Of a stretch of 64,000 nucleotides of DNA, positions 1 to 64,000 are shown one piece after another. The notes beneath the pieces are model-generated. The model worked only from the letters and a program-made list of their open reading frames with translations. It was not told where the DNA came from and searched no databases. The position numbers were made by a program, and so were the translations under genes. The stretch's first letter is position 1. Every line of letters begins with the position of its first letter. The DNA lies in contig CAWAMW010000002.1 of assembly GCA_963783305.1 (NCBI GenBank), forward strand, positions 256,001-320,000, written 5' to 3'. The DNA comes from an uncultured Gemmatimonadales bacterium. GTDB lineage: Bacteria > Gemmatimonadota > Gemmatimonadetes > Longimicrobiales > RSA9.

Positions 1-1
1 G

Positions 2-262
2 CTCGTGCCGGCCATCGCACTGTCTATCGACCCACGCAGTTCCGAGGTGTACGTGATGACGCGGTCCGGCACCACAGTGGGCGGGCGTCCGGAGCGTGCG
101 ATCCTGAGGCTGTCGGAGCGACTGGAATTCATCGAGGGCTTCACGCTTCCGATCCCCGCCGCGGGCATGGTCTACCTGCCGCGCCGCCACGGGGCGCTGG
201 TCGTGGACGACGTGGACCGGTTCCACCTGTGCGCGTTCCCGCAGTCCGGTGGCCCGGCGTGA
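2..262 (+). CDS. C-terminal end of a hypothetical protein, possibly a beta-propeller (5' truncated by window)
   Basis: Open frame from window start. Beta-strand-rich pattern (ALSIDPRSSEVYVM, ALVVDDVDRFH). Stop overlaps the next GTG start (GTGA at 259-262). Confidence 0.55.
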   Translation, partial: LVPAIALSIDPRSSEVYVMTRSGTTVGGRPERAILRLSERLEFIEGFTLPIPAAGMVYLPRRHGALVVDDVDRFHLCAFPQSGGPA

Positions 263-864
263 TCCGTCTCGAGAGCGTGACCGTGGCGCGCGGTGCCAAT
301 CCGGTCGTCGAGGATCTCGACATGGACGTGGCGCCAGGACGCGTGTTCTGGGTCCTCGGTCCAAACGGCGCGGGGAAGACCAGCCTGCTTCGGGTCATTG
401 CGGGTCTCGACTCGCCACGCCGGGGTCGGGTGATCCGTATGGGAGACCGGCTGCGCTACTTCCAGAGCGAGATGGCGCTCCCTCCAACGTCCACCGTCGG
501 GAGCTGGGAGCGGCTGCTGCGGCGTCTCGCCCGCGGATCGGGCGCTGCTTCTCCAACGCCCCTCTGGCCCGATGTGAAGTCGCACAGAAGGATCGGCCGA
601 CTCTCGACCGGTCAACGCAAGCGGCTGCTGCTGGACGCGATCCTGCGCCAACCGGGACCACTCGTGCTCGACGAGCCGTTCGAGCACCTCTCGCCGGACG
701 CGAAGAGCGCACTGCGCGACCTGCTGCGCGACCGAGCCCGCCGGGAGGAAGTGGTCGTGGCCACCAACCAGCGCTCGTCGCTCTACCCGGAGATGGCCGG
801 CGTGCACCTCGAAGGGGGCGTGGCCGCTCCGCTGAACGTCGCCCCCGACGCGTCCGGCTCGTGA
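259..864 (+). CDS. ABC transporter ATP-binding protein
   Basis: Walker A GPNGAGKTS, signature LSTGQRKR, Walker B LVLDEPF. GTG start coupled to the upstream stop. Confidence 0.9.
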   Translation: MIRLESVTVARGANPVVEDLDMDVAPGRVFWVLGPNGAGKTSLLRVIAGLDSPRRGRVIRMGDRLRYFQSEMALPPTSTVGSWERLLRRLARGSGAASPTPLWPDVKSHRRIGRLSTGQRKRLLLDAILRQPGPLVLDEPFEHLSPDAKSALRDLLRDRARREEVVVATNQRSSLYPEMAGVHLEGGVAAPLNVAPDASGS

Positions 865-1586
865 TCCCGGGCGCCCGCGGACTCGGACGTGGCCTGTGGC
901 TCGGGCGGTACACGGCCGCGGCCAACCTCGGCCGCTGGCTGACGCGCGGCGGCCTGATAGCGGGTGCCGGCGTCATGGCACTCGGGTGCGCGCTGTCTCT
1001 CCAGCGAGGGAGGGGCTGGACCTTCGACGCGGACATCGGGCTCATGGGCTTCTTCATCATGGCGCTCTTCGCGGCTCGATCCGGCCAGGAAGAGCAGCGA
1101 GAGCTCGGCCTCGACACGTTCCTCCGCCACAACCTCGTCTCGCCGGTGGAGCACGCGTTCGGGCTGCTGGTCGCCCTCGTCGCCACCTGGCTCACCGTCT
1201 GTGCCGCGGCCTTCCTCGCGATCCTGGCGGTGACCGCCGGCGACGTCGCGACGGCCGCGTGGTACACGACGGCGTGGGGTCTCAGACTCCTCGTCCTGCT
1301 CGGGTTCGTACCGCTCGTGGAGTCCATGGCCAGCCTCCGGCTCCCGCTGATCCTGCCGGTCTTTGCCTACTGGGGGTTGGCCATGGCCCTCGTGATCGCC
1401 CTGCCGGAGGACGACGCCATCGCGCTGTTCATCCCGGTAGAGCACGGGGACTGGGGCGCGCTCGCCCGACTCGCGCTGCAGGGAGTCCTCTCCTTCGCGG
1501 CCACCTCCTCGCTGTTCCTCGCACTGTCCGTGGCCGGATCCCGGCTCCGGCTGCGGCTCCAGCAAATGGTCCCGTTCCGCCATTGA
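861..1586 (+). CDS. Multi-pass membrane protein, probable ABC permease
   Basis: About 6 hydrophobic segments in the 3' part of ORF 249..1586. GTGA overlap with the ATPase stop. Confidence 0.75.
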   Translation: MIPGARGLGRGLWLGRYTAAANLGRWLTRGGLIAGAGVMALGCALSLQRGRGWTFDADIGLMGFFIMALFAARSGQEEQRELGLDTFLRHNLVSPVEHAFGLLVALVATWLTVCAAAFLAILAVTAGDVATAAWYTTAWGLRLLVLLGFVPLVESMASLRLPLILPVFAYWGLAMALVIALPEDDAIALFIPVEHGDWGALARLALQGVLSFAATSSLFLALSVAGSRLRLRLQQMVPFRH

Positions 1587-1653
1587 GGTGCCCCGTACCC
1601 GGGGCAATCATGGGGGTGAGTCGCGGGACACGGACCCATACCCGGAGGACATC

Positions 1654-1869
1654 ATGTGGACAGGGAAGCTGAGCGCGGTCTCTCTCATCTTCGGTCTGAC
1701 GCTTACTCTGCTGGCGGTGCCGGACACAGCCGCGGCGGCGGACTGCGGTGGCGGCTATATCGCGTGTCTGAACGACGCGGGCGCGATCGGCAGCTCCGAC
1801 GCGCTGCACGAGAGCGAGTGCTACGGCCGCTACTGGACCTGCGTCATGCGACAGATCCGGACGTACTGA
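1654..1869 (+). CDS. Small secreted Cys-rich peptide (71 aa, twin Cx6C)
   Basis: GGAGG RBS at 1644-1648. Signal peptide MWTGKLSAVSLIFGLTLTLLAVPDTAAA followed by DCGGGYIAC...ECYGRYWTC. Confidence 0.75.
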   Translation: MWTGKLSAVSLIFGLTLTLLAVPDTAAAADCGGGYIACLNDAGAIGSSDALHESECYGRYWTCVMRQIRTY

Positions 1870-3484
1870 GCCGGCCCGGATCGACGGGAGCGTGGCGGTC
1901 GGCCGTCGGCATGGCCGCCGCAGCCCGCTCAGCGAGCGCGGTGATCGTGAGCGATGGGTTTACGCCCGGGTTGGCGGAAACCGCCGACCCATCGATGACA
2001 TAGAGCCCCGGGTAATTCCAGACCTGGTGGGACGCATCGATGACTCCGGACTCCGGCCCATCTCCCATAACGCAGCCGCCGAGGATGTGTGCGGTCGTGG
2101 GGATGCCGGTGAGCGTCTCCGTGACGAAGCTCACCGGGTAGCCGCCGGTCAGCTCGGCCACCTGCTCACCCAGCGCCGTGGCCGCCGGAATGGACGCCCG
2201 GGGTGCCGACCCGCGGGAGACGCGGGTCGTGAGCCCGCCCCGGCCCCTGCGGGCGCGGGTGGTCAGCCGGAGGTGGCTGTCATCCGTGCTCATGTAGAGG
2301 AGGATCAGCGTGTGCCGGGCCCAGTCGCGCACCAGCCACGCACGGGCGGTGCGGACGGGATGGCGCAGAACTCTTTTCGTGGCCGCGGCCAGCCTCTGCC
2401 GGAGCGTGTCGCCCGGGGCGTGGGGCGCCTGGAGCAGGCGCAGCACTCCGGAGCCCGCTGGGTAGCGGACGGGCTCCAGCGTCGAGCCATCGTGGGCCAT
2501 GATGGACGTGATGGCGACGCCCTCGGACATATCGCGGTCCGGGGCCACGATCCCCATGAGGACCTCGGAATTGGTCCGCACGAACTCCCCCAGGCGCGGG
2601 GAGAGGTCTGGCAGCCCATCGGATTCCGAACGCATGCGAAGCAGGAGCGGCACCGTGCCGAGCACACCGGCGGACAGCACCACGTTCCTGGCCTGATAGA
2701 TCCGACTGGAACGGCGCCAGGGTCGTGGCCCCTCCCGCACCTCGACGGTGTACCTGTGCGGACCAATGGCTGTGCTTCCGCGCTCGGTTCCGCCGCGGCG
2801 CACCGCCGTCACCTCGGTCTGCGTACGGACCTCCAGCCCCTGACGCTCAGCCAGCCAGAGGTAGTTGCGGTCCAGTGTGTTCTTGGCGCCGTGGCGACAC
2901 CCAACCATGCACCCGCCGCAGTGGGTGCAGCCGGTCCGGGCGGGGCCGCCCCCATCGAAATAGGGATCGGGCACCGTCTCATCCGGCTCTCCAAAATGGA
3001 CGCCGACCGTAGTGGGCACGTGCTCCGACTCGAGTCCCCGTGACCGCGCCACCTGGCGGAGGAGCGTGTCGGCATACGAGTCGAAGGGGACCCGCGCGGC
3101 GCCCAGCATACGGAGGGCTGTGTCGTAGTGGGGGCTCAGCTCGTGTTCCCAGTCGCCGAGGTGTCCCCAGGATGGTGCACGAAAGAAGGCATCTCCCGGG
3201 CGCTGGAGCACCCCCGCATAGACCAGGGAGCCACCTCCCAGCCCCACCCCTGACAGAGCGGTGATGTGCCGCAGGAAGGTCATCCGGAACGGCCCCCGCA
3301 GGCCGAGCGTCGGGAGCCAGAACCATCGGCGAAGATTCCAGGTGCTCTTCGCGAAGTCCCCCGGGGCGTACCGCCGCCCCTGCTCGAGGAGCAGGACGCG
3401 GTGCCCCTTCTCCACGAGCCGGAGCGCGGCGACGCTTCCGCCGAACCCGGAGCCCACGATGATGTAGTCCCAGTCCGTTCGCAT
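1844..3484 (-). CDS. GMC family oxidoreductase (cholesterol oxidase-like)
   Basis: FAD motif DYIIVGSGFGGSV, GVGLGGGSLVY, CTHCGGCMVGC, C-terminal TAHILGG and NPGVNPSLTITALAE. Confidence 0.9.
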   Translation of the reverse strand: MRTDWDYIIVGSGFGGSVAALRLVEKGHRVLLLEQGRRYAPGDFAKSTWNLRRWFWLPTLGLRGPFRMTFLRHITALSGVGLGGGSLVYAGVLQRPGDAFFRAPSWGHLGDWEHELSPHYDTALRMLGAARVPFDSYADTLLRQVARSRGLESEHVPTTVGVHFGEPDETVPDPYFDGGGPARTGCTHCGGCMVGCRHGAKNTLDRNYLWLAERQGLEVRTQTEVTAVRRGGTERGSTAIGPHRYTVEVREGPRPWRRSSRIYQARNVVLSAGVLGTVPLLLRMRSESDGLPDLSPRLGEFVRTNSEVLMGIVAPDRDMSEGVAITSIMAHDGSTLEPVRYPAGSGVLRLLQAPHAPGDTLRQRLAAATKRVLRHPVRTARAWLVRDWARHTLILLYMSTDDSHLRLTTRARRGRGGLTTRVSRGSAPRASIPAATALGEQVAELTGGYPVSFVTETLTGIPTTAHILGGCVMGDGPESGVIDASHQVWNYPGLYVIDGSAVSANPGVNPSLTITALAERAAAAMPTADRHAPVDPGRLSTSGSVA

Positions 3485-3761
3485 TGGCGGACGCTTCCGG
3501 CTTTGAAGGTGGGTGGGGGCTGCGGAGGACGGCCGTCGCGGCACCCGGGTGTACCTCATAATACGACCGCCGGCTCCGCTCACGCGACCTTCGCGATTCC
3601 TCCACAGGTGATCAATGCGCGTCCGGGGGCAACCGAGAGCGTGGCAGAACGAACGGACACGGCGTTAGCTTGCGTATCAGGCCGTTTCGGACGGGGAAAC
3701 GATTCTGCGGCTCGCTCCGTCTAAGAGGTGGGCATCGGATGACACCAGGGGGGCTGGGATC

Positions 3762-5561
3762 GTGAGTTCAGGCGGGTTCTTCTTCGAGCTTCGACGGCGC
3801 CGGGTCTGGCGCGTGGCCGGCGCCTACGCCTTAGTGGTGTGGATGGTGGTCGAGGTCGTGCTGGAGACCGGCCCAGTCCTCGGCCTCCCGGAGTGGGTGT
3901 CCCGTACGGTGGTCATCCTCGCCTTCCTCGGGTTCCCCATCACGCTGGTGCTGGCGTGGGTCTTCGATCTGACCGCGCACGGGGTCGTCCGTACGCCCTC
4001 CATGGGCGTGGGAGCCGCCGAAGACACGCGCGGGCCACCGGCGATTCACACCGCCCCGGGGGACCGGGCTCGCCTGGCCGGCGTGTTCGGGGCCGGCATG
4101 GTCGTCGCCCTCGTCGGCTTCGGCGCCTATGCGGCCATCCAGCCGACCCCTCTGATCCGCCCCGAGACGATCCAGGCCATCGCCGTCCTGCCGCTCTCGG
4201 ACCTCAGCCCCGCGGGCGACCAGGCATACTTCACCAACGGGATCACCGAGGAGCTGATCAACCGGCTCGCGCGCGTCCCGGAGCTACGCGTCGTCGGCCG
4301 GACGTCGGCGTTCGCGCTGCGTGAGCAGGGCGCCGGGCTCTCGGAAATCGCCCGGCAGCTGCGGGTGGACGCCGTTGTGGAAGGAAGCGTTCGTCGCAGC
4401 GGTGACCGGCTGCGCGTCAACGTGGAGCTCGTGGATGCCACCACAGGGTTCCAGATCTGGTCGGAGAGCTACGACCGGACCGTGGAAGACATCTTCGCGA
4501 TCCAGGACGAGATCTCCGGCGCCATCGTGGACGCCCTCCGGGTCCAGCTAACGCCGGGCGCATCGCGCCACCGGGCGGGCACCGAGAGCGTGCGCGCCCA
4601 CGACGCGTACCTGCTGGGGCTCAGCCGCTGGCACGCGCGCTCGGAGGAGGACCTGCTGCAGGCACTCGAGTACTTCGGCCAGGCCATCGAGGAGGACCCG
4701 GCGTACGCACCGGCCCGATCGGGTCTGGCACTCACCTACGCCGTCCTTCCCTGGTACAGCGACATGCCGTCGGAGCTGGCGGCCGACCGCGGCCTCGATG
4801 CTGCCGCCCGCGCGCTGGCTCTCGATGCCCAGAACGCCGAGGCCCACGCGGCCATCGGTCAGATCGCCCAGGCGCTGGAGTGGGACCTACCGGCCGCGGA
4901 GATGGCCTACCGTCGGGCGCTGGAGGCGCAGCCGAGCTACGCCACGGGGCACCAGTGGTACGCCGAGACGCTCCTGCTCATGGGCCGGCTCCAGGAGGCG
5001 CGACAAGAGATCGCTACGGCCATGTCCATCGACCCGCTGTCGGTCGCCGGGCAGTACATCCAGGCCTACATCGAGATCGCCCGCCGCGACCTGGACGCCG
5101 CCGTCGCCGCGTATCAGCGACTCATCCAGACCAACCCCGGGTACGTCCTGGCCCACGTGGCTCTCCTCGATCTCTGCCTTGCGGCAGATTGCCACGACCT
5201 CGCCGAATCCGCGGCGCGCGAGGCCTATACGCCCGATGTGGCCGCCGCGCTCCAGGAAGTGATCGCCGCGGACCGCGCCGCGTACGACCAGAGCGACGAT
5301 CGCGACGCCCTGCGCGCGTCGGCTCTGGCGCGCCTCCAGTCCCTCAATGGCGAGGTCGCACCCGCGCACCTGGCGCTGTTCCACGCGGCACTCGGAGATA
5401 CGAACGTCGCGCTGGACCGGCTGGAGCAGGCATACGCGGAGGGGGAGGACCCGAGCCTCCTCTTTGCCCTGGTCCACCCCCTGTTCGATCGCATGCGCCG
5501 CGAGCCCCGCTTCGTCGCCATAACGCGGAACCTCGGCGTCGAGGCGCCGCTGGCGCGCTGA
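3762..5561 (+). CDS. Membrane-anchored TolB-N-like/TPR protein (no catalytic domain seen)
   Basis: N-terminal FFFELRRRRVWRVAGAY TM segments, IAVLPLSDLS...YFTNGITEELINRL domain, several TPR-like helices. Confidence 0.8.
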   Translation: MSSGGFFFELRRRRVWRVAGAYALVVWMVVEVVLETGPVLGLPEWVSRTVVILAFLGFPITLVLAWVFDLTAHGVVRTPSMGVGAAEDTRGPPAIHTAPGDRARLAGVFGAGMVVALVGFGAYAAIQPTPLIRPETIQAIAVLPLSDLSPAGDQAYFTNGITEELINRLARVPELRVVGRTSAFALREQGAGLSEIARQLRVDAVVEGSVRRSGDRLRVNVELVDATTGFQIWSESYDRTVEDIFAIQDEISGAIVDALRVQLTPGASRHRAGTESVRAHDAYLLGLSRWHARSEEDLLQALEYFGQAIEEDPAYAPARSGLALTYAVLPWYSDMPSELAADRGLDAAARALALDAQNAEAHAAIGQIAQALEWDLPAAEMAYRRALEAQPSYATGHQWYAETLLLMGRLQEARQEIATAMSIDPLSVAGQYIQAYIEIARRDLDAAVAAYQRLIQTNPGYVLAHVALLDLCLAADCHDLAESAAREAYTPDVAAALQEVIAADRAAYDQSDDRDALRASALARLQSLNGEVAPAHLALFHAALGDTNVALDRLEQAYAEGEDPSLLFALVHPLFDRMRREPRFVAITRNLGVEAPLAR

Positions 5562-5570
5562 GGCCGTCCG

Positions 5571-6530
5571 CTACGCCATCGCCGTACCCGTGTGCTCGGT
5601 CGACACGGGAGCCACCGTCTCCATGTATCCCCACGCCGGCACGCCCACGTCCACCGCCAGTGGACGGTAGAGGAACATCGGCAGAGCACTGCCCCGGACC
5701 ACGCTCTCGGCTACGCTCCCCAGGATCAGCCGCCTCAGTCCGCCACGACCGTGCGTCGCCATTGCGACCACGTCCACATCGCCGCGCCGTGCCTCCTCCA
5801 CGATCCCGGCCGCCGCGTTCCCCTTCTCCACCACCCGCACATCCACGGCCCCAAACTCCTCGCCGATCTCGCTCCGCACTTTCCGGAGGAAACGCTCCGC
5901 CGACTCCGCCGACCGCTCACCAGGCCGCAGCAGCCGCACGAGCCCGTTGTGACGGGTCACGACCTCCAGCAGCGACAGTCGCGCCGACGTGGCACGGGCG
6001 AAGTGGAGCGCGGCCTTGATCACCTCGCAGGAGAATGGAGACCCGTCCAGTGTGATGAGCATCCGGCCCAGCGGCGGAAGCGCCTGCCCCGCCCGGACCA
6101 GCAGGACCGGTACCCCACCCCCCGCGAGCAGCTCCCGAACGGAGACCGGCAGCCCGTCCAGGTGCGCATCTCGCACCGCCGCCACCACCAGCACCCGCTC
6201 CCCCTCATCGTGCAGGCGCTGCGACACCGGAGCATGCACCACGCGACTGGTCACGGTCACGCCGGGCTCCGAGTCGGCCACTGTCTCCGCCAGCCGATTC
6301 AGCCACTCCACCTCGTGCTCTTCCGCCTCGCGGTCCCGGTCATCCCACGCCTCCACCAGGCCCTGGTAGCGGAACTGGGGCAACCCCTCGAGCTCTGCGG
6401 GTGCCTCCTGCGGGTGATGGACGTGGAGCAGCGTCAGCGCGCATCCGAGCATTCGGGCCAGGGGACGCGCGGCGGCCACGGCATCCATGCCGTCGCCCTC
6501 GTCGATGGGTACGATGATCCGGTCGTACAT
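5571..6530 (-). CDS. Tandem-domain universal stress protein
   Basis: MYDRIIVPID, ITLDGSPFS, and MATHGRGGLRRLILGSVAESVV USP motif. GGAGG RBS. Confidence 0.9.
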   Translation of the reverse strand: MYDRIIVPIDEGDGMDAVAAARPLARMLGCALTLLHVHHPQEAPAELEGLPQFRYQGLVEAWDDRDREAEEHEVEWLNRLAETVADSEPGVTVTSRVVHAPVSQRLHDEGERVLVVAAVRDAHLDGLPVSVRELLAGGGVPVLLVRAGQALPPLGRMLITLDGSPFSCEVIKAALHFARATSARLSLLEVVTRHNGLVRLLRPGERSAESAERFLRKVRSEIGEEFGAVDVRVVEKGNAAAGIVEEARRGDVDVVAMATHGRGGLRRLILGSVAESVVRGSALPMFLYRPLAVDVGVPAWGYMETVAPVSTEHTGTAMA

Positions 6531-6729
6531 GCGGCCTCCTTCATGGCGGGGACTGGCGGGAGCAGATCTCTCCAATTGCAACGTGCACTTCGGCAGGCCC
6601 GTTCGTCTGTCGGATTTTGCTTGATTCTCGGGTGGGGCCTTCGCCGACACAGGCATCGCATTGCCGCGCGGCGCGTCTAAGACACGTCCGACGGTTGCGG
6701 GTTCACCGCGCCGGCAATACCCTCCCGCC

Positions 6730-7389
6730 ATGCCCACGCCTGCGGTCGAGGATTACCTCAAGACCATCTACCTGCTCACTCAGGGCGACCTGCCCGTGGG
6801 GACGTCGGCCATCGCCGAACGGCTGGGTGTCGCCCCCGGCTCCGTGACGGGGATGCTCAAGCGGCTGGGGCAGCAGGGGCTGGTCGAGCACGAGCGCTAT
6901 CAGGGCGCGCGCCTCACGCAGCAGGGCGCTCGGGAGGCGATCCGGATGATCCGCCGCCATCGCATTCTCGAGCTCTTCCTCGTGGAGGTCCTCGGCTACA
7001 CCTGGGATCAGGTCCATTCGGAGGCGGAGCGCCTGGAGCACGCGGCGTCGGACGAGCTCGTCAACCGTATGGCCGCGGCTCTCGGGGACCCTGACTCCGA
7101 CCCTCACGGACATCCGATCCCCGGACCCACCGGGCAGTTCCGGAGCCGACCGCTCCCCACGCTTGCCGACCTGGAGCCGGGTCGGTCTGCGACCCTGCGA
7201 CGGGTGAGCGACGAGGACCCCGAGGCGCTCCGCTACCTCGCCCGCCTGAACCTGGTCCCCGGCGTGCACATCGAGGTGCTGGAGCGGACCCCCTTCGACG
7301 GGCCGCTCCGGATCCGCGTCGCGGAGACGGAGGAGATGGTGGGACTGGAGCTCGCGCGACGACTGCGGGTCGAGCCCTCCGACGAATGA
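6730..7389 (+). CDS. DtxR/MntR family metal-dependent repressor with FeoA-like C-terminal domain
   Basis: EDYLKTIY, RRHRILELFL, VHSEAERLEH, DPHGHPIP. Confidence 0.93.
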   Translation: MPTPAVEDYLKTIYLLTQGDLPVGTSAIAERLGVAPGSVTGMLKRLGQQGLVEHERYQGARLTQQGAREAIRMIRRHRILELFLVEVLGYTWDQVHSEAERLEHAASDELVNRMAAALGDPDSDPHGHPIPGPTGQFRSRPLPTLADLEPGRSATLRRVSDEDPEALRYLARLNLVPGVHIEVLERTPFDGPLRIRVAETEEMVGLELARRLRVEPSDE

Positions 7390-7964
7390 GCCGGGACGAC
7401 CGGGACGCGCGGGTCGTCTTCACGATCGGCCATTCCACCCGCACCATCAATGAGCTGACCGACCTGCTCACTCGCAACGGCGTCCAGCGTCTCGTGGACG
7501 TTCGACGGTTCCCGGGCTCCCGCCGGCACCCGCACTTCAACCGGGAAGCGCTCGCCGGGAGCCTGGCCGACGCTGGCATCGTCTACCGCCACGCCCCCGA
7601 GCTCGGCGGCCGCCGCGGCGCTCCCGACCCGGCCTCCCCCAACACCGGCTGGCGCAACGCCAGCTTCCGGGCGTACGCCGATCACCTGGGCACACCAGAG
7701 TTCCGCGAGGCGCTGGAGACGCTGCTGGAAGACGCGGTGCGGGGGCCGGTAGCGATCATGTGTGCGGAGGCCGTCCCCTGGCGCTGTCATCGTCAGCTCA
7801 TCTCGGATGCCCTGGTCGCCCGGGGCCACCCGGTCCTCCACATCCTGTCCGAGGCCGAGCCGCGACCGCATGAGCTGAACGAGATGGCCCGGACCGACCC
7901 GGAGGGTGGCGTCACCTACCCGGGGGCGGCGCCGGAGCAGCGGGAGCTTTTCGGCGGAAGCTGA
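7386..7964 (+). CDS. DUF488 family protein
   Basis: FTIGHSTR, LVDVRRFPGSRRHPHF, MCAEAVPWRCHRQLISD. ATGA overlap with dtxR. Confidence 0.9.
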   Translation: MSRDDRDARVVFTIGHSTRTINELTDLLTRNGVQRLVDVRRFPGSRRHPHFNREALAGSLADAGIVYRHAPELGGRRGAPDPASPNTGWRNASFRAYADHLGTPEFREALETLLEDAVRGPVAIMCAEAVPWRCHRQLISDALVARGHPVLHILSEAEPRPHELNEMARTDPEGGVTYPGAAPEQRELFGGS

Positions 7965-8003
7965 CGGCGGCCGACCTCCCGACCGCCGATCACGGCGGGG
8001 CTC

Positions 8004-8837
8004 CTACAGGCTGGCGCCCGTGAGCGCGCGGTAGCTCTTGAGGTGGCGGAGCGCCGACATCCGATCGCCACGCTGCTCGTACAGGCGAGAGAGGTTGTAG
8101 TGTGCATCGGCGAACCCCGCATCCGCCGCGAGCGCGGCCGTGTAGGCGTCCTGGGCGGCGCGGCAACGACCCAGGTCCTCCAGCGCGAGCCCCAGGTTGA
8201 ACGCCGCCGTGGGGGCGTCGCCACCGGCAGCCGCGAGCGCCCGCCGGTAGTGGACCACCGCCGCCTCCAGCTCGCCGTCCTCCTGGAGCAGGCGCCCCAG
8301 GTTGATGAGCGCGTCCACGTGCAGGGGGTCCAGCTCCAGTACCTTCCCGTACGCGGCCCGCGCCTGCGTGGGGGCATGGCCCTCGAGCTCGATCCCGCGA
8401 TCGAGCCAGTCTCCGGGTGATTCGTTCGACCGCTCCGCGTCGGCGACCGCCGCCCGGTCGAGCGGCTCCACCTGCGCCGCCAGCTCGGCCACGTCGAAGA
8501 CCATTCGGAGCTGCTCGGACCCCGCCTGCCAAGCACGTCCCTCGTCGTGGACCACTACGTTCTCGCCCTCTGCGGCGATGCGGACCTCGGTCAGGCTGCG
8601 GTCGTCGGGGAGCTGACCCTTCAGGCGCCGAAGCGCGCGAAGGATCCGGCGCTGGGGGACCTCCGCATCCAGAAGCTCCTTGGCCGTACGGAGCAGGACG
8701 AGGTCCTGGAACGAGAAGTAATATCGGTTGTTCGGACCTCTCTCGGGGTCGAGGACCCCGGACCGGCCGTATTGCCGGCTGTAGCGGGGAGCGAGCCCGA
8801 TCAGGCTCTCCACGTCACCGGTCGTGTACCCTTTCAT
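8004..8837 (-). CDS. MerR-like HTH plus TPR repeat protein
   Basis: N-terminal YTTGDVESLIGL...RYYFSFQDLVLLR (MerR-like). C-terminal TPRs (ALINLGRLL, AAFNLGLALED, DAHYNLSRLYE). Confidence 0.85.
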   Translation of the reverse strand: MKGYTTGDVESLIGLAPRYSRQYGRSGVLDPERGPNNRYYFSFQDLVLLRTAKELLDAEVPQRRILRALRRLKGQLPDDRSLTEVRIAAEGENVVVHDEGRAWQAGSEQLRMVFDVAELAAQVEPLDRAAVADAERSNESPGDWLDRGIELEGHAPTQARAAYGKVLELDPLHVDALINLGRLLQEDGELEAAVVHYRRALAAAGGDAPTAAFNLGLALEDLGRCRAAQDAYTAALAADAGFADAHYNLSRLYEQRGDRMSALRHLKSYRALTGASL

Positions 8838-8863
8838 GCGGTGCTTCCCGGCACGGGCGCGGC

Positions 8864-9721
8864 TCAACCCGACGCGCCGCCCGCCCTCTTCTTCGGCTTC
8901 TTCTGCGACGACGCGCCCGAGCGCTTCGCCGGCTTCCGCTCTGCCCCACTACCCTCGTTCAGACTCGCCTTGAGCGCCTCCATCAGATCGATGATCTGCG
9001 TTTGCGGCTCCTCCGCCGCGCTCACCGTGATATCCTCACCCTCGACCTTCTTCTGGATCAGCTCCAGCACCCGGTCCCGCACCTCGTCCGTGTACTTCTC
9101 CGGCGCGAAATCCTTCGACGCGATCTGGCCGATCAGCTGCTTCGCCAGCTCCAGCTCCTGCTCCTTCACCTCCGCGTCGCCCATGGGGACCTCCTCGAAC
9201 GGCCGGATCTCATCCGCGTAGCGCAGCTGCTCCATGATCACGCCGTCCTCCTTCGGCGTCAGCAGAACCAGGTACTGCTTCCCCCGCGCCGCATACCGCC
9301 CGAGCGCCGACAGCCCCGTCTCCCGCATCGCCCGCGAAAGCAGCCGGTACGCCCGGTCGCCTCCCTTGTCGGGACCGAGGTAGTATACCTTGTCGATATA
9401 CTCACGGCCCACCTTATCGCGCGGCACGAACTCCTCGATCTCGATGGAGTTGTCGCTCTTCGCCTCCAGCGTTTTCAGCTCCTCGGCGGTGAACGTGACA
9501 TAGCGGTCCTTGGCGAACTCGTACCCCTTCACGAGCGACGACCGCTCCACCACCTCACCGTCCGACGCCCGGATGTACTGGTACTTCACGCGCGACCCGC
9601 TCTCCGGGTCGATCATGTTGAACGATACGCCCGACGAACTGTCCGCCGCCGTGTAGAGCTTGCACGGGACGGTTACCAGCCCGAAGGAGATGGTGGCGTT
9701 GCCGATCGATCGTGGAGTCAT
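8864..9721 (-). CDS. ku: Non-homologous end-joining protein Ku
   Basis: ISFGLVTVPCKLY, LVKGYE, EIEEFVP, IIDLMEALKASL and a basic tail. Confidence 0.96.
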   Translation of the reverse strand: MTPRSIGNATISFGLVTVPCKLYTAADSSSGVSFNMIDPESGSRVKYQYIRASDGEVVERSSLVKGYEFAKDRYVTFTAEELKTLEAKSDNSIEIEEFVPRDKVGREYIDKVYYLGPDKGGDRAYRLLSRAMRETGLSALGRYAARGKQYLVLLTPKEDGVIMEQLRYADEIRPFEEVPMGDAEVKEQELELAKQLIGQIASKDFAPEKYTDEVRDRVLELIQKKVEGEDITVSAAEEPQTQIIDLMEALKASLNEGSGAERKPAKRSGASSQKKPKKRAGGASG

Positions 9722-9911
9722 AATCTGGGAATATTCCCGGGACAGCCACCGGAGGTCAATGGTCGCATCGCCCGAACGAGATCACACGTCGGTGGTGCGC
9801 ATGCATCCGCTGTACTCGGATTTAGCGCCGAGTGACTCCCGTTCGGCGGACCCATGAGCGGGAGTTGACGGCACAGTTGCGCACCCCTGTCTTCCGCCGC
9901 AACAATCCCCC

Positions 9912-12560
9912 ATGTCCCGACCGCGCACCGACCTCTCCGACTACCACCGCAAACGCTCCTTCGACCGCACCCCCGAGCCGGGCGGCGGCGGAGTGGGCCG
10001 CAGCGAGGCGGTCGGCGGAACCTCGGGATCCGATGGTCTCTTCGTCGTCCAGAAGCACGCGGCCACGCGCACCCATTACGACCTTCGCCTCGAGCTCGAC
10101 GGCGTGCTGAAGTCCTGGGCCGTGCCGAAGACGCCGTCGTACGATCAGGCGGACAAGAGGGTGGCGATCATGGTGGAGGACCACCCGGTGGAGTACGCGC
10201 GCTTCGAGGGTGTGATCCCATCCGGCAACTACGGTGCGGGCCCGGTGATCGTATGGGACCGGGGCCTCTGGATCCCGCTGGAGGATCCCCACGAGGGATT
10301 CGAGAAAGGCAAGCTCCTGTTCGAGCTGCGCGGCTACAAGCTGCGCGGACGCTGGACGCTGGTGAAGATCCGGGACCGGGACAGCGACGCGGATAATACG
10401 TGGCTTTTGATCAAGGAGCGGGACCCGCTGGAAGGGCCGGGTCGCGACATCCCCAATGGCTCCATCCTGTCCGGCCTGACCGTGGAGCAGCTGGGGGAGG
10501 GTTACGACCCCGCGGACGACGTGCGCGCCGCCCTCGCCGCGCTCGAGGATGGAGCGATCGAGATCCCCACGTGGATCGGCGACCCGGCCTCGCTCCGACC
10601 CATGCTCGCCGAACCCCGGAAGCGGGCGTTCGACCGCGACGGCTGGGTCTTCGAGCTCAAGTACGATGGCTACAGGATCATCGCGACGGTGCGAGAGGGC
10701 GCTGCGGCGCTGTTCACGCGGAACGGAAACGACATCACGACCTCGTTTCCCGACGTGGTTGCAGCCCTCGAAGCCCTGCCGTTCAGCGATTTCGTGGGGG
10801 ACGGTGAGGTGGTGGTGCATGATGATCAGGGGCTGCCGAACTTTCAGCGGCTCCAGAAGCGCGCGCGGCTGAGCCGCCCCCTCGACATCCACCACGCGAC
10901 CACTACTCTGCCGGCCACCCTCTACCTCTTCGATCTGCTCGCGTTCGAAGACCACGACCTCCGGCCGCTCCACCTCCTCCACCGGAAGGACCTCCTCCGA
11001 CGCATCGTCCCGCCGGCCGGCGCGCTCCGCTACTCCGAACACGTACCGGACCGCGGCGCCGAACTCTACCAGCGCGTCGTCGCCATGGGGCTCGAGGGGG
11101 TCGTGGCGAAGAGGGCCGACTCGCCCTACCGCGCCGGCCGCTCCAGCGACTGGCTCAAGGTCCGGGCGGATCTCGTGGACGATTTCGTGGTGGTCGGCTG
11201 GACCGATCCCGCCGGCGGCCGCACGGGCTTCGGCGCGCTGCACCTGGCCGCATACCACCATGGCACCCTCACCTACGCCGGGCGCGCCGGCAGCGGCTTC
11301 AGCGATGATCAGCTGGCCGCAACCCACACGGTCCTGCTCCAGGCGGAGACGACGGAGGCGGCCGCCACCGGCTCCCCCACCGGCCGCGGCCACCACTGGG
11401 TTGACCCCATACGGGCAGGGCTGGTAGCGGAGGTCCGCTACAAGGAATGGACGGAGGAAGGCAACCTGCGCCAGCCCGTGTTCCTCCGGTTCCGGGACGA
11501 CAAGACGCTCGCCGAGTGCGTGAAGCGGGCTCCCGCCGACGATCTTCCGCTTCCAGCCAGGGGGCCGGGAGGGGCCGAGCACGGTCCCGCCCAGGGCGCC
11601 GCGCCCGCCGGTGAGGCCGCTCCCGCGGCCGGCCGAGTACGGCGCGAGGTACGCATCACCAACCCGACCAAGGTCTTCTGGCCCGATTCGGGATACACCA
11701 AGGGCGACCTGGTGGAGTACTACGACGCCATCGCCGACTGGCTCCTGCCGTACCTCCGCGACCGGCCGCTGGTACTCACGCGATTCCCGGACGGCATCCA
11801 CGGCAAGTCATTCTACCAGAAGGATATGCCGGAATGGGCACCCGACTGGATCCGCACCGAGACCGTGTGGAGTGACGGTTCGGAGCGGGAGCTGCGCTAC
11901 GTCATCTGCGACAACGTGGAGACGCTTCTGTGGGTGGCCAATTCCGCGTCGATCCCCCTCCACGTGTGGCACAGCCACATTGGCTCGCTGGAGACCCCCG
12001 ACTGGTGCGTGCTCGACCTGGATCCCAAGGATGCACCGTTCGACGACGTGATCCAGGTGGCGCGGGCGCTGCACGAGCTCTGCGAGGACATCACGCTCCC
12101 GCACTACGTAAAGACGAGCGGGTCCTCCGGCCTCCACGTGCTCATCCCCCTCGGCCGAGCGTTCACCCACGAGCAGAGCCGGACGCTGGGGCACCTCCTC
12201 TCGCAGGTGGTGGTGGCCGAGCGGCCGGATATCGCTACGGTGGAGCGCGTCATCGATCGCCGGGGCGGCCGCGTCTACCTGGACTACCTCCAGAACGGTC
12301 ACGGAAAGCTGATCGCCGCGCCCTTCAGCGCCCGCCCCAGGCCCGGCGCGCCGGTATCGGCGCCGCTCCACTGGGACGAGGTCCGCCACGGGCTCACGAT
12401 CCTCGATTTCACCATCAGCAGCGCGCCGGCGCGGATGCAGGATCTGGGAGAGGACCCCATGCGCCCGGCACTCCATGAGAAGCCCGACCTGCCGGCGTCG
12501 CTCCGCCGGCTCCAGGACCGTCTGTCGAGTGCCCCCCGCAAGCCGGAGCCGAGCTCATGA
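9912..12560 (+). CDS. ligD: DNA ligase D (phosphoesterase-ligase-polymerase order)
   Basis: PE domain FVVQKHAATRTHYDLRLE. Ligase ELKYDG, EGVVAK, WLKV. Polymerase LDLDP, KTSGSSGLH, YLDYLQN. Confidence 0.96.
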   Translation: MSRPRTDLSDYHRKRSFDRTPEPGGGGVGRSEAVGGTSGSDGLFVVQKHAATRTHYDLRLELDGVLKSWAVPKTPSYDQADKRVAIMVEDHPVEYARFEGVIPSGNYGAGPVIVWDRGLWIPLEDPHEGFEKGKLLFELRGYKLRGRWTLVKIRDRDSDADNTWLLIKERDPLEGPGRDIPNGSILSGLTVEQLGEGYDPADDVRAALAALEDGAIEIPTWIGDPASLRPMLAEPRKRAFDRDGWVFELKYDGYRIIATVREGAAALFTRNGNDITTSFPDVVAALEALPFSDFVGDGEVVVHDDQGLPNFQRLQKRARLSRPLDIHHATTTLPATLYLFDLLAFEDHDLRPLHLLHRKDLLRRIVPPAGALRYSEHVPDRGAELYQRVVAMGLEGVVAKRADSPYRAGRSSDWLKVRADLVDDFVVVGWTDPAGGRTGFGALHLAAYHHGTLTYAGRAGSGFSDDQLAATHTVLLQAETTEAAATGSPTGRGHHWVDPIRAGLVAEVRYKEWTEEGNLRQPVFLRFRDDKTLAECVKRAPADDLPLPARGPGGAEHGPAQGAAPAGEAAPAAGRVRREVRITNPTKVFWPDSGYTKGDLVEYYDAIADWLLPYLRDRPLVLTRFPDGIHGKSFYQKDMPEWAPDWIRTETVWSDGSERELRYVICDNVETLLWVANSASIPLHVWHSHIGSLETPDWCVLDLDPKDAPFDDVIQVARALHELCEDITLPHYVKTSGSSGLHVLIPLGRAFTHEQSRTLGHLLSQVVVAERPDIATVERVIDRRGGRVYLDYLQNGHGKLIAAPFSARPRPGAPVSAPLHWDEVRHGLTILDFTISSAPARMQDLGEDPMRPALHEKPDLPASLRRLQDRLSSAPRKPEPSS

Positions 12561-13261
12561 CCGACCGCACGCGCGAGATCGCCATCGAAGTGCCCGAGTC
12601 AGGCCGGGTGAGTGGGCTGCTCCGGCGGGCTCCAGCCACGAGAGCGGTCCTGGTGCTGGGCCATGGCGCTGGGGCCGGGATGCGCCACGCCTTCATGGAA
12701 GCCGTGGCCGACCTGCTCGCCGATCGTGGCATCGCAACGCTCCGCTACCAGTTCCCGTACATGGAGGCCGGCGGGCGGCGGCCCGACCGCGCGCCCGTGG
12801 CCCACGCCACCGTGCAGGCCGCCGTCGCCGCCGGCGTCCGCCTGGCCGCGGAGCTCTCCGGGGCGGGTGCCCCCCTTCCCGTCCTCGCCGGCGGGAAGTC
12901 GTTCGGAGGCCGGATGACATCCGGGGCCGCCGCGGAGTCGCCGCTCACGGGTGTGCAGGGCCTCGTCTTCCTCGGGTTCCCCCTCCACCCCGCCGGCCGC
13001 CCCGGCACCGACCGCGCCGGCCACCTCGCCGCCGTGGGTGTACCCATGTTCTTCGTGCAGGGCACCCGCGACCGCCTGGCCGATCTGGACCTGCTCAGAC
13101 CGGTGCTCGCGGACCTGGGCCCCCGCGCCACCCTGCACGTGGTAGAGGGTGCGGATCACTCGTTCCACGTCCTGAAACGCTCGGGCCGCACCGATGCCGG
13201 GGCGCTGCTCGAGCTCGCAGACGCCGTGGAGCGGTGGAGCAGGGGTGTGGGTCGGTCCTGA
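12557..13261 (+). CDS. Alpha/beta hydrolase (KANL3/Tex30-like)
   Basis: HGAGAGM, nucleophile elbow GGKSFGGRM, GFPLHP, QGTRD, GADHSF. Start overlaps the ligD stop. Confidence 0.88.
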   Translation: MTDRTREIAIEVPESGRVSGLLRRAPATRAVLVLGHGAGAGMRHAFMEAVADLLADRGIATLRYQFPYMEAGGRRPDRAPVAHATVQAAVAAGVRLAAELSGAGAPLPVLAGGKSFGGRMTSGAAAESPLTGVQGLVFLGFPLHPAGRPGTDRAGHLAAVGVPMFFVQGTRDRLADLDLLRPVLADLGPRATLHVVEGADHSFHVLKRSGRTDAGALLELADAVERWSRGVGRS

Positions 13262-13270
13262 GCCCCGCCG

Positions 13271-13963
13271 TCACACCTGGAGAAAACGCGCGGCCAGTCG
13301 CGGCCCGGTGCCCTCGTCCTCGTGCTTGAAGAAAACATAGGCCTCCCGCCACTTCTGGCTCCCCACGCGCTCCGCCCACGCCTCCACTTCTCCCACGTCG
13401 TAGTGGACCTTCCGCAGCCGCAGGTAACCCCAGTCGGCGGTGGCGACCAGCGGCGTCTCCTCGTCCTCCGTCTGCGCGATGACCAGCGCGGCGCAGTGTT
13501 CGGAGAGGGTGGCGTACACGGCGTCGTCGAGCCAGGAGCCGTGCCGGAACTCGACCGCGACTCGCATCCCGTCGGGGGTGCCGGCGAGGAAGTCGCGGAG
13601 TCGCGGGATGTCCTTCTTGAGGTTGGGGGGCAGCTGGAGCAGGATCGGACCGAGGCGCGCGCCGAGGGTGGTTGCCTGGGACCAGAAGTGCTCCAGCGGC
13701 TCGAGGGCCTCGAGCTTCAGCCGCTTGAAGTGCGTGATCTGCCGGTTGGCCTTCAGCACGAACCGGAAGGATTCCGGCACCTCTCCGCACCACTGCTCGA
13801 GGACGCCGGCCGACGGCATGCGGTACCACGTGCTGTTGATCTCGACGGCATCGAAGCGACCGGCGTAGAAGCCGAGCATGGCATCCTTCGAGATATCGTC
13901 GGGGTAGAAGCTGCCCTTCCACTCCTTGTAGGAGAAGCCGCTGGTGCCCGCCCGGACGATCAC
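13271..13963 (-). CDS. DUF72 (YecE-like) protein
   Basis: GTSGFSYKEWKGSFYP, VEINSTWYRMP, LLQLPP, VEFRHGSW, YLRLR. GTG start inferred. Confidence 0.9.
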   Translation of the reverse strand: MIVRAGTSGFSYKEWKGSFYPDDISKDAMLGFYAGRFDAVEINSTWYRMPSAGVLEQWCGEVPESFRFVLKANRQITHFKRLKLEALEPLEHFWSQATTLGARLGPILLQLPPNLKKDIPRLRDFLAGTPDGMRVAVEFRHGSWLDDAVYATLSEHCAALVIAQTEDEETPLVATADWGYLRLRKVHYDVGEVEAWAERVGSQKWREAYVFFKHEDEGTGPRLAARFLQV

Positions 13964-13998
13964 AGGGGGCCGCCGCTGTCCCGCTCGTGCGATAGCAC

Positions 13999-15672
13999 CT
14001 AGTAAAACCGGTATCCGGGTGAGACCAGATCCGGTGGCAGGTGAGTGATGAAGAACGGGCCGTACGCCATGAGGATCAGGACGATCGCCACGATGACCCA
14101 GAACCACATGTGGTCCAGCCGGAGCTCCCAGCCGCTCCGGGCCGGGGCCGTCAGCGTCTCGGAGATGGGGATGTCCATCGGCTGCGCACCCTTCTTCCCC
14201 ACCAGCGCCGTCATCACGATCACCAGGAAGAACATCACCGCGCCGATCGTCATCAGCGTGCCTCCGATCCCCGTGAGAGCGCCCGCCAGGATCCACTCGC
14301 TCTTCTCCGCCGCGTAGGCCGACTCGGCCCAGAACGTCCGTCGCGGCATCCCCTCCAGGCCGCCGGAGATCATGCCACGGGCGAAGATCAGGACGCCCAC
14401 CGTATAGACCCACGACTGGGCGACGGCGATCCGGCGCCCCCAGAGCCCGCGACCGGTCAGGTACGGGATCAGCCAGTACGCGATCCCCATGAACGTCAGC
14501 GCCACGGCGCTGCCCACCGTCATGTGGAAGTGGCCGGGGATCCACGTGGTATTGTGGATCACCTGGTTCATCGTGTAGCTCGCGTTGATCAGACCGGTGA
14601 TCCCGCCGAACACGAACGTGAACATGGCCAGTACCTGCGCCGCCACCGACGGGTCGCCCCACGGCAGCTTCCGGATCCAGCCGAACAGTCCCGTCCCGCC
14701 CCGATGCCGACCGCCGATCTCCAGCGACGCCACCACGCTGAACGCCGTGGCCAGGCTCGGATAGAACACCCCGAACGTCAGGATGGCGTGGAAGGCCTTC
14801 ATCTTCGTGTCGATCCCGGGGTCCGTATACTGGTGGTGGAACCCGGTGGGAATGGACAGCAGGAGGAACAGGATGAAGACGACCCGGGTCAGCGAATCGC
14901 TGATCATCTTCCCCTCCACCTGCCGCGGGATCAGCGCGTACCAGGATACATACGCCGGCAGGAGCCAGGCATAGACGATGGCGTGCCCGGTCATCCAGAA
15001 GAGGGTCCGGTTGAACAGCGGGTCCACCCGCTCCAGGATGCCCAGCGACCATGGCAGCAGGAACCCGATGAACGACACCGCCACGCCGAACGACGCCAGG
15101 CACCACATGGCGTACGAAGCCACGGAGATGTGCGCGAGCAGCGGGATCCGCTCACCCGGGTGCTCCTTCTTCCAGCCCCGGAGCGTGATGAACATGTTGG
15201 CCGCGGCCACGTACGTGCTCACCACCAACAGGATCAGCCCCAGGTAGTACGTCCAGTGCGCCTGGAGCGGCGCGTAGGACGTGTACAGCACCGACGCCTG
15301 GTTGGACGCCACGGCGTAGATGACCAGGATGTTGGCCACCAGCAACAGCCAGAAGCTGCCGTGGATGAGCCCCCCGTTCAACGGCCGGTTCAGCGCCCGC
15401 GAGGTGAGCAGCGGGAGGAAGCCGTTGCTGAAGGCGAACGTCATGAACAGCACGTTCGCCACGCCGTGCGCTGTCAGCCCCTGGTAGTAGCCTCGGAGGC
15501 CCGGGAAATACGGGAGAATGTTGATCCCGGCGTAGCTCAGCGCCTGCGCGAGCCCATGGGCCACGCCCGCCGCCAGCGCGAAGTAGCCGATGTAGATGGT
15601 CCAGCGCAGCATGCGGCGGTGGCCGGCGGGGAAATCATACCCGGTCGGATCGTAAACGACGGCCGTGCTCAT
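13999..15672 (-). CDS. cbaA: Heme-copper oxidase subunit I, B-family (ba3-type)
   Basis: YYQGLTAHG, GHAIVY (His-Tyr), GFHHQY (CuB ligands), WIPGHFH, GMPRR. Confidence 0.93.
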   Translation of the reverse strand: MSTAVVYDPTGYDFPAGHRRMLRWTIYIGYFALAAGVAHGLAQALSYAGINILPYFPGLRGYYQGLTAHGVANVLFMTFAFSNGFLPLLTSRALNRPLNGGLIHGSFWLLLVANILVIYAVASNQASVLYTSYAPLQAHWTYYLGLILLVVSTYVAAANMFITLRGWKKEHPGERIPLLAHISVASYAMWCLASFGVAVSFIGFLLPWSLGILERVDPLFNRTLFWMTGHAIVYAWLLPAYVSWYALIPRQVEGKMISDSLTRVVFILFLLLSIPTGFHHQYTDPGIDTKMKAFHAILTFGVFYPSLATAFSVVASLEIGGRHRGGTGLFGWIRKLPWGDPSVAAQVLAMFTFVFGGITGLINASYTMNQVIHNTTWIPGHFHMTVGSAVALTFMGIAYWLIPYLTGRGLWGRRIAVAQSWVYTVGVLIFARGMISGGLEGMPRRTFWAESAYAAEKSEWILAGALTGIGGTLMTIGAVMFFLVIVMTALVGKKGAQPMDIPISETLTAPARSGWELRLDHMWFWVIVAIVLILMAYGPFFITHLPPDLVSPGYRFY

Positions 15673-16151
15673 CCCGCCACCTCCCCTTCCACGATGACCT
15701 TACCCCACATGTTGTGATGTCCAATCCCGCAGAACTCGTGGCAGATGATCAGGTACTCACCCGCCTCATCGAACGTGTACTCCACCCGCGCCACCTGCCC
15801 CGGCAGGAGCATGACGTTGAGCCGTGTCCCCTCGACGTGGAACCCGTGGATGACATCGGCGGACGTCATCAGAAACGTCACCTCCGCGCCCACCGGAACC
15901 CGCACCTCCCCCGGTGTGAACGACCACGCCTGCCCGAGCATCACCACCTCGTACTTCCCCGGCGCCGTCTCCCGCACGCCCGGGTTGTCGAACGGCGGGA
16001 TGGACCGGACCTGCAGCGGATCGATCCGCGCCACGTCGTCGGGCAGCGAGATCCCCATGGTGTAGGACGTGAGCGCCAGGGTGATCATGAAGACCACCAG
16101 CATGCCCGCCCCCACGTAGAGGAAGGCCTTCTCGTAGGTGTGGACTTTCAT
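15669..16151 (-). CDS. cbaB: ba3-type oxidase subunit II (CuA)
   Basis: Single TM, DVIHGF, CHEFCGIGHHNM CuA motif. Confidence 0.93.
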   Translation of the reverse strand: MKVHTYEKAFLYVGAGMLVVFMITLALTSYTMGISLPDDVARIDPLQVRSIPPFDNPGVRETAPGKYEVVMLGQAWSFTPGEVRVPVGAEVTFLMTSADVIHGFHVEGTRLNVMLLPGQVARVEYTFDEAGEYLIICHEFCGIGHHNMWGKVIVEGEVAG

Positions 16152-16155
16152 CGGC

Positions 16156-16323
16156 TCACCGGTTCAGCAGGGTGAAGTACATGATCCCCCACATGCCGGC
16201 GAGCGCCATGAGGAAGACGATCATGATGAACAGGGTGCCCGTGGTGGTGGGCTCCTCGTCCGGTGGCAGCTCGGAGGGGTCGAACTCGGCGTCGTGAGGG
16301 GGGCGCTCGGCGTCACCCTTCAT
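16156..16323 (-). CDS. cbaD: ba3 oxidase subunit IIa-like microprotein (55 aa, absent from ORF track)
   Basis: Manual translation MKGDAERPPHDAEFDPSELPPDEEPTTTGTLFIMIVFLMALAGMWGIMYFTLLNR. One TM ending W..MY..LL.R, directly upstream of subunit II. AGGAG RBS. Confidence 0.8.
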   Translation of the reverse strand: MKGDAERPPHDAEFDPSELPPDEEPTTTGTLFIMIVFLMALAGMWGIMYFTLLNR

Positions 16324-16359
16324 GGGGGGTCTCCTGGTTGTATTGGCTGGTGCGCGGCG

Positions 16360-16596
16360 TCAGCGGACGTCGATACGGCGGATGGCTCGGGACAGCATGC
16401 CGAGTAACAGCAGGAAGATCAAGAGGATTGCGAGCGTGCCCAGCAGGCGTGGGGTTTCGAAGCGCCCTGCCAGGAGCTCGTTGATCGTGGTCCACAGGTA
16501 GTACACCATGGGGGCACCCACCACCACGAACGACGCAATGAAGCCGATGAGCGCTCCGGTCCGGAGTCCCGGTTCCTGCGTATCCACCTCAGCCAT
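16360..16596 (-). CDS. Small two-TM membrane protein
   Basis: MAEVDTQEPGLRTGALIGFIASFVVVGAPMVYYLW...LAILLIFLLLLGML. GGAG RBS. Confidence 0.7.
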   Translation of the reverse strand: MAEVDTQEPGLRTGALIGFIASFVVVGAPMVYYLWTTINELLAGRFETPRLLGTLAILLIFLLLLGMLSRAIRRIDVR

Positions 16597-16647
16597 GCTG
16601 GCTCCCGGTCTGGGGGAATGGAAAACCGGTTCGACCATGGGTCAGGT

Positions 16648-17052
16648 TCAGGTCAACTCAGCTTCGGCCCTCCGGCCGGTCACCGCAACCCACTGCTCGC
16701 CGTCCAGGCGCAGCATGGTCCACACATTGATGGTGTCGCACGCGGGGCAGTGGGCGTGGGTGTCATCGATGATTTCGAGCTCCTGCACGCGCTCGCACGC
16801 TTCGCACACCGCCCGCACCGTCTCCAGCCGCTCCGGAGCCATACCGCTCCGGGCGAGACGCACGCCCATGACCACGCGGGGGAGCGCCGAGACCGCGCAC
16901 CGCTCTCCCGTGCACTGCGGTCCGAAGTCCAGGCAGACCATGTCCCCACCGTCCGGCAGCGTGGCGTGCCCACTGCCGTGCAGCGGCTGCGGCGTGACGG
17001 TGACCGTGACGTCGTGGTTGCACTTCGGACAGAACACCTTGCGCGATTCCAT
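16648..17052 (-). CDS. Cys-rich hypothetical protein (5-Cys domain plus zinc ribbon)
   Basis: MESRKVFCPKC...MVCL...CTGERC, then CEAC...CPAC. GAGGAGG RBS. Confidence 0.75.
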   Translation of the reverse strand: MESRKVFCPKCNHDVTVTVTPQPLHGSGHATLPDGGDMVCLDFGPQCTGERCAVSALPRVVMGVRLARSGMAPERLETVRAVCEACERVQELEIIDDTHAHCPACDTINVWTMLRLDGEQWVAVTGRRAEAELT

Positions 17053-17062
17053 GGCTTCCTCC

Positions 17063-17284
17063 TCAGGACTGGGTCCGGAGCCCGCTCTGGTCGAGGTTCT
17101 CCTCCATCTGCTTTGGCGGCACGCCGAACAGCGGGCAGAGCGCGCCCGTGCAGGTATCGCCATGAGCCAGGCAGACCATGGCCTCCCCGGGGATCGGCTC
17201 CCCCGGCTGGGGCTCATAGCCGGGCTTCAGGGTGACCTTGACCTCCCGATCGCAGGCCGAGCAGTAAGCGAGGTGCGTCTCCAT
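17063..17284 (-). CDS. Small Cys-rich hypothetical protein, paralog of the downstream gene's N-terminal domain
   Basis: YCSAC...MVCL...CTGALC. AGGAGG RBS. Confidence 0.75.
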   Translation of the reverse strand: METHLAYCSACDREVKVTLKPGYEPQPGEPIPGEAMVCLAHGDTCTGALCPLFGVPPKQMEENLDQSGLRTQS

Positions 17285-17302
17285 GATGCCTCCTGGTCTG
17301 GT

Positions 17303-18334
17303 CTAGGCAATGTGCAGGAGATCGGCGCTCCGGTCCACGCTCGCGATTACGCGGCGCGCACCCTCGTCGGTCTCCCCGAATACAGCCGTGCCGGCGGCAT
17401 CGGCCATCATGCAGCGGTCCGCGGCCACGGTGACGCTCCGCATGGCGCTCCGCCGGGGCTCACCCGTGCGCGGGTCCAGCAGATGGTGGTAGCGGCGACC
17501 CTCGTACTCGAAGTACTGCTCGTAGTCGCCGGACGTGGCGATCGCCCGATCACTGATCCGGAACGTCGCCGCCAGCTTCCCGGCGTCATCGGGATCGCGG
17601 ACGCCCACCTCCCACGCGTCCCCGTCCTCCGAGACCCCCAGGGCGTACAGGTCCCCGCCCACGTTCACCAAAGCGTTCTGCACGCCCCACTCCCGCAGCG
17701 CGGCCACCGCGCGGTCCACGCCGTAGCCTTTGGCGATGCCGCCCAGGTCCAGTGCCACATCCTCATCACGATAGACCACGACCGGCGAACCGGAATGCTC
17801 GCCGAGCTCCAGCTCCCGGTAGAGCGACGCGCCGGCGAAACGACGCAGCTCGCCGGCGGCGGGGGGGGCCGCGCGATGGCCCACGTCCCAGAGCTCGACC
17901 GCCCGGCCCAGTGTGGGGTCGAATGCGCCCTGGCTGGCCTCCGCCCAGACGAGCGCGGCGGACACCACCTCCGCGGTCGCGCCACTCACCGGCACCGGCC
18001 GCTGCGCCGCCTCACGGTTGGCGCGACCCACCTCGGAATGGTCGCTGAACCGGGTCATGGTGCGGTCCACGGTCCGGAGCTCGGCGATCGCCGCGCCAAT
18101 GGCGGCCTGCGCGTACCGCGGGTCCCGGTGGACCACGCCGATCTCGGCGATCGTACCCATCACCGGCACCACCCGCCGCACCAACCTGCGACCGGGCCGG
18201 ATCACTCCCGGCGTGGCCGCCACCACGAGCGCGCCCACACCCAGCGCCATGAACTCGCGACGGGACGGCCGACCACCGGCGACGCCGGGCTCGGAGGTCG
18301 GGTTCCGGGACTCGATATTCGGATTGCGATTCAT
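17303..18334 (-). CDS. apbE: FAD:protein FMN transferase with Tat signal
   Basis: SRREFMALG Tat motif, VMGT, FDPTLG, DLGGIAKGYGVD, ATSGDYEQ, HHLLDPRTG. Confidence 0.93.
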   Translation of the reverse strand: MNRNPNIESRNPTSEPGVAGGRPSRREFMALGVGALVVAATPGVIRPGRRLVRRVVPVMGTIAEIGVVHRDPRYAQAAIGAAIAELRTVDRTMTRFSDHSEVGRANREAAQRPVPVSGATAEVVSAALVWAEASQGAFDPTLGRAVELWDVGHRAAPPAAGELRRFAGASLYRELELGEHSGSPVVVYRDEDVALDLGGIAKGYGVDRAVAALREWGVQNALVNVGGDLYALGVSEDGDAWEVGVRDPDDAGKLAATFRISDRAIATSGDYEQYFEYEGRRYHHLLDPRTGEPRRSAMRSVTVAADRCMMADAAGTAVFGETDEGARRVIASVDRSADLLHIA

Positions 18335-18483
18335 TTTTCCTGCTCCGTGTACTTGCATGAGGCGCCACTGCACGAGCCGCAGCTGTCGCCGCCGCACTTC
18401 TGTTTCCGCGCCAGAACCGGCGCCATCAGCCCGAACGCACCGAAGAGCACCGCGAAACCGAGCACCGCCACCACCGTGCTCAC
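18331..18483 (-). CDS. NqrM-like/Cys-rich single-TM microprotein (50 aa)
   Basis: (V/M)STVVAVLGFAVLFGAFGLMAPVLARKQKCGGDSCGSCSGASCKYTEQEK. Overlaps the rnfA stop and the apbE start by 4 nt each. Confidence 0.7.
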   Translation of the reverse strand: MSTVVAVLGFAVLFGAFGLMAPVLARKQKCGGDSCGSCSGASCKYTEQEK

Positions 18484-19058
18484 GACGAGAACAGCCCGGC
18501 GAAGCCCATGAACGCCAGCGACAGGCTGCCGGCGATGATCAGGACCAGGCCCATGTTCCGCGCCACCGCGGGGAGGGCCGACAGCTCCGTGCGCTCTCGG
18601 ATCGACGCCATGAGCACGAGCGCCAGCGTGACGCCGAGGCCGGCGCCGATGGCGAACACGAGCCCCTCGAGGAACCCGTAGCCGCGGTTCGTCTGGAAGA
18701 TCGCCAGACCGAGGATCGCGCAGTTGGTCGTGATCAACGGCAGGAAGATGCCCAGCTCCCGGAAGAGCCCCGGGCTCACCTTCTTGATCGTGATCTCCAC
18801 GATCTGCACCAGCGATGCGATCACCACGATGAACGAGATCAGCCGCAGGTACGGCGCCGAGGGCAGCACGAAGCTGTTCAGGAACCACGCGGCGATGGCG
18901 GTCAGCACCATCACGAAGATGTTTGCGCCCCCCATCCGGAGCGCCGTGCTCACCCGCGCCGACACGCCCAGGAAGGGGCACAGCCCGAGGAAGAGCGCCA
19001 GCGTGAAGTTGTTGACCAGCAGCGCCGAGATGAAGATGAAGAACAGATCGCCGCCCAT
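18480..19058 (-). CDS. rnfA: Rnf electron transport complex subunit A
   Basis: LVNNFTLALFLGLCPFLGVS, LPLITTNCAILG, LSLAFMGF. Confidence 0.95.
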   Translation of the reverse strand: MGGDLFFIFISALLVNNFTLALFLGLCPFLGVSARVSTALRMGGANIFVMVLTAIAAWFLNSFVLPSAPYLRLISFIVVIASLVQIVEITIKKVSPGLFRELGIFLPLITTNCAILGLAIFQTNRGYGFLEGLVFAIGAGLGVTLALVLMASIRERTELSALPAVARNMGLVLIIAGSLSLAFMGFAGLFSS

Positions 19059-19756
19059 CACGCCACCTGCTTTCCGGTGGGCGCGGTGGCCCGCGCGGTC
19101 ATGGAGCCCACGCCGTGCGGCCATTCACGCACGCGCGGGCCGCTCCCCTTCTTCTTCCGCTCCTCCCACGAGGCGAACCCCAGCAGGATGAAGCCGAGGG
19201 TGAAGAACCCGCCCGGAGGCAGGATCATGATCACCCACGGCTCGAAGCCATCACCGAAGACGGAGTAGCCCAGGATGCTGCCGCTGCCGAGGAGCTCCCG
19301 GAAGGTGCCCATGATGAGCAGCGCGATGCCGAAGCCGAGACCGCTTCCGACCGCGTCCAGCACCGACCGACCCACGGAGTGCTTGCTCGCGAACGCCTCC
19401 TGCCGCCCCAGGATCATGCAGTTCACCACGATCAGCGCGATGAAGGCGCCCAATGCCTTGTGGATCTCCGGCACCACCGCGTTCAGCACCAGGTCCACAA
19501 TCGTCACGAACGTCGCGATGATCAGGATGTAGGCGCTGATCCGGACTTCCTTCGGGATCACGTCCTTCACCAGTGAGACCAGGATGCTGCTCCCGACCAG
19601 GACGAAGAACGTCGCCGCCGCCATGGCGATGCTGTTCGCCACCGTGTTCGTAACCGCCAGCGCCGGACACAGCCCCAGCAGCTGGATCAGCACCGGGTTC
19701 TCCTTCCAGACCCCGCGCATGAGGTCCTGCGTCGGCGTCGTCTGCCTCGGGCTCAT
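19058..19756 (-). CDS. rnfE: Rnf complex subunit E
   Basis: WKENPVLIQLLGLCPALAVT, LIVVNCMILGR, ILPPGGF. Confidence 0.95.
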   Translation of the reverse strand: MSPRQTTPTQDLMRGVWKENPVLIQLLGLCPALAVTNTVANSIAMAAATFFVLVGSSILVSLVKDVIPKEVRISAYILIIATFVTIVDLVLNAVVPEIHKALGAFIALIVVNCMILGRQEAFASKHSVGRSVLDAVGSGLGFGIALLIMGTFRELLGSGSILGYSVFGDGFEPWVIMILPPGGFFTLGFILLGFASWEERKKKGSGPRVREWPHGVGSMTARATAPTGKQVA

Positions 19757-20490
19757 TGCCCACCCCCCGCGTATCCCTTCAGGACACCGTCCAGCGCTTC
19801 CAGACGGTGGTTGATGATGTCGATGACCGCGTTGGACGAGATCGTGGCACCCGTGATCATGTCCACCTCCTCCGCCGCACCCGTCGGCTCCTTCACCCCA
19901 CGGAGCGGAGTGCCCACGCCGTCGAACCCCGTGATGAACGCCTCGTCCTTCATGATCGCGTCCCCCAGCCCCGGGGTTTCCTTGCTCTCCAGCACCCGCA
20001 TCCCCAGCACCTCCCCCGAGCCTGGGTCATAGCCGAAAATGAGCTGGATCACGTCCTGGAAGCCCGGTTCCGCCCCGACGATCGCTATGCCCATGGGGGC
20101 GCCGCTCGCGCTGAAGCCGGCATAGACCTTCTCCGCCTTCACCGTGTCCACACCCGCCGGCGGCTCTTCCACGAGCCGACCGTTTTCGACGTACAATGTC
20201 TGCACCCGCTCCGGACCCCCCAGCACCTCGCCAATGGCGTCCGTCAGCACGCGCGCCCGGTACTCGAGGATCTGAGGCTGCGCCCATTCGAATACGCTGA
20301 CGATGAGCAGCCCCGCCAGCGCGCCCGCCAGCGCGAGCGTCGTGATCAGTCGCCACGCCGGCACGTCGTCCGCCTCCGGGTGCGGACCCGCATCCGACTC
20401 GAACGCCGGCCCGGTCTCCGGCGGCTCCTCCGCATCTCCCCGGTACGCCTGCGACTCCGTCACGGGCAGCTCCTTCCGATCCTCGCTCAT
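19753..20490 (-). CDS. rnfG: Rnf complex subunit G (FMN-binding)
   Basis: TM anchor, ETPGLG, flavinylation motif DMITGATISS. Start MSEDRK overlaps the rnfD stop. Confidence 0.92.
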   Translation of the reverse strand: MSEDRKELPVTESQAYRGDAEEPPETGPAFESDAGPHPEADDVPAWRLITTLALAGALAGLLIVSVFEWAQPQILEYRARVLTDAIGEVLGGPERVQTLYVENGRLVEEPPAGVDTVKAEKVYAGFSASGAPMGIAIVGAEPGFQDVIQLIFGYDPGSGEVLGMRVLESKETPGLGDAIMKDEAFITGFDGVGTPLRGVKEPTGAAEEVDMITGATISSNAVIDIINHRLEALDGVLKGYAGGGQ

Positions 20491-21566
20491 GCCGCCCCCA
20501 TTTTCTTCGCCGACCGTTCCGCGGTACCGAAGACCTTGGGACGCGTCGCGCGCTCGATGAACGGGACCATGGCGTTCATCAGCAGGATGGCGTACATGAC
20601 GCCTTCCGGCAGCCCGCCCCAGTTGCGGATCACCACCACCAGCGCGCCGATCCCGACTGCGTAGATCCACGAGCCCTTGTGGGTCACCGGCGAGGTGACC
20701 ATGTCGGTCGCCATGTAGACGGCGCCCAGCATGAGACCGCCGCTGAAGAGCATGAAGAGCGGCCCCGGGTAGGCCGGATCGATGGCGCTCAGCAGCCACG
20801 ACAGCCCCGCCACCGTGGCGAAGATCCCGGCGGGAATCCGCCAGTTCAGATAGTTGCGCGCGGCCAGGTACGCACCCCCCAGCAGGATCAGGATCGCCGA
20901 CGTCTCGCCCAGCGACCCGCCGGTCGTACCCACCAGCAGGTTGAGCACGTCCGTCGCCTGACCCTCGAACTTCATGAGCCCCAGCGGCGTCGCCTGCGTC
21001 AGCGCGTCCACCTCCCCCGCCGTCATCAGCGGCGTGGCGAACAGGTCTCCCCGCAGCTGGAGCCATGAGCCCGTATCCGCCATCCGCAGCGACGGCCAGG
21101 TCGTGATGGCCGTGGGGAACGCCGCCTGGAGGAACGCCCGGCCGAGCAGCGCCGGGTTGAAGATGTTCTGCCCGAGACCCCCGAAAATGAGCTTTCCGAA
21201 CCCGATCCCGAACGCACCGCCCACGAAGGCCATCCAGAGCGGGAACCCCGGGGGGAGCGTGAGGCCGAGCAAGAGCCCGGTGATCGCCGCCGAGCCGTCG
21301 CGCAGGGCGCCGCCCGGGCCGAACACCCGCTCCGTCAGCATGGCCCCGAGCACCGCGGTGGCGATCACCAGCAGCGCGCTCACGCCGAAGAAGTAGAGCG
21401 AGGCCGCCACCACCGGCAGGAGTGTGATCACCACCGACCACATGATCCGGGCGGTGGAATCCTGTGCGTGCAGGTGCGGCGAGGCCATGAGCCGCAGCGA
21501 CGGATCGTCCGTCGGTCCGGGCAGGCCCGCCGTCTGCTGCCAGCCGGTCCCGCGCCACGGGCTCAT
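20487..21566 (-). CDS. rnfD: Rnf complex subunit D
   Basis: ASPHLH, FGGLGQNIFNPAL, FMN site TQATPL, GSLGETSA, MATDMVTSP, PEGVMYAILLMN. Confidence 0.95.
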   Translation of the reverse strand: MSPWRGTGWQQTAGLPGPTDDPSLRLMASPHLHAQDSTARIMWSVVITLLPVVAASLYFFGVSALLVIATAVLGAMLTERVFGPGGALRDGSAAITGLLLGLTLPPGFPLWMAFVGGAFGIGFGKLIFGGLGQNIFNPALLGRAFLQAAFPTAITTWPSLRMADTGSWLQLRGDLFATPLMTAGEVDALTQATPLGLMKFEGQATDVLNLLVGTTGGSLGETSAILILLGGAYLAARNYLNWRIPAGIFATVAGLSWLLSAIDPAYPGPLFMLFSGGLMLGAVYMATDMVTSPVTHKGSWIYAVGIGALVVVIRNWGGLPEGVMYAILLMNAMVPFIERATRPKVFGTAERSAKKMGAA

Positions 21567-23074
21567 GCGTGCACCGCGGCCGTCCCGGCCTCGTCCCCGA
21601 CCAATGCATCCGCTGCCGATCCAGGCGATTCAGCCGCCGCGGCCGCCGCCTCCGCCCGTTCCCGCTCCGCCTTCTCTTCCGCCTCGTCCTTCTGCCGCTG
21701 CTTCCGCCGCCGCAGTCCGCCCTTCCCCAGTGCGAACATCTGGGAGAGCGGGATATTGGACGGGCAGACATAGGAGCAGGAGCCGCACACCATGCAATCC
21801 ATGAGGTGTTGGTTCTCCATCTCCTCGTAGCGGCCGAGCTGCGCCAGCTGGCCCAGGTGCTGCGGGTCCAGGAAGACAGGGCACGCGTCCAGGCACCGGC
21901 CGCAGTGGATGCACGGCATGGCCGGCGGACGCGCCGACTCCTTGTCCGTGAGCACCACCACACCGGACGTGCCCTTCACGATCGGAACATCCAGATCCGG
22001 CTGCGGCAGCCCCATCATGGGCCCGCCGAAGATCACCTCCGTCGCGTCCTCCGTCAGCCCGCCACAGAACTCGATCACGTCCCTGAGCTTGGTCCCCACC
22101 GGCACCACCAGGTTCTGCGGCCGGCGAACGCCCGGGCCGGTGACGGTGACGATCCGCTCGATCAGCGGATACCCCGTCTCGAAGACCTCGGCGATCGCGG
22201 CGATGGACCCCACGTTCTGGACCACCGCCCCAACATGCATCGGCAGCTTCCCCGACGGCACTTCCCGCCCCGTCACCGCCTTGATCAGCATCTTCTCCGC
22301 GCCCTGCGGATACTTCACCGTCAGCCCGATCACCTCGATATCCAGGTCCGGTGGGACCGTCTCGCGCAGCCGCTCGATGGCGTCGGGCTTGTTCTTCTCC
22401 ACCCCGATCACCGCCCGAGCCACGCCCAGACACTGCATCATCACCCGGATCCCGAAATGCACCCGCTCCGGGTGCTCCACCATGACCCGGTGATCACTCG
22501 TCAGGTACGGCTCGCACTCCGCACCGTTGATCAGCAGGAGCTCGACCGAGACATCCTCAGGCGGGTTCAGCTTCACGTGCGTCGGGAACCCGGCCCCTCC
22601 GAGCCCCACCACTCCCGCACCCTGCACCGCCTGCCGCACTTCCGCCGCGCTCAGGCCGTCCCACTCCGGGACGATCCGCGGCCGCGGCAGCTGCGGACTG
22701 AACGTGTCCACCTGGATCCGGATCGCCCGGTCCATGCTCCCGTCCGGGTGCGGCCACCACCCGATCTCCGTCACCCGCCCCGTGGCCGGCGCGTGGATCG
22801 GCACCGACACGTACCCGTCCGCCACACCCAGCACGTCCCCGCGCTCCACCCGGTCGCCCACCGCCACGATCGGACGCGCCGGCTTCCCCGCGTTCTGACG
22901 CAGCGGAAGCACGACCTCCTCCGGGAACGGCATCCGCCGGATCGGCACGCTTGCCGTCAGCGACTTCGAGTCCGGCGGGTGCACACCGTGCCGGAAGCTC
23001 GGCCCGAAGAGCAGCTCCCCGAACGTGCGCTTCCGCGCCTTCTTCCCCGCCCCTCCAGTAGTTGGCTTCACCAC
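21563..23074 (-). CDS. rnfC: Rnf complex subunit C
   Basis: FRHGVHP, GLGGAGFPTHVK, NGAECEPYLTSD, YPQGAEK, GGPMMG and two CxxCxxCxxxCP motifs. Confidence 0.95.
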   Translation of the reverse strand: MVKPTTGGAGKKARKRTFGELLFGPSFRHGVHPPDSKSLTASVPIRRMPFPEEVVLPLRQNAGKPARPIVAVGDRVERGDVLGVADGYVSVPIHAPATGRVTEIGWWPHPDGSMDRAIRIQVDTFSPQLPRPRIVPEWDGLSAAEVRQAVQGAGVVGLGGAGFPTHVKLNPPEDVSVELLLINGAECEPYLTSDHRVMVEHPERVHFGIRVMMQCLGVARAVIGVEKNKPDAIERLRETVPPDLDIEVIGLTVKYPQGAEKMLIKAVTGREVPSGKLPMHVGAVVQNVGSIAAIAEVFETGYPLIERIVTVTGPGVRRPQNLVVPVGTKLRDVIEFCGGLTEDATEVIFGGPMMGLPQPDLDVPIVKGTSGVVVLTDKESARPPAMPCIHCGRCLDACPVFLDPQHLGQLAQLGRYEEMENQHLMDCMVCGSCSYVCPSNIPLSQMFALGKGGLRRRKQRQKDEAEEKAERERAEAAAAAAESPGSAADALVGDEAGTAAVHA

Positions 23075-23105
23075 CGTATCACCGCCCCATAAGCGTCATC
23101 GTAGT

Positions 23106-23193
23106 TTCCGCGAGGCCGAAGGCCGAGCCCTCCGCGCCCAGCGGGCGCTCCCCGCGAGCGAAGCGAGCCTTCCGCGAGGCCGACGGCCGAGCC
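23106..23193. repeat. REP-like cluster of short palindromes
   Basis: 24-bp direct repeat TTCCGCGAGGCCGA(A/C)GGCCGAGCC at 23106-23129 and 23170-23193, with GCGAGCGAAGCGAGC between them. Confidence 0.7.
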
Positions 23194-23196
23194 ACT

Positions 23197-26100
23197 TCAG
23201 TTGAACGGCTCCGCCCGCTTCACCCACTTCTCCAGGTCCTTCTCGCTCTTGTTCAGCGGGGTCCCGGGGTGGATGATCCCGGCCGGACACCGCTCAGCGG
23301 CCATGACGATCTCCTTGAACGAGCCGGCCGCCGCATCGGCGATATACGCCTGCTTCGCATCGTTGTACTTGAACAGCCGGTTGTTCAGGTTCGTGCATTC
23401 GTTGCAGGTGGTGCAGCGCGCCGTCTCGATGTACGGCTCCATCCCGAGCTCGTCGTCCTCCTCCGGCTCGGCCGTCGCCGATTCCACCACCGACGACGGC
23501 TTCTCCATGGTGGCCACGCCACCCCCGTCCTTCACCGACTCCGCACCGCCCGCCGCGCTCCCCTTCCCGGCCCCGTTTCCTCCGCTCGGACCCACCTGGA
23601 GTCCCCCAACCTCGGCGCCGATCGGCTGCAGCCCAGGCGTCGACTGCGCGGTCTTGAGCAGGTCCGCAACCGTACGGTTCCCCGTACCCTGCTTCACCAG
23701 CCCCTCGGCCAGCCGCCGGGCGATGATCTGCGGGTACGTGGCCTTCAGCTCCTCCAGCTTGGCCTCGAACTCCTGCCGCGCGACCGCGAGCTTCGACTCG
23801 AACTCCGCCTGCATCTCCGAGCCGATCTCGTCGCGGACCCACTCCGGAACCTCCAGCCCCGCCATCTCCTTCAGCTGGTGCCAGTAGAGCAGCCGCTCCT
23901 CGGCCAGCGTCACCATCTCCTTCGAGACCCGCACCCGCTTCAGCGTGCGGTCGTCGGCCAGGGAGTAAATGAACGGGACCTTGCCCGCGCGATCGTCCTT
24001 CTCCATGGCGACGAACTCGTGGAATACCACCATGTCGTCGTTCCACTGGTCCTCGGGCACGGACTTGAAGTGCTTCTTGAACCGCGTCTCTGTCGCGGCC
24101 CAGTCGGCGATCGTGACCGGCAGCTCGATCTTCTGCTCGGCGCCATCCGCGTCCACGTACGTGAGCTCGTACAGCGGCCAGAGCTCGTCCATGCTCGGGT
24201 TCCCGTCCAGGCTCAGGCACTCCGCGATGGAGTCGCCGGCATCCGGGTCGTAGGTAAGGAACGGGAACGCCCGGCTCTCCAGAGCCAGCTTCGCGCTCGC
24301 CGGCGCCCACTCATCCGGCAGCCCGTGCTCCACCGGGCACGGCGTGTACACGTTGATCACGCTCGGCCGCCGCGTCTTGAGACCCTTGATCAGCCCGCCG
24401 ATCAGGTGGCTCGCCGACGCCTGCGAGGTCTGGTGGACGTAGGCCCCGCGGTGCGCCATGGCGATATAGCCCAGCTCCTTGCGGACCTCCGTCTTCCCGT
24501 GCACCGCGGCGCCGAACGGCGACATGTCCGCAGACTGCCCCGTGTACGTGCCCGTGCTCGCCTGCCCACCCGTGTTCGAGTAGACCTGCGTATCCAGCAC
24601 GATCACCCGGATCGGCTTCCCGCTCGCCAGCAGCCGGCTCAGGTTCTGGAACCCGATGTCCAGCATGGCGCCATCGCCGCCGATCGACAGGATCGGCGGG
24701 ACCAGGTTGAACTCCTCCTCGTTGAACTGCTGCCAGTCGAAGTTCGTGAAGAACGCCTCGTCCTTCTCAGCGTCGTAGCTGCCGTCCAGGAGCTTCTCGG
24801 CGCGGCGGAGGGAGACGAAGTTGTCGCCCATCTTCCGCATGTGACCTTCGAAGATCCCGATCGCGATGCTCGGCGCGTCCTGGAACAGGTGGTTGACCCA
24901 CGGGAACGGGTACGGGTTGAAGGGATAGCTGCTCCCCCACACGCTCGAGCAGCCGGTGGAGTTGGTGATCCCCATTTCCGCCCGGCCGCGGCCGCTCGGT
25001 CCCTCCTCGTACCGCCACTTCAGGTCCTTCAGCGCCTTCAGCGACGACGCGTACCGCTCCAGCTGCACGCGCTTGTCGTCGCTCATCGGCACGTCCACCC
25101 GACCGCCCTCGGCCACCGACATGAGGTCCAGGTCGGCATCCGCCGACAGCAGCCCCCGCGCCTTCTCGTCCAGACCGGCGATCAGCGTATCGAGCTTCGT
25201 CATCAGCTTCTCGACCCGCCCCTGCATCAGCGCCTCGATCGTCGACGTGATCAGGTGCACCGCCGTCTTTTCGCCACAGCCCATGCACGCGCCATCGCCG
25301 CCCACCATGCTTCGGTACACGTCCTTCCGGAGCAGCAGGCTCGGCAGCACCCCGATCCCTTCCTCCAGGTCACGGATGTTGATGAACCGCTCATCCGTGT
25401 CCGGCAGCGCCTTCCAGAAGTCCCAGTTCCGGCGCAGCTCCTCCACCGTCTCCTCGTCCTGCTTGATCGTGATCAGCGCGTTCTCCGGGCAGACCTCCAC
25501 GCAGATGTTGCAGCCCTTGCACGCTTCCGGGTTGATCGTAACCGACAGCAGCCCGCCGGCTCCCTTCTCCTTCGACTCCGGGTTGTCCCAGAACGGCTGC
25601 GTCTTCGCCAGCGGGAACTCCGCCAGGATCGGGTACACGGCGGCGAAGTCGTCATCCAGCTCACGGCGCTTCTCCGGGTCCCAGTTCAGCTTCGGAACCA
25701 GGTTCTTGTACGCCGCCTTGAGGGTGTCGCCGAAGTTGTCGAAGGGCACCCCCTCCACCACCTTCCGCGTCTCCTTCACGAGGTGCTTCGACACCTGCTT
25801 CAGCCGGTCCAGGCTGCGCCCGTTCTGGGCGTGCGCGATCGCCGTTTCCAGCAGGTCCTCCACACTGTTCACCAGACCCGGGATCGCCGCGTCCGGGCAC
25901 TGCGTCCAGCACTGCGCGCACCCCGTGCACTTGCTCGCGATGAAGTCCGGGACCTCGAACCGGATGTTCGTCATGTCCCGGATCACGCTCGTGGCCGCCG
26001 GGATCGCGCTGATCGCCGCATACGGGTCCGCGATCGGCTCCTCGCCCGCGCCGTAGATCGAGCACACCTGCTCGAAGAACCGGCCGGGGTTCCCGATCCC

Positions 26101-28341
26101 GATCTCCGCCGCCGGCACGTCCAGCATGTCCGGCACCTGCGCCACCGGGAGCGCCACGTCCTTGCCGTTCCCCGCGGCCGCCACCACGTCCCGGATCTCG
26201 TCGTAGCCACGCCGGATCACCCGCACGTTGTCCTCGACGATCTTGCTGCCCAGCTTGCCGAACTTCCGCTCCATCTGCTCGCGGATCCCCGCGAACAGCG
26301 TCTCCTCGTCCAGACCCTCCCGCTCAGCGAGCGGGGAGACCTTGAAGAACGCGCCCATGAAGGCCGCGCCCTGCATGCGGTAGCGGAGCTCCGCGGAGGA
26401 CGACTCGTCCTGCGCGATCTTGAAGCCGTCCAGCGCGTACACCTTGATCTTCTTCGAGCGGACATAGCGCTTGGCGTCCTCCGGGAAGCTCTCCCAGAGC
26501 GCCTCGGGCTCCTGGTCGCTCTGGATCACGAACACGCCGCCTTCCCGCAGCCCCGCGAGCGGGTTCGAGTGGCGGAACACGTTCGTGTCCGGGCTCAGAA
26601 CCACGTCCACGTGCTTCAGCTCCGCGTTGATCTTGATGGGATCGCGGCTGAGCGTGGCGTAGAACGTCGTAGGCTGACCCTTCTTCTCCGAGCCGTACTT
26701 CGGATTGGCCTTCACGTGCAGCCCGGCCATCTCGAAAGCCGTCAGCGACACGTTCTTCCCCATCGTGATCGCGCCCCAGCCGCCCACGCTGTGAATCCGC
26801 AGCGCCGTCGAGCCCTCCGGAAGGAGGTTGATGCTCCCCGCCGGCTCGAGCGCCAGGTCCGCCAGCTTCGGATACGACTCCAGGAGCTGCTGCTGCCAGA
26901 TCTCCAGCTTCGGCAGCTTCGTGTTCTTTCGGACGAAGTCGATTCCCAGATAGAACTGACGACGGCGCTTCCCGTCGTCCAGCATGTTCTCCACTGCCGC
27001 CACCAGGTCGCCCGCCTGCAGGTCGCGACTGCCGAAACCGAACCCGCCGCTGAAGAAATCGGGCACCTCGTCCGCGCTCAGCGCGGGGACGCCCTCGTGC
27101 GGGATTTCCACCTTCTTCTGCTCCGACAGTGGGTACCGCGCCGACCGGCCGTTCCCCGCCGCCGTACGCGCCTCCCGGCCGTTCTCCACCGCCTTCGCCA
27201 TCGCCGCCCGGATCTCCCGGAGCAGCGGCGCGTCCACCGCCAGCGGCTGGTCCACGCGCTCCAGCACCGTCACCGCCTTCTTCCCCGCCAGCAGCTTCGC
27301 CACCAGGTCGGTCGGGAAGGGCCGGAACATGACCATGTCCAGCACGCCCACCTTCAGACCCTTCTCCTTGCGCAGGTAGTCCGCCACCGCCTCCGCGTTG
27401 CCCACCACCGAGCCCTGGCCCAGGAGCACGTACTCCGCGTCCTCGAGCCGATATCCCATCGCGCGGGCGTACCGGCGGCCCGTCAGCTCACCGTAATAGG
27501 CCATCGCCTGGTCGGTGATCGCCTGCACGTGGTCGAAATAGAAGGGCCGCTGCGCCGCAACACCCTGCGCGTAGCTGTCCTGGTTCTGCACTGTGCCCAG
27601 CATGGCCGGATAGTCCATGTCGAACAGCTCGGGGATCCGGCGACGCTTCTCGCCGAACACCAGCCGCTGCGCCGGCGTGGGGCTCTCGATGATGTCCGAC
27701 GGGTCGCCCAGGTACTCCTTCACCAGCGCCCGCTCCGGCATCTTCATCGTCTCGATGACGTGACTCGTCAGGAACCCGTCCTGAGCCACGATCCCCGGGT
27801 TCAGGCTGAGCTCGGCGATCCGGTGCGCGATCAGGTTCAGGTCCGCCGAGGCCTGGACGTCCTTCGCGAAAACCTGGAAGAAGCCGGTGTCATCCACCGC
27901 GTGGTAGTCGTCGTGGCCCGCGTGCACGTTGAGCGCGTGCTTCGTCATCGCCCGCGCGGCCACGTTCAGCACGTACGTCAGTCGCTTCCCCGCCGCCGCA
28001 TACAGGCTCTCGTGCATGTACGCGATGCCCTGGCCGCTGGAGAAGTTGGTCGCCCGCAGCCCGACCATGCTCATCCCCGCCGTGACGCCCGCCGCCGCAT
28101 GCTCGCCCTCCGGCTCGAAGAAGAGGAGCTTGCGGCCGTTGACGTTCGTTACTCCCTGGGCCACGGCCATGGCCCACCCCTCGCCCATCTGCGTCGAGGG
28201 CGTGATCGGGTAGGCACCCGCGGCCTCGCTCCCCGCCGTCTCCATCGTGACGATGGCGGTGGTGCCGTCGGTGGCTTCCGGGGTGCCCGGATACCGGGCT
28301 TCCGCCTCGGCCGCTTCCTTCTTCATGAACGGGATCTTCAT
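23197..28341 (-). CDS. Single-chain pyruvate:ferredoxin oxidoreductase-like enzyme (~1714 aa) with helical inserts and C-terminal ferredoxin
   Basis: YPITPS, EGEHAA, SSGQG, KYGSEKKG, CTGCAQCWTQCP, CKGCNICVEVCP, ACMGCGE, NSTGCSSVW, GGDGAMLDIG, YSNTGGQ, C-terminal CTTCNEC...CP. Confidence 0.92.
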   Translation of the reverse strand: MKIPFMKKEAAEAEARYPGTPEATDGTTAIVTMETAGSEAAGAYPITPSTQMGEGWAMAVAQGVTNVNGRKLLFFEPEGEHAAAGVTAGMSMVGLRATNFSSGQGIAYMHESLYAAAGKRLTYVLNVAARAMTKHALNVHAGHDDYHAVDDTGFFQVFAKDVQASADLNLIAHRIAELSLNPGIVAQDGFLTSHVIETMKMPERALVKEYLGDPSDIIESPTPAQRLVFGEKRRRIPELFDMDYPAMLGTVQNQDSYAQGVAAQRPFYFDHVQAITDQAMAYYGELTGRRYARAMGYRLEDAEYVLLGQGSVVGNAEAVADYLRKEKGLKVGVLDMVMFRPFPTDLVAKLLAGKKAVTVLERVDQPLAVDAPLLREIRAAMAKAVENGREARTAAGNGRSARYPLSEQKKVEIPHEGVPALSADEVPDFFSGGFGFGSRDLQAGDLVAAVENMLDDGKRRRQFYLGIDFVRKNTKLPKLEIWQQQLLESYPKLADLALEPAGSINLLPEGSTALRIHSVGGWGAITMGKNVSLTAFEMAGLHVKANPKYGSEKKGQPTTFYATLSRDPIKINAELKHVDVVLSPDTNVFRHSNPLAGLREGGVFVIQSDQEPEALWESFPEDAKRYVRSKKIKVYALDGFKIAQDESSSAELRYRMQGAAFMGAFFKVSPLAEREGLDEETLFAGIREQMERKFGKLGSKIVEDNVRVIRRGYDEIRDVVAAAGNGKDVALPVAQVPDMLDVPAAEIGIGNPGRFFEQVCSIYGAGEEPIADPYAAISAIPAATSVIRDMTNIRFEVPDFIASKCTGCAQCWTQCPDAAIPGLVNSVEDLLETAIAHAQNGRSLDRLKQVSKHLVKETRKVVEGVPFDNFGDTLKAAYKNLVPKLNWDPEKRRELDDDFAAVYPILAEFPLAKTQPFWDNPESKEKGAGGLLSVTINPEACKGCNICVEVCPENALITIKQDEETVEELRRNWDFWKALPDTDERFINIRDLEEGIGVLPSLLLRKDVYRSMVGGDGACMGCGEKTAVHLITSTIEALMQGRVEKLMTKLDTLIAGLDEKARGLLSADADLDLMSVAEGGRVDVPMSDDKRVQLERYASSLKALKDLKWRYEEGPSGRGRAEMGITNSTGCSSVWGSSYPFNPYPFPWVNHLFQDAPSIAIGIFEGHMRKMGDNFVSLRRAEKLLDGSYDAEKDEAFFTNFDWQQFNEEEFNLVPPILSIGGDGAMLDIGFQNLSRLLASGKPIRVIVLDTQVYSNTGGQASTGTYTGQSADMSPFGAAVHGKTEVRKELGYIAMAHRGAYVHQTSQASASHLIGGLIKGLKTRRPSVINVYTPCPVEHGLPDEWAPASAKLALESRAFPFLTYDPDAGDSIAECLSLDGNPSMDELWPLYELTYVDADGAEQKIELPVTIADWAATETRFKKHFKSVPEDQWNDDMVVFHEFVAMEKDDRAGKVPFIYSLADDRTLKRVRVSKEMVTLAEERLLYWHQLKEMAGLEVPEWVRDEIGSEMQAEFESKLAVARQEFEAKLEELKATYPQIIARRLAEGLVKQGTGNRTVADLLKTAQSTPGLQPIGAEVGGLQVGPSGGNGAGKGSAAGGAESVKDGGGVATMEKPSSVVESATAEPEEDDELGMEPYIETARCTTCNECTNLNNRLFKYNDAKQAYIADAAAGSFKEIVMAAERCPAGIIHPGTPLNKSEKDLEKWVKRAEPFN

Positions 28342-29183
28342 CGGATACTCCCTGCGACAACGGGTTGGCGGAACTGCGAGCCCTCGACCCACACGATGGC
28401 CCCGGTCGGGCAGCGGGCGATGGCTTCCTTGTTCTCCAGCTCTGACTTCATGTAATCGACTACGGCCAGACCGTCCTTCATCTCGATCAGGCCATCGGGC
28501 GCATCGACCGCGCAGCGGCCGCACGCGTTACAGGCGACGGCGCACACTTCCGTGGCCGCCTCGCCCTCCAGCAGACTCTTGCACTGCACGATCAGGTGGT
28601 CGCTCACGGGCAGCAGCTCGAACAGCCCCAGCGGACAGGCCTCCACACAGTCGCCGCACGCGGTGCACAACTCGGGGTCCACCACCGGGAGCCCGGTCGA
28701 GCTCATGACAATGGCATCGAAGTCGCACGATACCGCGCAGTCGGCCAGCCCCACGCACCCCCAGGTGCACCCCTTCCCCCCACCCCCGACCGCCACGGAC
28801 GCCGCGCAGCTCTCGACGCCGTAGTACTCTGCCCGCTGCACGGCCACATCGCTCCCGCCCGCGCACATCAGCCGGGCCACCACCTTGTCCGCCTCGCCGG
28901 CGGAGACGCCCAGGTAGTCAGCCACGTCCTCACGCTCGAACTCGCTCATCACCGTGCACGTGGCCGGCGGCTCCTTGCCGCTGATCACGGCCTCGGCGAA
29001 CGTGCGACAGCCCGCGTAGCCACAGGCCCCGCAGTTCGCGCCCGGCAGCAAGCCCTCCACCTCGTCGATGCGCGGGTCCTCCCACACCTTCATCTTTTTG
29101 TTCGCCAGCGCGATGAGGGTGCCAAACGTCAGGCCCACTCCGCCCAGGATGGCGGCCGAGCCCAGGAGCGGAGCGATTCCCAT
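28338..29183 (-). CDS. rnfB: Rnf complex subunit B
   Basis: N-terminal TM, LPGANCGACGYAGC, CTWGCVGLADC, CTACGDCVEACP. Confidence 0.93.
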   Translation of the reverse strand: MGIAPLLGSAAILGGVGLTFGTLIALANKKMKVWEDPRIDEVEGLLPGANCGACGYAGCRTFAEAVISGKEPPATCTVMSEFEREDVADYLGVSAGEADKVVARLMCAGGSDVAVQRAEYYGVESCAASVAVGGGGKGCTWGCVGLADCAVSCDFDAIVMSSTGLPVVDPELCTACGDCVEACPLGLFELLPVSDHLIVQCKSLLEGEAATEVCAVACNACGRCAVDAPDGLIEMKDGLAVVDYMKSELENKEAIARCPTGAIVWVEGSQFRQPVVAGSIR

Positions 29184-29187
29184 TTCC

Positions 29188-30174
29188 TCAGACCTCGCCC
29201 GGTCCCGGGATGGTCGCCTGGCGGAGCAGCCACGCCGCCAGCTTGTCCGTCGGGTCCACCGCGGCCGCCGGCTCGCCCGCCGCCGCCGCCACCCGACCGG
29301 CCACCGCGCCGTCCAGCACCTTCAGCAGCTCGAGGTCCGACTCCTGGCGCGCAACGCTCAGCCGGCCGACCGGCCGGCACCGCTCCTCGGGCACCGACTC
29401 CAGCTTCAGCTGACCCGGGCCATCCTCCTCCGGCTGGTACCGGAACGCCGCGCCATCCGTCACCACCGCCACCGCCGCCGGGCCCTCCCAGGTCTTCAGT
29501 GCGCTCAGCGCATCGGCGTCCGCGCCCTGCACCACCAGCGTGCCCGGCGTGATCAGCCGCGAGAGCGCCGCCGGCGGCGCCGGCCTGCGGACCAGCAGCA
29601 CGATCGCCTGCGCACCCTCGAGCAGGTCCACAAGCCCCGCCGGACGCAGGTCCGACCCGTCCACCTCCACTACCAGCGGCGGCGCCACCGTCCGCTCCGC
29701 ACGGTTCCACAGCGCCGGATCGAAACCGTCCGCGTAGTCCGCCGACGGCACGCCGGCGCGCGCGTTCTCCACCGCTCGGCCCGCGCCGAACGCGCGCCCC
29801 GCGGACGCGAGGGCCCGCCGGACCGTCTCCAGCAGGTCACCGCCCGGGACCACGCGCACGGTGTGCAGGTTGTCGCCCTCACGCAGGATCGACGTCAGCA
29901 CCTTGAGCGCTTCCCCGATCCGGTCCAGCGAGTCGCTGTCCATGGCCTGCTGGTCGGAGAACAGCGACTCGAAGCGCTCCGTGTCGATACGACCCGCCGC
30001 GAACGCGCCCAGCTCCGCCGCCGCCCGCTCGCCCTTCTTGGCGTGCTTCGGCGAACGCTGACTCTCCAGCAGCGTGCGGACCTCGTCCACGGCCGTGGCC
30101 ACCGCCGACCGGTACGACTCGCGGCGATCCCCGAGCGCCTCGAGCGCGCTCTCCCTCAGCTCATCAAACGGCAT
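29188..30174 (-). CDS. Hypothetical protein, apparent degenerate homolog of the PFOR C-terminal (TPP-domain) half
   Basis: Operon-embedded, overlapping korB. By-eye similarity to the neighbouring PFOR without the GDG motif or Fe-S Cys motifs. Confidence 0.75.
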   Translation of the reverse strand: MPFDELRESALEALGDRRESYRSAVATAVDEVRTLLESQRSPKHAKKGERAAAELGAFAAGRIDTERFESLFSDQQAMDSDSLDRIGEALKVLTSILREGDNLHTVRVVPGGDLLETVRRALASAGRAFGAGRAVENARAGVPSADYADGFDPALWNRAERTVAPPLVVEVDGSDLRPAGLVDLLEGAQAIVLLVRRPAPPAALSRLITPGTLVVQGADADALSALKTWEGPAAVAVVTDGAAFRYQPEEDGPGQLKLESVPEERCRPVGRLSVARQESDLELLKVLDGAVAGRVAAAAGEPAAAVDPTDKLAAWLLRQATIPGPGEV

Positions 30175-31111
30175 AGTTGTCGAGCTCCTGGTTCAGACGA
30201 CCGATCTTCTCCTCGGCTGAGAACTTCGGCAGCCGGCGCGTCTCCTCGTACACCGGCCGCGTCTCATCCCTGAAGAAGATCCCGAGCGGGACCCGGCCGC
30301 TCTCCTCGGCGATCACGCGCGCCATGTCGATGTCCTTCGGGTCGTGGTGCCTGTGGTTCTTGTACAGACCGTGGATCTCCGGCACGTTGATGCCGTCATC
30401 GTGCACCAGCAGCTCCACCGCGTCCGGGTTTCGCACCGCATCCTGGAAGATCGGCGCGGTGAACTTCGGACACCGCTGGAGGATCCGGACGAAGCCCAGC
30501 CCCTTGTGCCGGTGGGCGGCCCGCAGCGTTGCGTACAGGTGCTGGGGAATCCACTCGGCGGTCTGCGCGACGAAGCTCGCGTTCGTGAACCCGAGCAGGT
30601 TCTCGATGGGGTTCAGCGCCGGCAGGTAGCTGCCCCGCGGCTGCGTGTTGCTCTTGAAGCCCTGCGGCGTGGTGGGCGACGTCTGCATCTTCGTCAGACC
30701 GTAGATGTTGTTGTCCAGGATCACCGCCGTCATGTCCATGTTGTAGCGGACGGCGTGGAGCCAGTGCCCGGCTCCGATGGACGTGCAGTCGCCATCGCCC
30801 ATCACCACGAAGACGTTCAGGTCGGGGCGGTTCAGCTTGATCCCCTCCGCCACCGGCAGCGCCCGTCCGTGGATCCCGTGGAACCCGTAGGTCCGCATGT
30901 AGTGCGGGAACCGGCTCGAGCAGCCGATCCCTGACACGAACATGGTCTCCTCGGGCTTCAGCTGCTCCTCGCTCAGCAGTTTCTGATAGGCCGTGAGCAC
31001 CGCCATGTCACCACACCCCGGACACCACCGCGGGAGCGCGCCCTCGTAGTCCTCCATCCCGAAGACACGGTCATCCGTGGCCGCGTGCAGGAGTGAGCAG
31101 GTCGCGATCAT
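30164..31111 (-). CDS. korB: 2-oxoacid:ferredoxin oxidoreductase beta subunit
   Basis: PRWCPGCGD, SGIGCSSR, HGRALP, GDGD, DNNIYGLTKMQTSPTT, ILQRCP. Substrate not established. Confidence 0.9.
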   Translation of the reverse strand: MIATCSLLHAATDDRVFGMEDYEGALPRWCPGCGDMAVLTAYQKLLSEEQLKPEETMFVSGIGCSSRFPHYMRTYGFHGIHGRALPVAEGIKLNRPDLNVFVVMGDGDCTSIGAGHWLHAVRYNMDMTAVILDNNIYGLTKMQTSPTTPQGFKSNTQPRGSYLPALNPIENLLGFTNASFVAQTAEWIPQHLYATLRAAHRHKGLGFVRILQRCPKFTAPIFQDAVRNPDAVELLVHDDGINVPEIHGLYKNHRHHDPKDIDMARVIAEESGRVPLGIFFRDETRPVYEETRRLPKFSAEEKIGRLNQELDNYAV

Positions 31112-33048
31112 GCCGCACCTCCCTTCGACTTCTTCGTGGTTCGCCGTCCGCTCGAGCTCAGCTTCCCGTCCCGCACCAGCCGGCTCACGATCGCTTCGTG
31201 GATTACCTTCGGCCGCAGCGGCTCGCCCAGCACCCGCGTCCACGAGTCCACGTCCACCAGCGTCCGCCCCCGGAGCAGCCACGCCAGCTGGCCGTAGCGC
31301 CGGTTGTCATCCGTGATGTACGGGTCGCCCGCATCGTCGCTGTAGTTGATCTCCACCGTCATGACCCGGTCGAACTTCTCGAAGATCTCGCGGAGCCCGG
31401 GCTCCATGGGCGACAGGAACCGCAGGTGGAGCGACGACACCGAAAGCCCCTCGTCGCGCGCCCGGTCCACGGCCTCCTCGATCGCCCCCTTCGTGCTCCC
31501 CCACCCCACCACCAGGAGGTCGCCCTCCTCGTCCCCATGCACGTCCGGCTTCTTCAGCGCCTGCTGGAGCACCGCCAGCTTCCGGCTCCGCATCGCCGAG
31601 CTCCGCTGGTTGATGTCGCTCGCGTACGCCACCTTGCTGTTCTCGTCGTGCGCCAGCCCCGTCACCGTATGCATGCCGTTCGGCTGGCCCGGAATGAACC
31701 GCCGGCTCAGCCCCGTCTTCGGGTCCCAGTCGTACGGCCTCAGCCCGTCCGGGATCGGCGACTGGTCGAACGGGCCCGCCATCCAGCTCAGCTGCGGGTC
31801 GGGCCGCGGGAACGGCTGTACGCCCGTCGCCAGGTTGGCGTCCGTCAGCACCATCACCACCATCCGGAAGCTCTCCGCGATCCGGCGCGCGGTGACCATG
31901 GCGTGGAAGCACTCCTCGATGGTCGCCGGCGCCATCACCACGTGCGGCGCGTCCCCCGGCTGACCGTGGATCGCCGCCAGCAGGTCGCTCTGCTCCACCT
32001 TGGTGGGCAGCCCCGTGCTCGGGCCGCCGCGCTGCACATCCACCAGCACCAGCGGGATCTCCGTCATCATGGCAAGACCCAGGAACTCCGTCTTCAGCGC
32101 CAGACCCGGCCCCGACGTGATCGTCCAGGCCACCTTCCCGGAGTAGGAAGCGCCGATGGCCACGCCCGCCGCGGCGATCTCGTCCTCCGCCTGATGCAGG
32201 GTGCCGCCGAATCGCTCGTACATCTCGCCCAGCTGGTGTGACACCGACGTGGCCGGCGTGATCGGGTACATGGCCGCCAGATCCATCCCCGCCGCCACAC
32301 CGCCCAGCGCGATGGCCTCGTTCCCGTTCATCACCACCATCGCCTGCGCCTGCGCTTCCGGCGTCACGTCCACCCGGAAGTCCAGGTTCTCCGACGCCCA
32401 GTCCCACCCCAGCTGCACCAGCTGATGGTTCTTGTCCGTGATCTCCTGCTTCTTGTTCCGGAAGGCGTACGCGATCTGGTCCCGTACGATCTGCATGTCG
32501 CGGTCGTAGATCCACGAGAGGATCCCGAGCACGAACATGTTCTTCCCTTTCCGGGGATCGTCCACCACCGTCTTGCAGATCTCGTCCATCGGGATCTCGA
32601 TCACACGGTAGTTCTTCGGCGAGATCTCCTTCATCGCCGCGACCCACTGCTTGCGGATCGTCTCATCCGGGTGGTCCTTCCACCGGTTCTCCAGCAGCAC
32701 CACCGCATTGTCGGTCAGCGCGTCCACCCGGTGTCGGTTCAGCAGCACCTGCTCGTTGAACGCCACCACCAGGTCCGTGGAGTCCCCCCAGTTGCTGATG
32801 TGACCCCGACCGATCCGGATTCGGTTCCCGCTCGCGCCCGCGGGGATCCGTGGCGGTGGCTGGATCTCCGCTGGGATCAGCTCCACCGTCCATACGCCGT
32901 TGCCCATCTTCGCCGATACCGCACCGAAGATCTGGCCGCACTTCTGCGCGCCTTCCCCCGGATCGGATACGATCTCGATGGTGTGCTCCCGGGCGTCCAC
33001 CACTCGTGGCTTCCGCGTCCGCTTCGTCTCTTTTGTTACGGTCGTCAT
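31108..33048 (-). CDS. korA: 2-oxoacid:ferredoxin oxidoreductase alpha subunit (gamma-alpha fusion)
   Basis: GEGAQ, KNMFVLG, MNGNEA, YPITPAT, QAEDEIAA, TSGPGLALK, VQRGGPSTGLPTK. Confidence 0.92.
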   Translation of the reverse strand: MTTVTKETKRTRKPRVVDAREHTIEIVSDPGEGAQKCGQIFGAVSAKMGNGVWTVELIPAEIQPPPRIPAGASGNRIRIGRGHISNWGDSTDLVVAFNEQVLLNRHRVDALTDNAVVLLENRWKDHPDETIRKQWVAAMKEISPKNYRVIEIPMDEICKTVVDDPRKGKNMFVLGILSWIYDRDMQIVRDQIAYAFRNKKQEITDKNHQLVQLGWDWASENLDFRVDVTPEAQAQAMVVMNGNEAIALGGVAAGMDLAAMYPITPATSVSHQLGEMYERFGGTLHQAEDEIAAAGVAIGASYSGKVAWTITSGPGLALKTEFLGLAMMTEIPLVLVDVQRGGPSTGLPTKVEQSDLLAAIHGQPGDAPHVVMAPATIEECFHAMVTARRIAESFRMVVMVLTDANLATGVQPFPRPDPQLSWMAGPFDQSPIPDGLRPYDWDPKTGLSRRFIPGQPNGMHTVTGLAHDENSKVAYASDINQRSSAMRSRKLAVLQQALKKPDVHGDEEGDLLVVGWGSTKGAIEEAVDRARDEGLSVSSLHLRFLSPMEPGLREIFEKFDRVMTVEINYSDDAGDPYITDDNRRYGQLAWLLRGRTLVDVDSWTRVLGEPLRPKVIHEAIVSRLVRDGKLSSSGRRTTKKSKGGAA

Positions 33049-33507
33049 CACCGACCTCGGATGAGGGTCCTCACAATCTTCGACTCCAATATGACCCCGT
33101 CGGGGAGGTGCCACTGTCGGGGTCGGGTGGGAATTCTCGTGGGGAGAGGACGGTATTGGAGGGTAGGGGATTTCCCCAGGCGCCCTCAGGAAACGGCCTA
33201 CGAAACGCTCACGATGACGGGAACCACACTACACGGCGCTGCCGTTGTCCGCCCCGTCCGGGGTCGGACGGGGAGAGAACAACGGGCTCCGTCCACCCAG
33301 GAGGCTTCCGCCCCGCGGTGGCGGCACCCTGGCGACAGGGCGGATGATCACGTAGAGGGAGGATGCATCACGGGGAAAGCCGGGCGGCTGGAGGCCGCCG
33401 CCGTGAGCACCGTCCTGCAGGGTACACGGGGGCCGGTGCGGATACACCGGGGCGCGCGGGCCGGAACGGCCCCGCGGGTGAGAAGAGGCGGGGGACCCGC
33501 CCGGGTC

Positions 33508-33726
33508 CTACTTGTGCCGGTAGACGATGCGGCCGCGCGTGAGGTCGTACGGGGAGAGCACCAGCGTCACACGGTCGCCCGTGAGCACACGGATCTTGAA
33601 CTTCGACATTTTCCCCGCGGCGTACGCCAGCACCTCGTGGCCGTTCTCCAGCTCCACTCGATACATCCGGTCCGGGAGCACGTCCGTCACGACGCCCTCC
33701 ATCTCGATTCCTTCCTGTTTCGCCAT
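33508..33726 (-). CDS. infA: Translation initiation factor IF-1
   Basis: [18 protein letters not shown]...GKM...IRVLTGDRV...[13 protein letters not shown]. Confidence 0.97.
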
Positions 33727-33803
33727 ATCGCCTGTCTCGTTTGATTGATACTCCGGGTCCGCTCCTCATACCCGGGGCGACCCCATCCGTTCGTCCGGCT
33801 CGC

Positions 33804-34013
33804 TCAGCCCACCTTGGCCACGTTCTCCGCGGCCGGACCCTTCTCGCCCTGGACCATGTTGAACTCCACCCGCTCGCCCTCGGCCAGCGATTTGAACCCC
33901 TCGCCCTGGATCGCCGAGTGATGCACGAAGCAGTCCCTCTCGCCCCCCTCGGGCTCGATGAATCCGAAGCCCTTGGCGTCGTTGAACCACTTCACCGTTC
34001 CCTGCGTCCGCAT
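33804..34013 (-). CDS. cspA: Cold shock protein
   Basis: [43 protein letters not shown]. Confidence 0.95.
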
Positions 34014-34174
34014 GATCGTCGTGCTCCCGATTTCCGGTCCAAAAAGAAAAGCGACCCCGGGCCAACCGCTCACCCCAGATCGCTAGACTCACGGGTTCCC
34101 GCCTGCCGCCCGGACGATCCTCTCGTCCGCGCCAACGTTAGGCGGTGCCCGTAGTGGAGTCAAGAACGCCCGCC

Positions 34175-34759
34175 CTACCCGGTGATCGTCACGGGGACCG
34201 GGTTGGTCAGCCGCACCTCCTGCGTGTCCCGGATGCGGTTGATCACGCGCTTGAACCAGTTGGGCGGCCGTTTCTCACCCCCGTGCTCCATCACGATCCG
34301 GGCGACCCGGAGCACGTCCGCGTTGCTCATCCGCACGCACCCGTGGGACGCCGCCTCCCCGAGCTCGGAAACCGAGCGCGTGCCGTGGATGTAGAAGGTG
34401 GGCGCCCTGAAGAACATCTTCACGCGACCCATGGGGTTGTTCCACCCTGGGCCCACCGGCTTCTTGCCCCGCGCCCAGTCCGAGTCGGGCGGGTTCCAGC
34501 TCGGGTTCCACACCATCCAGTCGATCTGGTAGGATCCCGTGGGCGTCGGGTGCGCCGAAGACCCCACCGTGACCGGGTGCGTCTGTGTCACCACCCCGTT
34601 CTCCACCACGGACAACGTCCGCTCCGACAGGTCGACCTCCAGCCGCAGGGTCGCCGAAGGCAGCCCGGTCGAGGACGATCTCGGCGTCGAGAACGCAAGC
34701 AAACCCACCGCGGCCGCCAGAACCACCGCCATTATTCCGAGAATGAAACGTTTGCTCAC
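34175..34759 (-). CDS. L,D-transpeptidase (YkuD family)
   Basis: N-terminal signal/TM, PTPTG, NPMG, IHGT...SHGCVRM. GTG start at 34759 follows a GGAG; ATG at 34786 is an alternative. Confidence 0.92.
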   Translation of the reverse strand: MSKRFILGIMAVVLAAAVGLLAFSTPRSSSTGLPSATLRLEVDLSERTLSVVENGVVTQTHPVTVGSSAHPTPTGSYQIDWMVWNPSWNPPDSDWARGKKPVGPGWNNPMGRVKMFFRAPTFYIHGTRSVSELGEAASHGCVRMSNADVLRVARIVMEHGGEKRPPNWFKRVINRIRDTQEVRLTNPVPVTITG

Positions 34760-34982
34760 TGTTTGCTCCGTCCGTGATCTCGCCATAGGTCCCCTTTTCA
34801 CAACGGCTTACAGTGCACGAAAGGGGCCACGGATACCGGCAGCGCGCGGCCGCCGTTGCACCGCTCCACGCACCATCGCGACCGGGTATTTTGCCCCTCT
34901 GAACGACGGTGATACGAGGAGGGTCGGCCGACCTGGGTGTTACCGCTCGCCCACGGAACACCTCTTGCCCCCGCACGAACCC

Positions 34983-35366
34983 ATGGAAATCCATCTGAGC
35001 ACCGACGAGAGTATCCGCCTCACCGATAGCGGCCCAGGGCTCGCGTTCGAGCCGGGCGAGGCGGAATCGCTGTCCCCGTTCCATCTGCTGGCCGCCTCGC
35101 TCGCCACGTGCACCTATTCAGTGCTCCAGAGCTACGGGCAGCACGCCAGGCTCCCGCTGGACTCCCTCGCCATCGATGTGGCCTGGACGCTCGGCGGGGA
35201 CCCGTTCCGCGTGATCGACATGGAGATGGTCCTGCACTGGCCAGGCCTCCCCCCTGCGCGGCGAGAGGCGGCCCGACGCGCGGCTGCCCACTGCACGATC
35301 CACCAGACGCTGGGCCACGACCTCGAAGTCCGCACCCTCGTGGACGAGCCCGACGCCAGCCCGTGA
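34983..35366 (+). CDS. OsmC family protein
   Basis: SPFHLLAASLATC...AAAHCTIHQTL two-Cys pattern. Confidence 0.8.
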   Translation: MEIHLSTDESIRLTDSGPGLAFEPGEAESLSPFHLLAASLATCTYSVLQSYGQHARLPLDSLAIDVAWTLGGDPFRVIDMEMVLHWPGLPPARREAARRAAAHCTIHQTLGHDLEVRTLVDEPDASP

Positions 35367-35749
35367 GCCCCGACGCCGGCTCCAGCCCATGGACCGTGGT
35401 CTACGACGGCCGGTGCCGCGTCTGCATCCGGTCCGTGAACCTGCTCCGCGACTGGGATCGCTACGGCCGCTTCGAGCTGGTCGCCTACCAGTCCGCCGGG
35501 GTGCCCGAGCGGTTCCCCCGGATCGCGCCGGAGGAGTTCGAGGCCTCCGTCCAACTGATCGGCCCGCGCGGCGAACGCCTCCAGGGACCCGATGCGGTGG
35601 AAAAGATCCTCCAGCTCACCCCCCGGACCCGCCCCCTCGCCTGGCTCTTTCGCGTCCCCCTCGTCCGCCCCCTCGTACGACGCGCGTACCACCTCTTCGC
35701 CCGCAATCGCGGCTTGTTCGCCTGCGATGAGCACTGCGGCATCGTCTGA
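35363..35749 (+). CDS. DCC/DUF393 thiol-disulfide oxidoreductase-like protein
   Basis: VVYDGRCRVC motif and C-terminal AYHLFARNR. GTGA overlap with the OsmC gene. Confidence 0.88.
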   Translation: MSPDAGSSPWTVVYDGRCRVCIRSVNLLRDWDRYGRFELVAYQSAGVPERFPRIAPEEFEASVQLIGPRGERLQGPDAVEKILQLTPRTRPLAWLFRVPLVRPLVRRAYHLFARNRGLFACDEHCGIV

Positions 35750-35836
35750 CGCCGCACCCACGCTGGCCCGCCGGACCCCCGGCAGCGTAGTATCCCGGGA
35801 AATGCGTGAATCCTCCGAACCCGGAGCCATACGACG

Positions 35837-38503
35837 ATGGCCATGCCCGACCGCCCCGCTCTTCGTTCCCCATCCACACGCTCGACCGCCGCGCTCTTCC
35901 TGCTGACGGCGGCCGCCCTGCTCCTCCCCGCCGGGGCCGCGGCGCAACACGCCCTCGCCGCGGGTGGAAGCTACGACCCGGCGGTGCCAACCCCCGCGAG
36001 CGTGCTCGGCTACGAGCTCGGGGACCGGTTCACACCGCACCACATGATCGCCCGGTACCTGGAGGCGGTGGCGGCGGCGAGCCCCCGCGTGCGATTGGAT
36101 ACGGCCGGGTACAGCTTCGAAGGGAGGGAAGTCTTCCTCGCGGTGATCACGAGCGCTGCCAACCAGGCACGCATCGAGGAGATCCAGGCGGCGGCCCGGC
36201 GGCTGGCGGACCCGCGCGGCGCGTCCCGCGCCGGGCTGGACCGCGACATCGCCTCCACGCCGGCCATCGTGTGGCTCGGCTACACCATCCACGGCAATGA
36301 GGCCAGCGGCGTCGAGGCGGGGCTCGCCACGCTGTACCAGCTCGCGGCGGGAACGGATGCGGAAACTCGGATGATGCTGGACAGCACGGTCGTCCTGATC
36401 GATCCGGTCCAGAACCCGGACGGGCACGAGCGCCACGTGCAGGACGTCATGCGCGATCTCGGCGCGTTCGGACCGGACCCGTACCCCGCGGCCATGGTCC
36501 ACGGCGCCGCCTGGCCGGGCGCCCGCACCAGCCACTACCTGTTCGACCTGAACCGGGACTGGTTCCTCCACAGCCACCCCGAGACCGCGGCCCGGACCCG
36601 CGCGTTTCTGGACTGGGCCCCGCACGTGGCGGCGGACCTCCATGAGATGGGCTCCAGCTCCACCTACTTCTTCGCGCCACCCATGGAGCCGTACAACCCC
36701 AATGTGCCGCCGTCCATCCCGGAATGGTGGGACATCTTCGCCGCCTCGAACGCCGAGGCCATGGCCGCCCGAGGCTGGGGCTTCTTCACCGCGGAGAGCT
36801 TCGACGAGTTCTACCCCGGCTACGGCGTCTCCTGGCCAGTCCTCACCGGCGCCATCGGGATGACCTACGAGCAGGGCTCCAGCGGCGGCGGCGCCATGCG
36901 CCGCGACGACGGCACGGTCCTCACGCTCCGCGAGGCCGCGGCCCACCACTACACCACCAGCATGGCGACTGTGAGGACCGCGGCGGCCCGCCGCATGGCA
37001 CGGGTCCGCGACTACACCGAGTTCCGACGGACCGCCATCACGGAGCGCGAGGGCGCGCCCCTCCGCACCATTGTCCTGGAGCCGGACGCCCAGGGCCGCG
37101 CGCGCGAGCTGGTGGACGTGCTGCTGGGCAATCGTATAGAGGTCGGCCGGCTGGAGCGCGCGGCGGAGATCACCGCCACGCCCTACGGCGAAGCCGACCG
37201 CCGCCGGGTGCGTCTCCCGGCGGGCGCCTGGGTCATCGACCTCGCCCAGCCCCAGGGCCGCCTCGCGAAGGCGATCCTGGAGCCCGACGCCGCGCTCCCC
37301 GACGCCTTCATCGAAGAAGAGCTCGCGGCCCGGCGGGAGGGCCGCTCCGACCGGTTCTACGACATCACCGCATGGTCCCTTCCCCTCACGTTTCGGGTCG
37401 ACGCCTGGTGGACGGGGGACAGGATCGGCGGCGTCGCGCCGGTTTCCATGGAGACCGCGGCCGGAGCGCCCGTCCATGGTGCTGTAGCCGCCCGGCCCGA
37501 GCCGGCGCGCTACGCCTACGTCTTCGAGCCCGGCTCGGAAGCGTCCTACCGCATGCTCGGCGCGCTGCTCGCAGACAGCGTCCGCGTCCGGCACGCCCCC
37601 GCGGCGTTCCGGGTCGGTGGGTCGGACTTCCCCGGGGGTGCGTTCGTCGTGCTGGTCCACCGGAACCGAGGCGATTCTGACGTCGACCTCCACCAGCGCG
37701 TGGGTGACCTGGCCGAATCGACCGGCGCCCGGGTCACGGCCGTCCACACCGCGCTCGTGGAGAGCGGCCCCGACCTGGGCAGCAACAGCGTGCGTATGAT
37801 CCCACCGGCCCGCGTGGCGCTGGTGGGCGGCCCCGGCATCTCCTCCTACTCCTTCGGCGCCGCCTGGTACGCGTTCGACCAGCGCCTGCGGTTCCCTGTC
37901 ACGCGGGTGGAGCTCGCCGACCTGACTCGTTCGCTCCCCGACTTCGATGTCGTCGTTTTGCCCTCGGCCTGGAGCCTGACCGGCACGGTCGACGACAGCG
38001 ATGTCCGAGCTCTCGAGAGCTGGGTGCGCGATGGCGGCACTCTCGTCACCCTCGACGCCACCACGGCGTGGCTCGCGGCACGGCCGGACTTCGGCCGCCT
38101 CGGCACCCGCGCCGATACCCTTCGCGAGAAGGGACGGGACGTCCAGGCGTCCGTCCCCGGTGCCATCGTCCGCGCCACCGCCGACACGCTGTCCCCGCTC
38201 CTCGCTGGGGTCAATACCGGCGAGATCCCGGTGATGCTTTCGGGGAGCGCGGTGTTCGAAGCGCCCCACGACGTCCGCCCGGGCGAGGTGGTGCTGCGGT
38301 ACGCCGAGCCGGACCGCCTCCGTATGGCCGGCTACCTCTGGCCGGGAGTGGCCGAGCGCGTCGCCGGCGCCCCCGTCGTGTGGACCGAGCGGATCGGGTC
38401 GGGTCGCGTCGTCGCCTTCGCGAACGACCCCACCTTCCGCATGCTCTGGCACGGCATGCTCCCGCTGTTCGCCAACGCCGTCTTCCTCGGGGGCAGCTTT
38501 TGA
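35837..38503 (+). CDS. Secreted M14 zinc carboxypeptidase family protein (copy 1)
   Basis: Signal peptide, IHGNEASG, QNPDG, DLNRDW, DLHEMG, FDEFYPGYG, MTYEQ. Confidence 0.9.
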   Translation: MAMPDRPALRSPSTRSTAALFLLTAAALLLPAGAAAQHALAAGGSYDPAVPTPASVLGYELGDRFTPHHMIARYLEAVAAASPRVRLDTAGYSFEGREVFLAVITSAANQARIEEIQAAARRLADPRGASRAGLDRDIASTPAIVWLGYTIHGNEASGVEAGLATLYQLAAGTDAETRMMLDSTVVLIDPVQNPDGHERHVQDVMRDLGAFGPDPYPAAMVHGAAWPGARTSHYLFDLNRDWFLHSHPETAARTRAFLDWAPHVAADLHEMGSSSTYFFAPPMEPYNPNVPPSIPEWWDIFAASNAEAMAARGWGFFTAESFDEFYPGYGVSWPVLTGAIGMTYEQGSSGGGAMRRDDGTVLTLREAAAHHYTTSMATVRTAAARRMARVRDYTEFRRTAITEREGAPLRTIVLEPDAQGRARELVDVLLGNRIEVGRLERAAEITATPYGEADRRRVRLPAGAWVIDLAQPQGRLAKAILEPDAALPDAFIEEELAARREGRSDRFYDITAWSLPLTFRVDAWWTGDRIGGVAPVSMETAAGAPVHGAVAARPEPARYAYVFEPGSEASYRMLGALLADSVRVRHAPAAFRVGGSDFPGGAFVVLVHRNRGDSDVDLHQRVGDLAESTGARVTAVHTALVESGPDLGSNSVRMIPPARVALVGGPGISSYSFGAAWYAFDQRLRFPVTRVELADLTRSLPDFDVVVLPSAWSLTGTVDDSDVRALESWVRDGGTLVTLDATTAWLAARPDFGRLGTRADTLREKGRDVQASVPGAIVRATADTLSPLLAGVNTGEIPVMLSGSAVFEAPHDVRPGEVVLRYAEPDRLRMAGYLWPGVAERVAGAPVVWTERIGSGRVVAFANDPTFRMLWHGMLPLFANAVFLGGSF

Positions 38504-38573
38504 GGCTGGCCGACCGCCGCTCCCACGCCGTACCTTGCCTGCCCGTTCCCAACCAAAACACAGGTAGCCATCC

Positions 38574-41222
38574 ATGCGAATGACTCGCGCCCTCCTGATC
38601 GCGTTCATCCTGCTCCCGTCCGCACTGAGCGCACAGCATGCCCTCGGCGGCCAGGGCCCGTACGACCCCTCGATCCCGACGCCCGCCTCCGTACTCGGCT
38701 ACGAGCTGGGAGAGGCGTTCACACCGCACCACATGATCGTGCGCTACGCCAGCATGCTGGCGGAACTCAGCGATCGCATGACACTCGACACCGTGGCCAC
38801 CACCTACGAGGGCCGGCCGGTCCTCCTGGCCACCGTCACCAGCGCGGCGAACCAGGCGAGCATCGACCAGATCCGGGCGGGCGCGCAGCGACTCGCGGAC
38901 CCGCGGGGCGCCTCCCGGGCGGAGCTCGAGCGGCTCGTTCAGAGCCAGCCCACCATCGTATGGCTCGGCTATACCGTTCACGGCGACGAGGCCAGCGGCG
39001 TCGAGGCCGCGCTCGGCACGCTCTACCAGCTGGCCGCCGGGCAGGACGAGGAGACGCTCGCGATCCTGGAGAACACGGTCGCCCTCATCGACCCGGTGCA
39101 GAACCCGGACGGGCACGACCGGCACGTGAACCAGGTGGCGTGGGACCTCGGCCGCTTCGGACCCGACCCGTACCCCGGCGCGGTCGTGCACTGGCACGAC
39201 TGGCACGGCGGCCGCAGCAATCACTACCTCTTCGACCTCAACCGCGACTGGATCATCCACGCGCACCCGGAGACCCGCGGCCGCATGGAGGTCTTCCGCA
39301 GCTGGTTCCCGCACGTCGCCGCCGACCTCCACGAGATGGGCTCCAGCTCCACCTACTTCTTCGCGCCCCCCATGCAGCCGGTGAACGCCAACGTGCACCC
39401 GCTCATCCGCGAGGGCTGGCAGCTGTTCGCCCGCGGCAACGCCGCCGCGTTCGACGCGCACGGATGGGGATTCTTCACCCGCGAGGGCTACGACGAGTTC
39501 TATCCCGGCTACGGCCCCTCCTGGCCCCTCTACACCGGCGCCATCGGCATGACCTACGAGCAGGGCTCCAGCGAAGGGGGCGCCATCCGCCGCGATGATG
39601 GCTCCATCCTCACGCTCCGCGAGGCCGCGCTCCACCACTACGCCGGCAGCCGCGCAACGCTCCGCACGGCCGCCGAGAATCGCGCCGGCCGCGTCGCCGA
39701 CTACCTCGCCTTCCGCCAGGCCGCCATCGAGGACAACGCCCGCGCGGACATCCGCACCATTCTCATCGCACGCGACGCCGACGGCCGCGCCGACTCTCTC
39801 GCCAGCGTGCTGCTGCGCCACGGCATCGAGGTCGGCCAGGTCGCCACCGAGACCACCGTGTCCCGCGCGACCCCGTACGGCGACGACCGCGCCGCCCGAG
39901 CCACGCTCCCGGCCGGCAGCTTCGTCATCGATCTGTCGCAGCCCCAGGGAGTGCTGGCCAGGACGCTCCTGGAGCCGGACCCCGAGTTCGACCCGGTCTT
40001 CATCCGCGAGGAGCTCGAGCGCCGCGACAGGGGCCAGGGCGACCGCTTCTACGACATGACCGGCTGGGCCCTCCCCTTCCTCTTCAATGTGAGGGCGTGG
40101 CACACGTCCCAGCGCGTGGACGCGCAGGCCCTCACCGGCGACGCTGCCCCCACCGGCGTTCCGCTCCCCGACCGCGCCGGCTACGCCTACGCGTTCGAGC
40201 CGGGCAGCGAGGCGTCGCTCCGCATGCTCGGCGGGCTGCTGTCCGACGAGATCCGGGTGCGCCACTCCCCCGGCGCCTTCCGCATCGGCGCGGCCGATTT
40301 CCCCCATGGCGCGTTCATCGTGCTCGTCCACCGGAACCGCGGCGATGACGATGGCGCGACCCTCCACGAGACCGTCCGCACCCGCGCCGCCGAGTCCGGT
40401 GCCCGCGTCGTGGCACTCCACACCGCCCTCGCCACCTCGGGCGTGGATCTCGGCAGCAACAGCGTCGAGGCCATCCCCGTCCCCAAGGTCGCCCTGATTG
40501 GTGGCGACGGCGTGAGCATCTACTCCTACGGCGCCGCCTGGTACGCCCTCGATCAGCTGCTCCACTTCCCCGTCACACGGCTGGAGCTAGAGGACCTCCC
40601 CCGCTACATCGACGACTTCAACGTGGTGATCCTGCCCTCCGCCTACTCCGTCGGCTCCACCCTCGGAGAGAACGGGACGGAAGCGCTCGAGGCCTGGGTC
40701 CGCAACGGTGGACGGCTCATCACCTTCGACGCCGCCACTCGCTGGATCGCCGCCGACGATGGGCTCGCCCGAATCCGCGCTCGCGCCACATCCGAACCCC
40801 TCGAGGACCAGGACGACGACCAGGACGAGGCCGACGATGAGGCCACCGGCGCGGCCATCCCGGCCTCCGTGCCGGGCGCCATCCTGCGGGCCCGGGGCGA
40901 CACCCTCTCTCCCCTTCTCGCGGGGATCGATCGCCCGGAGATCCCGGTCATGCTTTTCGGCGGTCATGTCTATGACACCCCCGACGACGTGCGGCCGGGC
41001 GAGGTGGCGATCCGGTACGTGGAGGACGTCGATCGGCTCCGTCTGGCCGGCTACCTCTGGCCCGAGGTGCCCGGCCGCATCGCCGGCACACCCTACCTCT
41101 GGACCGAGAGGGTCGGGTCGGGTCGGATCATCGCCTTCACCGGCGACCCCACGTTCCGCGCTTTATGGCGCGGACTCCTACCTCTTTTCGGCAACGCCGT
41201 ACTCCTCGGCGGCACCTTCTGA
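38574..41222 (+). CDS. Secreted M14 zinc carboxypeptidase family protein (copy 2)
   Basis: Same motifs as copy 1 (VHGDEASG, DLNRDW, DLHEMG) and colinear with it. Confidence 0.9.
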   Translation: MRMTRALLIAFILLPSALSAQHALGGQGPYDPSIPTPASVLGYELGEAFTPHHMIVRYASMLAELSDRMTLDTVATTYEGRPVLLATVTSAANQASIDQIRAGAQRLADPRGASRAELERLVQSQPTIVWLGYTVHGDEASGVEAALGTLYQLAAGQDEETLAILENTVALIDPVQNPDGHDRHVNQVAWDLGRFGPDPYPGAVVHWHDWHGGRSNHYLFDLNRDWIIHAHPETRGRMEVFRSWFPHVAADLHEMGSSSTYFFAPPMQPVNANVHPLIREGWQLFARGNAAAFDAHGWGFFTREGYDEFYPGYGPSWPLYTGAIGMTYEQGSSEGGAIRRDDGSILTLREAALHHYAGSRATLRTAAENRAGRVADYLAFRQAAIEDNARADIRTILIARDADGRADSLASVLLRHGIEVGQVATETTVSRATPYGDDRAARATLPAGSFVIDLSQPQGVLARTLLEPDPEFDPVFIREELERRDRGQGDRFYDMTGWALPFLFNVRAWHTSQRVDAQALTGDAAPTGVPLPDRAGYAYAFEPGSEASLRMLGGLLSDEIRVRHSPGAFRIGAADFPHGAFIVLVHRNRGDDDGATLHETVRTRAAESGARVVALHTALATSGVDLGSNSVEAIPVPKVALIGGDGVSIYSYGAAWYALDQLLHFPVTRLELEDLPRYIDDFNVVILPSAYSVGSTLGENGTEALEAWVRNGGRLITFDAATRWIAADDGLARIRARATSEPLEDQDDDQDEADDEATGAAIPASVPGAILRARGDTLSPLLAGIDRPEIPVMLFGGHVYDTPDDVRPGEVAIRYVEDVDRLRLAGYLWPEVPGRIAGTPYLWTERVGSGRIIAFTGDPTFRALWRGLLPLFGNAVLLGGTF

Positions 41223-41233
41223 TCGGACCCCGG

Positions 41234-41273
41234 GGGTATGGGAGGTTGCGCTAAATCGCGTTCTCCCATACCC
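41234..41273 (+). terminator. Stem-loop after the M14 pair, possible terminator
   Basis: GGGTATGGGAG (41234-41244) is the reverse complement of CTCCCATACCC (41263-41273). U-tract is weak. Confidence 0.5.
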
Positions 41274-41494
41274 TTGGGAACCCTCTTAGTGGTTGTGTAG
41301 CGATTCTGCCGCGCCCGATGTCGGTTGCGGCCCTCAATAGACAGCACATGCGCTTCGGGCGGCCACGCCGCCCTCATGCCACCCGGTGCAGCACGCTCCG
41401 GATGGCGCTATGCCGCGACCTCGCGGCTCGATCCCCAAACACCCCCCAGGGGCGTGCCGGATCGCGTATTACTCCCTGCCAAGGAGAATGCTGC

Positions 41495-43381
41495 ATGAGT
41501 GAAGTACCAACCCACTATTCGAGGGCGCGCGCCCTCGGCGTCGCCGCCCTGGCGACCCTCGCACTCGCCGCCTGTGGCGAGATGCCCACGGAGACCACAC
41601 AGGTTCAGCCCGACACCCCGGCCGCGGCCAGTGTCGAGAATGCATTCGACGTCATCCAGACGCCGACGGCCGGTCCCATTGTGGCCGGCCAGGTCCTCGT
41701 GAAGTTCCGGGGTGGTCAGCCGCCCGCCCACGTCCAGGCCCGCCTGGGCGAGCGGCTCAGCCACCTCACACTCGGTGTAAAGATCCTGAAGGTCGCGCCG
41801 GGCCGGGAGCTCGACATGGTGGCCGAGCTGCGCGGGATGCCCTCGGTCGAGTACGCCGAGCCCGATTACGTGCTCTCGCTCAAGGCGGCACCGAACGACT
41901 CCTACTTCGGCTACAAGTGGGGGCTGCACAACGACGGCACCATCAACACGTCCACGGGCGACTTCGTGGCGAATACCGGCGCCGTGGACGCCGACATCGA
42001 CTGGCTCGAGGCGTACGAGTACCTCGCCGGCGCCTCCTTCCAGACGGTCAAGATCGCCATCCTGGACACCGGGATCCGGCAGGACCACGTGGACCTCGCC
42101 GCCAAGATCGTCGGCCAGTACGACTTCTTCGACAACGACCCGGACGCGGCCAATGACAACGGCCACGGAAGCCACACCGCCGGGATCGCCGCCGCCATCG
42201 GCAACAACGGCACGGGCGTGACCGGCGTCGCCTGGCACAACCAGGCCACGCTGCTCATCGGCAAGATCTGCGGCCAGATCCGCGGTGGACCCAACGGCTA
42301 CGGCTGCCCGTCCTCGGGTACCGCCAGCGCCATCACGTGGGCGGCCGACAACGGCGCCAGCGTCATCAACATGAGCATTGGCGGCTCGAGCGGCTCCTCC
42401 GCGCAGCAGGACGCGCTGGCCTACGCCCTCACGAAGGAGACGCTGGCCTTCTGCTCGTCGGGGAACGAAAACGGCGCTGTGTCGTATCCGGGCGCCTTCC
42501 CGGAGTGCGTGGCGGTGGGCGCCACGGACTGGTCGGACAACCGCGCCAGCTACTCGAACTACGGCCCGCAGGTGGAGCTGGCCGCGCCGGGCGGCGATGA
42601 CGAGGATGCGAACGGCTACAGCTACATCCTCTCCTCCTACTACGACAGCCCGACCAGCTACACGTTCATGGCGGGCACCTCCATGGCCGCGCCGATGGCC
42701 ACCGGCCTCGGCGGGCTCCTGGCCTCGCTCGGCGTCTCCACGGCCTCGGAGCTCCGGTCGATCATGACCAGCACCGCGGATGACCTCGGCCCCAACGGCC
42801 GCGACAATGAGTTCGGCTACGGCCGCATCAACGCCTTCGCTGCCGTCCAGGCCGTGAGCGGCGGTGGCGGCGGCCCCACGAACAGCGCGCCCACGGCGTC
42901 GTTCAGCTACAACTGCTCCGACCTGGCCTGCTCCTTCGATGGCAGCGGCTCGAGCGATCCGGACGGCGACGCCCTGACCTACGACTGGACCTTCGGGGAC
43001 GGAAGCTCGGCTTCCGGCGCCACGGCCAGCCACACGTACGCGGCCGGCGGCAGCTACACGACCACCCTGACCGTCAGCGATGGCAGCCTGAACGACAGCC
43101 AGTCGCAGAGCGTGACGGTGAGTGAGCCGTCCACCGGCGGGATCAACCTCTCCGCCAACGGCTACAAGGTGAAGGGCGTGCACACGATCGACCTGAGCTG
43201 GAACGGCGCGTCGTCCACGACCGTGGACGTGTACCTTGACGGCTCGGTCGTGGCCACCACGGCCAATGATGGCGCCTACACCGACAGCACGGGCAACAAG
43301 GGCGGCGGCGTCTCGTACACCTACCGGGTATGCGAGGCGGGCACGTCCACCTGCTCGAACCAGACGACGGTCGCCTTCTAG
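41495..43381 (+). CDS. Subtilisin-family (S8) lipoprotein protease with PKD domain
   Basis: Lipobox LAAC, triad ILDTG / NGHGSHTAG / GTSMAAP, PKD motif [17 protein letters not shown]. Confidence 0.93.
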
Positions 43382-43404
43382 GCACCGCCTCTGGCAGTAG
43401 AGTC

Positions 43405-43450
43405 GAGCGGCCCCGCTCCGGGATGGTTCCGGAGCGGGGCCGCTCTCTTT
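43405..43450 (+). terminator. Rho-independent terminator
   Basis: 17-bp perfect stem GAGCGGCCCCGCTCCGG / CCGGAGCGGGGCCGCTC with a 7-nt loop, followed by TCTTT. Confidence 0.8.
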
Positions 43451-43483
43451 GCTCGCCACCCTGCCGTGCCTAGGTTGGGCGCC

Positions 43484-44311
43484 ATGAACTGGCTCTGGAT
43501 CCCCGACACCGGTCTCCCACGCGCGCTGGTCATCCTGGCCGTCGCGCTCCTCGTGCACCTGCTGCTCAGAGCGGCCCGCCACGGCATCGACCGCATCATC
43601 GGGCGACCGGGCGCGCAGCAGCCGCCCGGCCCCGGCCGCCACCCCAAGCTCGCGACCATCGTCGGCCTCCTGTTCAGCGCCGCCACATTCGTCCTCTGGT
43701 TCGTGGCCATCGGAATGGTCCTGGCCGCGTTCGCCATCGACCCCACCACCTACTTCGCCACGGCCACCGTCATCGGCCTCGCCGTCGGGTTCGGCTCCCA
43801 GGGACTCGTCCAGGACATCGTCATCGGCCTCACCCTCATCTTCACCGATGCCATGGACGTGGGCGACACCGTCGAGGTCTCCGGGCAGGTAGGACGGGTC
43901 GAGCGCGTGGGGCTCCGCTTCACCACCCTCACCAATTTCCTCGGTCAGACCGTGTTCATCCCGAACCGCAACATCGCCGTGGTCGGACGGTTCCGCCGCG
44001 GCGTGGTGCGGGCGTACATCGATGTGCAGGTTCCCGCCGGCATCGAAGCCGAGCCCCTCGCACGGCACCTCCTCGACATGGCCCGCGCGCTCCGCAGCCA
44101 GCACCCCGCGGCCGTGCTGAGCTCGCCCGAGCTCTTCGGGACCCGGGAGACGGAGCCGGAAGGCTGGCGCTACATCCGGATCAAGCTCCAGGTCTGGCCG
44201 GGGCAGCAGCCGCTCGTCGAGACCGTCTTCCGCCAGCGCCTGGTCGCGCATATGAAGACGCTGGATGAGAAGTACGCCGACTGGATGGTCCCGGTCACCT
44301 ACAGGGTCTGA
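43484..44311 (+). CDS. Mechanosensitive channel, MscS family
   Basis: GLAVGFGSQGLVQD, VGDTVEV, GRVERVGLRFTTL, IPN. Confidence 0.9.
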   Translation: MNWLWIPDTGLPRALVILAVALLVHLLLRAARHGIDRIIGRPGAQQPPGPGRHPKLATIVGLLFSAATFVLWFVAIGMVLAAFAIDPTTYFATATVIGLAVGFGSQGLVQDIVIGLTLIFTDAMDVGDTVEVSGQVGRVERVGLRFTTLTNFLGQTVFIPNRNIAVVGRFRRGVVRAYIDVQVPAGIEAEPLARHLLDMARALRSQHPAAVLSSPELFGTRETEPEGWRYIRIKLQVWPGQQPLVETVFRQRLVAHMKTLDEKYADWMVPVTYRV

Positions 44312-44345
44312 CTCCGTCGCCAGATCCCCCTCCCAGCCTCCCGCC

Positions 44346-46907
44346 TCAGTCGACCGCTACGCCCGCGTCCCTGGCCATTCCTCGGAACACGCTCAGCCAC
44401 CGCGCCGCCTTGGCGTTCCCGGCGTCCGCGCGGGCGCGCACCGTACCGGAATGATCACGCCGCAGGTCGTAAACGGCATTCTGCACCGTCCAGAGACTCA
44501 CCTTGAATGGCGCCTCCTCCGCGAGGCTGATGGCCTCCGCCAGGTGCTCCAGTACCGCCAGGTCGTCGGGCGACTCCACCAGCGAGGTGGCCATCTCCTC
44601 CAGCGCGCGCTGGTACGCGAAGCCGAGGCCCTCCGTGTCCAGCATGATCTCCCGACGCTCCGCGTCCTCGAGCAGCACCCGCACCCGGTCCAGGTCCATG
44701 CCAGGGTCCGAGACCTCCCGCACCAGTCCCGTGTTCAACACATACTCACCGGCCAGCGACAGCGCCGTCGGCATGGGGATCGACAGATCGTGGAGGAAGC
44801 GCATGAGCGGCGCGTTCCGTTCATAGATCTGGCGGTACTGATTCTCCGCATCGCGCAGCGTCGACTGGATGATCTGGTCGAGCACCTGCCGCCGCTGGTC
44901 CTGGAAGAGTGACCGCAGGTTGTACGTCGCATTCGGGAAATGTCGGTCGAGGGTCCGGATCGTGTCCGTGAAGTCGGCCGCCTCGAACGGCATGGTGACC
45001 TCCTCGCGCATGGCGTTGAAGGCCTGCTCGTCGTTGAACGAGCGGACGCCGGCGTGGATCGTGTGGTCGCCCAGGTGCACCACACCATAGCTCAGCACCT
45101 CCACTTCCTTCGTCACCCGGGAGGTCACCGTGATCAGGCCCGTCGCCAGCTGCGCTCGGCCCGCCTCCCGGATCTCCTGGTCCGCCACATCGATATCGTA
45201 ACAGTACTCTCGGGTCTGCTCCGCTGTCTCGTCGAATATGGATGAGATGGCGAAGTGCGCGCCCACCTCCAGCAGGTCCACCCGCGCGTCTCGCACGGTT
45301 CGGTCGTAGATGGCGCGACCGTCCCCCTGCGCCGGGATGTTGGACTGGGCGTCCGAAAGCGCCTCGAGAAACGGCCCCTCCAGCTCGGCCCCGAACAGCT
45401 CCTCCCCCAGCTGGATGGCGCGGCCGGCATAACGGAGCACCTGCACCGTCTCGATCCCCGACAGTTCGTCGAAGAACCAGCCGCAGCTGGTGTACATGAG
45501 CATGGCCTGGCGCTGGAGCTCCATGAGCTTCGTCAGCCGCACCCGCTCCGCCGCGTCCAGATCCCGCACTGCGTGCTCGTCCAGGAACCGCTCGATCACC
45601 TCCGGCTCGCGGTCCAGGATGATATCGATGTAATCATCCCGCGCCGCCCATGGGTCCTCGACGTACTCCAACGCCATCCGCTCGAAGCGCGGCGCCAGCT
45701 CGTCACGCAGGCCGTCCAGCGCGTTCCGCAGCGGGCCGCGCCACTCCTGCGTCCACTCAGGACGACCGCCCGTGTTGCACCCGCAGTTCGAACGCCACCG
45801 GTCCACCCCGTGCGCACAGCTCCACGACGTGTCCTCGATGATCTCCGCCTCCCACGCCGGCGGATGCCGCTCCAGGTACTCCCCGTAGTTCGTCAGACGG
45901 ATGTCCTTCCGGTCCTCGATCACCCGGAGCGCACGCGCCAGCGCCATGTCGCCGTGGCGATGATGGTGACCGTACGTCTCACCGTCGGTCGCGATGTGGC
46001 CGATCTGCGGCCAGTCCCTGGCGTCGCTGAACATGTCCGTCAACCGGTCGGCGAACTTGTCGCCGCTCCGCAGCAGGCCCTCGAACGCCACCGCCCGCGA
46101 GATCGGGCCGTCGTAGAAGAAGATCACCAGCTCCCGACCGCTCGGCAGCCGGCACAGGTATGGCCGCGTTGGATCCACCCGCCCACCGCTCACGTCCTTC
46201 CACTCGGCCGCCGCGCCGCCCTTCGCGCCGCCGTTCGGGTCGACCTCCTCGCCGCCGTTCGCGTCAGCCACCTCGCTTCTGCCCGCGCCGACCTCCTCGC
46301 CTCTACCGGTCCCGCCGCCACCGTTCTCGACCGCGCCCGGAAGGGGTCGAACCCGGGCCGCCTGGTTCGGCGCCAGGATCGTGAACTTGATACCCTGCTC
46401 CGCCAGCGCCTCCAGCGTCGGGATGTCCGCGGCGGTCTCCGCCACCCACATCCCCTCCGGAAAGCGACCGAAACGGTGCTCGAAGTCGCGAATCCCCCAG
46501 ATCACCTGGGTGCGCCGGTCCCGGCCGTTCGCCAGTGGCATGATCAGGTGGCCGTACGCCTGCGCTACCGCCGAGCCATGACCGCCGAATCGCTCGATGC
46601 TCCGCCGGTCCGCATCCAGCACCGCCTCGTACGTGTCCGGGGCGTGGTCCTCCATCCAGTGCAGCAGCGTCGGCCCGAAGTTGAAGCTGATCCGCTCGTA
46701 GTTGTTCGACAGCTCCCGGATCCGGCCCTGCCCATCCAGGATCCGCGACACCGCGTTCGGCCCATAGCTCTCCGCCGTCACCCGCTCGTTCCAGTCGTGG
46801 TACGGGTATGCCGAGTCCTGCCGCTCGATGGCCTCCAGCCACGGGTTCTCCCGCGGCGGCTGGTAGAAATGGCCGTGGATACAGAGATATCGAGGAGGTG
46901 TGGTCAT
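44346..46907 (-). CDS. GH57 glycoside hydrolase with DUF3536-like C-terminus
   Basis: HGHFYQPPRENPW, SFNFGPTLL, GMWVAET, ATDGETYGHH, SWSCAHGV, MYTSCGWFFD. Confidence 0.92.
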   Translation of the reverse strand: MTTPPRYLCIHGHFYQPPRENPWLEAIERQDSAYPYHDWNERVTAESYGPNAVSRILDGQGRIRELSNNYERISFNFGPTLLHWMEDHAPDTYEAVLDADRRSIERFGGHGSAVAQAYGHLIMPLANGRDRRTQVIWGIRDFEHRFGRFPEGMWVAETAADIPTLEALAEQGIKFTILAPNQAARVRPLPGAVENGGGGTGRGEEVGAGRSEVADANGGEEVDPNGGAKGGAAAEWKDVSGGRVDPTRPYLCRLPSGRELVIFFYDGPISRAVAFEGLLRSGDKFADRLTDMFSDARDWPQIGHIATDGETYGHHHRHGDMALARALRVIEDRKDIRLTNYGEYLERHPPAWEAEIIEDTSWSCAHGVDRWRSNCGCNTGGRPEWTQEWRGPLRNALDGLRDELAPRFERMALEYVEDPWAARDDYIDIILDREPEVIERFLDEHAVRDLDAAERVRLTKLMELQRQAMLMYTSCGWFFDELSGIETVQVLRYAGRAIQLGEELFGAELEGPFLEALSDAQSNIPAQGDGRAIYDRTVRDARVDLLEVGAHFAISSIFDETAEQTREYCYDIDVADQEIREAGRAQLATGLITVTSRVTKEVEVLSYGVVHLGDHTIHAGVRSFNDEQAFNAMREEVTMPFEAADFTDTIRTLDRHFPNATYNLRSLFQDQRRQVLDQIIQSTLRDAENQYRQIYERNAPLMRFLHDLSIPMPTALSLAGEYVLNTGLVREVSDPGMDLDRVRVLLEDAERREIMLDTEGLGFAYQRALEEMATSLVESPDDLAVLEHLAEAISLAEEAPFKVSLWTVQNAVYDLRRDHSGTVRARADAGNAKAARWLSVFRGMARDAGVAVD

Positions 46908-46951
46908 CTATTTTGTGCGCCTGTTCGTGGACTGCCAGTGAGAGAGGGCAT

Positions 46952-47138
46952 CCGCCCGGAAGGGCGAACGTTCGCGTTCGCTCGCTGTCGACCGCCTCGG
47001 GCCACGCCCGCGCTCGTCGATCTCCGCTGCGCTCCGTTATTACCGGCCCCGCCCCGCAGGTTCCCTCGACAGCCCGCGGCAGCGGGCTCGACCCGCTCGC
47101 AGCGCCAGGCCGATCGACCCCGCCGGCCCTACGTCGGC
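46952..47138. repeat. Palindrome-rich REP-like intergenic region
   Basis: CGCCC-GGAA-GGGCG, GCGAACGTTCGC, GTTCGCTCGCT, CGCTGCGCTCC, AGCGGG-CTCGA-CCCGCT. Confidence 0.4.
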
Positions 47139-47139
47139 C

Positions 47140-49020
47140 CTACGCCGGCGTCAGGACGACCGCCGAGAGCGGCGGGAGCCGGAGCAGCAGCGACTGCTCG
47201 TGCCCGTGCGCCTCTTCCTCGTCGGTCTGGACCGTGGTCTGCTCCGCCGCGTAGCCGCTCCCGCCAAACTTCTCGGCGTCGCTGTCCAGCCGGACCCGCC
47301 ACTCGCCCGCCAGCGGTACGCCCACCCGATACTCGTCATGGGGCTCCGGCGTAAAATTGTAAACGCAGAGCGCCACGTCCTCGCGCCCCTCACCTCGGCG
47401 CAGGAAGGCCAGAACACTGTTCTGCCGGTCGTCGCCGATCACCCACTCGAACCCCTCCGGCATGATGTCCTTCACGTGGAGCGCGGGGATCTCCCGGTAG
47501 GCGGAGTTGGCCGCCGCAGTGAATCGCCGCAGCCCCTTGTGGCCGGCGTCCTCCAGGAGCGACCAGTCGAGCTCGCCCTCGTGCGCCCACTCCGTAGTCT
47601 GGCCGAACTCGCCACCCATGAACACCAGCTTCTTCCCCGGCTGGCCGTACATGTAGCCGAGCAGAAGCCGCAGGTTGGCCCGCTTCCGCCAGTCGTCACC
47701 GGGCATCTTCCCCAGCAGCGACCCCTTCCCGTACACCACCTCGTCGTGACTCAGCGGCATCGTGTAGTTCTCCGTGAACATGTACACGCCGCGGAACGTG
47801 ATCTCGTCGTGGTGGTGCGTACGGTGAACGGGATCGCGCTGCATGTACTGCAGCGTGTCGTGCATCCAGCCCATGTCCCACTTGAACCCGAAGCCGAGCC
47901 CCCCGATGCTCGTGGGGCGGCTCACCATCGGCCACGCAGTAGACTCCTCCGCGTACGTCTGCGTATCCGGGAACCCTTCGTAGATCGCCTCGTTCATCCG
48001 GCGCAGGAAATGGATCGCCTCCAGGTTCTCCCGGCCGCCGTGCTCGTTCGGGATCCACTCGCCCGCCTCCCGCGAGTAGTCGAGGTACAGCATGGACGCC
48101 ACGGCATCCACGCGCAGTCCGTCGATGTGGTACTGGTCCAGCCAGAACAGCGCGCTGCTGATCAGGAAGCTCTGCACCTCGTTGCGGCCGTAATTGAAGA
48201 TCGCCGACTTCCAGTCCGGGTGGTAACCCTTGCGGGGATCGGCGTGCTCGTACAGGTGCGTCCCGTCGAAGTAGGCCAGGCCGTGCTCGTCGTTCGGGAA
48301 ATGGCTCGGCACCCAGTCCAGGATGACGCCGATCCCCGCCTGGTGCAGCTGGTCCACCAGGTACATGAAGTCCTGCGGCGTGCCGAACCGGCTGGTGGGC
48401 GCGAAATACCCCGTCGTCTGGTACCCCCACGAGCCGTAGAACGGGTGCTCCATCACGGGGAGGAACTCCACGTGCGTGAACCCCGCATCCACCAGGTACT
48501 CCGCCAGCATCGGGGCCAGCTCGCGGTAGCTGTGGAACTCCCGCCCCGGCGGCCGCATCCACGAGCCCAGGTGGCACTCGTAGATCGAGATGGGGGCGTT
48601 CAGCGCGTTCCGCTCCGCGCGCTCCGCCATCCAGTCCTCATCTCCCCACTCGTACTCCAGGTCCCAGATCACCGATCCGGTCCTCGGCGGGGTCTCGTGG
48701 TAGAACCCCACCGGATCCGCCTTGTCCACCCGGTGATGCGTTTCGGCGTTGTAGATGAAGTACTTGTACTTCTGCCCCTTCTCCGCGCCCTCCACCGTGC
48801 CCGCCCATATGCCCGAGCTGCCCTGGGGCTCGAGGGGGTTGGCCTCCCGGTCCCACTCATTGAACTCCCCGATCACGCTCACCGTCCTGGCCGATGGCGC
48901 CCACACCGCGAACCGGGTACCCCCGTCCACGGGATGCGCACCCAGCTTCTGGTAGAGGGCCCTGTGGTTTCCCTCGTTGAACAGATGGCGATCGTATTCC
49001 GTAAGCGACGACTCGGTCAT
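47140..49020 (-). CDS. glgB: 1,4-alpha-glucan branching enzyme
   Basis: [48 protein letters not shown]. Confidence 0.96.
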
Positions 49021-51188
49021 GACCTACCTTCTCTCGTTTCGTTCAGTGCTCGCAGCAGCTCCGCCACCGTCTCGTCCGACATTGCTTCCAGCGGACGACT
49101 CGATCGACGACGCCAGTTCCGCTCCCCTGTCGTGCCGGGCACGTTCTGCGGGTCCCGCTCCAGCCAGAGATCCTCCAGTGTCGCAAGGACCAATCCGGCC
49201 TTCGACTTCCCCAGCCGCCGCAGCAGCGCCTTCTGCACCCTCATCGCCTCGCGCTCGTCTTCGTCCGCGCTCGCATCACGGTCGGATCCGACGCGCAGAC
49301 CACGCCCCAGCTTCTCCCGCATCTGACCGCGACCCCGGAGCTCCGCGTCCGTCGCTTCATCCGACAGCTGACCCAGCTCCCGCCGGATCCGCAGGTCCTC
49401 GCCCCACCACCAGCCCGCGAACGTCGGCGTGTCGTGGGTCCCGATCGACGCCAGCGCGCCGTCCGGCACCTTCCTGGGTACCAGTGCCGGCTCGCTGGCG
49501 ATTCGATGATCGTCGTCGGAAGCTCGACGATCGATGTCCGATGTTCCACCGTCGTCCGCTTCCGTCAGCTCGAACTCGACGACATACATCCCCGGCAGAC
49601 CATGCCGGCGCATGGCTCGCCGCGTCTCTCGCGGAACCGTGCCCAGGTCCTCGCCCACCACCACCGCCCGGGACCGGTGCGACTCCAGACAGAGGACCGC
49701 GTAGAGCTCCTCCGCCGGGTAGCGCACGTACACGCCATCCCTGGCGTCGCCCGCCGGGATCCAGAACATGCGGTGGAGCTGCATGACGTGGTCGATCCGG
49801 AGCACGCCCGCGAAACGCAGGTGCTTGCGAATGGACGCGATGAAGTACCGGTGCCCCTGCAGCCGGCTGACCTCGGGGTGCAGCGGCGGGAACCCCCAGT
49901 CCTGTCCGCCCGCCGCCAGGGCGTCGGGCGGGGCGCCGGCCGAAGCCCCCGTGGCGAAGAGCGACCGCTCGCGCCACACATCGTACCCGCGGGAGTGGAC
50001 GCCCATGGGCAGGTCCAGATACAGCGACACGCCCCGATCGGCGCCGCGCTCCGCCACCTCCGCCAGCTGCCGCTCGGCCCGGTACTGCACGTACAGGTGG
50101 TAGCGGGCGACCGCCTCGTCGTAGTCGCCGGGCCGCACGTCCCGCGCCCGCAGCCGGGTCGGCCACCGGTCCCACGAGCCCCGCGCTTCCGTCAGCGCCC
50201 GGAACCGGGCGTAGTCGTCGGCCAACGGGTTGCGCGCCCGGAACGACGTCAGCTCCGGCGGCGAGTCGCTCGCCTCGAAGAAGCGGCGCGCCTCCGCCTC
50301 CAGCGCCGGCCGCCGCTCCGCCATCGCGGCCCGCGGATCCAGGAAGCGGCCGGCTTCCGCCGCGCGACCACCGTTCCCCTCCGGCGCCACATACAGCTCG
50401 TTCCAGAAGAGCCGGCTCACAGGCGCGTACGGGCTGGGCTCGTACGGATCATCCAGGAAAGCGGCCAGCAGTGGCAGCGTGCCAACCACGGATGCGCCCG
50501 CCTCCGCGGCGCGATCGGCGAACCGGCCCAGCGTTGGGTAGCCCGGCGCGCCGCCCGGCGCCGGGGCCGTCCCGCGCTCGTGCAGCGCGTAGAGCGGCGC
50601 GAACACGCCCCAGCGGCCGGCGCCGTCCCGACCAGGCAGCGCGGCCCACCCCACCGCCCGGTCGGGCGCGGCAATGAGCACTGCCTCGTAGCGCCGCCGC
50701 GCCCGACCCGTCCCGACCTCCACCACCAGATCGTGGTAGCCCGCAGGTACGCTCGGGAGCGGCAGCGCCCGTTCGACGTACTCCGTTCCCGCCACGTCCT
50801 CCGCGCGGAGCCGTTCCAGCGCCGCCCCCTCCAGTGAAGACTCCCGCTCCCCTCCATCCTCCAGCCGGACGGTGACCCGCACGGGCCGATCGACGAGGCC
50901 GGCGGATGTGCGGATGCGGGTGGAGCCCGGCGCCGAGGCCCCCAGCCCACCATCTGCGGGCGTCCACACCACCACGACGGGGTCCAGCGCGCGCTCCCAG
51001 AGCGTGCGGCAGCGGTGCGCCAGCCGATCCGGGATGGCCGCGGCGTCGGGCAGCTCCACGCCGAGCCCGCGGAGTGCCGCAATGAGGGCGTCTGGAGAGG
51101 CCTCGACGCGACGATCGTCGTTGTCGCTGTAGGCGGTCTGAACGCCGTGCAGTCGGGCCAGACCGTGGAGTCCGCGAGGAGCCGTCAT
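49017..51188 (-). CDS. malQ: 4-alpha-glucanotransferase (GH77)
   Basis: [57 protein letters not shown]. Confidence 0.93.
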
Positions 51189-54100
51189 CCGGCTCCATCG
51201 TCCATGAGCTGCCGGATGCCCAGCAGGGGTACCGCCAGCCAGTCCGGGCGGTTGTTCAGCTCGTAGCCGAGCTCGTAGACCGCCTTCTCCAGGAGGTGCG
51301 CGTCCAGCAGGATCCGCAGCTGCGACTCCTCCGCGGGCAGGAACGATCGGCCGGGCGCTCCCTCGGCCCTTGCCTCCTCGAGGTACCCACGCAGGAAGGC
51401 CGCGCTGGCCCACGCCGTCCAGAACCGGGCCCACCGGTCCAGGTTCTCCATGTCCCGCGTCCGCGCCAGTCCCCGCAGCTCCTCATCTCCCAGCGCTGTG
51501 TACGCCGCGTAGTGGAACGACCGCAGCATGCCCGCCACGTCCGAGAGGGGGGACTTCTTCAACCGGCGCTCCGTGAGCGGCCGCGCGGGCTCGCCCTCGA
51601 AGTCGATGATGATGAAGTCGCGGCCCGTGAACAGGACCTGCCCCAGGTGGTAGTCGCCGTGGGTCCGGATCCGGCTGGCGTCCATCTTCTCACCCACTAC
51701 CGCCCGCATCCGGTCCATGATCTCGTTCTTCCGCTCCACCAGACGCGCCGCCTCGTCCCGCGACTCCTCCGGCAGCGCGCTGATCCCCCGCGAGAGCGCC
51801 TGGAAGATGCGTCCACTCAGGTTCCGCATGGACTGGTAGAGCGACCGCTGGTAGAGCTCGCTGAACGCCTGCGGCGCGAAACCCTCCCGCTCCGCGCTGT
51901 CCGCCAGCGCCCGGTGCATCTGCGCCGTCCGCTCCCCGATCAGCCGCGCCGAGTCCATGTACGCGCCCATCAGGTCTCCGGCCAGCTCCGGCGGCTCCTC
52001 GGCCGCACGGTCCACCATGGAATGGACGTCCAGCGGCAGCGGCGCCTCATCGAGCTCCGGCTGCTCCGTGATCACGCGCTCGTAAAACCCGCCCAGCGAG
52101 TCCAGGGTGTACGCCCACGCGTCGCCCTCGTTGGGGACGAACCGCTTCATCACGCCGATCGTATACGACGCGCCGTCCTCGGCGCGATAGCTCAGCTCCC
52201 CCGTCACCGCCGGCGTGTGCTCGAACCCCTTCCGGCCGAGCTGGTGTGCGATCTCCACATCCGGGTTCACGCCGCTGTCCAGCTTCCGGAACAGCTTGAA
52301 GAAGAGCTCGTTCCCGTACAGGATGGACGTGTTGCTCTGCTCCACCCGCACCAGCTGCGGCTTCAACGACTCCGGCTCCGATCTGCGTCGGTCCCGGAAC
52401 TCCTTCACCAGCCCGCCCCGGACCTCGCCCGCACTGCCATGCAGCTTCTTCCGCGTGGCCATGACCGACAGGATGTCCCGGGCGAATGACGGCTCTACGG
52501 TCGCGTCGTAGATGACGCCGGAATCCGACTCGTCGGACGCCCCCGTCCGCGCCACCACCGCGTGGGGCTGACTCTTCATCAGCTGCTCCGCACGCTCCCC
52601 CACCGCGTGGGCCAGCGGCAGTACGTACGTCTCCGGGTCACCGTCCACGTAGCTCACCCGCACCAGCGTCACCCGCGACTCCACTTCGCCGCCGCTCGAC
52701 CGCAGGACCTCCACAATCCGCGCGTGACGGATCTTCCGCGCCTTCCCGCCAAACCAGCGGCGCGGACGCATGTAGTCGGGGAGGATCCCCTCCACCGCAG
52801 ACCGGTCCTCGTCGTCCAGCAGCGACGTCCAGTCGCCGCCGGTATGGACCAGCACCGGCCACTTCGGACGCTTCCCCATCTCCAGCGCCGGCCGGTCTCC
52901 GCTCCGCTCCGGAGTCAGCTGGAACCAGTAGAACGTGTGCGGGCCCATGGTGAGGAAGTACGGGAGCTCGCCGATCCGCGGGAACTCCGTATGGCCGAAC
53001 AGCTCCACTGGCACGCGACCCTCGTGCTCGGAGAGGTCGAGCTCTACCGCCTGCGTGAACCGCGACAGGTTCGCCACGACCATGATATGCTCATCCTCGT
53101 GCTCCCGAACGAACACCAGCACCTTCCGGTTGTCCGGCTGCAGGAAGCGGATGCTGCCGCGACTGAACGCCTTGAACCGCTTCCGCAGCGCCAGCAGCCG
53201 CCGCATCCACCAGAGCAGTGAGCTCGGGTTCGCCTGCTGCGCCTCCACGTTCACGGCCTCGAAGTGGTATTCGGGGTCCGTGATCACCGGCAGGTAGAGC
53301 TTCTGCGGGTTCGCCCGGCTGAACCCCGCGTTCCGGTCCCCGCTCCACTGCATGGGCGTGCGTACGCCGTCCCGGTCGCCCAGGTACACGTTGTCGCCCA
53401 TCCCGATCTCGTCCCCGTAGTACAACACCGGTGTGCCCGGCAGCGACATGAGGAGCCCGTTCAGCAGCTCGATCTTCCGGCGGTTGTTCTGGAGCAGCGG
53501 CGCCAGTCGCCGCCGGATGCCGAGGTTGATCCGCATCTGCGGGTCGTGGGCGTACGCCCGGACCATGTAATCGCGCTCCTCGTCGGTCACCATCTCGAGC
53601 GTCAGCTCGTCGTGGTTCCGGAGGAAGATGGCCCACTGGGTGTTCTCCGGAATCGCCGGCGTCTGCTCCAGGATGTCCAGGATCGGGAAGCGGTCCTCCA
53701 TCTGCACCGACATGAACAGCCGCGGCATGATGGGGAAGTGGAAGTTCATGTGGCACTCGTCCCCATCGCCCATGTACTCCACCGCGTCCTCCGGCCACTG
53801 GTTGGCTTCCGCCAGCAGCATGCGGTTCGCGTACCGCTCGTCGATGTGCGACCGCAGCTGCTTCAGGAATCCATGGCTCTCCGGCAGGTTCTCACAATTC
53901 GTCCCTTCCCGCTCGTACAGGTACGGGATCGCGTCCAGGCGCATCCCGTCCACCCCCATCTTCCACCAGAAGTCCATGGCCTTCAATACGGCCTTCCGCA
54001 CCGGCTCATGGTCGAAGTTCAGGTCCGGCTGCTTGTGGTAGAACCGGTGCCAGAAGTACTGCTGCGCCACGGGATCCCACGTCCAGTTGCTCGCCTCGAA

Positions 54101-54586
54101 GTCCTGGAAGATGATCCGCGCGTCCGAGTACTTGTCCGGGTCGTCCGACCACACGTAGTAGTCACGGTAGCTGCTCCCCTTTGGAGCCCGCCGAGCCCTC
54201 TGGAACCATGGGTGCTGGTCGCTCGTGTGGTTGATCACCAGCTCCGTGATCACGCGGATGTCGCGCTTGTGCGCCTCCCTCAGGAACCGCCGGAAGTCCG
54301 CCATCGTGCCGTACGCCTCGTGGACCTCCGTATAGGCCGCAATGTCGTACCCGTCATCGAACCACGGCGACGGATAGAACGGCAGCAGCCACAGCGCCGT
54401 GACCCCCAGCTCGTCCAGATAGTCCAGCTTCTCCGTCAGACCCCGGAAATCGCCCATCCCGTCGCCATTCGAATCGTAGAACGCCCGCAGCGGCACCTCG
54501 TATATGACCGCATCCTTGTACCACTCCGGGTCGTCCGGACGGACGTCGGGCTTCAACGGCTGGCTGGGCTTCTCTTTCGGTGGCAT
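51185..54586 (-). CDS. treS: Trehalose synthase-maltokinase fusion (TreS-Mak/Pep2)
   Basis: WYKDAVIYE, ELVINHTSDQHPWF, RLDAIPYL, FLRNHDELTLEM. C-terminal EQSNTS, HGDYHLGQVL, DFEGEP. Confidence 0.95.
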   Translation of the reverse strand: MPPKEKPSQPLKPDVRPDDPEWYKDAVIYEVPLRAFYDSNGDGMGDFRGLTEKLDYLDELGVTALWLLPFYPSPWFDDGYDIAAYTEVHEAYGTMADFRRFLREAHKRDIRVITELVINHTSDQHPWFQRARRAPKGSSYRDYYVWSDDPDKYSDARIIFQDFEASNWTWDPVAQQYFWHRFYHKQPDLNFDHEPVRKAVLKAMDFWWKMGVDGMRLDAIPYLYEREGTNCENLPESHGFLKQLRSHIDERYANRMLLAEANQWPEDAVEYMGDGDECHMNFHFPIMPRLFMSVQMEDRFPILDILEQTPAIPENTQWAIFLRNHDELTLEMVTDEERDYMVRAYAHDPQMRINLGIRRRLAPLLQNNRRKIELLNGLLMSLPGTPVLYYGDEIGMGDNVYLGDRDGVRTPMQWSGDRNAGFSRANPQKLYLPVITDPEYHFEAVNVEAQQANPSSLLWWMRRLLALRKRFKAFSRGSIRFLQPDNRKVLVFVREHEDEHIMVVANLSRFTQAVELDLSEHEGRVPVELFGHTEFPRIGELPYFLTMGPHTFYWFQLTPERSGDRPALEMGKRPKWPVLVHTGGDWTSLLDDEDRSAVEGILPDYMRPRRWFGGKARKIRHARIVEVLRSSGGEVESRVTLVRVSYVDGDPETYVLPLAHAVGERAEQLMKSQPHAVVARTGASDESDSGVIYDATVEPSFARDILSVMATRKKLHGSAGEVRGGLVKEFRDRRRSEPESLKPQLVRVEQSNTSILYGNELFFKLFRKLDSGVNPDVEIAHQLGRKGFEHTPAVTGELSYRAEDGASYTIGVMKRFVPNEGDAWAYTLDSLGGFYERVITEQPELDEAPLPLDVHSMVDRAAEEPPELAGDLMGAYMDSARLIGERTAQMHRALADSAEREGFAPQAFSELYQRSLYQSMRNLSGRIFQALSRGISALPEESRDEAARLVERKNEIMDRMRAVVGEKMDASRIRTHGDYHLGQVLFTGRDFIIIDFEGEPARPLTERRLKKSPLSDVAGMLRSFHYAAYTALGDEELRGLARTRDMENLDRWARFWTAWASAAFLRGYLEEARAEGAPGRSFLPAEESQLRILLDAHLLEKAVYELGYELNNRPDWLAVPLLGIRQLMDDGAG

Positions 54587-54608
54587 GGTCCTCGATTCGT
54601 AGAGAGGT

Positions 54609-54806
54609 GTCGGATTACGGATTATAGGGCACGGATTACAGGTCACAGTTCACAGTTCACAGATCACAGGTCACAGGTTACAGCCGAGGATCACGAAGCC
54701 TCGGTTTCCATGCTGTTCTGTGTTCTGTGTTCTGTGTTCTGTGTTCTGTGTTCTGTGTTCTGTGTCCTGTGCTCTGTGCTCTGTGTTCCTGTGTTCCGTG
54801 CTCCTG
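54609..54806. repeat. Inverted pair of heptamer tandem arrays
   Basis: About 11 units of (C/T)AC(A/G)GNT at 54609-54685, a central CCGAGG..CCTCGG hairpin, then about 12 units of CTGTG(T/C)(T/C) at 54718-54802. Confidence 0.9.
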
Positions 54807-54807
54807 T

Positions 54808-56895
54808 TCAGAATTCCTCACGTTCCGTCTCCCCACGTGGCCCGCTCCGTGTCACCTGGAAGATGTGGGCCGGCGAGGCGTGGGGGTTGAGCTCGACATA
54901 GTTGGGGCTGCCGCGCCAGACGTACCGGCTGCCGCTCATCAGGTCGCGCACCTCGAAGCTCTCGTCCCAGCCGATCCCCCACTCGTCGAGCGGCAGGTGC
55001 ACCATTGAGCTCTGCGTATGACGCGGATCGAGGTTCACCACCATGAGGATGAGCGTGCCGTCGTCGCCCGGCCGCTCTTCCTTGAACCGGTAGGTGTACG
55101 GGGTCCCGTCGGCGTGGCTCCATTTGCTGTAGGCGATCACCTGGTCATTGTCCGACCGGTGGAACCGGAGCGACCGGTTGTGCTGGAGCGCCGGCGTGCT
55201 CCTCCGGACTCTGTTCACCCGCCGGATCACCTCACGGATGTTCTCGTCCTCCAGGTCCCAGTCCCGGATCTGGTACTTCTCCGAGTCCAGGTACTCCTCC
55301 TTGCCTTCATCCCGCGGCCGACCCTCCAGCAGCTCGAACGCCGGCCCGTAGATCCCGTAGTTGGCCGACAGCGTGGCGGCCAGCACCAGCCGCTGCACGT
55401 ACATGGGCTTCATCCCGGTCTGCAGCTGGTCGGTCAGGATGTCGGGCGTGTTCGGCCAGGCGTTCGGGCGGAAGAAGTTCACCACCGGCGGCGACGACAG
55501 CTCCCGGAAATACTCCTCGATCTCCCACTTCGCCCGGCGCCAGGCGAAGTAGCTGTAGCTCTGGGTGTACCCGAGCTTCGCCAGCCGGTACATGACCTTC
55601 GGGCGCGTGAACGCCTCGCTCAGGAAGATCAGCTCCGGCCACTCCGACTTCAGCCTACCGATGCACCACTCCCAGAACCGGAGCGACTTCGTGTGCGGGT
55701 TGTCCACCCGGAACACCTTCACGTCCGCCTTCTCGATCCAGTGCCGGAACACCCCGTCCAGCTCCTCCCAGAGCGCCTGCCAGTCCGCCGTCTCGAAGTC
55801 GATCGGATAGATGTCCTCGTACTTCTTCGGCGGGTTCTCCGCGTATGCGATGCTCCCGTCCGGCCGGTGCCGGAACCACTCCGGGTGCTCCTTCACCCAC
55901 GGGTGGTCCGGCGACACCTGGAACGCCACGTCCAGCGCCACCTCGATCCCGTGCTCCGCGCGCGCGGTCTTCACCAGCCGCTTCAAGTCCTTGAGCGTGC
56001 CCAGCTCAGGGTGGATCGCGGTGTGCCCACCTTCCTCCGCACCGATCGCCCATGGCGACCCCACATCCTCCTGCGCCGCCGTCCGCGCGTTGTTCTTTCC
56101 CTTCCGATGCGTCCGGCCCACCGGGTGAATCGGGGGCAGGTACAGCACGTCGAAGCCCAGGTCCGCCACGTACGGCAGGTGCTCGATCACATCCTGGAAC
56201 GTTCCATGGCGGTCCGGCCCCCCGAGCGACCTCGGGAAGAGCTCGTACCACGCGCTGAACCGCGCCCGCTCCGGCTCCACCATCATCCGGAGCACCCGCG
56301 CATACCGCGTGGCCGTCGACCGGTCCGCATGCCGCTGCACCAGCGACCTCACGTCGTCCGAGAACGCCCGGTCGGCACGCTCGCCCGCCGCCACCGCCTC
56401 ATCCCGTACGTGCGCGGCCAGCTCCCGCAGCGCCTGCGCGTCACCCGGAGACGACGCCTTCGTCGCACCCGTGCCGTCCGCAGCCCGCTCCGACGCCGTC
56501 TCCAGCAGCACCGCGCCCATCGCCAGGTGCGTCTCCACGTCCACCCCCGCGGCGAGCCACTTCCGCATGTCGCGCTCCCAGCTCCCCCAGGGGTCGATCC
56601 ACGCCTCCACCGTGTACTCGTACCGGCACGGTTCCGTCGCCTCGAACCAGGCACGCCACCGGTCGTTCACCACCGGCTCCATCTCCACCTCGGACCACCC
56701 GCGCTTCCCCTCCCGCCGGTACAGCAGACGCACCGCAATCGCGTCATGCCCGTCCGTGTACGCATCGCACTCCACCCGAATCTGTCCCGGCGTACCCTTG
56801 GCCGGGAACCGCCCCGCATCCACCTCCGGCTCCACCCCCTCGATGATCACTCGCCTGCGTGCGGATGCCGGGAACTCACTCTGTCTGCGCGCCAT
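54808..56895 (-). CDS. glgE: Alpha-1,4-glucan:maltose-1-phosphate maltosyltransferase
   Basis: WYELFPRS, YLPPIHP, GSPWAIG, AENPPKKYEDIYP, FRVDNPHTK, FLSEAFT, NTPDIL. Confidence 0.96.
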   Translation of the reverse strand: MARRQSEFPASARRRVIIEGVEPEVDAGRFPAKGTPGQIRVECDAYTDGHDAIAVRLLYRREGKRGWSEVEMEPVVNDRWRAWFEATEPCRYEYTVEAWIDPWGSWERDMRKWLAAGVDVETHLAMGAVLLETASERAADGTGATKASSPGDAQALRELAAHVRDEAVAAGERADRAFSDDVRSLVQRHADRSTATRYARVLRMMVEPERARFSAWYELFPRSLGGPDRHGTFQDVIEHLPYVADLGFDVLYLPPIHPVGRTHRKGKNNARTAAQEDVGSPWAIGAEEGGHTAIHPELGTLKDLKRLVKTARAEHGIEVALDVAFQVSPDHPWVKEHPEWFRHRPDGSIAYAENPPKKYEDIYPIDFETADWQALWEELDGVFRHWIEKADVKVFRVDNPHTKSLRFWEWCIGRLKSEWPELIFLSEAFTRPKVMYRLAKLGYTQSYSYFAWRRAKWEIEEYFRELSSPPVVNFFRPNAWPNTPDILTDQLQTGMKPMYVQRLVLAATLSANYGIYGPAFELLEGRPRDEGKEEYLDSEKYQIRDWDLEDENIREVIRRVNRVRRSTPALQHNRSLRFHRSDNDQVIAYSKWSHADGTPYTYRFKEERPGDDGTLILMVVNLDPRHTQSSMVHLPLDEWGIGWDESFEVRDLMSGSRYVWRGSPNYVELNPHASPAHIFQVTRSGPRGETEREEF

Positions 56896-57132
56896 CTCTT
56901 CTCTGATCCAGGTGTCAAGGATTCCGTGCCAAATCGCACGGTACCGGGCCCCACCAACGGCTGCAAGATTCGTGAATAGCGGAACCCCGAGCCGTGGCGC
57001 AGCGGACTTACCATCCCCGGCGCGGCCCGCCCGCCGGATTCCGAATTCGGGAAGGCGGGGCAGGAAAAGGGAGCGGAGAGCCCGCGCGCTCCGCGCTGCT
57101 CCCCGCCCCCTTCGCCGCACGCTCCGTGGCAG

Positions 57133-57196
<64 letters not shown>

Positions 57197-57197
<1 letters not shown>

Positions 57198-57559
57198 CAC
57201 GCCGTGACGGAATCCCCGGAATCATACAGCCGCCACGCGATCCAGAACGTGTAGAGCGCGACGGCCGTGCCGAGCGGCGCCTTCGCCAGGTTGAAGATCC
57301 CGAGGATCACCGCGAGACCGAGGACCCAGCCACCCCAGTTCCTCAGCAGCCCCACGCCCACGATCAGGTTCGGCAGCGCCAGGATCATGGCCAAGGTGCC
57401 GACAAACCCGCCGATCAGCGACATCGTCCCCATGGCCATCGGGTCGCCCGACAGCCAGCCGATCCCCGACAGGAATCCAAACGCCATCAGCCCGATGAAC
57501 AGATCGAACAGGCCCAGAAAGACCTGGAGCCAGCCGAGGATCTGAACGTGTTTGCGCAT
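57197..57559 (-). CDS. Small multi-TM membrane protein
   Basis: MRKHVQILGWLQ...PLGTAVALYTFW, hydrophobic. AGGAGGAGG RBS. Confidence 0.8.
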
Positions 57560-57629
57560 GCCTCCTCCTTCTCGTCATGAGAGTCCCACTCTCCCTACGA
57601 CCCCACCTCCCTGCGTGCTTCAATCCGTC

Positions 57630-58364
57630 CTATCCCACTACCGCCACCCCGCCCAGCACCGACCCCGCCGCCCCCTCCAGCCGAACATCGACGACTTCGC
57701 TCAGCACCGTCCGCGATGGGTTCACCTCCACCAGCAGCGCCCCCCTCCGTTGCGCCAACCGCGCGATCGCCTGGATGTACCCGAAGCTCGCCTCCGTCCC
57801 GACCACGAGCGCCACGTCCACACCCTCGGCGATGAACTCCTGGACCCGCTCGATGGGGCTGCGGGGCAGCATCTCCCCGAACCAGACCACTGCGGGCCGG
57901 AGCCGCCCGGCGCAGTCGTGGCAGAGGGGGGGCAGCGCGGGCAGGGGGTGGGTGTGCTCGTTGTGCTCGGCGCCGCAATCCTCACACCGGACCCGCCAGA
58001 TACTGCCATGGATGTGCGCGACTTCCGCGCTCCCCGCACGCTCGTGCAGGTCGTCCACGTTCTGCGTGGCCACGAGCACCTCTTTCCCTGCCGACTCCCA
58101 CGCCGCCAGCGCGCGGTGGCCGGCGTTCGGCTCCGCCCCGGCGATCAGCCCGCGCCGGTACTGGTACCACTCCCAGACGTAGGCGGGGTCGCGGTCGAAC
58201 GCCGCGCGGGTGGCGAGGCGGGCGGGGTCCTCCTTCCGCCACCACCCGTCCCCACCCCGGAACGTGGGGATCCCGGACTCCGCCGAGATCCCCGCTCCCG
58301 TGAGGGCGAGGATCCGCTGGGCCGCATCGAGCCGCTGTCGGACTCTGTCGCGATCATCCGTCAT
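57630..58364 (-). CDS. cobB: NAD-dependent protein deacylase (sirtuin)
   Basis: TGAGISAESGIPTFRG, TQNVDDLHERAG, HGS, CEDC..CHDC, RPAVVWFGE. Confidence 0.95.
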   Translation of the reverse strand: MTDDRDRVRQRLDAAQRILALTGAGISAESGIPTFRGGDGWWRKEDPARLATRAAFDRDPAYVWEWYQYRRGLIAGAEPNAGHRALAAWESAGKEVLVATQNVDDLHERAGSAEVAHIHGSIWRVRCEDCGAEHNEHTHPLPALPPLCHDCAGRLRPAVVWFGEMLPRSPIERVQEFIAEGVDVALVVGTEASFGYIQAIARLAQRRGALLVEVNPSRTVLSEVVDVRLEGAAGSVLGGVAVVG

Positions 58365-58388
58365 GGGGTTTCCCACCTTCTGAACAGC

Positions 58389-58546
58389 CGTGACGCGAAG
58401 AACTCGAAGAAGCGAAGGCCTCGAAGAACTGCGGGTGTCGGACTGCTCCGCAACCCCGGCGTATCCCGCGAATTAGGGGAGTCCTTTGTTCTACTTTTCT
58501 TGTTTTGCTTCGACCCCTTCGACGCTTTTGAGCTCTTCGTGTCACG
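58389..58546. repeat. Inverted-repeat (MITE-like) element with ~9-nt periodic arms
   Basis: Left arm CGTGACGCGAAGAACTCGAAGAAGCGAAGGCCTCGAAG pairs imperfectly with right arm CTTCGACCCCTTCGACGCTTTTGAGCTCTTCGTGTCACG. Confidence 0.7.
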
Positions 58547-58565
58547 CCTTTGTTTACACTCGTGT

Positions 58566-59516
58566 CTAACCCACCTGCTGCCGGACCTGGTCGAGCTTCC
58601 CGAACGACTGGAGCTTCTTCGACTTGGCGACGATGAACTCCGCGTACTCCTCGACGAAGACCTTGCCGGGCGCCCGGAAATCGAACTGCTCCGGCTGGTC
58701 GCGGAAGAACTCGCGGTGGACGCGGGTCCACACGAGGCGACCGTCGGTATCGATGTTGACCTTGGTCACGCCGAGCTCTGCGGCGCGGGCGAACTGGTCG
58801 GCGTCGACGCCCTTCGCGGAGGGGTCGAGCTTCCCGCCGGCCGCGTTGATGCGCTCGACCTCTTCCTGCGGGACGGAGCTGGAGCCGTGCATGACCAGCG
58901 GGAACCCCGGCAGCCGCTTCTGGATCTCCTCGATCCGTCCGAAGTGGAGCCCCTGGGAGCCGGAAAACTTGTAGGCGCCGTGGCTGGTGCCGATGGCGAC
59001 GGCGAGGGAGTCGCAGGCGGTGCGCTCGACGAACTCCTTCGCCTCGTCGGGGTCGGTGAGCCGGGCGTCCTTCTCGGAGACCGCGATGTCTTCTTCGACG
59101 CCGCCCAGCATGCCCAGCTCGGCCTCGACGCTGATCCCCTTCGCGTGCGCCCGGTCCACCACGCGCTTGGTGATGGCGATGTTCTCGTCGAACGGTGCGT
59201 GGGACGCGTCGATCATGACGGAGGAGTAGAACCCGCTGTCGATGCAGTCGTAGCACGTTTCCTCGTCGCCGTGATCGAGGTGCACCGCGAAGACGGCGTC
59301 CGGGTAGAGCTCGGCGGTGGACCGGATGATCGCCTCGAGCACCGTGGGGTTCGCGTACTTCCGGGCGCCCTTCGAGATCTGGATGATGAACGGCGCGGAC
59401 GCCCTCCGATGTCCCTCGAACAGGCCCAGCGCCTGCTCCATGTTGTTGATGTTGTATGCGCCCGCGGCGAACGAGCCGTAGGCGACGGAGAAGAGGTCGC
59501 GCGTCGTGATGATCAT
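58566..59516 (-). CDS. fba: Fructose-1,6-bisphosphate aldolase class II
   Basis: GAYNINN, HLDHG, SSVMIDAS, VEAELG, AIGTSHGAYK, VMHGSS, KVNIDTD. Confidence 0.95.
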   Translation of the reverse strand: MIITTRDLFSVAYGSFAAGAYNINNMEQALGLFEGHRRASAPFIIQISKGARKYANPTVLEAIIRSTAELYPDAVFAVHLDHGDEETCYDCIDSGFYSSVMIDASHAPFDENIAITKRVVDRAHAKGISVEAELGMLGGVEEDIAVSEKDARLTDPDEAKEFVERTACDSLAVAIGTSHGAYKFSGSQGLHFGRIEEIQKRLPGFPLVMHGSSSVPQEEVERINAAGGKLDPSAKGVDADQFARAAELGVTKVNIDTDGRLVWTRVHREFFRDQPEQFDFRAPGKVFVEEYAEFIVAKSKKLQSFGKLDQVRQQVG

Positions 59517-59713
59517 GCAGTGCCCTCTGGCGTTCATATGTGAAGGGTCCGGTCCCGGCGGCTCCGAGCCGAGCCGGTCCCGGAATGGATAGACCCGGGG
59601 CCGATCCCATGCAATCCGGACACCGCGGGCGCTGTCACCTGGCGTGCGCGAGCGCCGCGGGGGATGCTACATTTCGTCAGCCCCCTGGAGCCATCCACGA
59701 AGGAGCGAAGGGA

Positions 59714-60085
59714 ATGCGAATCCTCATTGCGGTACTGCTGCTCGGGACCACCCTTGGCGGGTGCGCGAGCGCGGGTACGGGCGGTGCGCGGCGGGACCGG
59801 AACGTCATGACGCTGGAGCAGATCGAAGAGGCCGACCAGACCAACCTGTACGACCTCATCCGCGTGCATCGTCCCAACTGGCTCAACGCCCGGGGGCCGA
59901 ACAGCTTCCGGAGCGAGAACCCCATCATGGTCTACCTCGATGGCACGCGCTTCGGCGACATCGAGGAGCTCCGGTCGCTCTCGCCCTACGATGTCCGGGA
60001 GATCCGGTACCTGAGCGCCGCCCAGGCGCAGGCGCGGTTCGGGCTCGGCAACACCCGCGGCGCCATAGCCATCACCAGCCGCTGA
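59714..60085 (+). CDS. Lipoprotein with TonB-plug-like domain
   Basis: Lipobox LGGC, NLYDLIRVHRPNWL, VYLDG, VREIRYL...GAIAITSR. Confidence 0.75.
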   Translation: MRILIAVLLLGTTLGGCASAGTGGARRDRNVMTLEQIEEADQTNLYDLIRVHRPNWLNARGPNSFRSENPIMVYLDGTRFGDIEELRSLSPYDVREIRYLSAAQAQARFGLGNTRGAIAITSR

Positions 60086-60089
60086 GCCG

Positions 60090-60767
60090 CTAGACGCGCA
60101 GGGTGAACGGCGGGTACTCATCGCGGAGCAGGAGCACGTAGCACTCCACCCGCGCGGTCCACGCCAGGACCCCCAGCGCGAAGCCGTAAAGGGTCTCCGG
60201 GTAGCGCCCCGTGAACAGGATGGACACCCACCCGACGGCCGTGGTGATCGCCCAGGCGATGCCCAGGACCCAGAGCAGGAACAGGTGCGGCAGCACCAGG
60301 ATGAGGCGCAGGAAAACCGTCACGCGATCACGCGGCTCCGCGGGCCTCGCCACCTCCAGGCCCGCGGGGTACTCGGCGTCGCCGAAGGGCGGGTACTCGT
60401 CCCGCAGCAGCGTGAGGTACGCGGCCGCCCGGACCCGCCAGCGCATGTACCACGCGCCCAGCCGCCAGAGGGAATCCGGGTGACGCCCGGACAGGACGAT
60501 GACCAGCCAGGCGATGATCGCCGCGATGATGACCACGACGCTCACCACCCCGCCGCTCGAACCGTAGTCCCAGCTCACCCCGCTGTCGGTGCTCCAGCTC
60601 GCGCCCAGCGCCATGGCGATCGGCGCGCCCACGAGGATGATGTGAGGGAGCGCGAGGAAGAAGCGAAAGAACGCCGTGAGCCGGTTCCGTCCCTCCAGCT
60701 GCGGCTCCAGCCGCACCGCCACAGGGTAGTCGATCCCGCCCGTCTCCAGCTCGTCGTACTCCGTCAT
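60090..60767 (-). CDS. DUF4389 duplicated-domain membrane protein
   Basis: Two repeats of R(F/L).L.LPH...GR(H/Y)P..L...LLRDEYPPF. Confidence 0.88.
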   Translation of the reverse strand: MTEYDELETGGIDYPVAVRLEPQLEGRNRLTAFFRFFLALPHIILVGAPIAMALGASWSTDSGVSWDYGSSGGVVSVVVIIAAIIAWLVIVLSGRHPDSLWRLGAWYMRWRVRAAAYLTLLRDEYPPFGDAEYPAGLEVARPAEPRDRVTVFLRLILVLPHLFLLWVLGIAWAITTAVGWVSILFTGRYPETLYGFALGVLAWTARVECYVLLLRDEYPPFTLRV

Positions 60768-60875
60768 CGTCGCCTCCACATCGAGTGACCCTCTGGAGGA
60801 CACTACGCGCCAGCGACCCCGAAGATTCGACCCGCCGACACCGGCGCCACGAGCCGGGTTGCTTTCGTCTCTTTC

Positions 60876-63800
60876 TTACTGTCGGCCCCTCGCCCACGGC
60901 AGCACCGGCGCCGGCGCTTCCGTGGGCGCCAGCTGCCGGAGCGTCATGGCGTCGTAGAGCCGGCCACCGAGCATGACCCGGTCGATGTCGGCGCTGTTCA
61001 CCAGGTTCTCGAGGGGGTTGGAGTTGAGCACGATCAGGTCGGCGAGCTTCCCGGGCTCCAGTGACCCGATATCCTGGTCCAGCCCCAGGTACTGCGCGCC
61101 CTTGATGGTCCCGGCCGCCAGCGCCTCCATCTCGGTCATCCCGCCATGCTCGAACATCCACAGCTCCCAGTGCGCGCCGACCCCCTGCATCTGACCGTGC
61201 GCGCCCAGCTCCACCAGCCCGCCCGCGTCGGCAATGGCCTTCACGCCCTCCGCGATGAGCACGTGATTGAAGTCGTCATCGCCCGCGGCCATGATCCGGC
61301 GGCGGCTCCGGGCGTCCACCAGGTCGCGGGGCGTGAACGCCAGCAGCCGCTCGTCCTCCCACACGTTGGTGCGCTCGTACCAGTAGTACTCGCCGCTCAG
61401 ACCGCCGTACCCCACGATCATGGTGGGCGTGTACCCCGTGGAGCTCGCGCTCCAGATCTCCGTCACGTCGCGATAGACGTGCGGCACGGGCAGCGAGTGC
61501 TCCACGCCCGTGTGCCCGTCGAGCACCATGGTCATGTTGTTGAAGAAGAGGCTGCCGCCCTCCGGCACCACCATCATCTCCAGGTCCCGCGCCGCTTCGA
61601 TGATCCACTGCCGCGCGTCCCGACGACGCTGGTTGTAGCTCTTCACGCTGAACGCGCCCACCGCCTTCATCCGACGCAGGTGCGCCGCCGCGTCCTCGTA
61701 GTCCTTCACCACCGCCTTGAAGCTGGTCTCCGCGCCGTACAGGATCGTGCCCGTGCTGAACAGCCGCGGCCCCAGCTTCTCGCCCGCCCGCAGCAGCTCG
61801 ATGTTCGCGAACACCGTCTCCGTGTCGTTGCTCGGGTCGTGCGACGTGGTGACGCCGAACGCCAGGTTCGCCAGCAGCGGCCAGCTCGCCTGCGCCAGGA
61901 TCCCCGCGTTCTCGCCGCCCACGTGGCCGTGCACGTCCACCAGCCCCGGCATGATCGTCTTGCCGCTCATGTCGATATGACGCGCGTCCGCCGGCAGCGT
62001 CATGGCCGCCGTCGCTCCCACCGCGACGATCCGGTCGCCCTCGATCACGATCGTGCCGTCCTCGATCACCGCAGGCAGCTCCGGCCCGATCCCTTCAGAC
62101 TCCTGGAACGGCTGGTACGACCGCGACTCCGGCTCCCACCCGCCCGGCGGCGTCCACCCCTGCCCCGCCATGGTGATGATGCGAGCATTGGTCAGGACCA
62201 GGGTTCCGGCGGGTTTCGGCGTCGTGGTGGTGAACGAAATGTCTACGCCTTCGGCTTCGGGCTCGCGGAGGGCGGCTTCGCCGCGGAGGGCGCCTTCGGC
62301 GCGGGGTGCACCCTCTTGCAGGAACGCGAAGGTGGACTGGAGGTCGCGGGTGAAGTACTGGGGTCCGAGCGTCCAGTGGACCTGCCAGTCATCGCCGGTG
62401 GCGTGGCTCCAGTGCAGGTACATGCCGGCGTCGCGGCTGATGCGCTGCACGGGGTAGGCGTCGCTGGTGCCGCTGAGCTTCACCGTTCGGCCCGTCCGCG
62501 GGAACGGCGCTACGAAGGCGTGGTAGCGCTCGGCAAACGCCACCCACTCGCCGTCCGGTGAGACCGCGATCTGCGTGACGTTGTCCCCCTCCAGGTGCAC
62601 GATCTCGTCGCCACCCGTGAGGTCCGTGCTCACCAGCCGGTCGCCCTGGCTCAGCAGGATGCGGTGGCCGGTGGCGTCGAAGCTCGGCTCGCCCCTGCCG
62701 TCCCGCACCTTCCGGGGCTCGCCGCCACCTGCGTCCACCACGAAGATCCCCGTGTGTTCGCCGTAGGTCTCACCCCGGATGCTGTTCCCGCCCACGCTCC
62801 GGTAGACGATCCGGTCGCCGCTCGGGCTCCAGCTCGGGCTCGTGTAGTGACCGCGCCGCGTCACCACCTCCCGGGCGCCGCGCCCGTTCAGAGCGATCGT
62901 CCGGATGCGCCCGCCCTCCGCGTCGCTCCAGCTGGCGTACGCGATGGTCCGGCCGTCGGGGCTGAACGCCGGCGCCAGCTCGAACCCGTCGTCGCCCCGG
63001 GTAAGACGGCGCGGCTCGCCGCCGCCCCGGAGGTCACGGATCCAGATCCTGCCCAGCGCGTCATACGCCACGTACCGGCCGTCCGGCGAGGTGGTGACGT
63101 GCCGGAGCATCCGCACCTGCCACTCGTCCGGCGCCACGTCCACCGCATACCGGAGCCCCTCGTGGATCCTCTGCTCGACGTCCGCCGTGAAGGGGATCCG
63201 CGTGGCCTCACCGGTCCGAGCGTCCACGCGCCAGAACCCGCCCTGCGCCCAGATCGCCAGCCCGGAGCCGTCCGGGAGCCAGTCGTACTGGGTGTACACG
63301 CCGTGGATCGCCCACGCCTCCTGCATGTCCCGCTCGAGCCCGTCCCACAGCGGCCACTCCTCGCCCGTCTCCAGGTCGCGCAGGTAGAGCACCGTGTTCA
63401 GACGGTCGCGACGGATGAAGCTCATGAGCCGCCCGTCCGGCGAGATCCGCGGCGTGATCGCACCGCCCGGCCCGCCCGTCACCCGCTCCGTCTCACCCGT
63501 CACCAGGTTCCGCCGCAGGATCGCGTAAATGCCGGCGTACGGGTCCTTGTTGTACTCGAAGAACTCGCCCGGCGTGACATCCTGGCTGTAGTAGAGCCAC
63601 TCCCCGTCGGGACTCACCGCGGGCTCGCCCTGGTCCTTCTGCCAGCTCGTCCGCTCCGTAACCTGGAGCCCGCCGCCGCCCGCCCGGTGGTACATCCATA
63701 CCTCGCCCGCCCCCAGCGAGCGCTGCTCCACGAAGTGCTTCCGCGTGAACAGGTACTCCCCATCCGGCGACCAGGCCAGCGAGTTCACCTCGCGGTCGTC

Positions 63801-64000
63801 CTCCTTCGAGAGCTGCCGCGGGTCCGCGCCATCCGGGGCCATGAGCCAGATGTTCTGCGCGCCATCGCGATCGCTGATGAACGCGATCTCCGCACCCGAC
63901 GGGCTGAACCGCGGGTGGAAGTCCCACGCCGCACCGCTCGTGATCCGCGTGGCCGCACCCCCACCCATGGGCATGGTGTAGATGTCGCCCATGAGGTCGA
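60876..64000 (-). CDS. Amidohydrolase with N-terminal TolB/PD40 beta-propellers (5' truncated by window)
   Basis: Repeated SPDG/SPSG motifs, MPGLVDVHGH, GVEHSL, GAHGQ, GSLEPGKLADL. Frame is open to the window end. Confidence 0.92.
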   Translation of the reverse strand, partial: DLMGDIYTMPMGGGAATRITSGAAWDFHPRFSPSGAEIAFISDRDGAQNIWLMAPDGADPRQLSKEDDREVNSLAWSPDGEYLFTRKHFVEQRSLGAGEVWMYHRAGGGGLQVTERTSWQKDQGEPAVSPDGEWLYYSQDVTPGEFFEYNKDPYAGIYAILRRNLVTGETERVTGGPGGAITPRISPDGRLMSFIRRDRLNTVLYLRDLETGEEWPLWDGLERDMQEAWAIHGVYTQYDWLPDGSGLAIWAQGGFWRVDARTGEATRIPFTADVEQRIHEGLRYAVDVAPDEWQVRMLRHVTTSPDGRYVAYDALGRIWIRDLRGGGEPRRLTRGDDGFELAPAFSPDGRTIAYASWSDAEGGRIRTIALNGRGAREVVTRRGHYTSPSWSPSGDRIVYRSVGGNSIRGETYGEHTGIFVVDAGGGEPRKVRDGRGEPSFDATGHRILLSQGDRLVSTDLTGGDEIVHLEGDNVTQIAVSPDGEWVAFAERYHAFVAPFPRTGRTVKLSGTSDAYPVQRISRDAGMYLHWSHATGDDWQVHWTLGPQYFTRDLQSTFAFLQEGAPRAEGALRGEAALREPEAEGVDISFTTTTPKPAGTLVLTNARIITMAGQGWTPPGGWEPESRSYQPFQESEGIGPELPAVIEDGTIVIEGDRIVAVGATAAMTLPADARHIDMSGKTIMPGLVDVHGHVGGENAGILAQASWPLLANLAFGVTTSHDPSNDTETVFANIELLRAGEKLGPRLFSTGTILYGAETSFKAVVKDYEDAAAHLRRMKAVGAFSVKSYNQRRRDARQWIIEAARDLEMMVVPEGGSLFFNNMTMVLDGHTGVEHSLPVPHVYRDVTEIWSASSTGYTPTMIVGYGGLSGEYYWYERTNVWEDERLLAFTPRDLVDARSRRRIMAAGDDDFNHVLIAEGVKAIADAGGLVELGAHGQMQGVGAHWELWMFEHGGMTEMEALAAGTIKGAQYLGLDQDIGSLEPGKLADLIVLNSNPLENLVNSADIDRVMLGGRLYDAMTLRQLAPTEAPAPVLPWARGRQ

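Follow-up and report, generated by a model that had tools for sequence, protein, structure and literature searches.

A two-subunit 2-oxoacid:ferredoxin oxidoreductase (korA and korB), a long PFOR-like enzyme, and an Rnf complex are encoded together in the genome of an uncultured Gemmatimonadota bacterium, in a 64,000-nucleotide stretch of a single contig (CAWAMW010000002.1 of assembly GCA_963783305.1; the window herein). Among these recognizable genes is one, named gene X herein, that has no match in Pfam or NCBIfam. What does this gene encode, where might it have come from, and which of its neighbors would its product serve? A first-pass annotation had placed the gene between korB and rnfB, where the open reading frame was confirmed (Table 1). 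It read the product as a catalytically dead copy of the TPP-binding domain VI of the neighboring PFOR, a claim that profile, fold, and motif evidence supports, and as a protein that uses shared helices to pair with PFOR and brings in KorAB.

Operon structure

The genes of the operon and its surroundings are all on the minus strand. The korA and korB genes overlap by ATGA, as do rnfB and the PFOR gene, and korB and X share 11 nt where korB stops and X starts, with the conserved M-P-S-D start of X read across the end of korB. A C-terminal linker and ferredoxin-like domain like that of the long PFOR in the window was found by strict motif in 32 of 38 long PFOR frames of the loci, some of the others being cut by locus ends. 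A promoter scan found nothing. The genes that follow apbE include subunits I and II of a heme-copper oxidase, which score far under the CtaD/CoxB cut-offs; their layout resembles that of ba3-type high-affinity oxidases.

Table 1. Coordinates and properties of features in the window.
Feature	Position	Strand	Properties
YkuD L,D-transpeptidase gene	34175-34801	minus	Upstream of korA; ordinary
korA-type OFOR alpha subunit	31108-33048	minus	TIGR03710 above cut-off; YPITP and RGGPSTG present; no ferredoxin domain; start codon inferred
korB-type OFOR beta subunit	30164-31111	minus	Intact CPGCG, GIGCSSR, GDGD, and CP motifs
Gene X	29188-30174	minus	328 aa; predicted cofactor-less relative of long-PFOR domain VI
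rnfB	28338-29183	minus	TIGR01944 above cut-off; start 4 nt past X stop
Long PFOR-like enzyme	23197-28341	minus	1714 aa; cofactor motifs intact; helical insertions in domain VI; below TIGR02176 cut-off
Linker and ferredoxin-like domain of long PFOR	23197-23420	minus	C-terminal; CTTCNEC...CP
rnfC	21563-23074	minus	TIGR01945 above cut-off
rnfD	20487-21566	minus	TIGR01946 above cut-off
rnfG	19753-20490	minus	TIGR01947 E 5e-26, just below cut-off
rnfE	19058-19756	minus	TIGR01948 above cut-off
rnfA	18480-19058	minus	TIGR01943 E 4e-65, just below cut-off
ApbE-family flavin transferase	17303-18397	minus	Start uncertain
ORF between apbE and oxidase genes	16648-17052	minus	~134 aa; several CxxC pairs; no Pfam match
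Heme-copper oxidase genes after apbE	13999-16638	minus	Subunit I (557 aa), short subunit II (160 aa), 92-aa membrane ORF

The gene X family

Scoring of 8,000 candidates with a 32-row profile yielded at least 1,040 family members at 90% clustering, which form 585 clusters at 50% identity. The seven named loci that hold close relatives are all from Gemmatimonadota, and one homolog outside this phylum was identified by name (P0112, Vicinamibacterales). Pairwise dN/dS for X ranges from 0.07 to 0.46 in 12 of 12 pairs (NG86, in which dS for X is probably underestimated at a GC3 of 0.92), somewhat higher than for korB (0.06-0.15 in eight pairs). Purifying selection, which had been proposed as a check on the pseudo-enzyme reading, is thus evident in every X pair, and X is a real gene with intact frames.

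An AlphaFold2 model of the whole protein has a pLDDT of 90.5. It comprises N-terminal helices (residues 3-104), an alpha/beta core (~105-265), a helix (274-299), a flexible linker that is weakly predicted, and a last conserved helix, DKLAAWLL (308-320). The LAAW motif of this C-terminal helix is conserved in 274 of 288 proteins. One homolog, P0113, carries the helix (DPAD.LA.WLL) in two copies, as expected for a mobile docking element. Sequence searches of the PDB with X and with the 32-row profile found nothing below E 0.3, and a sequence search of the ESM Atlas with X gave no usable match.

Homology to PFOR domain VI

Direct comparison of X with the neighboring PFOR by BLASTP was not significant (best E 0.27). 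Family profiles aligned with hhalign matched X residues 120-265 to PFOR residues ~1166-1386 over 154 columns (probability 80%, E 1.3e-5), and 145-row and 81-row versions gave E values of 3.6e-5 and 1.8e-5, respectively, with probabilities of 71%-78%. The alignment score was 49.6, compared to at most 28.1 in 82 controls (80 shuffled and two reversed). Three core segments that had been paired with PFOR by eye (FDPALWNRAERTVAPP with FDWQQFNEEEFNLVPP, LKTWEGPAAVAV with LKTRRPSVINV, and FRYQPEEDG with LTYDPDAG) are all in register in this alignment. The pairs proposed for the protein ends (AAGRID with EGGRVD, DLELLKVLDG with WHQLKEMAG, and DKLAAWLL with RRLAEGLV) were tested by themselves and scored inside the range of block shuffles or level with it. 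The N-terminal match scored 16.1 against a shuffle maximum of 18.0 and the C-terminal match 11.9 against 12.0; these terminal matches are therefore plausible by position only.

A search of 22,699 six-frame ORFs of the genome with a 145-sequence X HMM returned PFOR as the first non-self match (E 0.0084), whereas with a shallower 121-sequence HMM PFOR was only the 11th (E 5.9). The X profile also matched the long PFOR of another genome, G065, unprompted (E 3.2e-4). The adjacent KorB reached only E 0.096 against the X profile, and a duplication of KorB was rejected as the source of X.

The X core was folded alone (pLDDT 95.9) because whole-model VIA was swamped by helical bundles (PFOR tied, Z 7.0, rmsd 10.8). 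The best match of the core model among 48,161 chains was the PFOR of Moorella thermoacetica (6cin, residues 826-1170; rmsd 6.0, 162 aligned residues, 17% identity) with a Z of 6.9, which at an rmsd of 6 Å is in the middling range on the structure-alignment tool's own scale. Thiamine-diphosphate enzymes account, by title, for 45 of the best 50 structural matches from the same set of chains. Foldseek gave no match at E 0.001 with either the whole or the core model (best E 0.019 and 0.025, TM 0.2-0.4); its top rows for both models were PFOR and oxalate oxidoreductase, without significance. Of the comparisons with domain VI suggested by the first-pass annotation, the profile alignment of the core bears out the relationship and the Foldseek search is not significant. 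Absence of any profile or structural similarity to PFOR, named there as grounds for abandoning the reading, is contradicted by the hhalign alignment, the HMM rank, and the fold.

None of these tests is overwhelming on its own, but together they all agree on one PFOR domain. The predicted core model and the profile match point to a thiamine-diphosphate PP-domain fold, and the core of X is almost certainly homologous to PFOR domain VI. The N-terminal helices may say more about the parent. A helical insertion in this domain has ~90 residues in the long PFOR and ~6 in solved PFORs, and ~100 helical residues precede the first strand of X. With this helical stretch at the place of the long-PFOR insertion, the long type is the likely parent.

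Loss of cofactor motifs

The cofactor motifs considered here, including the Mg/pyrophosphate motif GDG...N, are kept in the neighboring PFOR and KorB. Across 145 diverse members of the X family, CxxC, GDG-x22-30-N, and NTGGQ were each found in none (0/145), so the absence of GDG, YSNTGGQ, and cluster cysteine motifs that was first read from one sequence extends to all members compared. The only cysteine-enriched column in the family reaches 28%, and X itself has one cysteine. A remnant of GDG persists as V-D/E-G, with G173 present in 142/145 members and D172 in 67/145. In the hhalign alignment with PFOR, both the YSNTGGQ loop and the CP..HG loop are deleted in X.

Gene X thus has neither the GDG...N motif nor the four cysteines for a proximal [4Fe-4S] cluster of an active beta subunit. 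It also has no PF02775 or NCBIfam PorB/KorB match, and PF02775 matched none of the 145 members at E 0.01. It does have what is expected of a pseudo-enzyme, namely homology to an enzyme domain with the cofactor residues lost, and purifying selection. Judging from these motifs, the protein is very probably non-catalytic.

Association with KorB, PFOR, and Rnf

Gene order is fixed as korA-korB-X-rnfB-PFOR-rnfCDGEA. All 26 genome loci with X (two pairs of which are the same contig) have korB upstream, and 25 have rnfB downstream, with the last ending at a contig edge. Similarly, korB is directly upstream of X in 77 of 80 metagenome loci, and the other three start at a contig end. Downstream of X in these 80 loci are rnfB (71) or PFOR directly (2), and seven are too short. 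The first-pass annotation had treated absence from syntenic kor-rnf-PFOR clusters as evidence against its reading; the synteny is present in both genome and metagenome loci. The 11-nt overlap between korB and X was found in 79 of 81 loci in which both genes are complete, while the spacing between X and rnfB is variable. In two loci, korB and X are followed directly by PFOR with no rnfB between (L105:922-4498 and L107:90-1930).

Two other loci vary in their surrounding genes. In one, the korAB of the operon is directly preceded by another, more distant korAB pair (L032:2174-4671). The other has rnfC-D-G followed by apbE, with no rnfE or rnfA match between, and a PFOR match that ends at residue 1564 (L114:7354-11342).

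Of 201 genomes from the phylum, 31 carry X, and the same 31 carry the operon's KorB clade (at least 59% identity; next best 49%-52%). A KorB relative of any kind occurs in 142 of the 201, most of them without X. Both the long PFOR and rnfC were identified in 30 of the 31 X genomes, the 31st being cut by a contig end. The genomes counted are relatives, so these counts are not independent. PFOR and Rnf can each occur without X: rnfC is present without it in 13 genomes of family f10, and the single-contig genome G136 has a long PFOR and no X, clade KorB, or rnfC. That PFOR (L128:9111-13580, minus strand; 1489 aa) stands alone, with korAB, X, and rnf all missing from its surroundings. Its hairpin is shortened, and the protein stops short of the RRLAEGL helix and the ferredoxin. 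X and its KorB never separate in the sample, and by this genomic evidence X is tied more tightly to korB than to PFOR. Co-occurrence barely separates KorAB from PFOR/Rnf as the partner of X because X is almost never found without the long PFOR and Rnf, and the separation comes from one genome and two loci. A predicted complex of KorB and X (81-row alignments) scored 0.00 in both runs, which were made without control pairs and are evidence neither way.

Proposed role of gene X

We propose, at about even chances, that X serves KorAB as a non-catalytic accessory subunit and positions it for electron transfer towards RnfB. That X is physically part of a KorAB complex is slightly favored on the gene pattern. 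X would derive from a duplicated C-terminal half of a long PFOR, and its overlap with korB suggests that the two are likely co-translated. KorAB lacks a ferredoxin domain, and X would keep it positioned to pass electrons to a ferredoxin. This acceptor could be the PFOR-tethered ferredoxin or, in certain relatives, one tethered to X itself, with RnfB next in line; from there, Rnf would reduce NAD+ while pumping ions. SucA and several E1 subunits are encoded elsewhere in the inventory of this genome, and the genes of a heme-copper oxidase pair lie just downstream of the operon; the module therefore likely oxidizes 2-oxoacids at low oxygen, where it would substitute for the 2-oxoacid dehydrogenase complexes of the genome. 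The ATP-citrate lyase domain had no match in this genome and none in control genomes either, which says nothing on direction. Against X as a KorAB subunit, other KorAB enzymes, the OFORs of Sulfolobus tokodaii, work without such a subunit (PMC5020499), and X is absent from most of the 142 genomes with a KorB relative.

The sequence of one relative suggests how X might carry its own acceptor. In P0188 (457 aa), X runs straight into the stalk helix of PFOR, then RRLVEGLL, a linker, and a ferredoxin-like domain; the protein has 42% identity to X over 297 aa and E 9e-44 to PFOR. It would show a form of X that serves KorAB with its own ferredoxin arm. Such a tail was found in one of 291 family proteins, and P0188 is a single record without context that might stem from a deletion or from chimeric assembly. 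Longer fused forms of X (656-2000 aa) were not found among the 8,000 candidates, which is weak evidence, and 610-655 aa, the range of a KorB-X fusion, falls outside the lengths covered.

X might also act as a bridge, binding the long PFOR through paralogous helices and KorAB through a new surface, so that a supercomplex shares the PFOR ferredoxin and one Rnf. This is the arrangement closest to that of the first-pass annotation, and it extends rather than excludes a role as accessory subunit of KorAB. It would account for several features of the protein. The PFOR-specific helical insertion is kept in X (GRAFGAAR...W.RAER..PP), the conserved LAAW helix is on a low-confidence linker as for a docking helix, and the RRLVEGLL helix of PFOR takes the LAAW position in P0188. 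It also fits the stand-alone PFOR of G136, which in this one case has a shortened hairpin and neither RRLAEGL helix nor ferredoxin. However, the pairing depends on the terminal helix matches, which are not above shuffles, and the LAAW helix aligns equally readily with another PFOR helix (AEDRL..W). The conserved LG.FAAGRID motif of X has no conserved PFOR counterpart, and the gene coupled to X is korB rather than that of PFOR. We regard bridging as less likely than not. A marginally less likely elaboration makes X the hinge of an undescribed respiratory supercomplex, with KorAB and the long PFOR bound on opposite sides. A shared tethered ferredoxin arm would feed RnfB directly, and in facultative Gemmatimonadota the whole would replace the pyruvate and 2-oxoglutarate dehydrogenase complexes with an ion-pumping, oxygen-shielded system.

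The tight coupling to korB would also suit an assembly or protection factor outside the working electron chain, which transiently covers the dimer or cluster face of apo-KorB or apo-KorAB during TPP and Fe-S loading or under oxygen. Two core helices after the GDG strand are retained (L181-G187 and P201-P210), the hosts also have aerobic dehydrogenases, and a heme-copper oxidase is encoded next door. A fifth subunit is known in oxygen-tolerant variants of Por/Oor (10.64898/2026.09.02.748891). But the ferredoxin-bearing form, P0188, points to electron transfer, and the large retained helical elements exceed the needs of a cap. We regard this explanation as improbable.

A docking protein on the Rnf side, which would bind RnfB or RnfC and not be a KorAB subunit, is a little less probable again. 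It is consistent with rnfB following X in 71 of 80 metagenome loci (4 nt past the X stop here) and with rnfC in 30 of 31 X genomes. The f10 genomes with rnfC and no X, the two loci with X and no adjacent rnfB, and the variable X-rnfB spacing versus the fixed korB-X overlap all argue against it. By far the least probable is that the likeness between X and PFOR is convergent or due to chance, or that X is a decaying relic: the BLASTP value, the lack of a significant Foldseek match, and the lack of sequence matches in the PDB or ESM Atlas would allow it, but three independent approaches (profile-profile alignment, genome-wide HMM rank, and structure alignment) lead to the same PFOR domain, and X has at least 1,040 homologs, intact frames, and dN/dS below 0.5.

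Comparison with known systems

The best structural match of the X core model is domain VI of homodimeric PFORs (M. thermoacetica 6cin/6ciq, Desulfovibrio africanus 1b0p/2c3y), the TPP pyrophosphate-binding domain. By way of the neighboring long PFOR, X has the same order of strands and helices. Unlike that domain, it stands alone as a protein of 328 aa, has no cluster cysteines or GDG...N loop, has the substrate-side loops deleted, and, unlike the solved PFORs, has ~100 N-terminal helical residues. The fold of X also matches the beta subunits of OFORs (S. tokodaii StOFOR 5b46-48, M. marinus 6n2n, oxalate oxidoreductase beta 5exe, and Methanosarcina acetivorans PorB 9bt4) with Z values of 3.3-4.6. 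Like them, it is a separate domain VI protein, close in size, whose gene lies behind that of an alpha subunit. The beta subunits bind TPP and a [4Fe-4S] cluster (PMC5020499). X has neither ligand set and no profile similarity to the adjacent KorB, and it is extra to an intact KorB.

Combinations of PFOR with Rnf and of OFORs with extra subunits have been described elsewhere. In the rnf2 operon of the Solemya velum symbiont, a PFOR gene is located between rnfB2 and rnfC2 in an rnfBCDGEA arrangement, and electrons from pyruvate were proposed to pass to Rnf (PMC4287430); the portion of the main text consulted does not mention korAB or an X-like gene. Five-subunit Por/Oor enzymes are encoded by five-gene operons for CO2 fixation in Hydrogenobacter thermophilus and oxygen-tolerant Campylobacterota (10.64898/2026.09.02.748891). 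They, too, are OFORs that carry an additional subunit and occur in organisms exposed to oxygen, and the analogy is functional only. They differ from the enzyme here, which is a two-subunit type beside Rnf with an extra protein derived, as predicted, from PFOR domain VI. Neither a published description of X nor a described pseudo-enzyme among 2-oxoacid:ferredoxin oxidoreductases was found in the open-licence literature.

The family of gene X is real and undescribed; it consists of pseudo-enzymes, and its operon is strictly conserved. Going by gene arrangement and sequence, the likely role of X is that of a subunit. A large unnamed family thereby gains a fold, an origin, and a candidate role, which for now amounts to an annotation gain and a good hypothesis. 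If X couples a ferredoxin-less KorAB to Rnf, it would bear on how such enzymes, in organisms exposed to oxygen, deliver low-potential electrons to a membrane pump, and the KorAB-Rnf coupler would be a concrete target for cryo-EM.
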